From Desulfobulbaceae bacterium (GTDB lineage: Bacteria; Desulfobacterota; Desulfobulbia; Desulfobulbales; SURF-16), in the NCBI GenBank assembly GCA_023230525.1, contig JALNXE010000003.1, positions 7,037 to 71,036 of the forward strand: DNA of 64,000 bases, written 5' to 3'. Positions 1 to 64,000 of the stretch are shown here, one piece after another (within the stretch, counting starts at the first letter, position 1; every line of letters begins with the position of its first letter). The notes under the pieces are model-generated. The model saw only the letters and a list, made by a program, of their open reading frames with translations, was not told where the DNA came from and searched no databases. The translations under genes were made by a program, and so were the position numbers.

Positions 1-83
1 TTGGAACAGGTGCCCTGAAACATGAGGGCCGGGGTGGGAACCTTGGTGGTTCTGGTGAAGAGGTCGGCAAGTGACAGGGGCAT
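1..83 (-). CDS. 5' end of a gene running off the left edge; N-terminus resembles cobyric acid synthase (CobQ/CbiP)
   Basis: The minus-strand ATG at 83-81 gives MPLSLADLFTRTTKVPTPALMFQGTCSN. 'ALMFQGT.S' resembles the conserved N-terminal strand of CobQ that precedes its GKS loop. Only 28 codons are visible. Confidence 0.3.
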   Translation of the reverse strand, partial: MPLSLADLFTRTTKVPTPALMFQGTCS

Positions 84-409
84 GTGTTTTGGAGGGCAGG
101 AATTTCTTTTTATCTTTTTGACAGGGCAGGGACCATGTCGCTGCCTTTGCCGGCCAATGAGGGCATCATTTATTCCCCGAAAACAATAATCATGCAAAAG
201 AAAATTTGCTTTTCCGCAAAAAAATCATGCAGCTCTTCTGTATATGTGCGGCATGAATATGTTGGGAAGGCGGAATGCCTATTATTTAAATGAAGTGAAA
301 GAGATTGAAAAGGGCTGCGGCGCCAAATTTTGAGGTAAAAAATTGATTTTCCATTTTTTTCTGTGATATCCTTGGTGGTCGATCAAAATTTAATGAATTC
401 CAGGAGGAT

Positions 410-2545
410 ATGTTGATGCAGTGGAAGGATCTCTCGCTTGCTCTCAAACTTGGCGTGGCGTTCGGACTCATTTTAATCATGACCGCGGTTATCGGCCTGG
501 TTTCCTATGCCGGTATCAAGAATATCGTCTTTAACGCCCATGAGGTTATTGAGGGCAACAGCATGCGGGCCGATATTGCTGCGGCTGAAATCGCCCATCT
601 CAACTGGATGAAAAAAGTCAGTTCCTTTTTGACGGAAAACAGCAAGCAGGAGCTGGATGTGCAGGTTGACGATCACCAGTGCGCCTTTGGCCAATGGCTG
701 TATGGGGGGCAGCGCAAGGAAGCTGAACAAAGGATTCCCTCCATCGCCCCGTATCTGCAGGCAATTGAAAAGGTTCATTACGATCTGCATACCTCAGCCG
801 CGGACATAAAAAAGAATTTTCACCTTGCCGATCCCAACCTGCCGTCGGTTCTGGCTGAGTTGGAGATCGATCATCTGCGTTTTATCGATAAGATTAATGA
901 TGTGTTTAACGGCGTTGCCACGGATTTTGACGTTGAGACGGATCCCCATAAATGCAGGCTCGGCGCCTGGCTTTACGGCGATGGCGCCCGCAATGCCATC
1001 GCCATTGAACCGGAACTTGATCCTGCCATCAAAAGCCTTATCTCGCCCCATGAAAAACTCCACCAGTCGGTGTTGGATCTCAAAAAATACTGGCAGGCCA
1101 ATGACAAGGCCCGCAGCCGCGAGATATTAACCACCGTCACCCTGCCCGCCCTGCATGAAATTGAGCATATTCTCGGCAGCATCCGGGGCGAAGCCGTTAA
1201 AGACCTTGGCGGCATGAAAACAGCCAACGATATATATGTGCAACGCACCCTGCCGGCCCTGGCCCAGGTGCAGGAGACCCTGGCCAAGGTCAAGAATGAG
1301 GTGGACGCCAATATGATGACGGATGCGATCATGCTGGACAGCGCCACCAGGGCCAAGCGCAATGTCTTGCTTAGCGCCCTGATAACGATCTGTGCCGGTA
1401 TTGTGCTTTCCGTTCTCATCGCCAGAAAGATTGCCGGCCCCTTGGTCATGGGGGTTGATTTTGCCGGAAAAATCGCCAACGGCGATCTGCGGGAGAAGCT
1501 GGCAATCGAGCAAAACGACGAGGTCGGTAAACTGGCCCAGGCGCTGAACGGCATGGTTGCCAACCTGCGGTTGATTATGGGCAGTATTGCCGAAAAAAGC
1601 AGCCAGGTGACCGCCTCCTCGCAAGAACTCTTTACCGCTTCCGAAGAAATGTCCGGGGCCGCGGAGAAAACAAAGGACGAGACCACGGCAACGGCTAGGG
1701 CCACGGAGGAGATCACCGCCAATATCCAGGCGGTTTCCGATACGGCGGTTATGATGAGTGACAAAACCCAGGAAATATCCGCTGCGGCCGGCGAGATGTC
1801 GGCCAACGTCAATAACGTGGCCGCGGCCATTGAGGAGATGTCCACTTCGATAAAAGAGGTGGCGGAGAACTGCACCAAGGCCCAGACCTTTTCCGCCAAC
1901 GGCAAGGACAAAAGTGATGCGTCCAAGGTATTGATTGCCGAGCTTGATCAGGCGGCGCGGGATATCGGCAATGTGGTTAATGTTATTACCGAGATAACCG
2001 AGCAGACCAAGCTGCTTGCCCTGAACGCCACCATTGAGGCGGCCCGGGCCGGGGAGGCGGGTAAAGGTTTTGCCGTGGTGGCCAACGAGGTGAAGGATCT
2101 GGCCAAGCAGACGGCCGAGGCCGCGGAAAATATCGCCAGGCAGATTCAGGACATGCAGTCAAGGACCAGGTCGGTGGTTGATGTCATTGAGGAGGTTTCC
2201 CATATCAATGAGGATATCAACGAGATCAATACCACCATTGCCGCAGCGGTTGAAGAGCAGACCGCCACGGTGGGCGAGATCGCCCGCACCATTGCCGGCA
2301 CCGCCCTGGGCGTTGACGGCGTTTCCGGCAATATCCGGCAGCTTTCCATCAATATTGAGCAGGAGATCATTGGCAGAATCAAGGGGGCGGCCGCCGGTGC
2401 CGGAGAAATCTCAGGGAATGTCAACGGCATTAAAAAGGTATGCGGGGCAGGGGCTCAGAATGCGGCGGTCATCAAGAGCGCGGCCGGTGAATTGTCAGCT
2501 TTTGCCACCGAACTGCAGGGTCAGGTGGATAAATTCCGCCTGTAG
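410..2545 (+). CDS. Methyl-accepting chemotaxis protein with two tandem CZB-type motifs between TM1 and TM2, a HAMP domain and an MCP signalling domain
   Basis: RBS CAGGAGGA lies before the ATG. TM1 is about aa 13-35 and TM2 about aa 319-338. The HAMP region includes DEVGKLAQALNGMVANL. The signalling hairpin is QTKLLALNATIEAARAGEAGKGFAVVANEVKDLA. Confidence 0.9.
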   Translation: MLMQWKDLSLALKLGVAFGLILIMTAVIGLVSYAGIKNIVFNAHEVIEGNSMRADIAAAEIAHLNWMKKVSSFLTENSKQELDVQVDDHQCAFGQWLYGGQRKEAEQRIPSIAPYLQAIEKVHYDLHTSAADIKKNFHLADPNLPSVLAELEIDHLRFIDKINDVFNGVATDFDVETDPHKCRLGAWLYGDGARNAIAIEPELDPAIKSLISPHEKLHQSVLDLKKYWQANDKARSREILTTVTLPALHEIEHILGSIRGEAVKDLGGMKTANDIYVQRTLPALAQVQETLAKVKNEVDANMMTDAIMLDSATRAKRNVLLSALITICAGIVLSVLIARKIAGPLVMGVDFAGKIANGDLREKLAIEQNDEVGKLAQALNGMVANLRLIMGSIAEKSSQVTASSQELFTASEEMSGAAEKTKDETTATARATEEITANIQAVSDTAVMMSDKTQEISAAAGEMSANVNNVAAAIEEMSTSIKEVAENCTKAQTFSANGKDKSDASKVLIAELDQAARDIGNVVNVITEITEQTKLLALNATIEAARAGEAGKGFAVVANEVKDLAKQTAEAAENIARQIQDMQSRTRSVVDVIEEVSHINEDINEINTTIAAAVEEQTATVGEIARTIAGTALGVDGVSGNIRQLSINIEQEIIGRIKGAAAGAGEISGNVNGIKKVCGAGAQNAAVIKSAAGELSAFATELQGQVDKFRL

Positions 2546-2583
2546 CAGGGAAACAATGGCGGAGGAACCTCGGCGCGGCAGTA

Positions 2584-2605
2584 GGGGCGGGTTTTATGCC
2601 CGCCC
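2584..2605. terminator. GC-rich hairpin between the convergent MCP and rsmG genes
   Basis: GGGGCGGG-TTTTATG-CCCGCCC sits between the two stop codons and is followed by TT. Confidence 0.5.
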
Positions 2606-2606
2606 T

Positions 2607-3269
2607 TCACTCCCTGATCTTACAGAAGATCACCAGGTTTCGCAGTGCCAGGCTGAAAGGCAGGGTTAGGGTAACAATGTTCCGCAGGGTGTATGGGCTG
2701 GCGGGTTGATCGCGCTGCCACTGGCTGATCTCCTCGTCCGCCTTGGGGCCCTTCATGCAGAGCACGGTGCCGCCCAGCGGGCTGAACGGCGCGGCAAGCG
2801 CCAGGAAGTCGCTGATGTTCGCCACGGCCCTGCTGGTTATGACGGGAAAGGTTGGCAGCTGACCCACCAGGGTGGGTTCAAGGCGCTTTTCAATTATTGT
2901 GACGTTTACAAGCTGCAGGCTGCGGACAATATGCCTTAGAAAGGTCACCCTCTTGGCCCGGGGCTCAACCAGGGTCAGAACCAGTTCGGGACAGGCGGCT
3001 TTCAGCACCAGGCCGGGGAAACCGGCGCCGGTGCCCACATCGAGAAGTTCAGGCCTGCCTGCACAATCTAACTGCGGCAGCAGGGTGAGCGAGTCCAGGA
3101 AATGGCTTTCAACCATTTCCTGCTCAGGGGCCTGGGAGACGAGATTCATCCTGCGGTTCCATTTGACCAGTTCCGTGTAGTAGCAAACTAATCTGTCGAT
3201 GCTCTCTTTATGGCTGAAGGTTATGCCCAGCTCTTGACAGCCCCGCTCCATGATCTCCCGGCAGGCCAT
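2607..3269 (-). CDS. rsmG: 16S rRNA (guanine527-N7)-methyltransferase RsmG
   Basis: SAM-binding motif LLDVGTGAGFPGLVLK; GidB-like length. The ATG at 3269 lies 7 nt after the hisD stop. The ORF track extends to a TTG at 3293. Confidence 0.8.
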   Translation of the reverse strand: MACREIMERGCQELGITFSHKESIDRLVCYYTELVKWNRRMNLVSQAPEQEMVESHFLDSLTLLPQLDCAGRPELLDVGTGAGFPGLVLKAACPELVLTLVEPRAKRVTFLRHIVRSLQLVNVTIIEKRLEPTLVGQLPTFPVITSRAVANISDFLALAAPFSPLGGTVLCMKGPKADEEISQWQRDQPASPYTLRNIVTLTLPFSLALRNLVIFCKIRE

Positions 3270-3276
3270 GATCAAA

Positions 3277-4590
3277 TCACTTTTCCTCTGCAAGTCTTAC
3301 CGCCACCGAGCGGGCATGGGCGGTCAGCCCTTCAAGATTGGCCAGGTTCTGGATGTGCTCGGCATCCGCCAGAAAGGCCCGGCGGGAGCAGGAGATCAGG
3401 CTGCTTTTCTTGAGAAAGGTTTCCACGCCAAGGGCTGAGGAAATGCGGGCGGTGCCCATGGTGGGCAAGACATGGTTCGGTCCGGCAACATAGTCGCCGC
3501 ATGCCTCGGGGGAATAATTGCCGAGGAAAATCGCTCCGGCATGCTGGATGCTGGGCAGCCAGCTGAAGGGGTCCGTCACCATGAGCTCCAGGTGCTCGAT
3601 GGCAATATCATTGGCAATGTTCATGGCCTCGTCAAGGCTGTCGCAGATCAGAATCGTGCCGCGATCGGCCAGGGACTTGCGGGCAATGTCCTCGCGGCTC
3701 AGCAGTTTCAGCTGTTTTTCCAGCTCCACTACGGTGGCCTCGGCAATGTCCTGGCTGGTGGTGACCAGAATGGCCAGGGCCTGGGGGTCATGCTCGGCCT
3801 GGGCCAGGAGGTCGGCGGCAATGAAGGACGGTTTGGCCGAGGTGTCGGCCACGATGAGCACCTCGCTGGGTCCGGCGATCATGTCGATCCCCACCCGGCC
3901 GGCCACCTGGCGCTTGGCCTCGGTGACATACTGGTTGCCCGGTCCGACAATGACATCCACCGCCGGAATGGTCTCCGTGCCGTAAGCCAGGGCCCCAATG
4001 GCCCAGGCGCTGCCGGTCTTAAAAATCTGCCGGATGCCTATTTCCTGGGCCGCCACCAGCAGGGCGGGATGCACCATACCCTGGGCGTTGGGCGGGGTGA
4101 CCATGATCCGGTGTTTAACCCCGGCAATGGCCGCCGGGATGCCGTTCATCAGCACCGATGAGACCAGCGGGGTCTTGCCGCCCTGGCCGCCGGGGACGTA
4201 AAGTCCGGCATAGGAAACCGGGCGCACCAGTCTGCCGGTGATGGAGCCGTCTTCCCGGGTAAGAATCCAGGACTGCTCCATCTCCCGCTCATGAAAGGCC
4301 CAGATGCGCTCTTTGGCCAGCTGCAGGCTCTGCATCAGTTTTTCGTCGAACCGGGAGTAGGCCTCCCGCAGTTCAGCCTCCGATACCCGGAGCTGGTCCA
4401 GGGTCATCTGCGGGGCGTCATATTTACGGGTGTATTCGAGCAGGGCCTCATTGCCGCGCTCCCGGATGGCCTGCAGAATGGCGCTGACCGTCTCGCGGCA
4501 GGAGGAATCAGCCAGCTGGAAGCGGTAGGCAAGCTTGGACAAATTGCTTTTTCCCTGGGCGGACTGGGTGGTGTGGGGGGTAATAATCAT
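3277..4590 (-). CDS. hisD: Histidinol dehydrogenase
   Basis: 437 aa. Contains AQAEHDPQA, IAIEHLELM and GDYVAGPNHVLPT, which are typical HisD segments. Confidence 0.9.
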   Translation of the reverse strand: MIITPHTTQSAQGKSNLSKLAYRFQLADSSCRETVSAILQAIRERGNEALLEYTRKYDAPQMTLDQLRVSEAELREAYSRFDEKLMQSLQLAKERIWAFHEREMEQSWILTREDGSITGRLVRPVSYAGLYVPGGQGGKTPLVSSVLMNGIPAAIAGVKHRIMVTPPNAQGMVHPALLVAAQEIGIRQIFKTGSAWAIGALAYGTETIPAVDVIVGPGNQYVTEAKRQVAGRVGIDMIAGPSEVLIVADTSAKPSFIAADLLAQAEHDPQALAILVTTSQDIAEATVVELEKQLKLLSREDIARKSLADRGTILICDSLDEAMNIANDIAIEHLELMVTDPFSWLPSIQHAGAIFLGNYSPEACGDYVAGPNHVLPTMGTARISSALGVETFLKKSSLISCSRRAFLADAEHIQNLANLEGLTAHARSVAVRLAEEK

Positions 4591-6323
4591 TTGGCTACCT
4601 CATCTTCATTAAAAACCGGGCATCTCGTGGCCGGAGCGTAGTTTTTATAGGCGGGATCGGAGTAATTCTTGTGACACTCCAGGCAGAGACCGACGCGCAG
4701 AATGCGGGCCAGTTCGTCTTTGTTGAACGGCCGGACTTCCGGCCGGGAACTTTTTTGCAGGGCCACCCCGTCAATGGTGACATAGCCGTCCAGGGGCGGG
4801 GTCTGGCCGGCTTCCGTGGCAAGTCCCTGATCCGTGCCGGTAAAGTGCCAGGTGCCGTCTGCTTTCCAGGCCGTGCCCTCACCCAGGCCGAGCACCTTGG
4901 TGGAGGTGTGGCAGTCCACGCATTCCCTGCCCCTGGCCTGGGTGGTATGGGGGTTGATGGCCGCCATGGTAAGGCTGTTGAACTGCCGGTCCGGCTTGCC
5001 TGCCTTGTTGACCAGGGTGACAATATCCTGGCAGCCGGGGGTGACGATGATCACCTTGTCGTTCCACATGGCCAGCATCGGCCTTTCATAGCGGAGATAG
5101 GAGCGGCCCTCGTTCCACCAGCCCGGCGTCTCCTCCAGGGTCAGCTTGTCCAGATGGGTTTGGGTCATGTCCCGTTTGACATGGCAGCCGTAGCATTGGG
5201 GCACCCAGCCGGAGTGGCAGGCCTCGCAGCCCACCCGTTTATGGCCGGCAAAGTCGCAGACCCCTGCTTTGGGCGGTCTTACGGGATGTTTTTTGCCGTT
5301 GATCTTGTTGCTGATAAACCAGGCCTCTCCTTCACTTAGCATATTGTTCAGTTTTTCATTTTTACGGGTCGTACCCGGCACCTGTCCGGCCTGCTGCTGG
5401 CTGGCGCCGACATGGCAGGTGCCGCAGCTGATTTCCAGCTGCTGCTCATAGTGGGCATAGTTGGTGCCGTCGCCCATAATCTCGTTTCTGGTATGGCAGT
5501 CAATGCAGGACATGCCCTGTTGATAATGGATGTCAGCCGGAAGGTTGAGATAATAGCGGTCACCCGGCAGCCTTTTTTCCGACATCTCGCCCTTTTTGTA
5601 GGGAGTGCCGTAGTTTTCCGATTCATAAACCCCGGTATAGGATATGCCGATCCTGCCGCTGCGGTTATGGCAGCGGACACAGTTGTTCAGCGGTATCTTT
5701 TTGATGATCAGCGGGTGAACTTTTTTGGCCGCTTCAACCGAAAGCTTGTCGTCCTTGACGAAGTGGCAGGCCGTGCAGCCGCCGCCTTTCTCCCCGAAAA
5801 AACCGGGCAGATCCCCTTTTTGCTTCCACAGATGACAGGTGCCGCACAGTTTACGGTAATAGTCCAGGGCCAGGGAACTCTCACCGCTTTCCAGCAGTTT
5901 TTCCACTGAATAGTCGCCGTTCTGGTCCGGGGCCTCGCCCCAGTAATAGAGCAGGGTGGCCAGAATGCCGCGGTTGGTGGCCATCAGGGAATTCTTGACC
6001 TTTTTCACGTCAGCGGCATGGCAGCCCTCGATACCGCAGGTTTTTTCCACCACCCGCAGATCTCCCGGGTTTTTGATGATGCCCTTGTGGGCCTTTTGCT
6101 TGTCAATGGCCAGGAAATCGCCCAGATGACAGGGTGAGCAGCCCACCACCAGCCGGTCATGGGCCGCGTCGAGTTTTTCGGTCTTGTGGCAGCTCAGGCA
6201 CATTTCCACCTGGCCGGAGGTGGTCTGGTACAGCCGGTCCGGACGATGGGTCATGTTTTCCCGGATAACCAGCAAGAGAACGCAGAGCAGAATAAAAAAC
6301 AGGACCAGGCGGGACGAAGACAT
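4587..6323 (-). CDS. Membrane-anchored multihaem c-type cytochrome (11 CxxCH plus 1 CxxxxCH)
   Basis: Haem motifs: CLSCH, CSPCH, CGIEGCH, CGTCH, CTACH, CVRCH, CIDCH, CGTCH, CEACH, CYGCH, CVDCH, CLECH. N-terminal hydrophobic anchor LVLFFILLCVLLLVI. The ATG at 6323 has RBS AAGGAA. The track ORF extends to a TTG at 6347. Confidence 0.85.
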   Translation of the reverse strand: MSSSRLVLFFILLCVLLLVIRENMTHRPDRLYQTTSGQVEMCLSCHKTEKLDAAHDRLVVGCSPCHLGDFLAIDKQKAHKGIIKNPGDLRVVEKTCGIEGCHAADVKKVKNSLMATNRGILATLLYYWGEAPDQNGDYSVEKLLESGESSLALDYYRKLCGTCHLWKQKGDLPGFFGEKGGGCTACHFVKDDKLSVEAAKKVHPLIIKKIPLNNCVRCHNRSGRIGISYTGVYESENYGTPYKKGEMSEKRLPGDRYYLNLPADIHYQQGMSCIDCHTRNEIMGDGTNYAHYEQQLEISCGTCHVGASQQQAGQVPGTTRKNEKLNNMLSEGEAWFISNKINGKKHPVRPPKAGVCDFAGHKRVGCEACHSGWVPQCYGCHVKRDMTQTHLDKLTLEETPGWWNEGRSYLRYERPMLAMWNDKVIIVTPGCQDIVTLVNKAGKPDRQFNSLTMAAINPHTTQARGRECVDCHTSTKVLGLGEGTAWKADGTWHFTGTDQGLATEAGQTPPLDGYVTIDGVALQKSSRPEVRPFNKDELARILRVGLCLECHKNYSDPAYKNYAPATRCPVFNEDEVAK

Positions 6324-6324
6324 C

Positions 6325-7962
6325 TTATTCCTTGAAGAATTGGGCAATGGGATAGCGGCGGCCGAAGCCGAAGGCCTTGGAGGTGACTTTCAGTCCCATG
6401 GCCGCCTGCTGCCGCTTGTATTCATTGCGCTTGATGCGGCGGATGATATCTTCCACAATATCTCTGGCAAAGCCACGGCCGACGATGTCCGCGATGGAAA
6501 GGTGCTCCTCAAGATAGGCGCTGAGAATGGGATCAAGCATCTCGTAGGGTGGCAGGTCATCCTGATCTTTCTGGTTGGGGGCCAGCTCGGCCGTGGGGGC
6601 ACGGCTTATGGTGCGGGGCGGGATGATTTCCTGCTGCCGGTTGACAAAACGGGCCAGGGCATAGACCATCTGCTTGGGCACATCGGACAGCAGGGAAAGC
6701 GCCCCCGCCATATCGCCGTACAGGGTGCAGTAGCCCACCGCCATTTCCGACTTGTTGCCGGTGGAAAGAAGAAGGGCATTGAACTTGTTGGCCAGGGCCA
6801 TGAGCAGGGTGCCGCGGATACGGGCCTGGATGTTCTGCTCGGTCACGTCCTCCCGCAGGCCGGCGAACAGGGGAGAGAGCGTCTGGCGGAAGGAGGCAAA
6901 GGTCTCTGAAATTTCGATGATCTCAAAACGGATGCCAAGGTTTGCGGCAAGCGCCCTGGCATCATCAATACTCTCCTGGGAGGTGTAGGGAGAGGGCAGG
7001 GCCACGCCGGTAACGTTTTCCGGGCCCAGCGCCTCGCAGGCAATGGCGCAGGTCAGGGCCGAATCGATGCCGCCGCTTAATCCCAGCAGCACCTTGGCGA
7101 AACCGCATTTGCGGATGTAGTCCCGGCAGCCCATGGCCAGGGCCTGGAAAACCAGGGCGGTTTCCTCACTTTCCCCGGAGTTGCGGGCAGCATGAAGCTG
7201 CTCCGTGTCCATGATCAGCATGTCCTCGCAGAACGACTTGGCCTGGTGGCAGAGAGCGCCGTCAGTGCCCAGCACCATGCTGGCTCCGTCAAAAAGAATG
7301 GAATCCTGACCGCCGACCTGATTGACATAGGCCAGGGGGATATGATATTTGCGGCAGAGCTGGGAGAAAATGGTCCGCCGCAGCTGCTGTTTGCCGATGG
7401 TGAAAGGGGAGGCGGCAATATTGATGAGCAGATCAATGCCCGCCTGCGTCAGGTCGGCCACCGGATTGGCCTGATAAAGCGGGTGAGGAAAGCTGTCCTC
7501 GTCGTTAAAGATATCTTCGCAGATGGTGATGCCCAGGCGGATCCCCTGGTAAGTAAAGGCGCTGCTGGCCTGGCCCGGTTCAAAATAGCGGGACTCGTCA
7601 AAAACATCATAGGTGGGCAGGAGCCGTTTGTGGGCGCTGAAAAGAATCTTGCCGCCCTCAAAGAGCAGGGCGCTGTTATGCAGGGGTTTGCCCGTGCTGC
7701 CGCTGTGGCGGGTGATGGCCCCGCAGAGCACACCGATGCCCTGGGCTTCGGCAACAAGTCTGGCAATGGCGGCTTGCTGCTGGTTCAGGAAGGCCTCGTG
7801 CTCCAGGTAATCCTGCGGCGGGTAGCCGCTGATGGCCAGCTCCGGAAATACGGCAAGCTGGCAACCGGCGTTTCTTGCTATCGCGATCTGCCGGGCAATA
7901 TGCGCGATATTGCCGGTAAAGTCACCGATCACCGGGTTTATTTGTGTCAGGGCGAGTTTCAT
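6325..7962 (-). CDS. nadE: Glutamine-dependent NAD+ synthetase (CN-hydrolase domain plus NAD synthetase domain)
   Basis: 545 aa. N-terminal nitrilase-like domain (FPELAISGYPP, ICEDIF). PP-loop motif GLSGGIDSAL. Confidence 0.9.
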   Translation of the reverse strand: MKLALTQINPVIGDFTGNIAHIARQIAIARNAGCQLAVFPELAISGYPPQDYLEHEAFLNQQQAAIARLVAEAQGIGVLCGAITRHSGSTGKPLHNSALLFEGGKILFSAHKRLLPTYDVFDESRYFEPGQASSAFTYQGIRLGITICEDIFNDEDSFPHPLYQANPVADLTQAGIDLLINIAASPFTIGKQQLRRTIFSQLCRKYHIPLAYVNQVGGQDSILFDGASMVLGTDGALCHQAKSFCEDMLIMDTEQLHAARNSGESEETALVFQALAMGCRDYIRKCGFAKVLLGLSGGIDSALTCAIACEALGPENVTGVALPSPYTSQESIDDARALAANLGIRFEIIEISETFASFRQTLSPLFAGLREDVTEQNIQARIRGTLLMALANKFNALLLSTGNKSEMAVGYCTLYGDMAGALSLLSDVPKQMVYALARFVNRQQEIIPPRTISRAPTAELAPNQKDQDDLPPYEMLDPILSAYLEEHLSIADIVGRGFARDIVEDIIRRIKRNEYKRQQAAMGLKVTSKAFGFGRRYPIAQFFKE

Positions 7963-8110
7963 GATTGTTGCTATTTATAGCATAATAAAATAGCTCATGC
8001 CGCATCATTTTTTGGGCAAGTTTTGCTTGCGGTATCAGCATGTTTCATACTAATCTTGTTTGCACCGGTTATTTCCCTGCAATCCTGAGTCAAAACGAGG
8101 CCTTCTTTAC

Positions 8111-9430
8111 ATGCGCAAATATTTTGTCCTTGATACAAACGTCTTACTGCACAATGCTGATTCCATCAGCTCTTTTTCCGACAATTATGTGGTGCTGCCC
8201 ATGTCGGTTATCGAGGAACTTGACAAGTTCAAATCCCGCAGCGATGAACTTGGCCGCAATGCCCGCAAGGTTATCAGGGATCTCGATCATCTCCGCAGTC
8301 GCGGCCGGCTGGCGGAAGGGGTGGAGATGGAAAACGGCGGCATATTGAAAATTTTCACGGAAGGAGATGATATCGTCTGTCCCGGACTGAATATGAAGGT
8401 GCCGGACAACCGGATTCTCGCGGTCGCCTATACCCTGTTTAAACAAGGCGAAAAAGTCATTTTCGTCTCCAAAGATATCAACGCCCGGCTGAAAGCGGAT
8501 GCCCTGGGCCTCGGCGTCATGGATTTTGAGAAGCAGAAGGTTAATTTTGATGAGCTTTTTTCCGGCTACCGGGAGCAGCTGGTGCCGGGCAATGTTATTG
8601 ATATCCTGTACGAAAAAAAGGAGGTTGAGGCCGACGGCCTGGAGCTGCTTCCCAATGAATTCGTGCTGCTCCAGGATGAAGCGGATCCCAAGCACAGCGC
8701 CCTGGCCCGGGCGATCAGCGAGAAAAAACTGGTAAGACTTAATCCCCAGTATGATTCCGCCTGGCAGATTCGCTCCCGCAGCAAGGAGCAGCGGATGTGT
8801 CTGGAACTTTTGCTCGATCCGAGTGTCCAACTTGTAACCCTGGTGGGCCAGGCGGGCACCGGCAAGACGCTGCTGGCGCTGGCCGCGGCTCTTGAAGAGG
8901 TGCTGATTAATAAGCGTTACGAGAAGATACTGGTTTCCCGGCCGATCATACCCCTTGGCAAGGACCTGGGCTATATGCCCGGCGATAAGGATGAAAAACT
9001 GTCACACTGGATGCAGCCTATTTTTGATAACCTTACCTTTCTCATGGCCAGCGGGCATTCCCCGAAAAATCGTCAGGATGACGAAACCGTGCGCAATAAG
9101 GTCGAAAAACTGCTGAAGGATCATGTGGTGGAACTGGAGGCCCTCACCTATATCAGGGGCCGCTCCATCTCCGGCCAGTTCGTCATCGTCGACGAGGCCC
9201 AGAATCTGACCCCGCATGAGGTCAAGACCATCATCAGCAGGGCCGGCGAGGGAACAAAAATGGTGCTGACCGGGGATCCCTACCAGATCGACAACCCCTA
9301 CCTTGACTCCAGCAGTAACGGCCTGACCTATACGGTGGAGCGGCTGAAAACATTGCCGATCCACGGCCACATCACCCTGAAGAAAAGCGAACGGAGCCAG
9401 CTGTCAGGTGTGGCGGCGGATTATCTGTAA
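8111..9430 (+). CDS. PIN-domain plus PhoH-like ATPase (PhoH2/YlaK family)
   Basis: N-terminal PIN segment ([10 protein letters not shown]). Walker A motif GQAGTGKT; Walker B motif VIVDEAQN. Start chosen at the ATG at 8111 ([10 protein letters not shown]). Confidence 0.85.
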
Positions 9431-9483
9431 GCGGGCAGTTATCAGCTGTTCTCCTCAGCGAACATGCAAAGGACCAGAAACAT

Positions 9484-10542
9484 ATGAAATTCGAACCGAA
9501 ATGGATTGCCTGGGAAATTACCAGACGTTGTAACCTCAAATGCGTTCACTGCCGGTCTTCTTCACAGCTTGAGGTCATCGGCCATCCTGATTTCCCCCTG
9601 GAGGAGGCCTTTCGGGTGCTTGACGATATCGCCTCCTACGCCAACCCCGTTGTCGTGCTTTCCGGCGGCGAGCCGCTGCTGCGCAAGGATGTCTTTGACA
9701 TTGCAACCTATGGCACGGGTAAAGGCCTGCGCATGTGCCTGGCCACCAACGGCACCTTGGTCACCGAAGAAATCTGCGGCAAAATCAAGGAGGCGGGCAT
9801 CAAAATGGTGTCGCTCAGTCTGGACGGCTCCACCGCCGAGGTGCATGATAATTTCCGCAATCAGGTCGGGGCCTTTACCGGGACCTTGCATGCCGCCGCC
9901 CTGTTTAAGAAGCATGATATCTCTTTTTTGGTAAATTCCTCCTTTACCAAGAGAAATCAGGAAGAGATCCCCAAGATCTATAAACTTGCCAAGGAAATCG
10001 GCGCCACCGCCTGGTACATGTTCATGATTGTGCCCACCGGCCGCGGTGAAGAGATCATGAAAGAACTCATTTCCATGGAGGATTATGAAAAAATGCTTGA
10101 ATGGCATTATGACATGGAAAAGGAGGAGGATGACATTCTGGTGCGGCCTACCTGCGCGCCAAGTTACTATCGCATCGTCCTGCAGAAAAAGAAGGAAACC
10201 GGTGACGATTTCCAGCGACGTACCCTGAAATTTTCCACCGGCGGCTCCAAAGGGTGCCTGGCCGGGCAATTAATCTGTCTGATCGATGTGGACGGCAACG
10301 TGCTGCCCTGCAGTTATTTCCCCATGAGCGCCGGCAACATCCGGGAGAAATCCTTTAAGGATATCTGGGAAAACTCAAAACTTTTCCATGACCTGCGTGA
10401 TTTCAAGTCCTATAAGGGCCGTTGCGGCTCCTGTGAATACGTCAATGTATGCGGCGGATGCCGGGCCCGCGCCTACGCCATGCACGGGGACTACCTGGCG
10501 GAAGAGCCCTTCTGTTCCCATGTCCCGGCCAAATTAAAATAA
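9484..10542 (+). CDS. Radical SAM/SPASM protein, AhbD/NirJ-like (putative anaerobic haem-pathway enzyme)
   Basis: CNLKCVHC (CxxxCxxC) lies near the N-terminus. The C-terminus has a Cys-rich SPASM-like region (CSYF...[18 protein letters not shown]). The gene sits directly upstream of hemE. Confidence 0.65.
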
Positions 10543-10638
10543 TCGCACCATTATGCTATGTTATGGGTTGCATAACTGCGACAGCTGCACCGTTGAATAA
10601 GTCAGCCAATCCACTCATCAAATACGAAGGAAAAAAGA

Positions 10639-11667
10639 ATGAATACAAATTTTCTCAAGGCCTGCAGAGGAGAAGCGGTCAGCCATACCCCCATCTGGAT
10701 TATGCGGCAGGCCGGCCGGTATCTGCCAGACTATCATAAAGTTCGGGGCAAGGTGACCTTTCTGGAGCTGTGCAAAACTCCGGAGCTGGCAGCGGAGGTA
10801 ACCCTGCAGCCGGTTGATATCCTCGGTGTTGACGCGGCAATTCTTTTTTCCGATATCCTGGTGGTTCTCGATGCCATGGGCATGCCCCTTGAGTTCCGGG
10901 AAAAACAGGGACCGGTGCTGCCCGCCCCCATTCGCACCAAGGCGGATGTTGACAAGCTGATTGTTCCCGATCCGGCCGACAAACTGGGCTATGTCATGGA
11001 TACCATCTCCCTGCTGCGCCGGGAACTTGCCGATAAGGTGCCGCTCATCGGTTTTTGCGGAGCCCCTTTTACCCTGGCAACCTACATGGTTGAAGGCGGT
11101 TCTTCGAAAAATTTTTTCCAGACCAAGAAGATGATGTACTCTGAACCGGATCTTTACGGGGCCATGCTGGACAAGGTGACCGAATGCACCATCAGCTATC
11201 TGCAGGCCCAGGTTGAGGCCGGGGCCCAGGCCCTGCAGGTCTTTGATTCCTGGGCCGGCGCCCTTGCCCCCTGTGATTTCGCTGAGTTTGCCCTGCCTTA
11301 TGTCAAAAAGATTATGGACGCTTTAAAGCCAGCCGGCGTGCCGTTGATCTATTTTGCCAACAATGGCTCCACCCTGATGAATCTGTCCAAGACCTGCGGC
11401 GCGGATGTGCAGGGACTGGACTGGCGGGTCAGTCTCGCTGATGCCATCAAGGTTTTCGGGCCGGATATCTCTGTGCAGGGCAATCTTGACCCCTGCGCCC
11501 TGCTGCTGCCCGAGGACAAGCTGGAAAAACGCATCGCCCGCATACTGGAGGAAGGCAAGGCGGCCCGGGGCCATATCTTTAACCTCGGCCATGGCATTCT
11601 GCCCGAAACTCCGCCGGAAAAGGCCAAGTTCGTCGTTGATACGGTCCATCGTCTGTCAGCCAGGTAG
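10639..11667 (+). CDS. hemE: Uroporphyrinogen decarboxylase
   Basis: N-terminal signature PIWIMRQAGRYLPDY; 342 aa. Confidence 0.9.
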   Translation: MNTNFLKACRGEAVSHTPIWIMRQAGRYLPDYHKVRGKVTFLELCKTPELAAEVTLQPVDILGVDAAILFSDILVVLDAMGMPLEFREKQGPVLPAPIRTKADVDKLIVPDPADKLGYVMDTISLLRRELADKVPLIGFCGAPFTLATYMVEGGSSKNFFQTKKMMYSEPDLYGAMLDKVTECTISYLQAQVEAGAQALQVFDSWAGALAPCDFAEFALPYVKKIMDALKPAGVPLIYFANNGSTLMNLSKTCGADVQGLDWRVSLADAIKVFGPDISVQGNLDPCALLLPEDKLEKRIARILEEGKAARGHIFNLGHGILPETPPEKAKFVVDTVHRLSAR

Positions 11668-11673
11668 GACAAG

Positions 11674-12252
11674 GTGGTTAGCGGCGTGAAGATCCCCAGC
11701 ATCGAAACCTGTCTGCAGCTGATGGATGATTACCGGATGCTGGACAACATCAAGGCCCATTCCAGGGTGGTGGCCAGGGTGGCTGAATTGATCACCGTCG
11801 GCCTCAGGCGGAGGAGCGGGGCGGATCTTAATCTTGATCTGGTGATCTCCGCCTCCCTGCTCCATGATATTGCCAAAACCCAGTGTCTTGACAACCGCTG
11901 TGACCACGCCAGAGTGGGCGGTGAGATCTGCCGGGAGCACGGTTTTGTCGAACTGGCCGATATCGTGGAAGAGCATGTGGTAATTAAAAACAACGGCAGC
12001 GGGCTTATTACGGAAAAGGAAATCGTCTATTACGCCGATAAGCGCGTCAATCATGATCAGGTGGTCAGCCTCCAGGACCGGCTCGATTATATTTTAGATC
12101 GCTATGGCCGCAATAATGCCGTGCGCTATGATTTGATCCAGCAGAATTTCGCCAAATGCCTCAGTATGGAAAAAAGGATTTTTGCCAGTCTTGATTTCCG
12201 CCCTGAACAACTTGCTTACCAGATCATGGCAAAGCAGGACTGGAGAGTCTGA
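11674..12252 (+). CDS. HD/HDIG-domain phosphohydrolase
   Basis: Contains HSRVV...LLHDIAK...DH. The gene is wedged between hemE and hemH with spacers of 6 nt or less. The start (GTG 11674) is uncertain. Confidence 0.6.
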   Translation: MVSGVKIPSIETCLQLMDDYRMLDNIKAHSRVVARVAELITVGLRRRSGADLNLDLVISASLLHDIAKTQCLDNRCDHARVGGEICREHGFVELADIVEEHVVIKNNGSGLITEKEIVYYADKRVNHDQVVSLQDRLDYILDRYGRNNAVRYDLIQQNFAKCLSMEKRIFASLDFRPEQLAYQIMAKQDWRV

Positions 12253-12254
12253 CC

Positions 12255-13232
12255 ATGGCGGATCAGTCACAGTCCATAGGCGTTATTCTGCTCAACCTGG
12301 GCGGACCGGAACGGCTGGAGGATGTTGAGCCTTTTTTGTACAACCTCTTTTCCGACCGCCAGATTATCCGGCTGGGCCCGGCATTTCTGCAGAAGCCCAT
12401 TGCCTGGATGATCGCGAAACGCCGCGCCCCGAAAAGCCGGAAGGCCTATGCCCTGATCGGCGGCGGGTCGCCGCTGAAAAGTCTTACCCTGCAGCAGGGT
12501 GAGGCCCTGGAGAAAGAACTGGGCAAGGCCGGCCGCTTCCAGGTTGTCATGGCCATGCGCTACTGGCGGCCCTTTGCCCGGGAGACCCTGCAGAAACTTG
12601 CCGATCAGAATATTTCCCGGATTATTGCCCTCACCCTCTACCCCCATTACTCCAAGGCAACCACCGGTTCTTCTCTTGAAGATCTGCACCATGCCGCCGC
12701 CTTGTTTCCTGATTTTTTTGATATCATCGAGATTGCCGCCTGGCCGGACCAGCCCGATTATATCCAATGCCTGGCAGATTCCATTGCTGCCGGCCTGAAA
12801 CAGTACAAGGGCGACGTTGCGGAGCTGGTTTACAGCGCCCACAGCCTGCCGGTGCGGTTTATTGAGGAAGGGGATCCCTATCTGGAGGACATGCGGAAAA
12901 CCATCGCGGCGGTGGAAAAAATTACCGGCATCAAAGGCCATCTCTGCTTCCAGAGCAGAAGCGGCCCGGTGGAATGGCTGTCACCGTCCACCCCCGACAT
13001 GCTGCAACAACTGGCGGGCCAGGGGTGCAGCAGGGTGCTGATGGTTCCCATCAGCTTTGTTTCCGACCATGTGGAAACCCTCTATGAAATCGACATCCAG
13101 TACCGGGAACTGGCTGAAACATTAGGTATGACCCTGAAACGGACGGAATCGCTCAACATCAGGCCCCGCTTCATTGCCGGTCTGAAAAAACTCGTCGAAG
13201 CGGCAGCGCGACAAAAAAAGTGGTTGTCCTGA
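12255..13232 (+). CDS. hemH: Ferrochelatase (protoporphyrin or coproporphyrin type not resolved)
   Basis: GVILLNLGGPERLEDVEPFLYNLFSD, YSAHSLP, SFVSDHVETLYEID. Confidence 0.9.
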   Translation: MADQSQSIGVILLNLGGPERLEDVEPFLYNLFSDRQIIRLGPAFLQKPIAWMIAKRRAPKSRKAYALIGGGSPLKSLTLQQGEALEKELGKAGRFQVVMAMRYWRPFARETLQKLADQNISRIIALTLYPHYSKATTGSSLEDLHHAAALFPDFFDIIEIAAWPDQPDYIQCLADSIAAGLKQYKGDVAELVYSAHSLPVRFIEEGDPYLEDMRKTIAAVEKITGIKGHLCFQSRSGPVEWLSPSTPDMLQQLAGQGCSRVLMVPISFVSDHVETLYEIDIQYRELAETLGMTLKRTESLNIRPRFIAGLKKLVEAAARQKKWLS

Positions 13233-13419
13233 TTTTTTCATCATTATCATCTCTTCCTGAACCTCTTTTCGGGTAGATTTTTTCCGGTAAGAGAATCCCG
13301 CCCGTCTTCCTGTGTCTGAATTATCCCCTGGAAAAGCCTTCACCCATAGCCAAACCGTACTACGCCATCCTGCCAGCCTTCCCCGCACTGCGCGCTTTAC
13401 TGCAGCATACATGTAGCAT

Positions 13420-13450
13420 TGGCGCGCAACACATTGTGTGGCGCACGCCA
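13420..13450 (+). promoter_or_regulatory. Imperfect 31-bp palindrome; candidate enhancer-binding-protein site
   Basis: TGGCGCGCAACACATTGTGTGGCGCACGCCA has 11 of 15 symmetric pairs. It lies 70-100 nt upstream of the sigma-54 motifs. Confidence 0.3.
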
Positions 13451-13519
13451 TTTTCTGCCACACTTCTGCGTTGTCGCCTTGTGCGGCAATCAGCAATAAA
13501 ACATTCATTTACAATGAGT

Positions 13520-13565
13520 TGGCAGTTTATTTGCCTGCTTTGCTCCTTGTGGCACGCCTGGTGCT
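13520..13565 (+). promoter_or_regulatory. Two tandem sigma-54 (-24/-12) promoter motifs
   Basis: TGGCAGTTTATTTGCC (13520-13535) and TGGCACGCCTGGTGCT (13550-13565) both keep the GG-N10-GC spacing of TGGCAC-N5-TTGCW. They lie 50-80 nt upstream of the ATG at 13615. Confidence 0.6.
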
Positions 13566-13614
13566 TTCTATCATATTAAAGGGTAAATGCAACGCATCTT
13601 GAAGGAGGAAGGCA

Positions 13615-13836
13615 ATGAAAAAGACAGCTGAAAATCATGTAAGTACTGCGGTCATCGACGGCTACGACTACGATGAAGATATTGCTGAAGCAGCATGTCA
13701 TGTTGGCACCGGGACAATTTTTAATTTTTGTGCGGTGATCGGGGTATGGTCGCTGGCCTGTCTGGGCAGTGCTGTTATCCAGTATGGCGTAATAGATATC
13801 CTGAAAGGATGGTTGTGCGCTATTTCCTGCAGTTAA
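13615..13836 (+). CDS. Hypothetical 73-aa protein: acidic N-terminal half, one hydrophobic helix, Cys-rich C-terminus
   Basis: Strong RBS GAAGGAGGAAGG lies 2 nt (the GGAGG core 7 nt) before the ATG. Contains DGYDYDEDIAEAA followed by IFNFCAVIGVWSLACLGSAVI. I recognise no family. Confidence 0.5.
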   Translation: MKKTAENHVSTAVIDGYDYDEDIAEAACHVGTGTIFNFCAVIGVWSLACLGSAVIQYGVIDILKGWLCAISCS

Positions 13837-13879
13837 CAAATCAGGCCAAAGCCTTTGAAATGCTAAATATGCTGTAAAT

Positions 13880-13963
13880 CCGGTTCCCGTCCCATCCGCG
13901 CTTCTCCTTTTCGGCTCAGGCCTGATTGGCTTGATGGGGAAACGCCGTGGCATGAGGGAAAAA
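13880..13963 (+). pseudogene. Orphan PEP-CTERM-type sorting-signal coding remnant (no start codon in frame)
   Basis: Translates to PVPVPSALLLFGSGLIGLMGKRRGMREK, i.e. P-x-P, a hydrophobic stretch, then a basic cluster. An in-frame TGA sits at 13856 and there is no ATG/GTG/TTG before the motif. The frame differs from the 73-aa ORF. Confidence 0.45.
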
Positions 13964-14003
13964 ATAGAAGCACAGCCTTTTTTTGCTGCGCTTGACGCCG
14001 AAA

Positions 14004-14037
14004 GGCAGGGTTATTCATGAGGACTCTGCCTTTTTTT
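14004..14037 (+). terminator. Rho-independent terminator closing the small sigma-54 unit
   Basis: GGCAGGGT-TATTCATGAGG-ACTCTGCC followed by T7. It is weaker in the reverse direction, where it lies downstream of rodA. Confidence 0.65.
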
Positions 14038-14113
14038 CTATGCTGCCTGCCGAAGGCGCCAGTTGATTCCCTCGATCAGTCCCGTTGTACCCGTGTTGGT
14101 CGTGAAATGCCTC

Positions 14114-15226
14114 TTAACCAGGCACCTGATAGCGTCGCATCCGGACGCTGATAAGGATTCCTATGCCGGCCATGGTGGTGAGCAGCGATGAGCCGCCGTA
14201 ACTGAAAAGGGGCAGAGGCATGCCGACCACGGGCAGCATGCCCATGACCATGGCGAGATTGATGAATGCCTGCCAGAAGATAAGCGATACCACGCCGATG
14301 CAGAGCAGGGTGCCGAATTTGTCCCGGGAGGACACGGCGCTGTTCAGCCCCCAGAGAATGAGAAAAAAATAAATGGATAAAAACAGGACAGAGCCGACAA
14401 AGCCGAATTCCTCGGCCCAGATGGAAAAGGCGAAGTCCGTATGGCGTTCCGGCAGGAAATCGAGATGGCCCTGGGTTCCCGCCAGATATCCCTTGCCGAA
14501 CGTCAGTCCGCTGCCCACCGCGATTTTTGACTGCATGATATGATAACCGCTTTTTAGCGGATCTGCCTCCGGGTTGAGAAATGTTTCAATGCGCTGGCGT
14601 TGATAGGGTTTGAGAATGAACTTCCAGGCAATGGGGATGAGAGAGGCGCAGACTCCCAGCAGAATATTCAGGGTCTGCCATTTGAGTTTGACAAACAGCG
14701 TCATGGAAACAAAGATAAAGCCGAGCATGAGGGCCGTGCCCAGATCCGGCTGTTTGAGGATAAGCAGAAAAGGAAAGAGGGTCAGGGCTATGGGAATGCC
14801 CAGTTCTTTCAAGGTAAATCCCTTGCCGGTATCTTTACGGGAATAGTAACTTGCCAGGGTGATGACGAGCATGAGTTTGGCGGGCTCGGACGGTTGCAGA
14901 TTGAAGAAACCGAGATTGATCCAGCGTTGGGCCCCTGACTGGGTTTTACCTAAAATCAGCGCATAAATCAGCAGCAGGCAGATGGCGCCGTACATGGGAT
15001 AGTTCCAGGCCATGAAGATGCGGTAGTCGACACTGATGATGGCCAGCACCAGGCCCATGCCCATAATGAAATAATAGAGCTGCTTGATGTAAAACGGGGT
15101 GCCGGGCGGTTTTTCCGGATAAATGGCGCTGTAGAGGTTCATCAGGCACATGGTGGCAATGAGTGCCAGCCAGAGCAGGATAATCCAGTCAAAATGCTGT
15201 AAGAGTCGTCTGTCAAAGCGTAACAT
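14114..15226 (-). CDS. rodA: Rod shape-determining protein RodA (SEDS family)
   Basis: 370 aa, polytopic. Contains QPSEPAKL and FSYGGSSLL. Located downstream of mrdA. Confidence 0.9.
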   Translation of the reverse strand: MLRFDRRLLQHFDWIILLWLALIATMCLMNLYSAIYPEKPPGTPFYIKQLYYFIMGMGLVLAIISVDYRIFMAWNYPMYGAICLLLIYALILGKTQSGAQRWINLGFFNLQPSEPAKLMLVITLASYYSRKDTGKGFTLKELGIPIALTLFPFLLILKQPDLGTALMLGFIFVSMTLFVKLKWQTLNILLGVCASLIPIAWKFILKPYQRQRIETFLNPEADPLKSGYHIMQSKIAVGSGLTFGKGYLAGTQGHLDFLPERHTDFAFSIWAEEFGFVGSVLFLSIYFFLILWGLNSAVSSRDKFGTLLCIGVVSLIFWQAFINLAMVMGMLPVVGMPLPLFSYGGSSLLTTMAGIGILISVRMRRYQVPG

Positions 15227-15263
15227 GATGAAGGCTAAAATATCTCAATCGGTATCGTAATGG

Positions 15264-15291
15264 GGCTGGCAGGTGTAACAACACCTGCCCC
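15264..15291 (-). other. Stable stem-loop in the mrdA-rodA spacer
   Basis: GGCAGGTGT-AACA-ACACCTGCC forms a 9-bp stem extended by GG/CC. There is no U-tract, so it is probably not a terminator. Confidence 0.4.
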
Positions 15292-15387
15292 ATCCTGGGA
15301 AGGAAGGTATTATAGTTAAATTTAGCGGCCAGTTCTGACTGTCTCGAAAACAACTGCTTAACAGTCGTCCAGTGCATGTTGAGTTTC

Positions 15388-17295
15388 CTATTGATCGTCA
15401 TGTAAATTCTGCGCCGGTTTTTTTTCAAGCTCATCATCATCTACTACGATCTTATCCTTAAAATACTCTTCGAGCACCTGTTTGGCAATAGGAGCAGCCA
15501 CCGAACCACCATGGCCGCTGTGCTCGACAAGCACTGTTACGGCTATTTCAGGTTTCTCCGCCGGGGCAAAGCAGGTAAACCAGGCATGATCCTTGTACTG
15601 CCTGGGGAGCAGCGACTGCGGTATGCTTTTGAACTTTGACATGCGAACCACCTGGGCGGTACCGGTCTTCCCGCCCACCGTAATCGATGGCATTTTGGCG
15701 CTGCCGGCTGTACCATGCCTGGTGTTCACTGCGTCGATCAGTCCATTTATGATGAAATTCCTGTCCTGAGCGGATCCGTGCACCGTGCCGAGAAGATCTG
15801 GTTGAATCTTTCTAATGGTAGAGCCCTCAGGGTCCTTAATTGCTTCAATGATCTGGGGTTTATAAAGCTTGCCGCCATTAACCAGGGCCGCGGTCATTCG
15901 GCAGATCTGTAAAGGAGTTGCCAGATTAAATCCTTGGCCTATGGCTACGGAAAGGGTTTCGCCGTCCTGCCACGCTTCATTTTTTTTCTTTTTCTTCCAG
16001 GCAGAGGTGGGAACGAGACCGGGTTTTTCATTTTCCAGGTCAATGCCGGTTTTCTGCCCCAGACCTAAACTTTCAGCGTAGGCTGCCAGTCTGTCTACGC
16101 CGAGCCGTTGCCCGACCTGATAAAAATAGACATCGCAGGATTCGGACAAGGCTCTCTGGAGGCTGATCGCTCCATGGCCTGAGGTTTTCCAGCAGCCATA
16201 ACGCCGGTTATAGATATTGAGTCCGCCGCTGCAATAGAAAACGGTTTGCGGGTTGATAATTTTTTCGCTCAAACCGGCCAGGGCCGTAACAATTTTGTAC
16301 GTCGAGCCGGGTGGATACTGGCCCTGAATGGTTTTATCGAGCAGGGGATGCAGAGGATCGTTGAGATGCTCCTGCCACACCTTAGCGGAAATACCACCGA
16401 TGAACTCGTCAAGTTTAAGCGGCGGAGAGCTTGCCAATGCCAGAAGTTTACCCGTATTGACATCCATGGCCACTACCGCCCCGCCGAGTCCTTCCATGGC
16501 TTTTTCGGCGGTCAGCTGCAGGTCCGTATCGATTGTCAGTTGCAGATCGTTACCCGGCAGGGGGTCCTGATGCTGGAGTATCTGCTGTTCAAAACCAAGG
16601 ACGTCCACCTCAAGGTAACGGTAACCTTTTTCGCCCCGCAACTCTTTTTCAAAAAGTTTTTCTATTCCCATTTTCCCGATGGGATCACCGCCCTGATACT
16701 TGCTGTTTTTAAGGGTTGCCAGCTCTTCCTTGTTGATCTGCCCCAGGTAGCCGATGAGATGGGATGCCATGTTGCCGTACAGATAATCGCGGCTTGGCAC
16801 TGCCTCAACGCGGACACCCGGCAGATCGAAATGGTGGTTTTCGATGTAGACAAGGGTTTGCCAGTCAATGTCCTCTTTAAGCAGGATCGGCATGTAGCGC
16901 GGCTGGCCGGATGCTTCCCGGATGCTGTTGAGCAGGTTAGAAATATCCTCATGCAGGATCAGCGCAAGCTTTTTAATCACTTCGTCCGGATTCGGGGCAT
17001 CTTCCTTGGTCCATACCAGATTGAAGTATGGGCGGTTGGTGATGATCACCCTACCGAACCGGTCAAGAACATTACCCCGGGGCGCCTGAATCTGCTGGAT
17101 GCGGATTCTGTTGTTTTCCGAGAGTTTTACGTATTCCTCACCTTTTTTGATCTGCAGAAACCAGAGCCGGGCGATGAGGATGGCGATGAAAACGATGATC
17201 AGGGCGGTGGCGATATCAACCCGCTTTTTGAGAATGATCAGCTCTTCCTCATCGATTTTATGTATTTTTTCGACTGCTCTCCGTATTCTGGGCAT
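15388..17295 (-). CDS. mrdA: Penicillin-binding protein 2 (elongasome transpeptidase)
   Basis: SxxK motif (GSTYK), SxD (SESCD) at the SxN position, and KTG motif (GKTGTAQ). The ATG is at 17295; the track ORF starts at a TTG at 17304. Confidence 0.9.
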   Translation of the reverse strand: MPRIRRAVEKIHKIDEEELIILKKRVDIATALIIVFIAILIARLWFLQIKKGEEYVKLSENNRIRIQQIQAPRGNVLDRFGRVIITNRPYFNLVWTKEDAPNPDEVIKKLALILHEDISNLLNSIREASGQPRYMPILLKEDIDWQTLVYIENHHFDLPGVRVEAVPSRDYLYGNMASHLIGYLGQINKEELATLKNSKYQGGDPIGKMGIEKLFEKELRGEKGYRYLEVDVLGFEQQILQHQDPLPGNDLQLTIDTDLQLTAEKAMEGLGGAVVAMDVNTGKLLALASSPPLKLDEFIGGISAKVWQEHLNDPLHPLLDKTIQGQYPPGSTYKIVTALAGLSEKIINPQTVFYCSGGLNIYNRRYGCWKTSGHGAISLQRALSESCDVYFYQVGQRLGVDRLAAYAESLGLGQKTGIDLENEKPGLVPTSAWKKKKKNEAWQDGETLSVAIGQGFNLATPLQICRMTAALVNGGKLYKPQIIEAIKDPEGSTIRKIQPDLLGTVHGSAQDRNFIINGLIDAVNTRHGTAGSAKMPSITVGGKTGTAQVVRMSKFKSIPQSLLPRQYKDHAWFTCFAPAEKPEIAVTVLVEHSGHGGSVAAPIAKQVLEEYFKDKIVVDDDELEKKPAQNLHDDQ

Positions 17296-17316
17296 GATAA
17301 GCAATTAGGAAGCGGG

Positions 17317-17853
17317 TTAATCCCTGAAGGTGTTTTTGTTTTTTGGCCGGAGAAAAAGCTGGGCTGCCTTTTTTGGTGTCAGTATCTCGTCAAAAGCTTC
17401 AAAAAACGTAAAGAGAGGCAAGGTAATGATGGCGAGCAGCAGGATTTGCATGAGGATATCTTTCCAGTTCCAGATCAACTCATTTTCCGGCGCCAGGTAG
17501 GATGCAAAAGAATAAAGCAGGCTATTGACAAAGAGATAGCTGGCGATGGCCATGGGGATGCGATGGACCGGTTCATGGATGGCCAGCCTTCGGGAGATTC
17601 CATGCAGCAGAAAAAAAAGCAGTAGATAGGTGATGGGGTAGACTCCCAGAAAAATTCTGGAGAAAATATCCATAATAAGCCCCAGTACGAGTAACAGCAG
17701 GGCTCCATGGACGAATTTGAGCCGGGTGGCCACAAAGACTATGAGCACAAAAAAAGCATCGGGTCTGCCGACCCACCCGGGCAGAATAGCCAGCAGGGAG
17801 GTCTGCAGGATCAGTAGAAAAACGCCAAGGAAAAAGAAGGAAATTACAGGCAT
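17317..17853 (-). CDS. mreD: Rod shape-determining protein MreD
   Basis: 178-aa polytopic membrane protein located between mreC and mrdA. Confidence 0.75.
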   Translation of the reverse strand: MPVISFFFLGVFLLILQTSLLAILPGWVGRPDAFFVLIVFVATRLKFVHGALLLLVLGLIMDIFSRIFLGVYPITYLLLFFLLHGISRRLAIHEPVHRIPMAIASYLFVNSLLYSFASYLAPENELIWNWKDILMQILLLAIITLPLFTFFEAFDEILTPKKAAQLFLRPKNKNTFRD

Positions 17854-17855
17854 GA

Positions 17856-18716
17856 TTAATGGTGTTGTTTCCCAAAGTCCTGGTCAGCCAACGAATTCTC
17901 ATGCATGATAATAATCAGATATTCCAGCTGCGAAAAATCTACCGCCGGTTCAACCTCAATTTGCTGGAACATGCCCCGTTTGCTTTTGGTGACCTCGGAA
18001 ACCTTGCCCACCGGCAGACCCTTGGGGAAAATATCACCAAGGCCTGAGGTGACGATGGCATCGCCTTTTTCAACGTCGGCATTTTTTAAGACATACTGCA
18101 GATTAAAACCGTTGCTGCCGTTGCCCTTGAGGATTCCCTGCACCCTGTTCTTCTGCAGGAGAACATCGATAGCGCTGTTGGGATCATTGGCCAGCAGGAC
18201 TTTCGAATAGTTTGGTGACGTGTCAAGAATCTGGCCCACCACACCTTCAACCGTGACCACGGGCATGCCCTTTTCCACCCCTTCGCTGCTGCCCCGGTCA
18301 ATAATGATGGTCCGGAACCAGAGGGAAGGATCGCGGCCCACGATCTGGGCAGTCAGGGTGGGGGGAGGCAGGGAGTCCTTGATCTGCAGCAGTTTGCTCA
18401 GGCGCACATTCGTGGCAACCGCCTCCCGGTACTTGATGTTGGTTTCCTTGAATTTATCCAGTTCTTGCTGGAGCCTCTTGTTATCATCCCGGACATACAG
18501 GAGGGCGATATAATCACCCCACACATTGGCTACGCCGGTTGTGAGCCGGGTAATGACATACTGCCCTTTGCCTATAAGGTCGAGCGCAAGTCTTTGCGGG
18601 CCGTTTAATTCCTGGCGGCCCACAGTGGAGGCAATCAGAATGAGGATGAAGGTCAGGATGGAGCCGAAGAGGAAAAAAAGCTTGATCTGCTTTGATTTTT
18701 TATTTTTTTTTCTCAT
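17856..18716 (-). CDS. mreC: Rod shape-determining protein MreC
   Basis: 286 aa with an N-terminal anchor, a coiled-coil segment (LQQELDKFKE) and a beta-rich C-terminus. Follows mreB. Confidence 0.8.
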   Translation of the reverse strand: MRKKNKKSKQIKLFFLFGSILTFILILIASTVGRQELNGPQRLALDLIGKGQYVITRLTTGVANVWGDYIALLYVRDDNKRLQQELDKFKETNIKYREAVATNVRLSKLLQIKDSLPPPTLTAQIVGRDPSLWFRTIIIDRGSSEGVEKGMPVVTVEGVVGQILDTSPNYSKVLLANDPNSAIDVLLQKNRVQGILKGNGSNGFNLQYVLKNADVEKGDAIVTSGLGDIFPKGLPVGKVSEVTKSKRGMFQQIEVEPAVDFSQLEYLIIIMHENSLADQDFGKQHH

Positions 18717-18725
18717 CAGGATAGA

Positions 18726-19763
<1,038 letters not shown>

Positions 19764-20038
19764 CTATGCACTCCCTCAGTGGGTAAAATTGAATATTTTT
19801 GTAATGAGGAACAGGGCTATATACAAGCATGAAATTACGGCAATGGGATTACGTAGAGGAAAACTTTCAAAAAGAATATCTTCAACAATTGCGAGATATG
19901 TTTTGATCGCTCATGCTACTTAAAACCTTAACTTTGATACCTTAGCAAACAAAAAAAATGTTAGCAAGCAAAATGCTTTCCCGCCATAATTTATAGGAGT
20001 GGTGCTTGTTTATGTTAGGCGGGGCGGGGAAAAAAAAC

Positions 20039-20068
20039 TTGACAGTCATTAATCATTAAGATTATAAG
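20039..20068 (+). promoter_or_regulatory. Sigma-70 promoter for tRNA-Ala
   Basis: TTGACA (20039-20044), a 17-18-nt spacer, then TTATAA/TATAAG. It lies about 25 nt upstream of the tRNA 5' end. Confidence 0.55.
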
Positions 20069-20093
20069 TGGTCGAAAATTTCGACCGCTGTGT

Positions 20094-20169
<76 letters not shown>

Positions 20170-20304
20170 AGATTTGTTGAGTCACTTCTGATGAGGGAGT
20201 CGCAAAATACATAATATTCATTGATGCGGGACGAACCGCCGGATAACAAGTTGTAAGGATCTTTAATCGGGGAGGGCCTAGAAGTTTTTCCTTATATTAA
20301 AGAT

Positions 20305-20359
20305 AGCCTCTGTCGGTACTCAAGAATTGGCCTTCTTTTACACCGCAGAGGCTTTTTTG
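20305..20359 (+). terminator. Long-stem rho-independent terminator downstream of tRNA-Ala
   Basis: AGCCTCTG(T)CGGT ... ACCGCAGAGGCT (12 bp with one bulge) is followed by TTTTTTGTTT. Confidence 0.55.
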
Positions 20360-20405
20360 TTTATTGTGATGTTAAATCGGCAACCTATCCTTACGGAGTT
20401 TTCCC

Positions 20406-20597
20406 ATGTCATCAGGCAAAAATCAGGGTGACGAGCACGACAAGGCGGTGTTCAAGTCGATAACCGATGAGGCGATTCTCAAGGTCACCAAGGAAATAGT
20501 CGTTAAGTTCATCGAGTGCGGCCGGCTTTCCCCTGCAAATTTTGACGAGACTTTTGAGCAGGTTTATAAGAAGGTTGTGAGCACGGTCCGGACATGA
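20406..20597 (+). CDS. Hypothetical 63-aa protein, translationally coupled to mpl
   Basis: Its stop overlaps the mpl start (ATGA at 20594-20597). Weak RBS ACGGAG. I recognise no family. Confidence 0.4.
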   Translation: MSSGKNQGDEHDKAVFKSITDEAILKVTKEIVVKFIECGRLSPANFDETFEQVYKKVVSTVRT

Positions 20598-22066
20598 CGC
20601 ATCCTGAAGAGGTGGCAATGCTTGATGCCTCTCTCAATATTTTTCCTGACTCCCCTCGACATATTCACCTCATGGGGGTGTGTGGCACTGGTATGGCCGC
20701 CATGGCGGGTATGCTGAAGAATCAGGGCTACAACGTCTCCGGTTCAGACAGCCATGTTTATCCACCCATGAGTGATTTTCTGGCCCGTACCGGCATTCCA
20801 ATTCTTGAGGGGTACAGGGCAGAAAATCTCGATCCCCGCCCTGATCTGGTTGTCGTCGGCAATGTGATTACCCGTAAAAATCCTGAAGCGATTGCCCTGG
20901 CAAAACTCCGCATTCCCTATCTGTCCTTTCCCCAGCTGCTCAGCTATAAGTTTCTCGCCGCTAAAAAATCTCTGGTAGTTGCCGGCACCCATGGCAAAAC
21001 CACCACGTCCTCCATGCTGGCTACCATGCTTTATGGCGCCGGATTTGAGCCGGGCTTTATGATCGGCGGCATTGTCCAGGCCTTTGGCCGCAATTTCCGC
21101 GTTGGGGATGGCCCCTACTTTGTGGTTGAGGGTGATGAATACGATACGGCCTTTTTTGACAAGGGCCCGAAATTTCTTCATTACCGCCCCTGGATCGCCA
21201 TTATTACCAGTATTGAATTTGATCATGCCGACATTTATGCGGATCTTGCGGCGGTAAAAAACTCTTTCCGCAGATTGATTGCCATGATGCCGGCAGATGG
21301 CTGCCTGGTGGCCCATCTTGATGATCCGGTGGTGCGGGAGCTTGTTGCCGAAGCTCCCTGCCCTGTGGTGGGCTACGGCCAGCTGTCTGCCAATGACTGG
21401 TGTCTGGCGCAGGTCAGTTGTTCCAGGAGCGGGAGCTCGTTTGTGGCCCTGCACCACGGCAAGCCCTTTGGCTCGTTCACCACGGTCATGCCCGGCAGGC
21501 ACAACTGCTTGAACGGCCTGGCCGTTATAGCGGTGCTGGAACGGCTGGGGCTGGCCCCTGATGTCATCTCCCGTGAGCTGCAGCTCTTTAAGGGCGTAAG
21601 GCGGCGCCAGGAGGTGCGTGGGGTAGTCGGGGGGGTGACCGTCATCGATGATTTCGCCCATCACCCGACGGCGGTGCGGGAGACACTCGCCGCCCTCAGG
21701 GCCGCCTATGAGGGGCAGCGCCTGCTGGCAGTATTTGAGCCGCGCACCAATTCCAGCAGGAGGCGGGTTTTTCAGCAGGATTATCTGGGCGTCTTTGATG
21801 CTGCCGATGTGGTGGTGGTCAAGGAGCCGGATATTCTGGCAACAGTTCCGGAAGAGCAGCGCTTTTCCGCCAAAGAACTGGTCGCCGGCCTGCAGGAGAG
21901 GGGGGTGGACGGCTATTACTTTCCCAACACCGACCTGATTCTCGATTACCTTTCAGATATCATCCATCCGGACGATGTCGTGGCCATATTGTCCAATGGC
22001 GGATTTGACAATATTCATATGCGCCTGTTGCACAGGCTTGCGCAGCTTTTTCCCCCGAACAAATAA
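20594..22066 (+). CDS. mpl: UDP-N-acetylmuramate:L-alanyl-gamma-D-glutamyl-meso-diaminopimelate ligase
   Basis: HLMGVCGTGMAAMAGML, GTHGKTTTSSM, DDFAHHPTA. This is a Mur-ligase fold with an Mpl-type N-terminus. Confidence 0.85.
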   Translation: MTHPEEVAMLDASLNIFPDSPRHIHLMGVCGTGMAAMAGMLKNQGYNVSGSDSHVYPPMSDFLARTGIPILEGYRAENLDPRPDLVVVGNVITRKNPEAIALAKLRIPYLSFPQLLSYKFLAAKKSLVVAGTHGKTTTSSMLATMLYGAGFEPGFMIGGIVQAFGRNFRVGDGPYFVVEGDEYDTAFFDKGPKFLHYRPWIAIITSIEFDHADIYADLAAVKNSFRRLIAMMPADGCLVAHLDDPVVRELVAEAPCPVVGYGQLSANDWCLAQVSCSRSGSSFVALHHGKPFGSFTTVMPGRHNCLNGLAVIAVLERLGLAPDVISRELQLFKGVRRRQEVRGVVGGVTVIDDFAHHPTAVRETLAALRAAYEGQRLLAVFEPRTNSSRRRVFQQDYLGVFDAADVVVVKEPDILATVPEEQRFSAKELVAGLQERGVDGYYFPNTDLILDYLSDIIHPDDVVAILSNGGFDNIHMRLLHRLAQLFPPNK

Positions 22067-22218
22067 AAAAAGCCCTAACCCCGTATTACTACGGACTTAT
22101 GGATCGAGTTCGCGCAGAATTTATTTTGCGCATATGCACAAAATTATCCGTGGGTGCCTGTTGTAAATTATTCCATGAGATTAATAACATATCTTATCAG
22201 TTGCGATGAGATGTGCAC

Positions 22219-22259
22219 CAATGAATAGTTATTCATAATTGTGTGAATAGCCATTCATT
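22219..22259 (+). promoter_or_regulatory. Two adjacent palindromic operators resembling Rex boxes
   Basis: CAATGAATAGTTATTCATAA and TGTGAATAGCCATTCATT compare with the Rex consensus TTGTGAA-N6-TTCACAA. They abut the -35 element of the nuo promoter. Confidence 0.3.
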
Positions 22260-22265
22260 TTTTGC

Positions 22266-22294
22266 TTGACATAGAAAAACCTATGGGATAATAA
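22266..22294 (+). promoter_or_regulatory. Sigma-70 promoter of the nuo operon
   Basis: TTGACA, a 17-nt spacer, then TAATAA. It lies about 160 nt upstream of the nuoA start. Confidence 0.5.
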
Positions 22295-22455
22295 CGCGTG
22301 AAAGTGTGCATTTTTATTACGCAATGCACGGATATGGGTTGACATTCTGAGGTCACACAAACAATTTTTTAAGGTGCAGATCAGTTGGAACTGAAATGCG
22401 CTTTATCGTCCTTCCCGTTAGTCAATTGACGCCGGATGGGCAAAGGAGCTGAAAC

Positions 22456-22857
22456 GTGGAACAACAAGCTCTCCTTGATCTTCTCTATATTGCCGCTTTT
22501 ACACTTTGCGGTCTCGCCTTTGGCTTCGGCCCCCTTCTCATTGTTTATCTCTTTTCACCGCGAGGAACCAGGCAAATAGTCAACAAGACAAGGATCCCCA
22601 TCGAGTGCGGTATGTTGACCATTGGTCCTGCCTGGATTCGCTATGGAATTCTTTATTATCTTTATGCCTTGATGTTTCTGGCCTTTGATGTTGATGTACT
22701 GTTTCTTTTCCCGGTGGCCGCTGTTTATAACGAATTTCCGGGTTTTCGGGGCTTTGTCGAGGTCGTTTTATTTGTCGCGATTCTTTCGCTGGCGATTGTT
22801 TATGCATGGAAAAAGGGAGTGTTCAAGTGGGAACGGAAAGTATACCAACAGCAGTAG
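22456..22857 (+). CDS. nuoA: Complex I subunit A
   Basis: GTG start with RBS AAGGAG. 133 aa with 3 TM helices. Contains the YECG-type motif IECGM. Confidence 0.85.
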
Positions 22858-23363
22858 AGAGTGTTATCCCCCCGGCATTACTGCAGTTTCATCAATTAGA
22901 TAAACTGCGCATGCTGGCCAGGGCAAACTCATTATGGCCCATGACCTTCGGCTTGGCCTGCTGCGCCATCGAAATGCTGTCAAGCGGTTGTGCCCGTTTT
23001 GACCTGTCGCGTTTCGGGGCGGAGGTTTTCCGGCCGTCACCACGCCAAAGTGATGTGATGATCGTTGCCGGGACAATCAATAAAAAGATGTTGCCCGCCG
23101 TTAAAATTCTCTATGACCAGATGCCGGAACCCAAATGGGTTATTGCCATGGGAAACTGTGCAATTTCCGGTGGTCCTTTTGCCTATCCGGGCCAATATAA
23201 TGTAGTTGAAGGGGCGGATACCTTTCTGCCGGTTGATGTCTATATTCCCGGCTGTCCCCCGCGTCCCGAGGCCCTCATTGAGGGATTGCTGGAACTTGAG
23301 GAAAAGATTACCGGTAATCGGCGCTGGCCGCGGGTTAAACCGGAAACAATGGTCAAGGGTTAA
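22806..23363 (+). CDS. nuoB: Complex I subunit B (N2 cluster)
   Basis: [38 protein letters not shown]. The start is uncertain; the ORF overlaps the nuoA 3' end. Confidence 0.9.
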
Positions 23364-23444
23364 GCCAGACCGGCATTTACCACTCACAAGTCTGTTTTTT
23401 TATTGTTACAGCCGATTTTGTGAGTCCACCTTCATGGTAACGTT

Positions 23445-24005
23445 ATGGATCGAGCTAAAATAAAAAGAGAACTGGAAAATTTGGCTGCTGCAGGTCTTCC
23501 TGCTGAGCCACCGCAGGAAAAGGCGCCGGTGGAAGTCCAAGCTGAAGGAGCGGGTGAGGACAAGGCAAAGGCCAAGGCCAAGAAAGAAGAGGATGTCCCG
23601 CGCAAAAACGGCCTGATCGAAACGGAATATGCTAAACGTGGCACTCATCTTGATGTCCAGATCAACCCGGATCAGGTGGTCAAAGCGGCAGAAATTCTTG
23701 ATGGCGAAGGAATGACCCTGGAGATGGTGACCGGCGTTGACTGGCTCAAGGAAAAGCAGTTCGAGGTCATCTATGATTATTCCTATTCCGGCGGTCAGTT
23801 GTTCCGAGTGGTGGTGCGAGCCAGGGTTGACCGGGACCATCCGGACATTCCCACTGTTTGCCGTGTGTACGGCGGCGCGAACTGGCATGAGCGGGAAACC
23901 TGGGAAATGCTGGGCATCAATTTTGTCGGCCATCCGCAGCTTGAACACTTCCTGCTGCCGGAAGATGCTGATTTCTATCCATTACGTAAGGATTTCAAGC
24001 CATGA
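23445..24005 (+). CDS. nuoC: Complex I subunit C with a roughly 50-aa K/A/E-rich N-terminal extension
   Basis: NWHERETWEMLGINFVGHP. The N-terminus contains EKAPVEVQAEGAGEDKAKAKAKKEED. Confidence 0.85.
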   Translation: MDRAKIKRELENLAAAGLPAEPPQEKAPVEVQAEGAGEDKAKAKAKKEEDVPRKNGLIETEYAKRGTHLDVQINPDQVVKAAEILDGEGMTLEMVTGVDWLKEKQFEVIYDYSYSGGQLFRVVVRARVDRDHPDIPTVCRVYGGANWHERETWEMLGINFVGHPQLEHFLLPEDADFYPLRKDFKP

Positions 24006-25120
24006 GTTCATTAGCCCAAAGCCAGTTGCGTGAGACCTTTGAGCTGAATATAGGTCCACAGCATCCTGCCACCCACGGCGTACTGCGCATCAAGGTCGTC
24101 ATGGATGGTGAATATATCGATCGGGCCGAGCCAATCCTTGGCTATATTCACCGCATGCATGAGAAGATGGGTGAAAATAGAACCTGGAACCAATTCTGGC
24201 CCAATATGGGCCGTCTCGATTATCTGTCCGCCATGGCCTACAACCATTGCTATGCCGGTCTTGTCGAGCGGGCCATGGAGATTGTGGTGCCAGAGCGGGC
24301 CGAGTACATTCGCGTCATTACCGCGGAATTGAACCGAATCCAAAGCCATCTTCTGGGCTTCGGGGCCTATATCATGGATCTCGGCGGATTTACCCCGCTG
24401 ATGTACGCCATGGATGAGCGCGAGCAGATCCTTGACCTGCTGGAGTCGGTCACCGGCTCCCGCCTCACCTACTGTTATTTCCGCTTTGGTGGTGTTTATA
24501 ACGATATCGATGACGACTTCATCACCGGAACACGGGCCTTCATCAAGCGGTTTCGTCCGCAGATACCCATGTATCATAAACTGGTTACCGGCAACGCCAT
24601 CCTGATGGACCGACTTATTGGTGTCGGCCCTGTTTCCGCTGACATGTGCCGGAAATACGGGGCAACCGGACCGGTTCTGCGGGGCTCAGGCGTAAATTAT
24701 GATATTCGCAGAAATGAACCTTACAGCGTCTACCCAGAATTGGATTTTGATATCCCGGTGTATAAAGAATGCGATTCCATGGCCCGCTACATGGTGAGAA
24801 TGGATGAGATGGTGCAGTCCTGCCGGATCATCGAACAAGCCTTGAATAAACTGCCGGAAGGACCGGTGATGGCCGAGAAGGTTCCCAAGGCCCTGAAACC
24901 GCCCAAAGGCGATTTCCATTATGCGGTAGAAGCTGCCCGCGGCACATTTTCCATGAGGGCAGTCAGTGATGGCACCAATACCGCTTACCGCATGCGGTTG
25001 CGGTCACCGACCTATTCCAATGTCAGTCTGTTCGAGGAGGCAAGCCGCGGTATGCTGCTGTCCGACGCCCTGGCGTTTTTGGGAAGCCTTGATCCCGTTA
25101 TACCCGAGATGGACCGGTAA
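24002..25120 (+). CDS. nuoD: Complex I subunit D
   Basis: NIGPQHPATHGVLRI, GYIHRMHEKMGE. ATGA overlap with nuoC. Confidence 0.9.
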   Translation: MSSLAQSQLRETFELNIGPQHPATHGVLRIKVVMDGEYIDRAEPILGYIHRMHEKMGENRTWNQFWPNMGRLDYLSAMAYNHCYAGLVERAMEIVVPERAEYIRVITAELNRIQSHLLGFGAYIMDLGGFTPLMYAMDEREQILDLLESVTGSRLTYCYFRFGGVYNDIDDDFITGTRAFIKRFRPQIPMYHKLVTGNAILMDRLIGVGPVSADMCRKYGATGPVLRGSGVNYDIRRNEPYSVYPELDFDIPVYKECDSMARYMVRMDEMVQSCRIIEQALNKLPEGPVMAEKVPKALKPPKGDFHYAVEAARGTFSMRAVSDGTNTAYRMRLRSPTYSNVSLFEEASRGMLLSDALAFLGSLDPVIPEMDR

Positions 25121-25132
25121 GGAGCAAGCACG

Positions 25133-26116
25133 ATGAATGAACTAATAAGATTACTCGCTTACATGCTGGGCCTGGCTGCCTTTCTTGGTCTGAATCTTGC
25201 CTATCTTGGCTGGGTTGAAAGGAAGGGTGCCGGTCATTTTCAGCGGCGGACCGGGCCCAAGGATGTTGGCCCCTATGGTCTGCTGCAGCCCCTTGCCGAC
25301 GGTCTCAAGCTGATGTCCAAGCAGCTGGTGGTTCCGGCCAATGCGGACCGAGCACTCTATATGTGTGCCCCGATTCTCATCATGGTTCCCGCCGTCCTGC
25401 TGTTTGTGGCGATCCCCTTCGGTGAGCATCTGGTGCCCCGTGAATTTAATTTCGGCTTGCTCATGATGTTCGCCTTTGCCTCGGTGGGTGGGTTGTCTAT
25501 CCTGATCGGCGGCTGGGGTTCCGGAAACAAATATTCACTCATCGCCGGCGCCAGGGCGGTTTCCCAGAATGTTGCTTACGAAATACCCATGCTGATCACG
25601 GCCATCAATATCGTGATGATCACCGGATCCATGGATCTGAACGAAATTGTCCGCCAGCAGGGTGCCTATATCTGGAACTGGAATATATTCCGGCTGGATA
25701 AATCCTTGCTGATGCCCATTTCCTTCCTGGTTTTCTTTATCTGTTCCCTGGCGGAAACCAATCGTACCCCCTTTGATATGGGAGAGTGCGAAGGCGAGCT
25801 GGTTGCCGGTTATCATACTGAATACGGCGGCATGGGTTTCGGTCTTTTCATGATGGCTGAGTATGCCAACCTTGTTATCGGCTGCAGTCTCACCACCATC
25901 CTCTTTCTCGGGGGGTGGCAGTCGCCCATAGGAATATTCCCCGGACCGCACTGGTTTCTGCTCAAGATGTATTTTCTCATCTGGTGTTTTGTCTGGATTC
26001 GCTGGACCTATCCTCGTACGACATTCTGGGGATTGCTCAATCTTTCCTGGAAATATCTCATACCGTTTTCATTGGTTAACTTGTTGCTAACAGCCTTATT
26101 TATAAAGGTATTTTGA
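25133..26116 (+). CDS. nuoH: Complex I subunit H
   Basis: GWGSGNKYSLIAGARA, AETNRTPFDMGECEGELVAGYHTEYGG. It starts 12 nt after the nuoD stop, so there is no room for nuoEFG. Confidence 0.9.
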   Translation: MNELIRLLAYMLGLAAFLGLNLAYLGWVERKGAGHFQRRTGPKDVGPYGLLQPLADGLKLMSKQLVVPANADRALYMCAPILIMVPAVLLFVAIPFGEHLVPREFNFGLLMMFAFASVGGLSILIGGWGSGNKYSLIAGARAVSQNVAYEIPMLITAINIVMITGSMDLNEIVRQQGAYIWNWNIFRLDKSLLMPISFLVFFICSLAETNRTPFDMGECEGELVAGYHTEYGGMGFGLFMMAEYANLVIGCSLTTILFLGGWQSPIGIFPGPHWFLLKMYFLIWCFVWIRWTYPRTTFWGLLNLSWKYLIPFSLVNLLLTALFIKVF

Positions 26117-26724
26117 TTATGTCCGGATACTTTAAAGATATCATCACAGGATTGAAGAGTCTCGCCGTCGGGCTGCAGATTACCAATAAAGAGTTTCTGA
26201 CGAAACCCATCACTCTCCTGTATCCCCATGAGTCGGTAAAAATGTACCCCCGTTATCGGGGCCACATCGAACTGGTCAAGGATCCCGAGACCGGCAGGAA
26301 TCGCTGCATTTGCTGCGGTATGTGTGAGAAGGGCTGCCCTTCCGGCTGTATTACCGTGAAATCCGAAAAACGGCCGGGGGTAAAGGGCAAGGTCTTGACT
26401 GCCTATATCCTTAATTTTACGACCTGCAGCCTGTGCGGGCAGTGTGTTGAGAACTGTAAGCCAGAGGCCATCAAGTTTTCCAATGAATACAACTTGGCCA
26501 GCACCAGGCGGGAGGATTACATTTTTGATCTGCTGCAAAAGCTTCATCCGGAAGGTGTGCCGGAACCCGAGGTTGATCCTGAATTATTGAAGAAAGAACA
26601 AGAAAAAGAAGAAGCTGCAAAGAAAGCTGCTGCAGAAAAGAAAGCTGCTGCGGCAAAGAAAGAAGCCGCCCCGAAAGCACCTGCTAAGGAAGGCGGGGAA
26701 TCAAAAGCAGAGGAAAAAAGCTGA
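26113..26724 (+). CDS. nuoI: Complex I subunit I (2x[4Fe-4S]) with a K/A/E-rich C-terminal tail
   Basis: CICCGMCEKGCP and CSLCGQCVENCK. The tail is KKEQEKEEAAKKAAAEKKAAAAKKEAAPKAPAKEGGESKAEEKS. Confidence 0.9.
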   Translation: MIMSGYFKDIITGLKSLAVGLQITNKEFLTKPITLLYPHESVKMYPRYRGHIELVKDPETGRNRCICCGMCEKGCPSGCITVKSEKRPGVKGKVLTAYILNFTTCSLCGQCVENCKPEAIKFSNEYNLASTRREDYIFDLLQKLHPEGVPEPEVDPELLKKEQEKEEAAKKAAAEKKAAAAKKEAAPKAPAKEGGESKAEEKS

Positions 26725-27254
26725 TGAATCCTTCACTCTTTTCACCCGAAGGTTTAGCCGGAGTTATTTTCCTGATCCTAATTTGCGTCACAATGATCGG
26801 GGCGATAATTGCAACGTGTACAAAAAGATTGATCAGAAGCGTCAGCGGACTTGCAGTGTGCTTCGTGGGAGTTGCCGGGCTTTATTATTTCCTGAGCAGT
26901 CCTTTTGTCGCCATGATGGAGCTCCTCATTTATGTAGGCGCGGTTTGTGTCACCATTGCCTTTGCCATCATGCTTGCCGAGCCGGATGAGGCCAAAATGG
27001 CCAGAAAGTTGAGCGGATTAAGCGGCGGGCTTGCCGCGGTTTGTGGCGGTGCCGTTTCATTTGCCCTTGGTTATGCAGCTGTCAACGGCCACTGGATGGC
27101 CCCTGCAGTCCAAGCCAATGACGGCTCTTTAAAGATGATAGGCCAATCCCTGCTGACCAAGTACAGCATGGTTTTTGAACTCATCTCCATTGTACTTCTG
27201 GTTGCCATCATTGGCTCCGTGGCTCTTGCCCGTGCCGGAAGGAGGGGTAATTAA
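26724..27254 (+). CDS. nuoJ: Complex I subunit J
   Basis: 176 aa, about 5 TM helices, in the position between nuoI and nuoK. Contains MELLIYVGAV. Confidence 0.8.
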   Translation: MNPSLFSPEGLAGVIFLILICVTMIGAIIATCTKRLIRSVSGLAVCFVGVAGLYYFLSSPFVAMMELLIYVGAVCVTIAFAIMLAEPDEAKMARKLSGLSGGLAAVCGGAVSFALGYAAVNGHWMAPAVQANDGSLKMIGQSLLTKYSMVFELISIVLLVAIIGSVALARAGRRGN

Positions 27255-27256
27255 GG

Positions 27257-27577
27257 ATGTTAACTCTCAGCACACAACTCAATACGTATCTTGTCATCGG
27301 CGCAGTACTTTTTGGCTTCGGCATTTTCGGTCTGGTACGTAGGCCAAGTCTCATCGGAATGTTGATAGCCGTGGAGCTCGTTTTAAGCGGCGCCTCCATC
27401 AACTTTATGGCCTTTAACCGTTTTCTTGCTCCTGATCCCACGGTGGGGCAAATCATAACCTTGTTTATCATGGCCATAGCCGCTGCCGAGGCAGCCATAT
27501 CGTTGAGCATAGTTATCGCTGTTTATCGGAATTACAAGTCCATTGAAGTTGAAGACCTGGTAGAACTTAAAGGATAG
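27257..27577 (+). CDS. nuoK: Complex I subunit K
   Basis: 106 aa, 3 TM helices. Conserved Glu-containing helices (IAVELVLSG, AAAEAAI). Confidence 0.85.
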   Translation: MLTLSTQLNTYLVIGAVLFGFGIFGLVRRPSLIGMLIAVELVLSGASINFMAFNRFLAPDPTVGQIITLFIMAIAAAEAAISLSIVIAVYRNYKSIEVEDLVELKG

Positions 27578-27591
27578 CATTGAGGATTATC

Positions 27592-29091
27592 ATGGAAACC
27601 GTCAGCGCCGCCACCGGCGATATCGTAACCACAAGTAGATTAGTATGGGCTTTGCTTGTCCCATTGTTTGGCTCTTTCCTTGTATCATTGTCAGGGAAAA
27701 AGCCGAATGTGAGGGAGAGCTTCTCTATCGTATCTGCCGTTATACTTTTTTCAATGGTCTTATCAATGGTGTCCCCGGTTCTTGCCGGGAAAACCTTTTA
27801 TTATCAGCTTTTTAAAATACTGCCTGGGGTCACGGTCACCCTGCGGGCTGACGCCTTTTCCATGATTTTCGCGCTGGTCGCCTCTTCACTGTGGGTTGCT
27901 GCCGCGTTCTATTCCATGGGCTATATGCGGGGACTGCATGAACATGCACAAACCCGCTTCAACACCTGTTTTGCCATAGCGATATTCGGTGCCATAGGCG
28001 TTGCCTTTTCTGACAATCTCTTCACCATGTATCTCTTCTATGAGATCGTCAGTGTCTGCACCTACCCGCTGGTTGCCCATCATCAGGATGAAGAGGGCTA
28101 TGAGGGTGCCAAGAAATATATCGTTTATCTGACCACGACGGCTAAAGCCTTTCTGCTGCCCTCCCTGGCGCTGATCTATGTAATGACCGGCTCGCTTGAT
28201 TTCCCCTATAACATTCATACCGGCATGTTTCCGGCTGATGCCAACTCAGCCTTGGTGACCATGCTGTTTATTTTCTGCCTCTTCGGTTTTGCCAAGAACG
28301 GCGTGATGCCGTTCCATCACTGGCTGCCGGGCGCAATGGTTGCGCCTACCCCGGTCAGTGCCCTCCTCCATGCCGTGGCCGTTGTCAAGGTTGGTGTCTT
28401 CTGCACCACCCGGATGATGCTGTATGGTTTTGGGGTGGATCTGATGAGTCTGCTGAACCTGGGAATACCCACTGCCTATTTTGTCGGTTTCACCATCGTC
28501 ATGGCATCCGTCCTCGCATTGACCAAAGACAATCTGAAAGCCCGGCTGGCCTATTCCACCGTCAGCCAGCTTTCTTATATCATTCTTGGGGTGTGTCTGC
28601 TCACTCCTCATGGCATTACCGGCGGACTTATTCATATTGCCAACCACGCCTTTTCCAAGATCACCCTCTTCTTCTGTGCCGGTGCCATCTATGTCGCCAC
28701 CCATAAAAAGAATATTTCCGAAATGGGCGGGCTGGCCAGGACCATGCCCTTTACCTTCGGCGCCTTTGCCGTGGCAACTCTCAGTATGATCGGTGCCCCG
28801 CCGGTTGCAGGCTTTGTTACCAAATGGGAGCTGCTGATCGGCACCATCGAGTCAGGATCATTCGGGATTATTCTTATACTGCTTGCCAGTACGCTGCTCA
28901 ACGTCGGTTATTTTGCCCCGGTTACCTATAAGGCCTTTTTCGGTAAACGACCGGCAGGAGAGGTATATGAGGGGATCAAAGAGGCGCCCCTGAGTATGGT
29001 CATCCCGCTCTGTACGGCGTCTCTTATTTCAGTCATTATTGGTATCTATCCGAATTTTTTCATGAATCTTGTTAAGGCGGTGATAGGATGA
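27592..29091 (+). CDS. Additional antiporter-like subunit (NuoL/MrpA/MrpD family) lacking a lateral-helix C-terminus
   Basis: MYLFYEIVS (TM5 Glu), FHHWLPGAMVAPTPVSALLHAVAVVKVGVF, IANHAFSKITLF. About 499 aa. RBS GAGGA lies before the ATG at 27592; the track ORF starts at a TTG at 27580. Confidence 0.8.
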   Translation: METVSAATGDIVTTSRLVWALLVPLFGSFLVSLSGKKPNVRESFSIVSAVILFSMVLSMVSPVLAGKTFYYQLFKILPGVTVTLRADAFSMIFALVASSLWVAAAFYSMGYMRGLHEHAQTRFNTCFAIAIFGAIGVAFSDNLFTMYLFYEIVSVCTYPLVAHHQDEEGYEGAKKYIVYLTTTAKAFLLPSLALIYVMTGSLDFPYNIHTGMFPADANSALVTMLFIFCLFGFAKNGVMPFHHWLPGAMVAPTPVSALLHAVAVVKVGVFCTTRMMLYGFGVDLMSLLNLGIPTAYFVGFTIVMASVLALTKDNLKARLAYSTVSQLSYIILGVCLLTPHGITGGLIHIANHAFSKITLFFCAGAIYVATHKKNISEMGGLARTMPFTFGAFAVATLSMIGAPPVAGFVTKWELLIGTIESGSFGIILILLASTLLNVGYFAPVTYKAFFGKRPAGEVYEGIKEAPLSMVIPLCTASLISVIIGIYPNFFMNLVKAVIG

Positions 29092-29336
29092 TTAGCTTGA
29101 TTGAATTCTTCCGCGAACGCCTGAAGATCGTTATTGTTGCCTGTCTGGTATTGATAGGCGTGATAGCTCTTTGGGGATCATTTATGATCGATTTGAGCCA
29201 TGCTCATACGAAAATGGAAAAAATTCCTTTTTTCTGGAGTTTCTTTGGACTGATCGGTGGCGCATTGCTCATTCTCGTGTCCAGGTTTTTTGGACGTCTG
29301 GGAATCATGACCCGTGAGGATTATTACGATGAATAA
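29088..29336 (+). CDS. 82-aa two-helix membrane protein of unknown family embedded in the nuo operon
   Basis: ATGA overlap with the upstream gene and an 8-nt overlap with the downstream gene. Hydrophobic segments are IVIVACLVLIGVIALWGSF and FFWSFFGLIGGALLILV. Confidence 0.6.
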   Translation: MISLIEFFRERLKIVIVACLVLIGVIALWGSFMIDLSHAHTKMEKIPFFWSFFGLIGGALLILVSRFFGRLGIMTREDYYDE

Positions 29337-31107
29337 TTTCTGGTTGCATCCTGCACTTATCCTTATCATCGGCGGACTCGTTCTGCCGTTTATTAAAGGG
29401 CCAATCAGGAAACCCTACCTTCTCCTTGTGCCGGTACTGACTTTTTTGAATGTACTGGCAATGAATAAGGGTGTCCATGGCGTGGTTCAATTCATTGACT
29501 GGCAGTTGATTTTTGGTCGGGTTGACAGTTTGAGCCAGATTTTTGGCTATATCATGTCGCTCATGTGTATTATCGGGACCTTGTTTGCCTTGAATGTTGA
29601 AGAGGACACGCAGCATATTGCCGCCTGGTTTTATGTGGCCGGGTCCCTTGGGGTTATATTCTGCGGTGACTATGTTGTTCTTTTCCTCTTCTGGGAACTC
29701 ATGGCCTTTGCCTCTGTTTTTCTTGTCTGGTTCCGGCGCGGACCCCAGTCTCTTGCCACCGGTTACCGTTATTTATTAATTCATACTCTGGGCGGCCTCT
29801 TTCTGCTGGCCGGTTTTGTGCTTCGTTATTACAACACCGGCGGGGATCTTTCCTTTGGGCCGCTGGGCGTAGATACCCCTAATCTTTCCACCTATTTGAT
29901 CTTGCTTGGTTTTATTGTTAATGCAGCTGTTCCGCCTTTTCATTCCTGGCTGCAGGATGCCTATGCCGAGGCAAGTGTCGCTGGCGCCGTGTTCATGTGC
30001 GCCTTTACCACCAAAACCGCCATTTACGTTCTGGCCCGCGGTTTTGCCGGTATGGAGATTCTTATCGTCCTGGGGGCTGTCATGGCCCTGTATGGTGTTG
30101 TCTATGGTGTCATTGAAAACGACGGCAGGCGCATTTTCGCCTGGGATACGATAAGTCAGGTCGGCTATATGGTGTGCGGCGTAGGAATCGGCTCCGAACT
30201 GGCTATCAACGGCGCCTGCGCCCATGCCTTTGCCCATATCCTTTACAATGGCCTGTTGTTCATGGGTACCGGCTCGGTGCTTTACATGACCGGTACCTGT
30301 AAGCTGACGGAACTGGGCGGGCTCTATAAGAAAATGCCGCGCACCTTCTTCTTTACGCTTATCGGCGGATTGTCCATTGCCGGCTTTCCGCTGTTCAGCG
30401 GTTTTGTCAGCAAGTCGATGATCATCGCTGCTGGCTTGGAGCATCATCATTACTGGGCCGGCTTTTCGCTGCTGCTCGCAGCTGGCGGGACCTTTCTGCT
30501 GGCCGGCCTCAAGGTGCCCTACTATATCTGGTTCGGTAAAAACAACTGTTCCACTGAAGTATGGGAAAAAGCCGCAGATCCGCCCTGGAACATGCAGGCA
30601 GCCATGGCAATTGCTGCTGTCATGTGTGCCTTCATCGGCTGCTATACCCCTTATCTGTACCATATGCTGCCGTTTCCCGTGGAATACAATCCCTATACCG
30701 CTTACCATCTGTCAGAAACCTTTCAGATTATCGGTGGTACGGGAATTATGTTCTTTGTCCTGAAAAGGTTCATGGAGCCCACTGCCACCATCAGCCTGGA
30801 TCTCGACTGGTTCTACAGGATGGCCGGGCGAGGCTTTTTCTGGGTTGACACCCGGATTTTCCAGTTCATTGACACCAGCATCGGCGAAATTTATCGCTAT
30901 ATCGGTCTGTTCCCCTTGATGACCATTGCCCGTTTCTGGTCCTGGTTTGACTGGAATGCCATCGATGGTGTGGTGGACGGTACAGCCAGAACTGTCCGCT
31001 CCCTTGGAGGTGCGGTGCGAAAGGTTCAGGCAGGTAATATGCAATACAATATCTTCTTTGCTGCCTCGGTTGCTGCAGCGGCAGTGCTGGTCTTCGTCTT
31101 TGTTTGA
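29329..31107 (+). CDS. nuoL: Complex I subunit L-like protein (antiporter-like core plus NuoL-type C-terminal lateral helix and anchor)
   Basis: LFLFWELMAF, PFHSWLQDAYAEAS...TTKTAIY. The C-terminus WNAIDGVVDGTARTVRSLGGAVRKVQAGNMQYNIFFAASVAAAAVLVF resembles the NuoL/NdhF IDG.V.G...Q.G....Y motif. RBS GAGGA. Confidence 0.75.
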   Translation: MNNFWLHPALILIIGGLVLPFIKGPIRKPYLLLVPVLTFLNVLAMNKGVHGVVQFIDWQLIFGRVDSLSQIFGYIMSLMCIIGTLFALNVEEDTQHIAAWFYVAGSLGVIFCGDYVVLFLFWELMAFASVFLVWFRRGPQSLATGYRYLLIHTLGGLFLLAGFVLRYYNTGGDLSFGPLGVDTPNLSTYLILLGFIVNAAVPPFHSWLQDAYAEASVAGAVFMCAFTTKTAIYVLARGFAGMEILIVLGAVMALYGVVYGVIENDGRRIFAWDTISQVGYMVCGVGIGSELAINGACAHAFAHILYNGLLFMGTGSVLYMTGTCKLTELGGLYKKMPRTFFFTLIGGLSIAGFPLFSGFVSKSMIIAAGLEHHHYWAGFSLLLAAGGTFLLAGLKVPYYIWFGKNNCSTEVWEKAADPPWNMQAAMAIAAVMCAFIGCYTPYLYHMLPFPVEYNPYTAYHLSETFQIIGGTGIMFFVLKRFMEPTATISLDLDWFYRMAGRGFFWVDTRIFQFIDTSIGEIYRYIGLFPLMTIARFWSWFDWNAIDGVVDGTARTVRSLGGAVRKVQAGNMQYNIFFAASVAAAAVLVFVFV

Positions 31108-31159
31108 GGGATCGAACGGTAAACTCTCTCTGTAATATATTGAATAGAGGATAGTGGGA

Positions 31160-32665
31160 ATGGATTTTCTAATAATGAATGAAGGGTTTCCCCTTTTGAG
31201 CACCATCGTATTTCTCCCGTTGGCAGGCGCGCTTGTGCTGCTTTTACTGCCGGGTGAAAATGTGCAACGAATATGGGCAATGGCCGTCACCTCGGTTAAT
31301 GCTGTAATTTCCCTCCCGCTCTATTCCCGGTTTGATGCAACCACAGCCAAGTATCAGTTCGGGGAGCATGTAAGCTGGATACCATCGTTAAATATCAATT
31401 ATACCCTTGGTATTGACGGCATCAGCCTGCTGCTGGTATTACTGACGACCCTGATTATGCCCTTATGCGTTCTCGGCTCCTGGACATATATTAAGACGAG
31501 AATCAAGGAGTTCATGATCTGTCTGCTGATCATGGAAACGGCCATGCTCGGTGTGTTCATGGCCCTTGACTTCGTGCTTTTCTATATTCTCTGGGAAGCC
31601 ATGCTGATCCCGATGTATCTGCTCATCGGCGTCTGGGGCGGACCGCGAAAGATCTATGCATCCATCAAGTTCTTTCTCTATACCCTGGCAGGTTCGGTCA
31701 TGCTTCTTGTCGCCATTATCGCCCTCTACCTCAAGAACGGTTCCTTCAGTATTCCCATGATGATGGGTCAGGATTACAGCAGCACCTTTCAGATCTGGGT
31801 ATTTTTGGCATTCTTCCTGGCCTTTGCCATCAAGGTGCCCATGTTTCCCTTCCATACCTGGTTGCCCGCCGCCCATGTTGAGGCGCCTACCGCAGGCAGT
31901 GTGATCCTGGCCAGTATCCTGCTGAAGATGGGTACCTATGGTTTTCTGCGTTTCTGTCTGCCCATTACCCCTTTGGCAACCCTGACGCTTGGACCCTATG
32001 TTCTTTGGATGTCGGTGGTTGCCATTCTCTATGGCGGTTTTACCGCCCTGGCGCAGTCAGACATGAAGAAGCTGATCGCTTACTCCAGTGTGGGACATAT
32101 GGGTTTCGTCACCTTGGGTATTTTTTTCCTCAATAAACAGGGGTTGGAAGGGGCGATACTGCAGATGATTAATCATGGGGTCACCACCGGAGCACTCTTC
32201 CTCTGTGTTGGTATGATGTATGAAAGGACCCACAGCAGGGAGATAGCCGACCATTCGGGTATAGCCCAGAATCTGCCGATTTTTGTATCGTTTCTGACAA
32301 TTTTTTCGCTGTCATCCCTGGCCTTTCCGGCGACCAACAGTTTTGTCGGCGAATTTCTCGTGCTGGCCGGGGCGTTCAGTGGCAATAAGATTGTTGCCGG
32401 TGCCGCCATTCCTGGCGCCATCCTGGCGGCAGCTTACATGATGCGTCTGCTCCAGCATGTCCTGTTCAGAGGCCCCGGCAGGCCGGATCTGGCTGATCTG
32501 AATGTTCGGGAGATTGTTACTCTTGCTCCACTGCTGTGCTTTGTATTCTGGATCGGTCTGGCTCCGGAGCCATTTTTAAGTGTCATGCATACAAGTGTTG
32601 AATATTTGATACAGCAGGTTGATATAGCCAAAACGGCACAGATTGCTCTGAATATTGTGCCGTAG
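31160..32665 (+). CDS. nuoM: Complex I subunit M
   Basis: LFYILWEAMLIPMY, FPFHTWLPAAHVEAPTAGSVILASILLKMGTYG. The ATG is at 31160; the track ORF starts at a GTG at 31154. Confidence 0.9.
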   Translation: MDFLIMNEGFPLLSTIVFLPLAGALVLLLLPGENVQRIWAMAVTSVNAVISLPLYSRFDATTAKYQFGEHVSWIPSLNINYTLGIDGISLLLVLLTTLIMPLCVLGSWTYIKTRIKEFMICLLIMETAMLGVFMALDFVLFYILWEAMLIPMYLLIGVWGGPRKIYASIKFFLYTLAGSVMLLVAIIALYLKNGSFSIPMMMGQDYSSTFQIWVFLAFFLAFAIKVPMFPFHTWLPAAHVEAPTAGSVILASILLKMGTYGFLRFCLPITPLATLTLGPYVLWMSVVAILYGGFTALAQSDMKKLIAYSSVGHMGFVTLGIFFLNKQGLEGAILQMINHGVTTGALFLCVGMMYERTHSREIADHSGIAQNLPIFVSFLTIFSLSSLAFPATNSFVGEFLVLAGAFSGNKIVAGAAIPGAILAAAYMMRLLQHVLFRGPGRPDLADLNVREIVTLAPLLCFVFWIGLAPEPFLSVMHTSVEYLIQQVDIAKTAQIALNIVP

Positions 32666-32744
32666 TAACTGTTGAGGCGACGTTGGTGATTTGACCGCGT
32701 AGTAAATTATTAAGGCAAGCGATTTTACAGTATAAGGATTACAC

Positions 32745-34160
32745 ATGTTGTTCGCACCAGAGTTATTAATGCTGATTGGAAGTCTGGTTCTCTTCTGTCT
32801 CAGTCTCGGGCAGAGGAAAGGAAATCTTGCGAAATATGCGTCGCTGGTGCTGGGCATTGCTTCATGTATTTTGAGCCTTGCCACCCTGCAGATGAGCGGC
32901 AATCTGTTTTACGATGCCTATCATGTTGATATGTTTTCGCAACTCTTTAAGCTGGCCATCTCCATCGGTCTGGTCATTGTCCTGCTTTTCAGCGGTGATT
33001 TGAAAGGTGTGGATGATAATTTGCGGCCCGAATATTTTCTCTTTATGATTCTCAGCACCCTGGGACTCATGATGCTGGTCAGCAGTGTAGAGCTGCTCTC
33101 GCTCTTTATTGCCCTGGAGCTTTCATCCTATTCGCTTTACCTTATGGTGCCGATGCGTGATGATCATGGCGGCATAAAGATGCAGATGGAAGCGGCGATC
33201 AAATACATCCTTTTCGGTGTTGTTGCCACCGGCACCATGCTTTACGGCATGAGCTTTATTTTCGGCATGACCGGCACTACCTACTTCAGTGAACTGGTTC
33301 CCAGGATGCATGAGCTGGCTACCACACCAACTGCCATGCTGGCTATTGCCCTGTTCATGTCGGGTTTCTTCTATAAGCTGGCAGTTTTCCCTTTTCACTT
33401 CTGGGTACCAGACGTCTACCAGGGCGCTTCCAATGCCACAACAGCCTTCATTGCCTCCGTGCCAAAACTCGGCGCAGTGGCTATTCTTATCCGCGTCACC
33501 ACACTGGTTGCCCCCACCGGCGGCGAGGCGGTAGTCAATATGCTCATGATTCTGGCCGTCTGTTCCATGTTTTATGGCAACCTGTCCGCTCTGGTGCAAA
33601 AAGATATCAAGCGTATGCTCGGTTTTTCCGGTATTTCCCATGCTGGTTTTGTCCTGCTAGGCCTGCTTACCTTGAAAGATACCGGTTACGCCACCTCCAT
33701 GTACTATATAGCCGGTTATGTTTTCATGAATCTGGCCTGCTTTCTGGTTATCTGCAAGGTTTCCAAGAATGGCGAAAACGTGAGTATCGATGATATGAGC
33801 GGTCTGTATAAACGGGCTCCGCTCCTTGCCTTGACCCTGCTGGTCGGTATGATGGCCCTGGCCGGAATCCCGCCTTTTGTCGGATTCATGGGTAAATTCA
33901 TGCTGCTTACCGGCGCTCTCCGGGACGGACATCTTGCCCTGGTTATTCTTGCGGCCCTGAATACCGCCATTGCTATTTATTACTATTTGTCCGTGGTTCG
34001 CGTTGCATTCTGCAGCCCACCTGAAGAAAGACCGGATGTGCCGGTGGATCTGGCGACACGATGTGTCAGTATTGCCTTAATTGCCGTCATCATCTTTATG
34101 GGTGTGGCTCCCAAGCAGCTGCTTGCTGTTGCCGAGACTGCGGTCCGCAACATTTTCTAA
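32745..34160 (+). CDS. nuoN: Complex I subunit N
   Basis: FIALELSSYSLY, FPFHFWVPDVYQGASNATTAFIASVPKLGA. Confidence 0.9.
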   Translation: MLFAPELLMLIGSLVLFCLSLGQRKGNLAKYASLVLGIASCILSLATLQMSGNLFYDAYHVDMFSQLFKLAISIGLVIVLLFSGDLKGVDDNLRPEYFLFMILSTLGLMMLVSSVELLSLFIALELSSYSLYLMVPMRDDHGGIKMQMEAAIKYILFGVVATGTMLYGMSFIFGMTGTTYFSELVPRMHELATTPTAMLAIALFMSGFFYKLAVFPFHFWVPDVYQGASNATTAFIASVPKLGAVAILIRVTTLVAPTGGEAVVNMLMILAVCSMFYGNLSALVQKDIKRMLGFSGISHAGFVLLGLLTLKDTGYATSMYYIAGYVFMNLACFLVICKVSKNGENVSIDDMSGLYKRAPLLALTLLVGMMALAGIPPFVGFMGKFMLLTGALRDGHLALVILAALNTAIAIYYYLSVVRVAFCSPPEERPDVPVDLATRCVSIALIAVIIFMGVAPKQLLAVAETAVRNIF

Positions 34161-34174
34161 TCTCATATCTTGCC

Positions 34175-34218
34175 GGCAGAGCAAATCAGCTAGATTGATT
34201 TGCTCTGCCTTTTTTTTA
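34175..34218 (+). terminator. Rho-independent terminator of the nuo operon
   Basis: GGCAGAGCAAATCA-GCTAGAT-TGATTTGCTCTGCC followed by T8. Confidence 0.85.
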
Positions 34219-34330
34219 TTTTTCCTTGAAGATCCGCAGGTTTTTCCCCATTTATCTTTACCATTAATTCTTTTCCATGATCCTGTTGGCCGCAAAAGCG
34301 TTCGACAGCTTACCCCACCCGACAGTCTGC

Positions 34331-34358
34331 TTGACAAGTTGAAAAAATTGAGTATAGT
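34331..34358 (+). promoter_or_regulatory. Sigma-70 promoter for tRNA-Gly
   Basis: TTGACA, a 16-nt spacer, then TATAGT. It lies about 17 nt upstream of the tRNA 5' end. Confidence 0.6.
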
Positions 34359-34375
34359 ATCAAATTAACCTATGA

Positions 34376-34451
34376 GCGGACATAGCTCAGTTGGTAGAGT
34401 ACAAGCTTCCCAAGCTTGGTGTCGCGGGTTCGAATCCCGTTGTCCGCTCCA
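34376..34451 (+). tRNA. tRNA-Gly (anticodon CCC), CCA encoded
   Basis: GCGGACATAGCTCAGTTGGTAGAGTACAAGCTTCCCAAGCTTGGTGTCGCGGGTTCGAATCCCGTTGTCCGCTCCA. The anticodon loop is TTCCCAA. Confidence 0.9.
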
Positions 34452-34652
34452 ATAATGTATTGTGATTCCCGCGGGTTGCCGCCGGAACAATTCTTGTGCA
34501 CGGTTACTGGATGGTTCTTCCATAACAGTGCACCCCCGTGGTCCGAGCACCGAGAATGCAGGGTTTTATTTCTGTTTCTTTGCTGCCAATTGATGACCGG
34601 GTGTCGAAACCTTGAGACTGGATGGCCATTCCTGCAGCCATCTGAAGATAAA

Positions 34653-34675
34653 GTGGGCTCTGCCCGCTTTTTTTA
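34653..34675 (+). terminator. Short hairpin plus T7, about 200 nt downstream of tRNA-Gly
   Basis: GTGGGC-TCT-GCCCGC followed by TTTTTTT. Confidence 0.5.
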
Positions 34676-34707
34676 TTTTTGATATAGGCAGATTGGCGCG
34701 GTTTGGT

Positions 34708-35172
34708 ATGCCTCCACTGAAAGATCATATAGTTGAAGAAGTTCAACGGTTGATAGGGCCTGTTCTAGCAGAAAATTTTCTGGAACTGGTTGAGGTGCAA
34801 TTTCGTCAGGAGCCCATCGGTTGGGTGCTCAGGCTTATTATTTATAAACAGGGCGGGACGTCGGTGGATGATTGTGCGAAGGTAAGCCGGGAATTGAGCC
34901 ATATCCTGGATGTGGAGGATTTGATCCCGCAAAAGTACTTTCTGGAGGTCTCTTCACCAGGCCTTGATCGTCCCTTGAAGACAGAAAATGATTTTCGGCG
35001 AAACAAGGGAGAAAAGGTGAAGCTTACCGTTGAAACTGATGGCACACAGCTTACCCAAATAGGAATTATTCAGGATGTGCAGAACGGCATACTCTTATTG
35101 CAGAGCGATGCCGGTATCATGTCGTATCCTTTGAGCGGGATAAGTAAAGCAAGGCTCGAAATTGAATTTTAA
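34708..35172 (+). CDS. rimP: Ribosome maturation factor RimP
   Basis: 154 aa starting at MPPLKDHI. Contains EVSSPGLDRPL. Located directly upstream of nusA. Confidence 0.85.
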   Translation: MPPLKDHIVEEVQRLIGPVLAENFLELVEVQFRQEPIGWVLRLIIYKQGGTSVDDCAKVSRELSHILDVEDLIPQKYFLEVSSPGLDRPLKTENDFRRNKGEKVKLTVETDGTQLTQIGIIQDVQNGILLLQSDAGIMSYPLSGISKARLEIEF

Positions 35173-35250
35173 ACAAGCCTGTGCAGTTTTTAATATATTT
35201 TTGCCGGTTTCACCCGTTGTAAAAGCCTCTATGGGCTGAAATCGTGGAGA

Positions 35251-36555
35251 ATGATGATGTTATCAGATTTAAAAAGAATTATTGACCAGATCAGCCGTGA
35301 CAAGGGTATTGACAGGCAGCTTCTCATTGAGGCGCTGGAAGAGGCTGTACTTTCTGCCGCTAAAAAAAGATATGGGTTGCGGCGGGAGATAGAAGTCAAA
35401 TTTAATGAAGAATTCGGTGAGGTTGAACTTTTCCAGTTCCGCAAGGTTGTTGAGCGGGTCGAGGATGAGCAGACCGAGGTGTCAATCCTTGAGGCCATGC
35501 GGCTTGATCCGGAGGTGGAACTGGGCGACGAGCTGGGCTCCAAGATGGAAAATGTTTCTGATCTCGGTCGTATCGCCGCCCAATCCGCCAAACAGGTAAT
35601 CATCCAGAAAATGAAGGATGCTGAGCGGGATGTTATTTTTGATATGTACCGTGAGCGCAAGGGTGACATTGTTAATGGTATTGTGCAGCGCTTCGAACGC
35701 GGCAACATGATCATTAACCTGGGCAGAACCGATGCATTGCTGCCCAAGAAAGAACAGATGCCCAGGCGTTCCTATCGGCAGGGGGATCGCATCCGCGCCT
35801 ATCTTATGGAGGTTCGTCAGGATGTCCGGGACCATCAATTGATATTAAGCCGCACCTGCAATGAATTTCTGGTAAAACTCTTTGAGATGGAAGTGCCGGA
35901 AATCGCCGAAGGCATTGTCAAGATTATCAACGCCTGCCGTGAACCGGGATCCCGGGCAAAAATAGCCGTTGCCTCGGCAGAGCCTGATGTTGATCCGGTG
36001 GGAGCCTGTGTGGGCATGAAGGGGTCCAGGGTGCAGAATGTGGTGCAGGAACTGCAGGGCGAAAAGATAGATATCGTGCCCTGGAGCCCTGATCCCGCCA
36101 AGTATGTCTCAAATGCCTTGGCACCGGCCCAGGTTTCCATGGTGGTGGTGGACGAGGACAAAAAGACCTTGCTGGTTGTCGTGCCCGATGATCAGCTCTC
36201 CCTTGCCATCGGCAGACAGGGTCAGAATGTCCGGCTGGCCTCCCAATTGCTCGGCTGGCGAATCGATGTGAAGAGCGAGCAGAAATATGCCAAGATGACG
36301 GAGGCGGGTTTTCAGTCCATGATGCGTATTCGCGGCATGAATGAAAAAATGGTGGAATCCCTTTATGATGGCGGCATAACCTCGGCTCAGGAACTGGTAA
36401 ATGCTGAGGTTGCTGACTTGATCGAATTGTCTGGTCTTGGTGAAGAGGCAGTGCAGATTCTCAAGGAAGAGGCCGGCAAATTTCTAAGTGCCGAGGAACC
36501 TCGGGAAACAGAATCTGAGGGGTCCTTTGACTCAGTGATGGGCGATAAACTGTAA
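35251..36555 (+). CDS. nusA: Transcription termination/antitermination factor NusA
   Basis: S1 and KH domains (GACVGMKGSRVQNVVQEL, AIGRQGQNVRLASQL). Confidence 0.95.
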   Translation: MMMLSDLKRIIDQISRDKGIDRQLLIEALEEAVLSAAKKRYGLRREIEVKFNEEFGEVELFQFRKVVERVEDEQTEVSILEAMRLDPEVELGDELGSKMENVSDLGRIAAQSAKQVIIQKMKDAERDVIFDMYRERKGDIVNGIVQRFERGNMIINLGRTDALLPKKEQMPRRSYRQGDRIRAYLMEVRQDVRDHQLILSRTCNEFLVKLFEMEVPEIAEGIVKIINACREPGSRAKIAVASAEPDVDPVGACVGMKGSRVQNVVQELQGEKIDIVPWSPDPAKYVSNALAPAQVSMVVVDEDKKTLLVVVPDDQLSLAIGRQGQNVRLASQLLGWRIDVKSEQKYAKMTEAGFQSMMRIRGMNEKMVESLYDGGITSAQELVNAEVADLIELSGLGEEAVQILKEEAGKFLSAEEPRETESEGSFDSVMGDKL

Positions 36556-36558
36556 CCG

Positions 36559-36852
36559 GTGAGTCTGCAGAAAGAAAAAAGAGTTCCAATCAGGACGTGT
36601 GTCGGGTGCGGCAGAAAAGCTGATAAGCATTGTTTCGTACGATTTGCTGTATGTGATGGGCAAATAGCTGTTGATAACAAATTCAGGATTGCAGGGCGGG
36701 GAGCATACTGCTGCAGGCAGGAAACATGTCTGCGCAATCTTTTGAAAAAAGAAAGAAAACTGGCCAGAGCCCTGCACTGTGAGTGCCTGCTGCGCCAAGA
36801 AGATAAAACGTCCTTGATGAACAACTTTATGAAAAGTTTAGCTGGAAAATAG
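36559..36852 (+). CDS. ylxR: YlxR/RnpM-family (DUF448) RNA-binding protein
   Basis: GTG start. Contains [11 protein letters not shown] and GRGAYCC. In the canonical position between nusA and infB. Confidence 0.8.
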
Positions 36853-36880
36853 AGCAGAAGGGAAGTTTCAGGAGCATATA

Positions 36881-39754
36881 ATGGGAAAAATCCGGGTATA
36901 CGAGTTGGCGAAAGAAGCAGGGGTTGAAAGCAAGACTTTGACCGCGCAACTCATTGAATTAGGCTACAATGTTCGAGCCTATAACTCCACTCTTGAAGAT
37001 GATATGGCTGAGGAAATCCGCACCAGGCTTGGTTTTAAAAAGGTCGAGGTACAAGAAAAAAGAATTGAGAGCAAAGGCCGGACAACGATTATTCGCAGGC
37101 GGTCCCAGGCAGTCCCGGACCTAGCGGAAGAAATTCCTGAAAAGGAAGCGTCAGAAGGCTTGGCTCAGGAAACAGCGTTTGAGCCGGAAGTTGCAATCAA
37201 ACAGCAGTCGATTGAGCCTCCCGAGCAAGTGGCTGCTCCGTTGATCGGTGAAAAGGCAATTCCGGAAGAGGCTACGGCCTCCCTTGCGGGAAAAGAAGCG
37301 GCCGAGGCGACTGCTGGGGCTGAGGTAAAGGAAGGAAAAGAGCCTGAGCCACCGCTCGAAGCTGAGCCTGGCGCCGTTGCTGTTGAGCAGATCCCGGGTA
37401 AGCAAGCGGCAATGCCGCTAAGGGAAGAAGTTGCTGTACCCGAATCCGCTGGTGCACCTGCAGCTCAGGAAAAGGAAAGCGCCACGGCGGATGAATCCTT
37501 GGAGCCCAGGCCGGAAGAGGCTGAGATAGCAAAATCGCCTGACCAGATTGCTCAGGGAGAGCCGGAACTGAAAAAAGAAGAAATCACGCCACTGCCGAAA
37601 CGCAAAAAAGGTTTGGCCAAGATCATCGGGCGTACGGAACTTCCTCTTCCTGTTGAAGAAACCAAACTTCGCGCCAAAAAGATTGAAAAACCAAAAAAAC
37701 CAAAGGTTGTGGCGCGTCCGGAAATTGAAACTGTGGAAACAACTGAAGAAGATCTCGGCAAAGGCAAAGGCAAAGCGAAGAAGGCCAAACGTTTTGTGAA
37801 GTTCAGCACGGAACCGGGTCTTGCCCGTTTCAAGAAAGGCGTTAAACGCAAAGACGGCGTTGACGTGGATGTGGAAGAAATCGGTCAGCTTGGGGCCCGT
37901 ATCGCCTCCGGAGTGCGCGTTATGCGCGGGCACAGGGGCGGCGGCTACAAGAAGAAGAAACGCGATGACGCCGAGCTGCTTGTCAGCGAAACAAAAGCCA
38001 TCAAGAAGCGCATCAAGGTGCTGGAGACTATTTCGGTCGGCGACCTTGCCCACAGAATGGGGGTTAAGGCCAATGAGATTATTGCAAAACTTATCAGCCT
38101 CGGGATCATGGCTACGGTCAATCAGTCCCTTGATGTGGATACGGCAATGCTGGTTGCCAGCGATTTCGGGTTTGAGGTGGAGCAGGGCATGACAGAAGAG
38201 CAGTCCATCATCAACCTTGAGGAGTCTGAAAGCGGCGGCACGGAGATGCCCCGGCCTCCTGTTGTCACGGTTATGGGACATGTTGATCACGGAAAGACCT
38301 CCATTCTTGATGCCATCCGCAATACCGATGTTGCCGCCGGTGAGGCGGGCGGCATCACCCAGCATATTGGTGCCCATTATGTTCGTTCCCTGAAGGGAGA
38401 CTTGGTCTTTCTTGATACGCCGGGCCATGCGGCATTTACCGAAATGCGTTCCCGCGGCGCCCAGGTCACCGATGTGGTTGTGCTGGTGGTTGCCGCAGAT
38501 GACGGTGTCATGGATCAGACCAAGGAGGCAATCAACCATGCCAAGGCAGCGGGTGTGCCGATTCTGGTCGCCGTCAACAAGATAGATAAACCTAATGCCG
38601 ACCCGGCCAGGGTGAAGCGCGAGCTGGCTGAACTGAATCTGGTGCCGGAAGAGTGGGGCGGGGAGACAATCTATTGTGAAACATCGGCCAAACAGGGGAT
38701 CGGTATTGATGAACTGGTTGAAAACATCATCCTGCAGACCGAGATTCTGGAGCTGAAGGCTGATCCGAAGCGGCGGGCCAAGGGCTGGGTTATTGAGGCC
38801 CAGCTGCACAAAGGTCGTGGGCCTGTGGCCACGGTGCTGATCCAGCATGGGACATTGCGGGTCGGAGACCATTTTGTCGCCGGAATTTATCACGGCAAGG
38901 TACGTTCGCTGACGGATGACAAAGGGCGCAAGATTGATGAGGCCGGTCCGTCTATGCCGGTTGAAATACAGGGTTTGAGCGGTGTGCCCAAGGCCGGTGA
39001 CGAATTTGTGGTTGTGCCGGATGAGAAAATGGCAAGAAGCGTCAGCAGCGACAGGCAGCTGAAAAGCCGTGAGTCGGAACTCGCCAGCAGCACGAAGATT
39101 TCTCTGGAAAATCTCTTTGAGAAGCTGCAGGAAGGTGAAGTAAAAGAGCTGCGGGTAGTGCTGCGCGCTGATGTGCAGGGCACCCTGGAGGCCTTTGGCA
39201 AGGCTATAAAGGAGCTGAGCACGGATGCGATCAAGGTGAAGATTCTGCATTCCGGCACCGGAACAATCATCGAATCGGACGTTCTGCTGGCGGCTGCTTC
39301 AGATGCCCTGATCATCGGCTTCAATGTCCGGCCGAGCGGCAAGGTGGCGGATCTGGCCAAGTCTGAAAATGTTGATCTGCGGTTCTATGATGTTATTTAT
39401 CATGCCCTGGATGATATCCGCAAGGCGATGGTCGGTCTGCTCGAACCGACCTTTGAGGAAAAGGTCATTGGCAAGGCTGAAGTTCGGGAAACATTCCATG
39501 TTCCCAAGATAGGGACAATTGCCGGCTGCTACGTGACGGATGGCAGGATTGAGCGCAATGCCCATGTGCGCCTGCTGCGGGATGGGGTGGTGGTCTTTAC
39601 CGGCAGGATTTCATCCCTCAAACGCTTCAAAGATGATGCAAAAGAAGTGCAGTCAGGTTATGAATGCGGTTTGGGTATCGAAAACTATAATGACATCAAG
39701 GTGGGTGACCAGCTTGAGGGCTTTATCATGGAGAAGACAGAGGCGGAGCTGTAA
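36881..39754 (+). CDS. infB: Translation initiation factor IF-2
   Basis: G domain [25 protein letters not shown]. 957 aa with an acidic/Pro-rich N-terminal region. Confidence 0.95.
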
Positions 39755-39777
39755 AGCTTCCTCTGTAAGGGAACCCA

Positions 39778-40188
39778 ATGGTCGCTGCTAAGGAGAGATC
39801 TCGCTTCAAATTGCCTGACGGGCTGGCTGCAACGCCCAAGAGGCGGCCGGTGCGGGTGGCGGATGCGATCAGAAATGAGCTGGCCACCCTGCTCCTCTTC
39901 AAGGTGAAAGATCCGGCACTGCAGCAGGTTACTATTGTGCATGTGGAGATGAGCGATGATTTGAGCCGCGCCAAGATCTATTATGCCTGTGCTCCGGAAA
40001 TGGAAGGCAAGGTGAGTTCGGGTTTGCAGCGGGCAAAAGGTTTCATGCGCAGCCATTTGGCCAAGGAGCTGCGTATGCGTTATGCGCCGGAATTAGTGTT
40101 TTTTTCTGACCCATCAATAGAGTATGATGAAAAGATGCAAAAGATCTTTCAGGAGATAGCCAGCGAAAATGAACCAGGCTCTGTCTGA
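39778..40188 (+). CDS. rbfA: Ribosome-binding factor A
   Basis: RVADAIRNELATLL. Follows infB. Confidence 0.85.
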   Translation: MVAAKERSRFKLPDGLAATPKRRPVRVADAIRNELATLLLFKVKDPALQQVTIVHVEMSDDLSRAKIYYACAPEMEGKVSSGLQRAKGFMRSHLAKELRMRYAPELVFFSDPSIEYDEKMQKIFQEIASENEPGSV

Positions 40189-41146
40189 AATCATTCCTGT
40201 TCTCCGTAAGGCCGGCAACGTTCTCATCGCCACGCATGTTTTCCCGGACGCCGACGCCTTGGGGGCTCAGCTGGCCTTGGGGAATATTTTGCGGTCCATG
40301 GGCAAGGGCGTGTATCTCTACAGCGAGGAACCGGCGCATTACATACTGGAGTTCCTGCCCGGCTCCGGCAGGCTGAACATCGGCCTGCCCGAACTGGATC
40401 AATTTGACTGCGGCGTGGCCTTGGATTGCGGCGATGACATGCGGCTGGGCAAGGTGAAGGATTATCTGCTCAATATCCATCCCTTTGTGGTGATTGATCA
40501 TCATACGGGACATAAGAATTTCGGGGATATCCGCTGGGTTGACCCCGGCAAATCATCAACAGGCGAGATGGTGTATGACTTGGCCCAGGCCATGGGCGCC
40601 AACATCGATTATGACACCGCCTATTGTCTTTATTCCGCCATTGTCTCCGATACCGGCTCCTTCAAGTATGCGTCAACAACCGCCGATACCCTGCGCATTG
40701 CCGGAGAATTGATCGCAAAGGGTGTGAAACCGGCCGAGATATCCGGAAAGATTTTTGATAACTTTACCCGTAACCGTTTACAGCTTCTCCAGGAAGTGCT
40801 GGCTACCTTGGTTCTTTATGAGGATGAACAGCTGGCTGTTATCACGGTGAGCCGCGAAATGTATGAAAAAACCGGCACGACAGCCGCGGATACGGAGTTA
40901 TTCATCAATTACCCCCGCTCCCTTGAAAGGGTAAAAGTTGCCGCCTTTATTAAAGAGGCGAAAGAATATATCGGCGTGAGCCTGCGTTCCAAAGGTCTGT
41001 ATGATGTGTCGGAGGTGGCCAGGATTTTCGGCGGTGGGGGGCACCGCAATGCCGCCGGCTTTAAGTTGCGCGATAAAGACCTTGCCGGAGTGCAGAACGA
41101 GCTTCTGGCTGAATTGCATATCCTGCTCGCAACGCCACAGAAGTAG
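40169..41146 (+). CDS. nrnA: DHH/DHHA1 phosphoesterase (NrnA-like oligoribonuclease / pAp phosphatase)
   Basis: HVFPDADALG, VIDHH, FGGGGHRNAAGF. Confidence 0.8.
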   Translation: MNQALSEIIPVLRKAGNVLIATHVFPDADALGAQLALGNILRSMGKGVYLYSEEPAHYILEFLPGSGRLNIGLPELDQFDCGVALDCGDDMRLGKVKDYLLNIHPFVVIDHHTGHKNFGDIRWVDPGKSSTGEMVYDLAQAMGANIDYDTAYCLYSAIVSDTGSFKYASTTADTLRIAGELIAKGVKPAEISGKIFDNFTRNRLQLLQEVLATLVLYEDEQLAVITVSREMYEKTGTTAADTELFINYPRSLERVKVAAFIKEAKEYIGVSLRSKGLYDVSEVARIFGGGGHRNAAGFKLRDKDLAGVQNELLAELHILLATPQK

Positions 41147-41881
41147 ATGCAAGCCGATCCCCCGGGAGTTTTCCTGATTGATAAACCTGTTGGCCCTACC
41201 TCTTTTAGAATGGTCCAGCTGGTCAGACGGGCGTTGCAGGTAAAGAAAGTGGGTCACTCCGGTACCCTTGATCCTTTTGCTTCCGGGTTGCTTGTCATCT
41301 GTGCAGGCCGCCCGGCCACCAGGATCATTCCTCAGCTCATGGATGGGGAAAAGGAGTACACCGCCACCTTGAAGCTCGGGGTGGAGACTGACAGTCAGGA
41401 TCTGACCGGGACGGTAATCGGGCAGCATGACCTCAGCGGTCTGAGCAAGACCAGGATTGATGACTGTGTGTCGGCCTTTGCCGGCGAACAGATTCAGCAA
41501 CCGCCACAGTTTTCCGCCTTGAAACATCAGGGGAAACCGTTGTATTATTATGCCCGGAAGGGCATAAAGGTTGAAAAAGAACCGAGGCAGGTTTTTGTCA
41601 GAGAGATTGAAGTGCTTGACTGGCAGCATGATCTGTTGCGTATCCGGGTGGTATGCGGCAAGGGGACGTATATCCGTACCCTGGGGGCAGATATCGGCAC
41701 CGCCCTGGGCTGCGGCGCGCATCTCGTCGAGCTGCGAAGATTGCGCAGCGGTGTTTTTAACGTAATGGACGCCTTGCCGGGTGATGCCCTGATGCAGGAT
41801 CGGCAGGCCGTTTTTACGCTTTTGTTGGAATCTATGCTTCCTGTTGATGGTGTGCTCGCAGGATGTTTGAATAACGTGTAA
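41147..41881 (+). CDS. truB: tRNA pseudouridine(55) synthase
   Basis: VGHSGTLDPFASGLLV, GKGTYIRTL. Confidence 0.9.
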   Translation: MQADPPGVFLIDKPVGPTSFRMVQLVRRALQVKKVGHSGTLDPFASGLLVICAGRPATRIIPQLMDGEKEYTATLKLGVETDSQDLTGTVIGQHDLSGLSKTRIDDCVSAFAGEQIQQPPQFSALKHQGKPLYYYARKGIKVEKEPRQVFVREIEVLDWQHDLLRIRVVCGKGTYIRTLGADIGTALGCGAHLVELRRLRSGVFNVMDALPGDALMQDRQAVFTLLLESMLPVDGVLAGCLNNV

Positions 41882-41927
41882 TACCTTAATGTAACGAATG
41901 TCTATTATTTTGTAGGAGGATATAATC

Positions 41928-42197
41928 GTGTCGTTGGAACCTGTTCAGAAACAAGAAATTATTGAGAAATTTGCAACCCATAAAGATGATACCGGCTCGC
42001 CTGAGGTTCAGGTCGCCCTGCTCAGCGCCCGGATTACCTATCTGACCGAGCATTTTCAAACCCATAAGAAGGACCATCATTCTCGTCGTGGCCTGCTGAA
42101 GCTTGTCGGTCAGAGAAGAAGGTTGCTGAACTACCTGAAAGGGAAAAATCTGGATAGATACCGTCAGGTCATCAAGGAACTCGGCATCCGCAAGTAA
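41928..42197 (+). CDS. rpsO: 30S ribosomal protein S15
   Basis: GTG start with RBS GGAGGA. Contains [21 protein letters not shown] and [20 protein letters not shown]. Confidence 0.95.
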
Positions 42198-42485
42198 GCT
42201 CTTTAGGAGCCGTTACGCAATAACATGGCCTTTTTTTCAATTTCGTTACGGCTCCTTATACCCCTCAAGGGGGTACTGAAAAGAGTGCCGTTGGGGCGCA
42301 TTTCTCTGGCCATGTTTTTTTTTACAACGGCTTTGGTGCAGCAGGTAAAAATCGACCCCGCAAATGGGGCGAGAAATGTGTATGCTTTTCTGCGCCTTTC
42401 AGTGTCGAGTCAGCCGTGGTAATGGTAATTTTTTGGAGCAATATCTTAATCATCCGCCATGCGGCAGGGGAGAGATATTGTAAAT

Positions 42486-42524
42486 GGTCCAGGATTCCTA
42501 GGAATCCTGGACTTTTATTATTTT
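42486..42524 (+). terminator. Strong rho-independent terminator about 290 nt after the rpsO stop
   Basis: GTCCAGGATTCC-TA-GGAATCCTGGAC (12-bp perfect stem) followed by TTTTATTATTTT. Confidence 0.8.
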
Positions 42525-42701
42525 AATCAGGGTTACGAATTAGGCCTGAGTAATGAAGCGCCGTACAGGCCACCCGGATCAAGTTTCACTGTCTCGCATT
42601 GATACCCCTTGAGGGTGAAAATCCTCTTTTGAACTTGTCTTCCCGGTGCTCAACCTGCTCTTTATTGTTCAGGCGTAGTTCGTAATCCGAAAGGTGAAAG
42701 C

Positions 42702-44795
42702 ATGTATAAAAAAGTTGAAGTTGAAATAGGCGGACGCATCTTATCCATTGAAACCGGAAAAATTGCCAAGCAGGCAAATGGCGCGGTTGTCGTTGCCTAC
42801 GGGGACAGCGTTGTTCTTGTCACGGCAACTGCCGCAAAAGAGGCTAAGGCAGATATTGATTTCTTCCCGCTCACCGTGGAATACCAGGAGCGTTTTTACG
42901 CGGTGGGGAGAATCCCCGGCAGTTACTTCCGCCGGGAAATCGGCCGTCCTACGGAGAAGGAAACCTTGACCTGCCGCTTTATTGATCGCCCGTTGCGGCC
43001 GTTGTTTGCCCCGGGTTATACCAATGAAACGCAGATCATTGCCATGGTGCTGTCGGCCGACAAGGAGAATGATCCTGACATTATGGCCATGGTAGGCGCC
43101 TCCGCCGCCTTGACCGTCTCCGACATTCCCTTCCTCGGCCCGATTGCCGGGGTGCGAGTCGGCTATATCGACGGGGAGTACGTGCTCAATCCCTCCAAGG
43201 AACAGCTGACCAGGTCCCGGATGGATCTGATCGTGGCCGGCAGCCGTAATGCGGTGGTCATGGTCGAGGGCGGGGCCGACAACCTCTCCGAGGAAGAGGT
43301 GTTGTCCGGTATTTATTTCGGTCATCAAGGCCTGCAGCCGCTGCTTGACATTCAGGAGGCCCTGCGCCAGGAGGTCGGCCGCGAGCAGATCAAAGTGACA
43401 GTGCCGGTACTTGATGAGGCCCTGCAGCAGAGGGTCGCCGCGATTGCCACCGCCGGCATGCAGCAGGTGATTACCACCGCCGACAAAATAAAACGGGGGG
43501 ATCTCTATCAGGAACTGGAGAAGGAAGTTTTTGCCGAACTGGAAAAGGACGAGGACTTTGCCGGACACCGGGCGGCCAAGGGAATTCTCCATGACCTGCA
43601 AAAGGTCATGATGCGCGACATGATCGTCAAGCAAGGCAAGCGGATTGACGGCCGCGGTTTTGCGGATATCCGGCCCATCAGCAGCGAAATTGCCATCCTG
43701 CCCCGGGCTCATGGTTCCGCCCTGTTTACCCGCGGCGAAACCCAGGCCCTTGTTTCCACCACCCTGGGCAGCGGTGAGGATGAACAGCGGGTGGAGACCC
43801 TGGGGGGCATGGAAAATCTGCCCTTCATGCTCCACTACAACTTTCCCCCTTTCTGTGTCGGCGAGGTTCGCTTCATGCGCGGACCCAGCAGAAGGGATAT
43901 CGGACATGGCGCCCTGGCCACCCGGGCCATCCAGGCGGTGTTGCCGGATGTGGGCAGCTTCCCCTATACGATCCGCATTGTCTCCGATGTGATGGAGTCC
44001 AATGGCTCCTCCTCCATGGCCACGGTGTGCGGCGGCTGCCTGTCCCTGATGGATGCAGGCGTGCCCATCAAGAAGCCGGTTTCCGGCGTGGCCATGGGCC
44101 TGATCAAGGATGGCGAGACCATTGCCGTACTCTCCGATATTTTAGGGGATGAAGATCATCTCGGCGATATGGATTTCAAGGTGTGCGGCACGGCTGACGG
44201 TATCACCGCCCTGCAGATGGATATCAAGATTGAAGGTATCTCCAGGGAGATCATGACCAAAGCCCTAGATCAGGCCAAAACCGGTCGCCTGCATATCCTG
44301 GGGAAGATGGCCGAGGCTATTCAGAAGCCCCGTGAGGAACTGCCTGAGCATGCGCCGAAGATTTTTTCCATGCAGATCAACCCTGACAAGATCCGGGATC
44401 TTATCGGCCCCGGGGGCAAGATGATTAAGGCCATTACCGCGGAATACGGCGTGAAGATCGATGTTGAAGATTCCGGTAAGGTCATGATTTTCGCCCCTGA
44501 CGGCATTGTCGGCCAGCAGGTCTATGACCGGGTGCATGAGATCACGGCAGAGGTGGAGATCGGCAAGATCTACAAAGGCACTGTGCAGAAGATTGTCGAT
44601 TTCGGCGCCTTTGTCGAGATTCTGCCCGGAACCGACGGTCTGGTCCATATCTCTGAGCTGGAAGACAAGAGGGTGGAGAAGGTGTCGGACATCTTGAAAG
44701 AAGGCGACGAGGTCATGGTCAAGGTTCTCAACGTGGACCAGCGGGGCAAGATCCGCCTCAGCCGCAAGGCCGCCATGGCAGAGCTGGCGGGTTAA
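42702..44795 (+). CDS. pnp: Polyribonucleotide nucleotidyltransferase (PNPase)
   Basis: 697 aa with two RNase PH domains plus KH and S1 domains ([28 protein letters not shown]). Confidence 0.95.
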   Translation: [697 protein letters not shown]

Positions 44796-44809
44796 AATCC
44801 TTGCCGCCA

Positions 44810-46081
44810 ATGCATCATAAAACGGTTTTTGCCAATGGGGTACGTGTGGTCAGTGAGCACATACCCCACGCCAAAACGGTCTGTGTCGGCATCTGGGTGG
44901 ATGTCGGGGCGCGGGATGAGCATGATCTGACCAACGGCTGTTCCCACTTTGTCGAGCATATGCTTTTTAAAGGCACCCCGAGCCGCAGCGCCAGTCAGAT
45001 TGCCATGGAACTCGATGTGCTGGGCGGCGTGTCCAATGCCTTTACCAGCAAGGACGCCACCTGCTACTACGGGATGGTGCTCGACAGCCAGCTGCCCCGT
45101 TTTATCGACCTGCTTGCCGATTTTTTTCTCAACTCGCTCTTTGCCGAGGAGGAGATAGAGCGCGAGCGCCAGGTTATCATGCAGGAAATCAGCATGGTGG
45201 AAGACACCCCCGAAGAGCAGGTGCATGAGCTGTTTGAGGGGCTGCTCTGGGGCCATCACCCTTTGGGCCATACCATTCTGGGTCCGATGGAGGTTGTCTC
45301 CCGCATGGACCGGCAGAAACTGCTTGACCACGTGAAAACATTCTATACCCCTGATCGTATCGTGTTTGCCGCAGCGGGCAACGTGCAACATCAGGAGTTC
45401 TGTGATCTGATAGCCGCTTGCTTTGCCTCTCTGCAGCGGCGGGACGGGGATGTCCGCCAACGCAAGCAACCCCATGAGCTGCCGCTGACCCGCAAGATAT
45501 TCACCAAACCCCTGGAACAGGTCCATGTGACAATGGGCACCTATGGCATGCCCATCACCAGCGAAGAACGCTACAGGCTGATGCTGCTCAATATCCTGCT
45601 GGGCGGCAATATGAGTTCCAGGCTTTTTCAGGAGATACGGGAAAAGCGGGGACTGGCCTATTCGGTGCACTCCTATCTTGATGCCTATGCGGACAGCGGC
45701 TATCTGGGCATTTATCTGGGGGTCAATCCGGATAACGTCAACAGGTCCCTGGCGGTCATCAGAGACGAACTCGATAAGTTGCGACATGGCCCGGTGTCCG
45801 CTGAGGAACTGGCCAATGCCAAGGATTATGCCAGGACCGGTCTTTTTCTCGCTGCCGATAATCTGGAGATGCGGATGACCAGAATCGCCAGAAATGAACT
45901 CTATTTTGGCCGCGATGTGGATTTTGATGAGGTGGTGGCCGGACTTACTCAGGTAACGGTTGAAGATGTTTGTCATCTTGCCGGGGGGCTCTTCGGCAGG
46001 GGAATGACCACCGCGGTGCTCGGCCCCGTAGCGGAGAAGGATGTGCAGTGGGATCTTCTTGCCGGCAGGACTGGCTCCTAG
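44810..46081 (+). CDS. M16-family zinc peptidase (insulinase-like)
   Basis: HxxEH motif in GCSHFVEHMLFKGT. The ATG is at 44810; the track ORF starts at a TTG at 44801. Confidence 0.85.
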   Translation: MHHKTVFANGVRVVSEHIPHAKTVCVGIWVDVGARDEHDLTNGCSHFVEHMLFKGTPSRSASQIAMELDVLGGVSNAFTSKDATCYYGMVLDSQLPRFIDLLADFFLNSLFAEEEIERERQVIMQEISMVEDTPEEQVHELFEGLLWGHHPLGHTILGPMEVVSRMDRQKLLDHVKTFYTPDRIVFAAAGNVQHQEFCDLIAACFASLQRRDGDVRQRKQPHELPLTRKIFTKPLEQVHVTMGTYGMPITSEERYRLMLLNILLGGNMSSRLFQEIREKRGLAYSVHSYLDAYADSGYLGIYLGVNPDNVNRSLAVIRDELDKLRHGPVSAEELANAKDYARTGLFLAADNLEMRMTRIARNELYFGRDVDFDEVVAGLTQVTVEDVCHLAGGLFGRGMTTAVLGPVAEKDVQWDLLAGRTGS

Positions 46082-46132
46082 CATGGCCCCCAGGCGGGAG
46101 CAGCTTCAGCAACACCCAGCGGAATAACCAGC

Positions 46133-46594
46133 ATGATGCAAAAACAGTCTACTCTTTCCCTACGCTGGCTCGATCCGGAGCAAAGCGCTGACCTGCCTTT
46201 GCCCGCCTACCACTCGGACCTGGCCGCCGGTATGGATGTGGCCAGTGCGCTGCGCGAACCCCTGCACCTGGCGCCGGGGGATATCTGCATGGTACCCACG
46301 GGTTTTGCCGTGGCCATTCCACCGGGTTTTGAGTTGCAGGTGCGGCCCCGCAGCGGTCTTGCCATCAAGCATGGCATCACGGTGATCAACAGTCCCGGCA
46401 CCATCGATGCGGATTACCGCGGCGAGGTGAAAGTGGGTTTGATCAATCTCGGCAGGAAAGCATTTACCATCAACCGGGGCGACCGGATTGCCCAGCTGGT
46501 ATTGGCCCCGGTCTGCCGGGCTCAGGTGCTGGCTGTAACGGCCCTGGACGAGACCGGGCGGGGCGATGGCGGATTCGGCCATTCCGGCATCTGA
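46133..46594 (+). CDS. dut: dUTP diphosphatase
   Basis: [38 protein letters not shown]. Confidence 0.9.
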
Positions 46595-46654
46595 TTGCCC
46601 GGCCAATTGTTTTGTCCGGGCCGGCACCCCGATAAGATCCTCAGGGAATGACTG

Positions 46655-47455
46655 ATGCAGTTTTGCGTACTTGGCAGCGGCAGTAAAGGCAATGCCACCT
46701 ATGTTGCGGCCCAGGGCAGGGCGCTGCTCATTGACAGCGGCTTTTCCGGGGTGGAGATCGAGCGAAGGCTCGCCGCCATCGGCGTGGAAACCGCCTCTCT
46801 TGCCGCCATCCTGCTCACCCATGCCCACAGCGATCATATCAAAGGGGCTGCCGTTCTGGCCCGTAAATACAAGCTGCCGATCTATGCCAATAAAGGTACC
46901 CTTGCCGCAGCGGCAAAGTGCCTCGGCGCGGTACCTGCCATTTGCGAGTTCCAAACCGGCTCAAGCTTTCCTCTCCATCATTTCCATATTCATCCCTTTG
47001 CCGTATGCCATGATTGTGTCGATCCCGTGGGCTTTGTCATTGAAAACGGCTCCTGTGCACTCGGTTACTGTACGGATACCGGCATGGTGTCACGGCTGAT
47101 CCAGCATCGCCTGGCAGGCTGCAACGGGTTGATTATCGAATGCAACCATGATCCCGTCATGCTGAAAAACGGCCCCTATCCACTTCATCTGCAACAGAGG
47201 GTTCGTTCCAGTCACGGGCATCTTGCCAACGAGGAGGCGGCCCGCTTTGTGGCCGATCTCCTGCATGACGGCCTGCAGCATGTGGTGCTTGCCCATCTCA
47301 GCGAAACCAATAATCATCCTGACCTGGCCTATGATACAGTTGCCGCCGCCTTGAAATCCGGGAAAGAGGCCTTGACCGGCATCTCGCTGGCCTGGCAGGA
47401 CAGGGCCGGTGAACTGATCACCCTGGTGGACTGTGCCGGACATGGTGAAGATTAA
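46655..47455 (+). CDS. MBL-fold metallo-hydrolase
   Basis: LLIDSGFSG and THAHSDH (HxHxDH). Confidence 0.8.
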   Translation: MQFCVLGSGSKGNATYVAAQGRALLIDSGFSGVEIERRLAAIGVETASLAAILLTHAHSDHIKGAAVLARKYKLPIYANKGTLAAAAKCLGAVPAICEFQTGSSFPLHHFHIHPFAVCHDCVDPVGFVIENGSCALGYCTDTGMVSRLIQHRLAGCNGLIIECNHDPVMLKNGPYPLHLQQRVRSSHGHLANEEAARFVADLLHDGLQHVVLAHLSETNNHPDLAYDTVAAALKSGKEALTGISLAWQDRAGELITLVDCAGHGED

Positions 47456-48236
47456 AGGAAGCTTTCCCTGGAGGATCGGCGCCACCTCCTTTGTCATTCC
47501 CGCTGGCATTGAGGAGAATGTCCGATACCTGGCAGGCCGTGTGGATGATATCCAGCTGCTTTTTTTCGAATCTCCCGGTCACTGCCGCCTGCCGCAGCAG
47601 ATCGATGTCAACCTGCTGCAGGGACTGGCGCAGGAGCATGATCTCAGTTATACCGTTCATCTCCCCTCTGATATCCAGCCCGGCAGCAGTGAGGAAGGTC
47701 TAAGGCAAGCGGCGGTTGATGAAATTGTCCGCTTGATGGCTGGGCTTGCCCCGCTTCAACCCCTTTGTTATGATCTGCATCTCGCCTTGCAACCGGGGCT
47801 TGCCAGGGACCCATGGCTTGGCAATATTGATGATTTCCTCGGCCGGCTCAAAAAAGATCTCGGCCGGGAAAGGGCGCTGGTGGCCATAGAAAATATTAAC
47901 TACCCTTTCAACGAGGTGCGGCCGCTGGTGCGAGAACACGGATTTGCCCTGTGCGCGGATATCGGCCATGGTCTTTTTTATGGCGAGGAGCCGGATAGAC
48001 TTTTTGCCGATATCCCCAGGGCCGCCCATATTCATTATCACGGGATAAGAGACGGCAGGGACCACCAGGCCTTGGGGCCGGAACAGCAGGCCTGCTCCAA
48101 CCGTCTCGGTCAGGTTTTGCATGCCGCAGGCTTTACCGGGGTGGTAACCCTGGAGGTTTATCGTAGCGCTGAGCTGCAGGCCTCCTTAAAACATATTGAA
48201 GAAAGCTGGCTTCACTATCAACAGCAGAAGAGATAA
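47442..48236 (+). CDS. Xylose-isomerase-like TIM-barrel / AP-endonuclease-2 family protein; possible cobamide-remodelling phosphodiesterase (CbiR-like)
   Basis: HLP, IENINYP, ADIGHG and HIHYHG metal-ligand-like segments. It overlaps the MBL gene 3' end by 14 nt and lies 8 nt upstream of cobT. Confidence 0.5.
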   Translation: MVKIKGSFPWRIGATSFVIPAGIEENVRYLAGRVDDIQLLFFESPGHCRLPQQIDVNLLQGLAQEHDLSYTVHLPSDIQPGSSEEGLRQAAVDEIVRLMAGLAPLQPLCYDLHLALQPGLARDPWLGNIDDFLGRLKKDLGRERALVAIENINYPFNEVRPLVREHGFALCADIGHGLFYGEEPDRLFADIPRAAHIHYHGIRDGRDHQALGPEQQACSNRLGQVLHAAGFTGVVTLEVYRSAELQASLKHIEESWLHYQQQKR

Positions 48237-48244
48237 GAGGAAAT

Positions 48245-49306
48245 ATGCTACTGACCAACAGGGATGATCTGGCCGCGTGGTTAGAGGAAATTCAGCCGGT
48301 AGACCGGCGGATGATGGAGCAGGCCCAGGCCCGCCTGGACAATTTGACCAAACCCAGGGGAAGCCTGGGGGAGCTTGAAGTGCTGGCCAGGCGGATATGC
48401 GGGATCCAGAACACGATCCGGCCGGACCTGGGCCGTAAGGTTATCCTCACCTTTGCCGGGGATCACGGGGTGGCGGAAGAGGGGGTGAGCAGCGTGCCCC
48501 AGGACGTCACCCGGCAGATGGTCTCTAATTTTCTGCGGGGCGGGGCAGGGGTCAATGTGCTGGCGCGTCATGTGGGCGCAGAGGTGTGGGTTATCGATGT
48601 CGGCGTGGCCGCGGAGATGAATGAGGAAGGCCTGGTCTCGCGGAAGGTGAAAGCCGGTACGGCAAACCTGGCCAAAGGCCCGGCCATGGAAATCGATGAG
48701 GCATTGCAGGCCATTGGCGTTGGCGCGGAAACCGCCCGGGAGGCCATCAGCAAAGGGGCGAGGATTCTGGGAACAGGCGAGATGGGGATTGCCAACACCA
48801 CGCCGGCGTCCGCCCTTTTTGCCGCCCTGCTTGATGTGCGGGTGGAAGAAATTACCGGCCGGGGAACCGGCATCGATGATGCCACGCTTCATCATAAAAT
48901 CGAGGTGATCAAGCGCGCAATTGCGATTAACCAAGGGCATCTCCAGGGGCCGTTGGAAACCCTGGCAGCCTTGGGCGGGTTTGAGATCGCCGCCATCTGC
49001 GGCATGATTCTGGAATGTGCCCGCAGCCGGGTGGCGGTGGTGGTGGACGGTTTTATTTCAAGCGCCGGGGCCCTGGTTGCTTTGCAGCTGGAACAAAATG
49101 TGGCTGATTATTGTTTTTTCAGCCATATGTCGGCGGAACAGGGGCACCGCATTTTTTTTGAAAAACTTGGCCTTACTCCCATCCTCAACCTGGACATGCG
49201 GCTCGGGGAAGGGACCGGAGCCGCTCTGGCCATGGGCATCATTGAGGCCGGGGTGAAAATTATAAATGAGATGGCCACCTTTGCCGAGGCCGGGGTGAGC
49301 GCCTGA
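48245..49306 (+). CDS. cobT: Nicotinate-nucleotide--dimethylbenzimidazole phosphoribosyltransferase
   Basis: LDNLTKPRGSLGELE, GEMGIANTTPASAL, GEGTGAALA. Confidence 0.9.
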   Translation: MLLTNRDDLAAWLEEIQPVDRRMMEQAQARLDNLTKPRGSLGELEVLARRICGIQNTIRPDLGRKVILTFAGDHGVAEEGVSSVPQDVTRQMVSNFLRGGAGVNVLARHVGAEVWVIDVGVAAEMNEEGLVSRKVKAGTANLAKGPAMEIDEALQAIGVGAETAREAISKGARILGTGEMGIANTTPASALFAALLDVRVEEITGRGTGIDDATLHHKIEVIKRAIAINQGHLQGPLETLAALGGFEIAAICGMILECARSRVAVVVDGFISSAGALVALQLEQNVADYCFFSHMSAEQGHRIFFEKLGLTPILNLDMRLGEGTGAALAMGIIEAGVKIINEMATFAEAGVSA

Positions 49307-49337
49307 TAAGCGGTTCGATGAGACAAGGAACAAGCCC

Positions 49338-50120
49338 ATGCTGCGCTCCATTGCGGTTGCCATATCTTTTTTGACAATTATTCCGGTAAAACTTAGCGGA
49401 GTGACCCAGGAAAACGTCGCGCGAAGCGGGGCATTCTTCCCCCTTGCCGGCTGGATAATCGGGGTGGCCATGGCCGGCTGCGGGTGGCTGCTGCTGGTGG
49501 TGGGGCTTGACCCTTTTGCCTGTGCGGTGCTGCTCCTTGCCTTTGAGGCCTGGCTGACCAGGGGACTGCATCTTGATGGGGTGGCTGATCTGTTTGACGG
49601 CCTGGGCGGCAGCTTTGAGACGGACAAAAGACTGGCCATCATGAAGGATTCCGCCACCGGCGCTTTCGGGGTGGTGGGTATTGTGCTGGTTCTGCTGTTA
49701 AAAACCGCCGGTCTTTCTTCGCTGCTCACTCTGGTGCAGACCTGGCAGGATTTTTCCACTTTTGTTCTCTTTGTCTGTCTTGCCTTTGTGCCGGCAGCTT
49801 CCCGCTGGGCCATGATGACCCTGGCCTGGAAAAGCCGTTATCCCCGCAAAAACGGGACCGGGCAGATGTTTGTCGGCCGGATAACGGCCAAGGAGATCCT
49901 GGTCGGCTTTGGGTTTCTGCTGCCGGTGCTGGCGGCGGGGAGCGCGCAAGTTTCCATCCTGATAGGACTTGCCGCGGTTTTTTACGTCACCATGGTACCG
50001 TCTTTCTGGCTGCGATACCGCGCCCATGAACTGCTGGGCGGGGTCACGGGAGATGTGCTGGGCGCCAGTTGCGAGTTTGGCGAGGCCCTGGGCTGGCTTG
50101 CCGTTACGCTATTTTTTTAG
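49338..50120 (+). CDS. cobS: Adenosylcobinamide-GDP ribazoletransferase (cobalamin synthase)
   Basis: Polytopic, 260 aa. Contains GLHLDGVADLFDGLGG and GVTGDVLGA. Confidence 0.9.
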   Translation: MLRSIAVAISFLTIIPVKLSGVTQENVARSGAFFPLAGWIIGVAMAGCGWLLLVVGLDPFACAVLLLAFEAWLTRGLHLDGVADLFDGLGGSFETDKRLAIMKDSATGAFGVVGIVLVLLLKTAGLSSLLTLVQTWQDFSTFVLFVCLAFVPAASRWAMMTLAWKSRYPRKNGTGQMFVGRITAKEILVGFGFLLPVLAAGSAQVSILIGLAAVFYVTMVPSFWLRYRAHELLGGVTGDVLGASCEFGEALGWLAVTLFF

Positions 50121-50162
50121 CCTGGTCCGCGGAACCCGAACCTCTGCGCTGATCGAACGGCT

Positions 50163-52196
50163 TCAGATGAGAATGCGATATTCGCTCAGATCATCATTTT
50201 CCGGGATGATCGGCAGGGTGACGGTAAAGACGCTGCCCTTCTCCAGTTGAGAATTCACGGAGATCGTTCCTCCATGCTTTTCGATAATGCCCAGCGAAAC
50301 GGCAAGCCCCAATCCTGTACCGGAAAGTTCCTGTTTGGTGGTGAAAAAGGCTTTGAATATCTTGTGCAGATGATCAGGCTCAATACCGCAGCCGCTGTCT
50401 TCCACGCTGATGGCGACCCGTTTGTCGAGCACCTCGGTACTGATTTTGATCGCCCCGCCGTTTTTACAGGCATCGCGGGCATTGGTCAGGAGATTGAGGA
50501 GCACCTGGCAGATCTGGTCTTTCACCACCAGGATCGCCGGCATATTGACGGCGAAATTCTTTTCAACCTTAATTTTTCTGTCCGTGAACTCTTTTTTGCA
50601 GAGCAGCAGCATGTTGTCTATGGTCTGGTGGATATCGGTGGCTACATGAACGCCGGTGGACGGACGGTTAAAATCACGCAGGTTCTGGATCAGCATCTTC
50701 ATCCTGTCGCATTCCTGGATAGCCAGTTCAAGCATCCTCTCATTCTGCGGGGAAAGGGATTCGTGTTGCTGCACCCCGCTGAGAATATTAATGACAGCAA
50801 AAAGGGGATTGTTGAACTCATGGGCGATTGAGGCGGAGAGTTTGCCGATGGCACTGAGTTTCTCGGCGTGCAGAAGCTGGTGCTGGGTCTGGAAAAGGGC
50901 CTCCTCGGCCTTGATGCGGTTTGATATTTCGTACTGCAGCTCATCGATGAATCTTTTCAGGACGATCGTTCTTTGCTCAACCTTCTGCTCCAGTTCCTCA
51001 TTGGCCTTATACAGGGCGTTTTCCGCCTGTTTCTGGTCGGTGATATCACGGGCTATATGAACCGAGCCGATGAGTTCCCCTTCGCGATTGAACAGGGGGG
51101 AAACGGAAATTTCAAAAAAAATACCGAAAAGATCCATGAACTGAACGGTTTTGTGCTCCCTGAGATCATTGATCAGCAGGGAATGCGGGCAATATGAAGG
51201 GGGGCTGTCAGTCCCGTGCATGACCTGATAGCATTTCAAGCCGACGCATTGCGCCACGGGTTTGCCCACCAGTGACGCCATGGCCTTGTTGAGACGGATG
51301 ATGCGGTGTTCTTTGTCGAGCAGCACAATGGGGTCCGGTACTGCATCAAATGTCCGCTCCCACTCCTGTTTCGCCCGGCTGATGAGATCTTCGGCCTGTC
51401 CTTTTTTCAGAATTTCCTGCTGCAGTTTCTTGTTGATGCTGAGAATCTTTTGGGCCAGGGCAAAAAACAAGGAGAAGGTGATGGTGAAGATGGTAATAAA
51501 AATGGCCAATTCCACCAGCTGGTATTTCTTGGCGAGGGCTTTCTCATCCGTGTCCAGTTCCTGCAGCCGTTTCGTATTGGTATAATAGATACGGTTACCC
51601 GCTTCGTTGATTTTGCTGAAAAGGGGTTCCGTATTTTTGAGAAATCCCTGAAGTTCCTGCTTGATCCGGAACAGCTCACCGTTTAGCCCGGCAGATTCCT
51701 GAAGGGCATCACGTTGGCGCAGCAGATTTTCAAGTATCACCACTTTTTCGTCAATTTCAGGAAGAAGTGGGTTGATTTCCCGCAATTCGATCAGATACCT
51801 TTCCTTGCCGGTCTTTTGATAAGTGATTTCGTCAATTAGTTTTTCTTCGGACGAAGAATGCTGGATCGCCTTGTGAAAGACACCGCCAACCTCAATAACC
51901 TTGAGGGCGGCGCGGATATCCGCAAGTTCCTGTTGGATGAGGTCTTGGGTAAATTTGCGTTTTTCAACCCGTACTTCAGCAAGCATCTGATAAAACTGGG
52001 TGCTTGCCTGCTGCAGGTCGCTGACTATCTGTTCCCCGATAACGCGTCTGGCCCTTTCATTGGCAACGGTTTTTTCAAGTTGGGCCAACAGATGATGGAA
52101 ATAGAAATGGGTGGACATCAACAGAAAAGCCCCGGTCAGCATGACGGCAACAAGGGCAAAGAGGGATGAAAGCGGATATTGGCGGGATGATTTCAC
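50163..52196 (-). CDS. Sensor histidine kinase (2 TM helices, roughly 200-aa extracytoplasmic region, PAS, HisKA, HATPase_c); no adjacent response regulator
   Basis: H-box SASIAHEFNNPL, N-box LLNLLTNARDA, G-boxes DSGCGI and GTGLGL. GTG start. Confidence 0.85.
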   Translation of the reverse strand: MKSSRQYPLSSLFALVAVMLTGAFLLMSTHFYFHHLLAQLEKTVANERARRVIGEQIVSDLQQASTQFYQMLAEVRVEKRKFTQDLIQQELADIRAALKVIEVGGVFHKAIQHSSSEEKLIDEITYQKTGKERYLIELREINPLLPEIDEKVVILENLLRQRDALQESAGLNGELFRIKQELQGFLKNTEPLFSKINEAGNRIYYTNTKRLQELDTDEKALAKKYQLVELAIFITIFTITFSLFFALAQKILSINKKLQQEILKKGQAEDLISRAKQEWERTFDAVPDPIVLLDKEHRIIRLNKAMASLVGKPVAQCVGLKCYQVMHGTDSPPSYCPHSLLINDLREHKTVQFMDLFGIFFEISVSPLFNREGELIGSVHIARDITDQKQAENALYKANEELEQKVEQRTIVLKRFIDELQYEISNRIKAEEALFQTQHQLLHAEKLSAIGKLSASIAHEFNNPLFAVINILSGVQQHESLSPQNERMLELAIQECDRMKMLIQNLRDFNRPSTGVHVATDIHQTIDNMLLLCKKEFTDRKIKVEKNFAVNMPAILVVKDQICQVLLNLLTNARDACKNGGAIKISTEVLDKRVAISVEDSGCGIEPDHLHKIFKAFFTTKQELSGTGLGLAVSLGIIEKHGGTISVNSQLEKGSVFTVTLPIIPENDDLSEYRILI

Positions 52197-52379
52197 AGCT
52201 TTGGCGCAGTGATTTGATTAAAAAAAAGAAAATGGATGAATACAGTCTATTCCCAAGGTGAAGCAGGATCTCGGCATGAGCTGAACCTCGCTTTCAAAAG
52301 TGACCACGCGAATTGCTGTTTCAATAGCTTACTATAGCAATTACAGATTGTTTAGGAAACTTTTTTACGAACAGAGGAA

Positions 52380-52406
52380 AATCAGAGCAGCAGAGCTGCT
52401 CTGATT
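52380..52406 (-). terminator. Perfect 12-bp hairpin downstream of the TPR gene
   Basis: AATCAGAGCAGC-AGA-GCTGCTCTGATT. On the minus strand it is followed by only TTT, so the U-tract is weak. Confidence 0.45.
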
Positions 52407-52429
52407 CGGAGAAGGGGCCTTGCCCGGGA

Positions 52430-53044
52430 TTATCGCTGCTCTTTGACCGTTTTGATGATTTCGGTGACAGGCTGTCCATTCGGCGCCTTGGCGTCAGGGT
52501 GGAGTTTCACCAACTCCTCCCAGGTCTTGATTGCTCCGTCACGATCTTTCAGGTCATAGAGCTGCACGATACCCCGGTTAAACCTGGCGGTGGGATGGCT
52601 CGGGTCAACCGCCGTGGCCCGATCAAAGGCGGCAATCGCCTCTTTGGGGTTGCCATTGCGGCGATACATGACACCCAGGTCAGTCAGCACATCGGCATTG
52701 TTCGGGTTAAGAGCAAGGGATTTGTTGTAGGCCTCAATGGCCTTGCCGGGGTTGTCGCTGTCAAAATAATAATTTCCCAGCTGGGTCCAGGCCTCCATGT
52801 TGTCCGGGTGGGCAACCACCTCTTTTTCCAGGGCCAGTATTTTCTGGGTGATCTGCGGATCAGCAGCCGGGGCCTGACCTTGCTGCTGCACGGCCTGTGG
52901 GGTGACGGCTGCCGGAGATGGACCGGATTTATAAACGCTGAAAACAATTCCTGCCAGAAAGCCGAAGGCAAGAGCGACCAGGGCAATAAACCACATTGTT
53001 TCTTTTTTTATATATCCGTCAGGGATGTTGGTGTTGTTTGTCAA
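52430..53044 (-). CDS. Membrane-anchored TPR-repeat protein
   Basis: N-terminal TM helix WFIALVALAFGFLAGIVF. Three to four TPR units (AWTQLGNYYFDSDNPGKAIEAYNKSLALNPNNA and following). TTG start with RBS GAGG. Confidence 0.75.
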   Translation of the reverse strand: MTNNTNIPDGYIKKETMWFIALVALAFGFLAGIVFSVYKSGPSPAAVTPQAVQQQGQAPAADPQITQKILALEKEVVAHPDNMEAWTQLGNYYFDSDNPGKAIEAYNKSLALNPNNADVLTDLGVMYRRNGNPKEAIAAFDRATAVDPSHPTARFNRGIVQLYDLKDRDGAIKTWEELVKLHPDAKAPNGQPVTEIIKTVKEQR

Positions 53045-53236
53045 TTGTCTTACCTCACAGTTGCCTGATGATCAGTTTTGTTAGTGGCGGAAGGAGATCC
53101 CGGAGAAAAATTTGCGCAGATTTGAATATAAAAACATTATTCGTAATGGGCGTGGCGGTCAAGCTGAAAAGTTCAAAAAATTGAATCATGCCACAGATCC
53201 GGGGTAGAAAAAAATTGATTTCTCAGCGTAACGGCT

Positions 53237-53278
53237 AAAGAGGCATCAACGACTTTTAAAGAGGCATCAACGACTTTA
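53237..53278 (+). repeat. Tandem 21-bp direct repeat (2 copies, 20/21 identical)
   Basis: AAAGAGGCATCAACGACTTTT followed by AAAGAGGCATCAACGACTTTA. A third, degenerate copy of the core (GAGATAACGACTGG) follows. Confidence 0.9.
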
Positions 53279-53327
53279 TAGCGAGATAACGACTGGTTGA
53301 GATCCCTCGCTCGAAAAAGGATGCTGG

Positions 53328-53343
53328 TGGCATATAACTTGTA
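53328..53343 (+). promoter_or_regulatory. Sigma-54-like -24/-12 element with a weak -12
   Basis: TGGCATATAACTTGTA has correct spacing, but the -12 element is GT rather than GC. It lies 85 nt upstream of the NifX-like gene ATG. Confidence 0.3.
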
Positions 53344-53427
53344 ATTACCCCAGGCATCATTGCCATGATGGGAGGGGTGTTATTTTCCATTCCCCGGGCT
53401 GTCAACTCTCTGAATAAAGGAGGAGAT

Positions 53428-53727
53428 ATGCGTATAGCCGTTGTGTCGAGTGACAGGAAAGTGGTGAACGAACGTTTTGGCACCGCAAAGAGATTTTTGA
53501 TTTATGAGCAGACGGAAAACGGGCTGCAATTTGTGGGCGAACGGGTTTCGGAGCCGCTTTTCGCCGAGTTTTTTGATCAGGATATGTGTGAATGGATTGC
53601 CGATATAATCCAGGATTGCCAGAAAGTCTATATGACAACCATCAGTAAGACCGCGGAAAGGGCGGTAGCCAGCCGTGGCATTACCCCGGTGCTCTATCAG
53701 GGGCGGATCGACCAGATTATCCTCTAA
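53428..53727 (+). CDS. NifB/NifX/NafY-family (dinitrogenase Fe-Mo cofactor biosynthesis domain) protein
   Basis: MRIAVVSSDRKVVNERFGTAKRFLIYE matches the N-terminal pattern of the family. RBS AAAGGAGGAG. 99 aa. Confidence 0.65.
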   Translation: MRIAVVSSDRKVVNERFGTAKRFLIYEQTENGLQFVGERVSEPLFAEFFDQDMCEWIADIIQDCQKVYMTTISKTAERAVASRGITPVLYQGRIDQIIL

Positions 53728-53742
53728 CTTGCCCGCTTCTCT

Positions 53743-53913
53743 CCCCCCCCCCAGGTTGTTAAAAGTGTCCAGGCTGGCGGTTCTGCCTGATTTTAACAAC
53801 CTCGGGTTCCCCCCCCAGCCTTGTCCTTGCCAATAATCATTTCCCGCAAAAAAACAGTAACCAGGGCAATTTTCATCGCAACGCAGGAAATAACCGGACC
53901 GCTGATCCCCCCC
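53743..53913. repeat. Non-coding segment with three poly-C tracts (C10, C8, C7) and an 11-bp inverted repeat
   Basis: C10 at 53743-53752. GGTTGTTAAAA (53754-53764) pairs with TTTTAACAACC (53791-53801). C8 at 53809-53816. C7 at 53907-53913. Confidence 0.8.
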
Positions 53914-54074
53914 GCTATTCCCGGGGCAAAATTTGCCAGCAGGCTTGCCTTGGGTAAAATTCTTGCATGAATAAATTGATCCGGCGGTTATAAAGATGCA
54001 TGAGAACGCTTTATTTGAGCTATGCCCTATGAGGCGATAATCAGTGCTTTGCGCAGGGCTTACAGGGATCGGTC

Positions 54075-54539
54075 GTGAAAAAGAAGATAACAAGACAGAA
54101 GGGCGGACTGCCGCGGTTAACGGATGATGATTTTCATTTCGGCGGTGATTTACCGGCACGGGAACAGGAATCCTTTGCCGCAATGTTTGATTCCACCTCT
54201 TTTGACAGGGAGGTTTTGGCGGTGATGAACAGCAGGCGGGCAGGGAAACCCGGTAAGAAAATTATCTATCCCTCTCCTCAGGAACACTTGGATCTGCATG
54301 GATTAACCGGGCAGGAAGCCGAGGGTAAGGTGACGAATTTTCTGCTGACAGCTCGCCAAAAAGGGCTCAGGACCGTTGCCGTTATTACCGGCAAGGGCCT
54401 TCATTCCCAAGGGCTTCCTGTTCTGCGGGATCTGGTGGAAGGCATGGCAAAGGGCATGAAGGCCGGCGGGGAAATCAGAAATTATGTATGGGAAAACGGT
54501 CAACGGGAAAGTAGCGGGGCCATCATTATCTATTTATAG
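54075..54539 (+). CDS. Smr-domain protein
   Basis: LDLHGLTGQEAEGKV...VITGKGLHS is the Smr/MutS2 C-terminal nuclease-domain pattern. GTG start. Confidence 0.7.
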   Translation: MKKKITRQKGGLPRLTDDDFHFGGDLPAREQESFAAMFDSTSFDREVLAVMNSRRAGKPGKKIIYPSPQEHLDLHGLTGQEAEGKVTNFLLTARQKGLRTVAVITGKGLHSQGLPVLRDLVEGMAKGMKAGGEIRNYVWENGQRESSGAIIIYL

Positions 54540-55379
54540 GTTGTAGGGCGAGTGCAGCATCTCCCTGATTTTCAAGATAATCTCCTTGTCCGGATTAAAG
54601 GGCGAGGCAGGACTCTCCGGCAACGGGATGTAGTTGCTGAGGGCAAAGGGGGTGGGGGCGATGTTCAGATTGTAGGCTTGGACCAGCAGGGATTCCAGGT
54701 TGACCGCATCGGCAATATTGTAGGCCAGCAGGGTTTGCAGCGCCCGGTCATTGCCGCTGCGGGTAAATTCCTGCCAGAGAAGCACTGCCCAGTAGCCGTC
54801 AACTCCTTCCAGCCCCATCCTGTTGATCCCCAGTTGTTTTTCGCAGCCTTTCAGGCCGCCCCGGTAGCCCAGCCTGGCCAGAATGTAGCGCAAATCGATA
54901 TGCACCTGTCTGAGCCGGGTCTGCAGGCATGATTCTATCACCGGCACGTCGAAACTTTTGCCGTTGTAGGTAACGATAACCTCATAATCCGCGATGTCCC
55001 CGATGAACTGTTCCAGGTTGCGGCCCTGGACGTAGGTGCGGATTGTCCGGCCATCGTAAAGGGCGATGGTGGTGATTTCACACAGCTCCGGACCCATGCC
55101 GTTGGTCTCGATATCAAGAAAGGCTGTCCTGTCGCGAAAATGGGGGAAAAGGCGCCAGTGATGACTTGGCTGCAGGAGTTTTGCGTAAAATAAGGCTGAG
55201 CCGTCCTGCTGCTCAAGATAGTGTTGCAGATGGTAGGTGATGAGATTGATCTTTGCCTGTGGCAGGTTGGGCGGAAAGGGAGGCTGCCATTGCTCCCAGG
55301 TATGAATACCGGACCGCCAGATCTGTTTTTCCGTTTTTTCGCCGATGCCCGGGATGTGGAGAAAGGTGTTATGAAGCAT
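54534..55379 (-). CDS. RNase-H-like (YprB/COG3359-type) predicted exonuclease with an N-terminal helix-hairpin-helix
   Basis: IPGIGEKTEKQIW, then FLDIETNG, YNGKSFDVP and AYNIADAV (DEDD-like acidic residues). Confidence 0.65.
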   Translation of the reverse strand: MLHNTFLHIPGIGEKTEKQIWRSGIHTWEQWQPPFPPNLPQAKINLITYHLQHYLEQQDGSALFYAKLLQPSHHWRLFPHFRDRTAFLDIETNGMGPELCEITTIALYDGRTIRTYVQGRNLEQFIGDIADYEVIVTYNGKSFDVPVIESCLQTRLRQVHIDLRYILARLGYRGGLKGCEKQLGINRMGLEGVDGYWAVLLWQEFTRSGNDRALQTLLAYNIADAVNLESLLVQAYNLNIAPTPFALSNYIPLPESPASPFNPDKEIILKIREMLHSPYNL

Positions 55380-55412
55380 AGGATATCACCGCAGGGGGAG
55401 GAGCATGAAAAA

Positions 55413-55441
55413 GGCCCGGGATGCTGAACAAATCCCGGGCC
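55413..55441 (-). terminator. Rho-independent terminator (second of two after glnN)
   Basis: On the minus strand: GGCCCGGGAT-TTGTTCAGC-ATCCCGGGCC followed by TTTTTC. Confidence 0.7.
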
Positions 55442-55501
55442 ATCTTGCCTTGTGTCTCACTGCCAGGCGCCGACCCGGCAGGTGGAAACGAAAAATTTAC
55501 C

Positions 55502-55540
55502 GGCAGCAGAGAGGGTACTGCTGTACTCCTCTCTGCTGCC
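55502..55540 (-). terminator. 13-bp stem hairpin immediately downstream of glnN
   Basis: GGCAGCAGAGAGG-13 nt-CCTCTCTGCTGCC. On the minus strand it is followed by GGTAAATTTTT. Confidence 0.65.
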
Positions 55541-55562
55541 GCGGTTTCGTCCTGCTTTCGAA

Positions 55563-57695
55563 TTACAGTTTAAACAGCATGTCGCTGTAAACCGGCACTG
55601 GCCAGAGATCGCTGGGCATCAGCACCTCAATTGCGTCAATGTCGGCCCGCAGGTCGTTTAAACAGGGCCGCACTTTGTCGCGGAAGGCCACGGCCTGTTT
55701 CTCCACCTTGTCAATGGCTTGAGACTTAATTGTCTCTTCTTCGAGTTTTTTGAGTTTCTTGTTTGCCGAAGTAAGCAGATTGCCGATGGATTCCAGCAGT
55801 TCCTTCTGCACGGAGGCTGACTTACCCGCCACTGCCATGGAATTGCCGAGCTCGGTCATGTAGCGGATCGCAGCGGGGAAATAGAGTCTGCGCACCATCT
55901 GCATGGCGGTCTGCGCCTCGATATTGATATGTTTTGAGAACTGTTCCGTGTAGATGTCGTAGCGGGAGTGCAGCTCTTCCTTGCTGAGGACATTGTATTT
56001 GGCAAACAGTTTGAGGGCCTTGGGGGTGATAAAAGACTTCAGGGCGTCAACAGTGGTCTTGGTGTTGGGAAGGCCCCTTTTTCCAGCTTCTTTCTCCCAA
56101 TCCGGGCTGTAGTTGTTGCCGTTGAAGATAATTTTCTCATGGTTTTTCACGGTGTCTTTAATAATATTGAGTATCTCGGCGTTGATGTCCTTGGACTTCT
56201 CAAGCCGGGTGGCGATCTCATCAAGCGCCTCGGCGGCGATGGTGTTCAGGGCCACATTGGGGCCGGAAATCGACTGGGATGAACCGACCATGCGGAATTC
56301 GAATTTGTTGCCGGTAAAGGCAAAGGGGGAGGTGCGATTGCGGTCGGTATTGTCCTTCGGCAACTCAGGCAGGGTATCAACGCCGATCTTCAGGAACGCA
56401 TCGCCTTTTTTAGGGGCCTTCTCACCTTTGGCCAGATTGAAAAGAATGTCGGAGAGTTCATCGCCGAGGAATACGGAAATAATGGCCGGAGGTGCCTCGT
56501 TGGCGCCTAAACGGTGATCGTTGCCGGAACTGCCGCAGGTGGCGCGCATGATGTCGGCATGGCTGTCCACGGCTTTCAGCAGGGCGCAGAGGAAAACCAG
56601 GAACTGGGCATTGTCCTCAGGGGTTGTGCCGGGCTCCAGCAGGTTGATGCCGTCATCGGTGCTCAAAGACCAGTTATTGTGCTTGCCGGACCCGTTGACT
56701 CCGGCATAGGGTTTTTCGTGCAGCAGGCAGACCATGCCGTGGCGCAGGGCAACCTTCTGCATGGTTTCCATGACCAGCTGATTGTGATCAGCCGCGATGT
56801 TGGTGGTGGCGAAAACGGGTGCCATCTCATACTGGGCGGGCGCGACCTCGTTATGTTTGGTTTTGGAGGTGATGCCCATTTTCCACAGTTCAATGTCAAG
56901 ATCCTTCATGAATGCGGAAACACGATCCTTGATGGAGCCGAAATACTGGTCTTCAAGCTCCTGTCCCTTGGGGGCGGGTGCGCCGAAAAGCGTTCTGCCG
57001 CAGGTCAGGAGATCAAGGCGATTCAGATAGTACTCTTTTTCCACCAGGAAATACTCCTGCTCGGAGCCAACCGTAGAGGTGACTCTGCTGGAGGTGTCGT
57101 TGCCGAGGGCCTTCAGCACACGCAGGGACTGGGTGGATACCGCGGCCATGGACCGCAGGAGCGGGGTTTTTTTATCCAGGGCCTCGCCCTTGTAGGAACA
57201 GAAGGCGGTTGGGATACACAGGGTAACATTGCCTGCGGCGTCTTCTTTCAGGAAGGCCGGCGAGGTGCAGTCCCAGGCGGTATAACCGCGGGCCTCAAAG
57301 GTGGCGCGCAGCCCGCCGCTGGGGAAAGATGAGGCGTCCGGTTCGCCCTGAATGAGCTGTTTGCCGGAGAACTCCATGATCACGCTGCCATCTAAGGTCG
57401 GGGCAATAAAGGAATCATGTTTTTCAGCAGTTGAGCCGGTAAGGGGTTGAAACCAGTGAGTATAGTGGGTGGCGCCTTTCTCAATGGCCCAATCCTTCAT
57501 GGCATTGGCGACTACGGCCGCTGTCTCCGGCTGCAGAGAAGCCCCCATTTCGATGGTTTTTTTCAGCGCCTTGTATGTCTCCTTGGGCAGTCTCTCTTTC
57601 ATGATTTTTTCGTTGAAGACATTTGAGCCGAAAAGCCCTGGTACGTTGATGTTGATAAGATCAGGGCAGCTTCCGTAGTTACATTCGGTACACAT
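55563..57695 (-). CDS. glnN: Glutamine synthetase type III
   Basis: About 710 aa, a GSIII-size protein. The N-terminus [23 protein letters not shown] is GSIII-like. RBS AAGGAGA lies before the ATG at 57695; the track ORF extends to 57779. Confidence 0.85.
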
Positions 57696-58022
57696 TGTTG
57701 TTTCTCCTTGCATAATGATTGCTGAATAATGATCCCCACTGCAGGGAATATTCATGTTCTCAGGATGGTTTCGCTGCAAGTTCTCTCATGCCTGTGGCTG
57801 ATGCCTGAGGTCTTGCTCGACTAATCGCAGTATGTCCATGTGTTTCATCCAAATTCTGTGACGCCTTGCATAAAAAAGTCTCACCAGGAGTTTTCCGGTG
57901 CACTTCAAGTTACATTGCTGAACAGGTCCTAATTTTCCATATTCCGCAGCGAGTGGCAAGTTTTTTATTTATTACATAATTGTAAAATAAAAAAACGGGA
58001 ATACATAAATTTTGGTAAAACT

Positions 58023-60545
58023 TCAGGCTGCAGCATGAAGCAGGCCGTTTTTTATCTCATTTTTGAAGGACGGCTCCTCGATTTTAAGACCCTGGTGATC
58101 CAGTACATAAAAAACATCCACGACCTGGTCGGCCTTGGTGCCGATTTTGGCCCGAAAGGTGTTGATGCCGAAATCAGACAGGGTGCGGGTAATATCGTAA
58201 AGCAGGCCCGGCCTATTTACGGCATATACTTCAATAACCGTGAAATTGTCAGAGGCGACCGGATCAATGATCACCTTGGCCGGCGGCCGCTGGCTCAGCT
58301 GGGTGGGCGCGGCGCCCAGAGCGGTCAGCTTTTGATGAAGGCGATGGGTGAGCCCGATTCTGAAATGGATCGCCTTGCCCAGGTCATCCTCCAGGGTCTG
58401 CCAGTTCTGGTCCTCGAATTGATTGTCCAGCATCGATGTGACATGAAGAATATCAACAATCGTGCCATCGAGCCAGGTGTAAATCTGCGCGGCAAGAACC
58501 TTCAGATTGTGCAGGGCCATCACCCCGCAGATTTTGCTCAAGATGCCGGGTCTGTCCTGGGCCATGATCAGGATTGACCAGTGGCCTTTCTCCTGGCTTG
58601 GTTTGACGATCACCTCCTGTTTCTTCAATTCTTCATGGAGGCGTATATGACTGACAACCTCATCAGGAGAGTTGCCGAGCAGGTAGTCATCCGGCAGGAT
58701 TTTCAAGGGAACCGCCGGGCTGTCGCCGAGCAGGGCGGCCACTTGGCCTCTCATCCAGGCAATCTCCTGCCGCGGATCAGGCAGGGTGAGGTCGTCACGA
58801 CTTAAGGTGTTCGCTACCTTCAGGTAAAGTTCCAGCAACAGCGCCGCCTTCCAGTCCGACCAGGCTGAGGGGCCTGTTGCTTTCGCATCGGCGATGGTCA
58901 GCAGGTAAAGCATGGTCAGCCGGTCCGGGTCATTAAGCTGTTTGGCGCAACGGAGAATGAGGCCTTCATCTTCCAGATCCCGGCGTTGGGCGATTTCCGC
59001 TAAAAAAAGATGCTCGCGGACCAGAAAGGTGAGGCAGTTAATGTCAGCCTCGGGCATACCCAGCCGTTTGCCGATATCGTTTGCCAGTTCAGCGCCGTAT
59101 TCCGCATGGTTTTTGCCGTAACCTTTGCCGATATCATGCAGCAGGGCCGCAAGGAACAGGATATACGGTGAAGGAACGGTGATGAAAAGCGGATGCTCGA
59201 GCGAGCGGAGCTGATTGACCTCCTCAACCGTTTGCAGCAGATGGCGGTCCACCGTGAAAACATGATAGATGTCATGCTGGGCCAGGGATTTCAGGTGAAG
59301 AAATTCAGGGATATAGGCGGAGAGCAGGCCGCTTTCCAGCATGTCGGTCAGGGCCGGCAGCGGATTTGGCCCCTGGATGGTTTCCAGGAAGGCCTTGTTC
59401 ATCCTTTTGGAATTCCGTGTTTTTATTCCGAGAAGATGCAGATTGCCGCTGATGAGTTTTTTGGTGCGGTGGTGCAGGGGGTTGCCGGTCTGGGCAACAT
59501 GGGTGAAGGCCCGCATGAGGAGATAGGGGCGCTTGGCCGCCAGCTCGATGTCCGTCAGATGGATGCGCCCCTGGCGGAGGGTGATTCCCTTTTCCAGTTC
59601 CTTGTCCTGCTGCTTGCCGGTTTGCCCAAGCCCCAGCACCTCTGTCGCGTGCTCGAAGAAGAGGTCTGAGGTCAGAGCGATTGTCTGCAGCTGGGCATGG
59701 ATGTCGCGCATGAAGCGCTCTACCCCGAGCATGCCCTGTTCGTCTTTATAGCCGAAGGCCTTGGCCATCTCCTCCTGGTGCTCGAAGAAAAGCTGATCGT
59801 TTTTGCGGCCGCTGATGTAATGGAGCCGGTTTCGTATTTTGATCAGGGTGTCGCTGGCCTGGTCAAATGCCTGCAGTTCTTCTGTTGATATCAGTCCGGC
59901 CCTTTCCAGGTCCTGAGACTGTTTGAGGTTGAAAAGAACCTGGGCTGACCAGAGCATGGCCTGGATGTCGCGGAAACCGCCTCGGCTCTCCTTGATATGG
60001 GGCTCAAGCAGATAGGTGTGGTTGCCGAAGCGCTCATGGCGTTTCTGCCGATGAAAAAGCATGTCCTGCAAAAAGGTTTTGCGCTGGCCCGTCACAAATT
60101 TTTGCTGGAAATCCGCCAGCAGAGCGGTGAAAAGATCGTTGGAGCCGGCAATGAGCCTTGCGTCAAGCAGGGAGACCAGCAGAAAAAAATCTTTGCCGGC
60201 CTCTTCGATACAGGCGGCCGGCGTTCTTACCCCGTGCCCAACCTCCAGGCCGGCATCCCACAGCGGATAAAATATGGCTTCAGTCACGGTATTGAGCTGT
60301 TTTTCCGCGGCCGGGCGGTAAAGCAGCATGAGGTCGATATCCGAGTAAGGGAAAAGTTCCTTTCTGCCGTATCCTCCCAAGGCAACCAGGCACATGTTTT
60401 CCGGGTCTGCGCCGCTCTCCCTGAAATAATCCTGGAGTGCCGCATCCATGAGCCCGGTGTGTCTTGCCAGCAGGGCATGCCCGCTTAACCCCTGGCGCCA
60501 CAAGGTCTCCAGGGCATCACGTCTGGCGCGCAGCTCCGTCACCAT
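58023..60545 (-). CDS. glnD: [Protein-PII] uridylyltransferase / uridylyl-removing enzyme
   Basis: Nucleotidyltransferase motif GGYGRKELFPYSDIDL, HD domain LLHDIGKG, and two C-terminal ACT-like domains. The start abuts the glnK stop (TAAATG). Confidence 0.9.
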   Translation of the reverse strand: MVTELRARRDALETLWRQGLSGHALLARHTGLMDAALQDYFRESGADPENMCLVALGGYGRKELFPYSDIDLMLLYRPAAEKQLNTVTEAIFYPLWDAGLEVGHGVRTPAACIEEAGKDFFLLVSLLDARLIAGSNDLFTALLADFQQKFVTGQRKTFLQDMLFHRQKRHERFGNHTYLLEPHIKESRGGFRDIQAMLWSAQVLFNLKQSQDLERAGLISTEELQAFDQASDTLIKIRNRLHYISGRKNDQLFFEHQEEMAKAFGYKDEQGMLGVERFMRDIHAQLQTIALTSDLFFEHATEVLGLGQTGKQQDKELEKGITLRQGRIHLTDIELAAKRPYLLMRAFTHVAQTGNPLHHRTKKLISGNLHLLGIKTRNSKRMNKAFLETIQGPNPLPALTDMLESGLLSAYIPEFLHLKSLAQHDIYHVFTVDRHLLQTVEEVNQLRSLEHPLFITVPSPYILFLAALLHDIGKGYGKNHAEYGAELANDIGKRLGMPEADINCLTFLVREHLFLAEIAQRRDLEDEGLILRCAKQLNDPDRLTMLYLLTIADAKATGPSAWSDWKAALLLELYLKVANTLSRDDLTLPDPRQEIAWMRGQVAALLGDSPAVPLKILPDDYLLGNSPDEVVSHIRLHEELKKQEVIVKPSQEKGHWSILIMAQDRPGILSKICGVMALHNLKVLAAQIYTWLDGTIVDILHVTSMLDNQFEDQNWQTLEDDLGKAIHFRIGLTHRLHQKLTALGAAPTQLSQRPPAKVIIDPVASDNFTVIEVYAVNRPGLLYDITRTLSDFGINTFRAKIGTKADQVVDVFYVLDHQGLKIEEPSFKNEIKNGLLHAAA

Positions 60546-60908
<363 letters not shown>

Positions 60909-60911
60909 TTA

Positions 60912-60956
60912 TTCTTTGCGGGTTTACATGATAATTTTTTATACTACCGCAAAGAA
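60912..60956 (-). other. 10-bp perfect inverted repeat with an AT-rich 25-nt loop in the amt-glnK spacer
   Basis: TTCTTTGCGG (60912-60921) pairs with CCGCAAAGAA (60947-60956). Confidence 0.6.
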
Positions 60957-60998
60957 CACGCTGCTCTAAATAATTTTTTGGCTTTGCTAGACATTACT

Positions 60999-62225
60999 TT
61001 ACATGTTGTAGGCTGTTTCGGTGTGAACGCTCTGATCCAGGCCCAGGATTTCGTTTTCACGGCTCACCCTGAGGCCGCCGCAGGTGAGGTCGATGATTTT
61101 CAGCAGGATAAGGCTGACCGTAAATGCATAGGCACCGACCACCGCCACGCCGAATATCTGGGTGGTCAGAAATGCCGCGTTGCCGGCGAAAAGTCCATCG
61201 GCCCCGTTGGGATTGACGGACTTGGTGGCAAAAAGTCCCAGGCAGATGGTGCCGATAATACCGCCCAGACCGTGGATGCCGACGACGTCCAAGCTGTCGT
61301 CAAAGCCGATTCTGTTTTTCAGATTGACCGCCAGATAACAGGAAAAACCGGCAATGATGCCGATGATGATGGCGGAATGGGGGGTGATGAAGCCGGCCCC
61401 GGGAGTTACGGTGGCAAGGCCGGCAATGGCCCCTGAGGCGGCTCCAAGGGTTGTCGGTTTTTTCCGGTGAATCCATTCAACCAGCAGCCACATCCCCATG
61501 CCGGCCATGCCGGCAAGATGGGTGGAGATAAAAGCGGTGGCGGCGATGCCGTTGGCCGCGAGGGCGCTGCCGCCGTTGAAGCCGAACCAGCCGAACCAGA
61601 GCAGGCCGGTGCCGAGCAGGGTCATGGGCAGGCTGTGGGGCATGAAGCTTTCGCGGCCAAGCCCTTTGCGGGGGCCAAGAACAATAACCGAGGCCAGGGC
61701 GGCCATGCCGGATGTCAGATGCACGACCAGTCCGCCGGCAAAGTCAAGTACGCCTTTGGCGGCGAGCCAGCCCCCATTGCCCCAGACCCAGTGGCAGACC
61801 GGATTGTACACCAGGATGGTCCAGGCCAGGCCGAAAATGAGAAAAGGGCCGAAGCGCATGCGCTCGGCAAAGGCGCCGGTGATCAGGGCCGGAGTGATGA
61901 TGGCAAACATGCACTGATAGATCATGAAAACGTTCTGGGGGATCGTTGTGGCGTAAAACTCGCTTGGGGCGCTGGTCACTCCATTTAAGGAGAAAAAAGA
62001 CAGGTCGCCGATAAATCCGCCAAGGTCAGGGCCAAAGGACATGCTGTAGCCCAGGTAAACCCATTCGATGCTGATGACCGAAATCATGATAAAGGATTGC
62101 AGGATGGTGGCGAGGACGTTTTTGCCGCGCACCATTCCGGCATAGAAGATAGCCAGTCCCGGTGTCATCAGCAGGACCAGTGCTGCGGAAATAAGGATAA
62201 AAGCGGTATCGGCTCCGGAGATCAT
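60999..62225 (-). CDS. amt: Ammonium transporter (Amt family)
   Basis: 408 aa, about 11 TM helices. Contains DFAGGLVVHLTSG and VVGIHGLGGIIG. Confidence 0.9.
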   Translation of the reverse strand: MISGADTAFILISAALVLLMTPGLAIFYAGMVRGKNVLATILQSFIMISVISIEWVYLGYSMSFGPDLGGFIGDLSFFSLNGVTSAPSEFYATTIPQNVFMIYQCMFAIITPALITGAFAERMRFGPFLIFGLAWTILVYNPVCHWVWGNGGWLAAKGVLDFAGGLVVHLTSGMAALASVIVLGPRKGLGRESFMPHSLPMTLLGTGLLWFGWFGFNGGSALAANGIAATAFISTHLAGMAGMGMWLLVEWIHRKKPTTLGAASGAIAGLATVTPGAGFITPHSAIIIGIIAGFSCYLAVNLKNRIGFDDSLDVVGIHGLGGIIGTICLGLFATKSVNPNGADGLFAGNAAFLTTQIFGVAVVGAYAFTVSLILLKIIDLTCGGLRVSRENEILGLDQSVHTETAYNM

Positions 62226-62292
62226 TTTTTGTGGTTCCTCCCTGTGAAAATCTCATTGTGTGCTTAGATGATTAAAAGCCTTTACGCACGTT

Positions 62293-62308
62293 AGCAAACA
62301 CTGTGCCA
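62293..62308 (-). promoter_or_regulatory. Sigma-54 promoter of amt-glnK-glnD
   Basis: The minus strand reads TGGCACAGTGTTTGCT, a full match to TGGCAC-N5-TTGCW. It lies 68 nt upstream of the amt ATG. Confidence 0.75.
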
Positions 62309-62440
62309 GATAACATTAAAGCTATCTTGTTGATTTTGTGTTGTAAAAGTAGGACGCCAAGCAAAGACATAAAATTCTTATCACATAATTGTAATAAGAA
62401 GGGCTGCTGCTTACAGAATTGTATTATTCGAGGCGGGATT

Positions 62441-63346
62441 TTAATTAAGGATCTGGTAGCGATCAAACATGATGGAGGCAATGGGATTATGCGGCCATTC
62501 CTTTTGCAGCCAGGATTCGAGGTTGCGGACCATTTCGCCTCGGGCAAGGGCATAACGGCGTAATTCTTCAGGAGGGCGGTTGACAAAAAACTGAAAGATT
62601 GTATCCCGGATAAAGGCTCGTTTTTCTTCTGGAATGCTACTGTTTTGGTCAAGAAGAAGTACCAGGTCCAGATCAATTCTGACTAGGAGTCCCTCGGTGC
62701 TGTCTGTTGGCTGGACAGCAATAAAAAAAGCCCGCATGGGCCATTTTTTTCTATTTTTAACAAGGGCTGGGGGTGTTGCTGCTGGTTGCCGGAGAGTCTG
62801 CTGGGACGAAGAGGGCGCAGGTTCAGGCTGATTTTTTTGCTCTGCAGGTACCTTTGTTTCAATGGGTGACGCAAGAGCGGGTGCATGTTTCTCGGCCAGT
62901 TGCTGGTTGGTGGAGCGGAAAAAAATAACGGCGCAAAGGGAGATGATTGAGACGGCTGCAAGGCTTGGGAAAAGGATTTTCTGATAAAATGGCCGCGATT
63001 GAAACCAGCCGGCCGATCTGGCCAGGAGAGCAACGAGAGCGGCGGGCAGATAAGAGGCCAGACTGAAGGTTTTTTTGCTTGACGCCGCGCCTGCTTCTGC
63101 GGCTGCCGGGGAGAGAGGGGAATCTGGTTGCGGTTGCGAATCATCGCTTGCCAGCAGGGAGGCCAGGTCAAGATCGTCACCGCCGGCTCCCGCCTCTTTT
63201 TCAAAGAAAACTTCGGCCTCATCTTCAGGCGTGAGCATAAAATCCTCTGCCTGAAAAGCCGATTCCCAGTCACCTCCTAAGTCATCGTCCAGACCTTCGG
63301 GCAGTTCAAAATCAAATAAATCTTTTGGATCAGCGTCTTTTGCCAT
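62441..63346 (-). CDS. Membrane protein with an acidic N-terminus, TM region, Pro-rich linker and FliL-like C-terminal domain
   Basis: The N-terminus is D/E-rich (DLFDFELPEGLDDDLGGDWESAF). The C-terminus LLVRIDLDLVLLLDQ...KRAFIRDTIFQFF...RNLESWL...ASIMFDRYQI resembles the FliL family. Confidence 0.4.
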   Translation of the reverse strand: MAKDADPKDLFDFELPEGLDDDLGGDWESAFQAEDFMLTPEDEAEVFFEKEAGAGGDDLDLASLLASDDSQPQPDSPLSPAAAEAGAASSKKTFSLASYLPAALVALLARSAGWFQSRPFYQKILFPSLAAVSIISLCAVIFFRSTNQQLAEKHAPALASPIETKVPAEQKNQPEPAPSSSQQTLRQPAATPPALVKNRKKWPMRAFFIAVQPTDSTEGLLVRIDLDLVLLLDQNSSIPEEKRAFIRDTIFQFFVNRPPEELRRYALARGEMVRNLESWLQKEWPHNPIASIMFDRYQILN

Positions 63347-63434
63347 TTATAGTACATGTTGGAAAACAGGCTGTCACATAACGTGCCTGAGCGGGATTTC
63401 GCTGGCCGGCAGGAACTCATTGCTTTGCCGGGGA

Positions 63435-63815
63435 TTATTTGCCGAACACCTTGTCAATTTTTTCGCCGAGTGTTTCGGCGGTGAAGGGTTTGACGATATA
63501 CTGGCTTACCTTGGCCTTAACGGCAAGGATGATGTTGTCCTGCTGGGCCTCGGCTGTAACCATGATAAAGGGGATGCTGGCCAGCTTGGCATCACCCCGG
63601 ACATGTTTGAGCAGCTCGAGACCGGTCATCTTGGGCATGTTCCAGTCTGAAATAATCATGTCCACCTTTTCGCTCTTGAGAACATCCACCGCGGTTGTGC
63701 CGTCATCAGCCTCGACAATATTTTTATATCCGAGCTGCACCAGGATGTTTTTGACAATCCTCCTCATGGTGGCAAAATCATCAACAACCAGAACTTTTAT
63801 ATTGGTATCTGCCAT
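63435..63815 (-). CDS. cheY: Chemotaxis response regulator CheY
   Basis: KVLVVDDFATMRRI, ISDWNMPKMTG, VTAEA and KPF. RBS AGAGGGGGA lies before the ATG at 63815. Confidence 0.9.
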   Translation of the reverse strand: MADTNIKVLVVDDFATMRRIVKNILVQLGYKNIVEADDGTTAVDVLKSEKVDMIISDWNMPKMTGLELLKHVRGDAKLASIPFIMVTAEAQQDNIILAVKAKVSQYIVKPFTAETLGEKIDKVFGK

Positions 63816-64000
63816 ATCATCCCCCTCTGATGAAAAAACGGCTTGATTACATTGATTTTGGAAATTACCCGAAAAATTTTGCAGATAACTCAATTCCACC
63901 TGATATCGCGGAGCAAAATGGATTTCCCGGAAAAAACAATTACAACCAAAAATACTATATGATTTTATAGGTTACGTAAAGCATGCATCAACTGGCAAGT

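What the first reader, a model, noticed from the sequence alone, without database searches (positions are those of the whole stretch)
22456..34160. Complex-I-type operon without nuoEFG but with a fourth antiporter-like subunit and an extra 82-aa membrane protein between nuoK and nuoL
Seen in sequence: the gene order is A-B-C-D-H-I-J-K-X-Y-L-M-N. Only 12 nt separate nuoD from nuoH, so no NADH-dehydrogenase module (E/F/G) is encoded here. X (27592-29091, about 499 aa) has the hallmarks of the NuoL/MrpA/MrpD family: a TM5 Glu in LFYEIVS, FHHWLPGAMVAPTPVSALLHA, and a Lys in VVKVGVF. It ends without a lateral helix. Y (82 aa, two hydrophobic helices) overlaps X by ATGA and overlaps L by 8 nt. L (about 592 aa) carries the NuoL/NdhF-type C-terminus (IDGVVDGTARTV...QAGNMQYN plus a final TM helix). 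X and L are preceded by the same TGAGGATTAT ribosome-binding context. Established knowledge: canonical complex I has three antiporter-like subunits (L, M, N). EFG-less 11-subunit versions occur in several anaerobes and phototrophs, and '2M' variants with a duplicated NuoM and a lengthened NuoL helix have been reported. Inference: this appears to be a different solution, an MrpD/L-like module plus a small adaptor protein inserted proximal to L. It would give four putative ion-translocating modules driven by an unknown electron donor such as ferredoxin. I cannot tell from the sequence alone whether this exact architecture has been described.
Basis: partly seen in the sequence, partly recalled or inferred. 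Interest (0 to 1): 0.7.

Follow-up and report, generated by a model that had tools for sequence, protein, structure and literature searches.

The report
Complex I with Mrp-derived distal pump cassette
This is a real, widely conserved 13-gene complex-I-like operon that lacks the NADH-oxidising module and has NuoL replaced by a three-gene cassette borrowed from Mrp antiporters; this membrane arm is already known from rhizobial 'green complex I', so it is a new member of a known kind.

Summary
The gene order is nuoA-B-C-D-H-I-J-K-X-Y-L-M-N, there is no nuoEFG, D and H are 12 nt apart, and X/Y and Y/L overlap by 4 and 8 nt. The same order is kept in all 80 related genomes examined (Desulfobulbales) and in Fundidesulfovibrio.

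The architecture is not a new solution. X, Y and L are orthologues (about 55-56%, 39% and 49% identity) of the K-X-hyp-L-M-N block of the Sinorhizobium meliloti pSymA nuo cluster. The literature calls that 'green complex I', in which two MrpD-like subunits replace NuoL.

'L' is not a NuoL. X and L each form their own clade, with outgroups from Mrp antiporter operons (mrpE-F-G-MbhD-MnhB-C-D-X-Y-L). So X-Y-L is an Mrp cassette grafted in place of nuoL.

X is a complete MrpA-N/NuoL-class module without a lateral helix. L carries a lateral helix of about 72 residues, which is normal length, but has Asn in place of the canonical TM7 Lys.

Y is a conserved two-helix protein with no Pfam family (691 clusters at 50% identity).

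In Desulfurivibrio dismutans proteomics, X and L were detected, and both show higher abundance on sulfur, as NuoD, H and M do.

The electron donor, subunit order and pumping stoichiometry remain unknown.

The parts
22456..22857 (+). nuoA (133 aa, GTG start)
   Evidence: Pfam Oxidored_q4, E 6e-26
22806..23363 (+). nuoB, with tandem-Cys N2 cluster motif GLACCAIEM
   Evidence: Pfam Oxidored_q6, E 8e-31; sequence read
23445..24005 (+). nuoC, with a Lys/Ala/Glu-rich N-terminal extension of about 55 aa
   Evidence: Pfam Complex1_30kDa; sequence read
24002..25120 (+). nuoD. Quinone-site His (GPQHPATHG) and Tyr (RLDY) are present; no NiFe ligand signature was looked for
   Evidence: Pfam Complex1_49kDa, E 1e-88; NCBIfam NuoD, 431 bits; sequence read
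25133..26116 (+). nuoH, 12 nt after nuoD, so there is no room for nuoEFG
   Evidence: Pfam NADHdh, E 1e-110; junction read
26113..26724 (+). nuoI (two CxxCxxCxxxCP motifs) with a Lys/Ala/Glu-rich C-terminal tail of about 60 aa
   Evidence: NCBIfam NuoI family models match below their cut-offs (TIGR01971, 105.6 bits against a cut-off of 113.05, E 1e-30); sequence read
26724..27254 (+). nuoJ
   Evidence: Pfam Oxidored_q3, E 4e-31
27257..27577 (+). nuoK
   Evidence: Pfam Oxidored_q2, E 5e-22
27592..29091 (+). X: antiporter-like subunit of the MrpA-N/NuoL class, 14 TM helices, no lateral helix. Key residues E151, K235, H260, K266, H348, H352, K356, K411
   Evidence: NCBIfam NF006236, 816 bits against a cut-off of 663; Proton_antipo_N plus Proton_antipo_M; key residues; seven of the eight key residues are invariant in 81 sequences, and H348 is Asn in one; about 55-56% identical to the S. 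meliloti pSymA orthologue
29088..29336 (+). Y: 82-aa two-TM protein with conserved motifs HAHT..E..P.FW and REDYYD. Its start overlaps the X stop codon (ATGA)
   Evidence: No Pfam family. No PDB relative. At least 4229 relatives at E <= 0.01 and 691 clusters at 50% identity, the 150 listed being small free-standing proteins. 39% identical to the S. meliloti hypothetical protein, E 7e-13. AF2 model has helices 2-10, 12-33 and 49-73
29329..31107 (+). L: Mrp-derived antiporter-like subunit carrying TM15, a lateral helix (492-563) and TM16. TM7 Lys is replaced by Asn198; E123, K229, H299, H303 and K362 are kept
   Evidence: NCBIfam NF009310, 717 bits against a cut-off of 564, while the NuoL models give about 140-145 bits, below their cut-offs. 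AF2 model. Foldseek matches MrpA, NuoL and NdhF over the full length. Key residues
31154..32665 (+). nuoM (TM12 Glu400)
   Evidence: TIGR01972, 601 bits
32745..34160 (+). nuoN
   Evidence: TIGR01770, 359 bits

Best explanation
The operon encodes a complex-I-like quinone oxidoreductase without the N-module. It has the Q-module NuoBCDI and the membrane subunits NuoH, A, J, K, N and M. The distal subunit NuoL has been replaced by a three-gene cassette taken from a three-antiporter-subunit Mrp cation/proton antiporter.

The cassette has three parts:
- X, an MrpA-N/NuoL-class proton module without a lateral helix.
- Y, a two-helix small subunit.
- L, a divergent antiporter-like subunit that supplies the lateral clamp helix and TM16.

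This is the same membrane-arm design as rhizobial 'green complex I'. Here it is combined with the ancestral 11-subunit arrangement that lacks EFG and keeps the canonical gene order.

Shown:
- The gene content, and its conservation.
- Orthology to the rhizobial cluster.
- The Mrp origin of X, Y and L.
- Intact channel residues in X.
- An intact quinone site and FeS motifs.
- Detection of the X and L proteins in a cultured relative, both more abundant on sulfur, as NuoD, H and M are.

Inferred:
- Electrons enter at NuoI/NuoB from a low-potential carrier such as ferredoxin, or from an unlinked module, and reduce menaquinone.
- Four antiporter-like subunits in series raise the H+/2e- ratio above the canonical 4. 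This also makes the reverse reaction, pmf-driven menaquinol to ferredoxin, feasible in autotrophic sulfur disproportionators and oxidisers.
- My preferred subunit order is N-M-X-L. This keeps the ancestral X-to-L junction (X TM12 Lys facing L TM5 Glu and TM7 Asn) and a canonical junction between NuoM and an L-class subunit. N-M-L-X is not excluded.
For: Gene identities.

Conservation:
- Identical order in 80 of 80 species-level loci, including cultured Desulfobulbus elongatus, Desulfogranum marinum and D. rhabdoformis.
- The same order in Fundidesulfovibrio terrae and in two further lineages reached through divergent Y proteins.

Orthology to rhizobia: S. meliloti pSymA has J-K-X(487)-hyp(84)-L(586)-M-N-A-B-C-D-E-F-G, with the same 4-nt and 8-nt overlaps. 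Identities are about 55-56%, 39% and 49%. The literature description is in PMC9040806 and PMC7415380.

Mrp origin:
- Operons MnhE-MrpF-MnhG-MbhD-MnhB-MrpC-D-X-Y-L.
- A Natronorubrum plasmid operon ending D-X'-L'.
- These Mrp versions branch outside the complex-I X and L subclades.

X class: Proton_antipo_N, and both His and Lys in TM8 as in MrpA (PMC7419157).

L lateral helix: 72 residues.

Q-module motifs.

Expression: in D. dismutans Table S1, X has log2FC 2.22 (p 0.002), L was detected only on sulfur, and NuoD, H and M have 2.2, 3.3 and 2.6. The authors report Nuo upregulated during sulfur disproportionation and NuoEFG absent from the cluster.
Against: - No physical evidence that X, Y and L sit in the same complex as NuoA-N in this lineage. 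Y, NuoA, J, K and N were not detected in the proteome.
- L lacks the TM7 Lys that is essential in canonical antiporter-like subunits, so it may not pump. The net gain in stoichiometry is therefore unproven.
- The lateral helix has about normal length. With the order N-M-X-L it would not reach the usual anchor next to NuoN/J/K.
- Helix-linker lengths in Mrp-type L proteins vary from 63 to 98 residues, so length arguments are weak.
- The electron donor is unknown. Unlinked nuoEFG homologues exist in D. dismutans and could not be searched for in this genome.
- The trees are neighbour-joining without support values.
Confidence: 0.75

Rival explanations
1. X plus L together merely substitute for one NuoL. 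X is the working pump. L is a degenerate module that is mainly structural and is kept for its lateral helix and TM16. The complex would then still translocate about 4 H+/2e-.
For: TM7 Lys is Asn in 71 of 71 L sequences, and also in the rhizobial L and two Mrp-type L proteins. X alone carries the complete NuoL/MrpA-type residue set. The lateral helix is not lengthened.
Against: L keeps TM5 Glu, TM8 Lys, two TM11 His and TM12 Lys, all invariant. That argues for a functional hydrophilic axis. One Mrp-type L (L094) still has the Lys, so Asn is a tolerated variant within a working family.
Confidence: 0.25
2. The Mrp-derived cassette gives the enzyme sodium coupling, either Na+ export or Na+/H+ exchange driven by redox energy. 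This would be useful in the haloalkaline and marine habitats of Desulfurivibrio and Desulfobulbales.
For: X, Y and L come from Mrp Na+/H+ antiporter operons. NCBIfam names L 'Na(+)/H(+) antiporter subunit D'. Close relatives include soda-lake isolates.
Against: In the solved Mrp structure, the large subunits are assigned to proton paths. The Na+ site is placed among the small subunits MrpA-C/B/C/F/G (PMC7419157), none of which is in this operon. The same cassette occurs in soil rhizobia. The family name is an annotation, not a test.
Confidence: 0.1
3. X, Y and L form a separate small antiporter that is only co-transcribed with an incomplete complex I.
For: The triad exists without redox subunits in Mrp operons.
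Against: In those Mrp operons the triad always comes with MrpC, D, E, F, G and MbhD/MnhB, which are absent here. No other subunit in the operon bears a lateral helix, so NuoM and NuoN would lack their clamp. The position between nuoK and nuoM is fixed in all loci and in rhizobia. Abundance of the detected Nuo subunits, X and L all changes in the same direction.
Confidence: 0.05

Closest known systems
[quoted passage not shown]
   Same: It has the same K-X-Y-L-M-N block. Identities are about 55-56% for X, 39% for Y and 49% for L, with the same 4-nt and 8-nt gene overlaps. L has the same Asn at TM7 and a TM15-TM16 linker of the same length.
   Different: The rhizobial cluster carries nuoEFG and is rearranged: J-K-X-Y-L-M-N-A-B-C-D-E-F-G, with H and I on the opposite strand. 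The window has no EFG and keeps the canonical order. The accounts of that literature I could read (the primary papers were not held) mention two MrpD-like subunits but not Y.
2M complex I (Chadwick et al. 2018, Nitrospira and others; as summarised in PMC9040806 and PMC7419157)
   Same: It is a complex I with four antiporter-like subunits, discussed as raising pumping capacity and helping reverse electron transport.
   Different: 2M adds a second NuoM and lengthens the NuoL lateral helix by about 26 residues. Here there is one NuoM, no NuoL, and a lateral helix of about 72 residues.
Complex_I_3 of Candidatus Manganitrophaceae (PMC9040806)
   Same: It uses the same pair of MrpD-like subunits in place of NuoL.
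   Different: It additionally has two NuoM and a 26-residue insertion in the lateral helix of the second MrpD-like subunit, giving five pumping subunits. None of this is seen here.
Mrp antiporters with split MrpA and three large subunits (operons in L088, L094 and the Natronorubrum plasmid L085)
   Same: The gene order C-D-X-(Y)-L is shared. The X and L clades and the Y motifs (H.H..E..P.F, EDYYD) are shared.
   Different: These operons have MrpE/F/G, MbhD and MnhB, and no NuoB/C/D/H/I. They are antiporters, not redox enzymes. The haloarchaeal example has no Y.
N-module-less 11-subunit complex I / NDH-1 (Chlorobi, cyanobacteria, many anaerobes; PMC4758237)
   Same: nuoEFG is absent. The order is A-B-C-D-H-I-J-K...M-N. 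The quinone-site His and Tyr and the N2 cysteines are present.
   Different: Those enzymes have a single NuoL/NdhF with three antiporter-like subunits in total.

Membership tests
Complex I / NDH-1 core (quinone-reducing, 11 conserved subunits) | Homologues of NuoA, B, C, D, H, I, J, K, M and N in one cluster | tested here: met
   Pfam and NCBIfam hits for each
Complex I / NDH-1 core (quinone-reducing, 11 conserved subunits) | NuoB cysteines for cluster N2, NuoI 2x[4Fe-4S] motifs, and NuoD quinone-site His and Tyr | tested here: met
   [12 protein letters not shown] and CPP in NuoB; two CxxCxxCxxxCP in NuoI; GPQHPATHG and RLDY in NuoD (read by eye)
Complex I / NDH-1 core (quinone-reducing, 11 conserved subunits) | A canonical NuoL/NdhF subunit | tested here: not met
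   X scores 212-224 bits and L 140-145 bits on the NuoL models, whose cut-offs are 407-556. Neither groups with E. coli NuoL
14-subunit NADH:quinone oxidoreductase | N-module NuoE, F, G | tested here: not met
   Absent from the operon and from the 27 larger flanking ORFs of the window that were scanned. The rest of the genome was not available
Green complex I (two MrpD-like subunits in place of NuoL) | Orthologues of both MrpD-like subunits between nuoK and nuoM | tested here: met
   About 55-56% and 49% identity to the S. meliloti pSymA proteins, with the same positions and overlaps
Green complex I (two MrpD-like subunits in place of NuoL) | Rearranged operon with nuoEFG, as in Rhizobium and Sinorhizobium | tested here: not met
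   The window has the canonical order and no EFG. pSymA has J-K-X-Y-L-M-N-A-B-C-D-E-F-G with H and I divergent
2M complex I | A second nuoM and a lateral-helix insertion of about 26 residues | tested here: not met
   Only one protein passes the NuoM models. The lateral helix is 72 residues, and the TM15-TM16 linker is 13-16 residues longer than in E. coli NuoL
Mrp cation/proton antiporter | MrpE, F, G, B (MnhB), MrpA-C (MbhD) and MrpC subunits | tested here: not met
   None is in the operon. They are present in the related operons L085, L088 and L094
Antiporter-like subunit (Proton_antipo_M) with a canonical proton path | TM5 Glu, TM7 Lys, TM8 Lys/His and TM12 Lys/Glu | tested here: inconclusive
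   X meets all four. L has Asn198 at TM7 but keeps the other three

The most novel reading that the evidence does not exclude
Y would be a so far unrecognised obligatory subunit of a whole class of X-L antiporter modules, shared by three-subunit Mrp antiporters and green-type complex I. The L-type subunit with Asn at TM7 would work by a non-canonical coupling step with the TM12 Lys of X. In Desulfobulbales, including Desulfurivibrio and relatives of cable bacteria, the resulting enzyme would be a ferredoxin:menaquinone oxidoreductase moving about 5 H+/2e-. It would run in reverse during autotrophic sulfur disproportionation or oxidation to make reduced ferredoxin.
Probability: 0.25. Interest if true: 0.55.

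Novelty: new member of a known kind. Interest (0 to 1): 0.38.

Why it matters
Sulfur-cycling Desulfobulbales live close to the thermodynamic limit, so the proton-to-electron ratio of their only complex-I-type enzyme shapes their energy budget. That ratio also decides whether they can push electrons uphill to ferredoxin for CO2 fixation.

The operon is routinely reported as an ordinary 11-subunit Nuo. The D. dismutans paper lists NuoAHJKLMN and NuoBCDI for a 13-gene cluster, so X and Y are being overlooked.

Three points are useful leads for structural and mutational work, best done in genetically tractable S. meliloti:
- The distal X-Y-L block is a portable Mrp cassette.
- The helix-bearing subunit lacks the canonical TM7 lysine.
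- A conserved small protein with no Pfam family always sits between the two large subunits.

The basic architecture is already in the literature.

Tried and rejected
[quoted passage not shown] I relied on citing papers.
- **Literature searches with no hits.** Desulfobulbaceae+nuo+MrpD, Chadwick+NuoL+MrpD+Deltaproteobacteria, and mrpD1/2/3.
- **Split NuoL.** X as the N-terminal half of a split NuoL is rejected. Both X and L have full Proton_antipo_M domains and complete key-residue sets apart from L-N198.
- **Y fused in haloarchaea.** I tested whether Y is fused to the C-terminus of the 664-aa haloarchaeal X'. It is not. The extra length is an acidic, His-rich loop before TM14.
- **Known relatives of Y.** Pfam at E up to 10 gave only noise, including two faint MbhD hits at E 0.48. 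A PDB profile search gave E >= 0.24.
- **Y fused elsewhere.** The 150 best representatives are all 55-201 aa, so no fusion to X or L was seen.
- **Subunit order from helix length.** This is inconclusive. Complex-I-type L linkers are uniform at 89-90 aligned residues, E. coli NuoL has 73, and Mrp-type L proteins range from 63 to 98.
- **Concatenated X-Y-L AlphaFold run.** I considered it and dropped it.

Full report
**Observation**

ORF listing and Pfam/NCBIfam scans confirm thirteen co-directional genes on the + strand.

| Gene | Coordinates |
|---|---|
| nuoA | 22456-22857 |
| nuoB | 22806-23363 |
| nuoC | 23445-24005 |
| nuoD | 24002-25120 |
| nuoH | 25133-26116 |
| nuoI | 26113-26724 |
| nuoJ | 26724-27254 |
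| nuoK | 27257-27577 |
| X | 27592-29091 |
| Y | 29088-29336 |
| L | 29329-31107 |
| nuoM | 31154-32665 |
| nuoN | 32745-34160 |

- nuoD and nuoH are 12 nt apart.
- X and Y share ATGA, and Y and L overlap by 8 nt.
- TGAGGATTAT precedes both X and L.
- The flanks are a Mur ligase gene upstream and rimP-nusA-infB downstream.
- The 27 larger flanking ORFs that were scanned against Pfam are housekeeping or regulatory genes. None has NuoE, F or G domains. About 15 ORFs, mostly at 39.8-63.9 kb, were not scanned.
- NuoB has the tandem-Cys N2 motif. NuoI has two 4Fe-4S motifs. NuoD has the quinone-site His and Tyr.

**Organism and conservation**

X is 100% identical to a protein of a Desulfobulbaceae MAG. 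It is 95-98% identical to proteins of Desulfurivibrio-like MAGs.

A scan of one genome per species found 442 stretches encoding X relatives. In all 80 loci kept, the order is A-B-C-D-H-I-J-K-X-Y-L-M-N as far as the contig reaches, without EFG. Three loci show small departures in the scripted gene call: one lacks a NuoI hit and two have adjacent overlapping genes listed in swapped order. The loci are Desulfobulbales and include Desulfobulbus elongatus DSM 2908, Desulfogranum marinum and D. rhabdoformis.

The X-stop/Y-start ATGA overlap is kept in nearly all of them. The same 13-gene operon occurs in Fundidesulfovibrio terrae. It also occurs in two further lineages reached through divergent Y proteins.

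**What X, Y and L are**

*X (499 aa)*
- It passes NCBIfam NF006236 and fails the NuoL, NuoM and NuoN models.
- It has a weak Proton_antipo_N hit.
- It has the complete residue chain E151, K235, H260+K266, H348, H352, K356, K411. Seven of these are invariant in 81 sequences, and H348 is Asn in one.
- Having both His and Lys on TM8 is the MrpA signature described in PMC7419157.
- It ends after TM14, so it has no lateral helix.

*L (592 aa)*
- It passes NF009310 ('Na+/H+ antiporter subunit D') and fails the NuoL models.
- Its AlphaFold2 model (pLDDT 78) has TM15 at 458-482, a lateral helix at 492-563 and TM16 at 571-591.
- Foldseek aligns it over its full length with MrpA, NuoL and NdhF.
- It keeps E123, K229, H299, H303 and K362.
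- The TM7 Lys is Asn198. This holds in 71 of 71 relatives, in S. meliloti and in two Mrp-type homologues.

*Y (82 aa)*
- It is predicted as a short N-terminal helix, two TM helices and a disordered tail carrying REDYYD.
- It has no Pfam family and no PDB relative.
- It has at least 4229 relatives at E <= 0.01, and every source name shown is 'hypothetical' or an evidently spurious automatic label.
- In the representative library it has 691 clusters at 50% identity. The 150 best hits listed are all free-standing proteins of 55-201 aa.

**Precedent**

A tblastn search of plasmids found X at 53-57% identity in Sinorhizobium and Rhizobium megaplasmids.

S. meliloti pSymA encodes J-K-X(487)-hypothetical(84)-L(586)-M-N-A-B-C-D-E-F-G, with H and I on the other strand. 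The 4-nt and 8-nt overlaps are the same as in the window. Y is 39% identical (E 7e-13) and L is 49% identical over the full length.

This cluster is the 'green complex I' of Degli Esposti and Martinez-Romero (PMC7415380). [quoted passage not shown] PMC7419157 also cites four-subunit complexes.

So the membrane-arm design is known. What differs here is the absence of EFG and the canonical gene order. The accounts I could read do not mention Y; the primary papers were not held.

**Origin**

Divergent Y proteins led to two operons of the form MnhE-MrpF-MnhG-MbhD-MnhB-MrpC-D-X-Y-L. A Natronorubrum plasmid has mrpE-F-G-DUF4040-MnhB-C-D1-X'-L'. There X' is 45% and L' 30% identical to the window proteins, and there is no Y.

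In neighbour-joining trees, X and L each form a clade separate from NuoL, M, N, Hyf and Bacillus-type MrpA and MrpD. The Mrp-operon versions branch outside the complex-I versions. The trees have no support values.

The parsimonious reading is that an Mrp X-Y-L cassette replaced nuoL.

**Expression**

In Desulfurivibrio dismutans, the authors describe a Nuo cluster RS03515-03575. That span is 13 genes, although they name only 11 subunits. They report it as lacking NuoEFG and as upregulated during sulfur disproportionation.

Their Table S1 compares sulfur with formate plus nitrate.

| Protein | Result |
|---|---|
| X (RS03555) | detected, log2FC 2.22, p 0.002 |
| L (RS03565) | detected only on sulfur |
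| NuoD | log2FC 2.22 |
| NuoH | log2FC 3.29 (p 0.075) |
| NuoM | log2FC 2.60 |
| Y, NuoA, J, K, N | not detected |

**Mechanism**

*Shown:* an intact Q-module and quinone site; a full MrpA-class proton path in X; a lateral-helix donor in L; and tight translational coupling.

*Inferred:*
- A low-potential donor such as ferredoxin, or an unlinked module, feeds NuoI and NuoB.
- Menaquinone is the acceptor.
- Four modules in series raise the H+/2e- ratio, or lower the pmf needed for reverse electron flow. From textbook potentials, MK to ferredoxin is about 0.75 eV per electron pair. That needs about 5 H+ at 150 mV.

*Subunit order is open.*
- The lateral helix has normal length (72 residues). The TM15-TM16 linker is 92-93 residues, against 80 in E. 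coli NuoL and 52 in Listeria MrpA.
- That length would fit N-M-L-X.
- The junction chemistry favours N-M-X-L: NuoM TM12 Glu would face an L-class Glu/Lys pair, and X TM12 Lys would face L Glu/Asn as in the Mrp ancestor.
- Linker lengths in Mrp-type L proteins vary from 63 to 98 residues, so length alone cannot decide.

**Verdict**

This is a new member of a known kind: an EFG-less representative of the green-type, Mrp-hybrid complex I.

Three details may be unreported. I could not check them against the primary papers:
- the conserved Y subunit;
- the Asn at TM7 of L;
- the shared cassette with three-subunit Mrp antiporters.

Noticed in passing
window 29311-29336 and 27581-27590: The Shine-Dalgarno sequence of L (GAGGA within TGAGGATTAT) lies inside the codons for Y's conserved C-terminal motif R-E-D-Y-Y. 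That motif is therefore under both protein-level and translation-initiation constraint. EDYYD is also kept in very divergent Mrp-type Y proteins.
   Followed up: partly
window 26113-26724 (NuoI residues ~145-203) and 23445-24005 (NuoC residues ~1-55): NuoI has a C-terminal tail of about 60 aa rich in Lys, Ala and Glu, and NuoC has a similar N-terminal extension. NuoI is 197-211 aa in ten close relatives but 145-147 aa in L087, L089 and L091. The tails are therefore lineage-specific. They sit where an electron donor would dock.
   Followed up: partly
window 4587-6347 (-): A 586-aa ORF has cytochrome c7/c3-type multihaem domains. It lies between the histidinol dehydrogenase and NAD synthase genes.
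   Followed up: no
L088 8772-8909: In one Mrp-type operon, an extra 45-aa hydrophobic ORF sits between X and Y.
   Followed up: no
L094 10272-11942: This Mrp-type L homologue keeps Lys at TM7 and has a TM15-TM16 linker about 26 residues shorter (63 against 89 aligned residues). All complex-I-type L proteins have Asn and a uniform linker.
   Followed up: partly
L085 8992-10986: The haloarchaeal X' protein (664 aa) carries an acidic, His-rich insertion of about 140 residues between TM13 and TM14.
   Followed up: no
window 11674-22066 and 34612-39754: The neighbourhood is shared with Desulfurivibrio dismutans (Table S1 order) and with more than 20 of the fetched loci. It runs HD-domain protein, RodA, PBP2, MreD-like, MreC, MreB, Mur ligase, nuo, then rimP-nusA-infB. 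This supports a vertically inherited chromosomal operon.
   Followed up: partly
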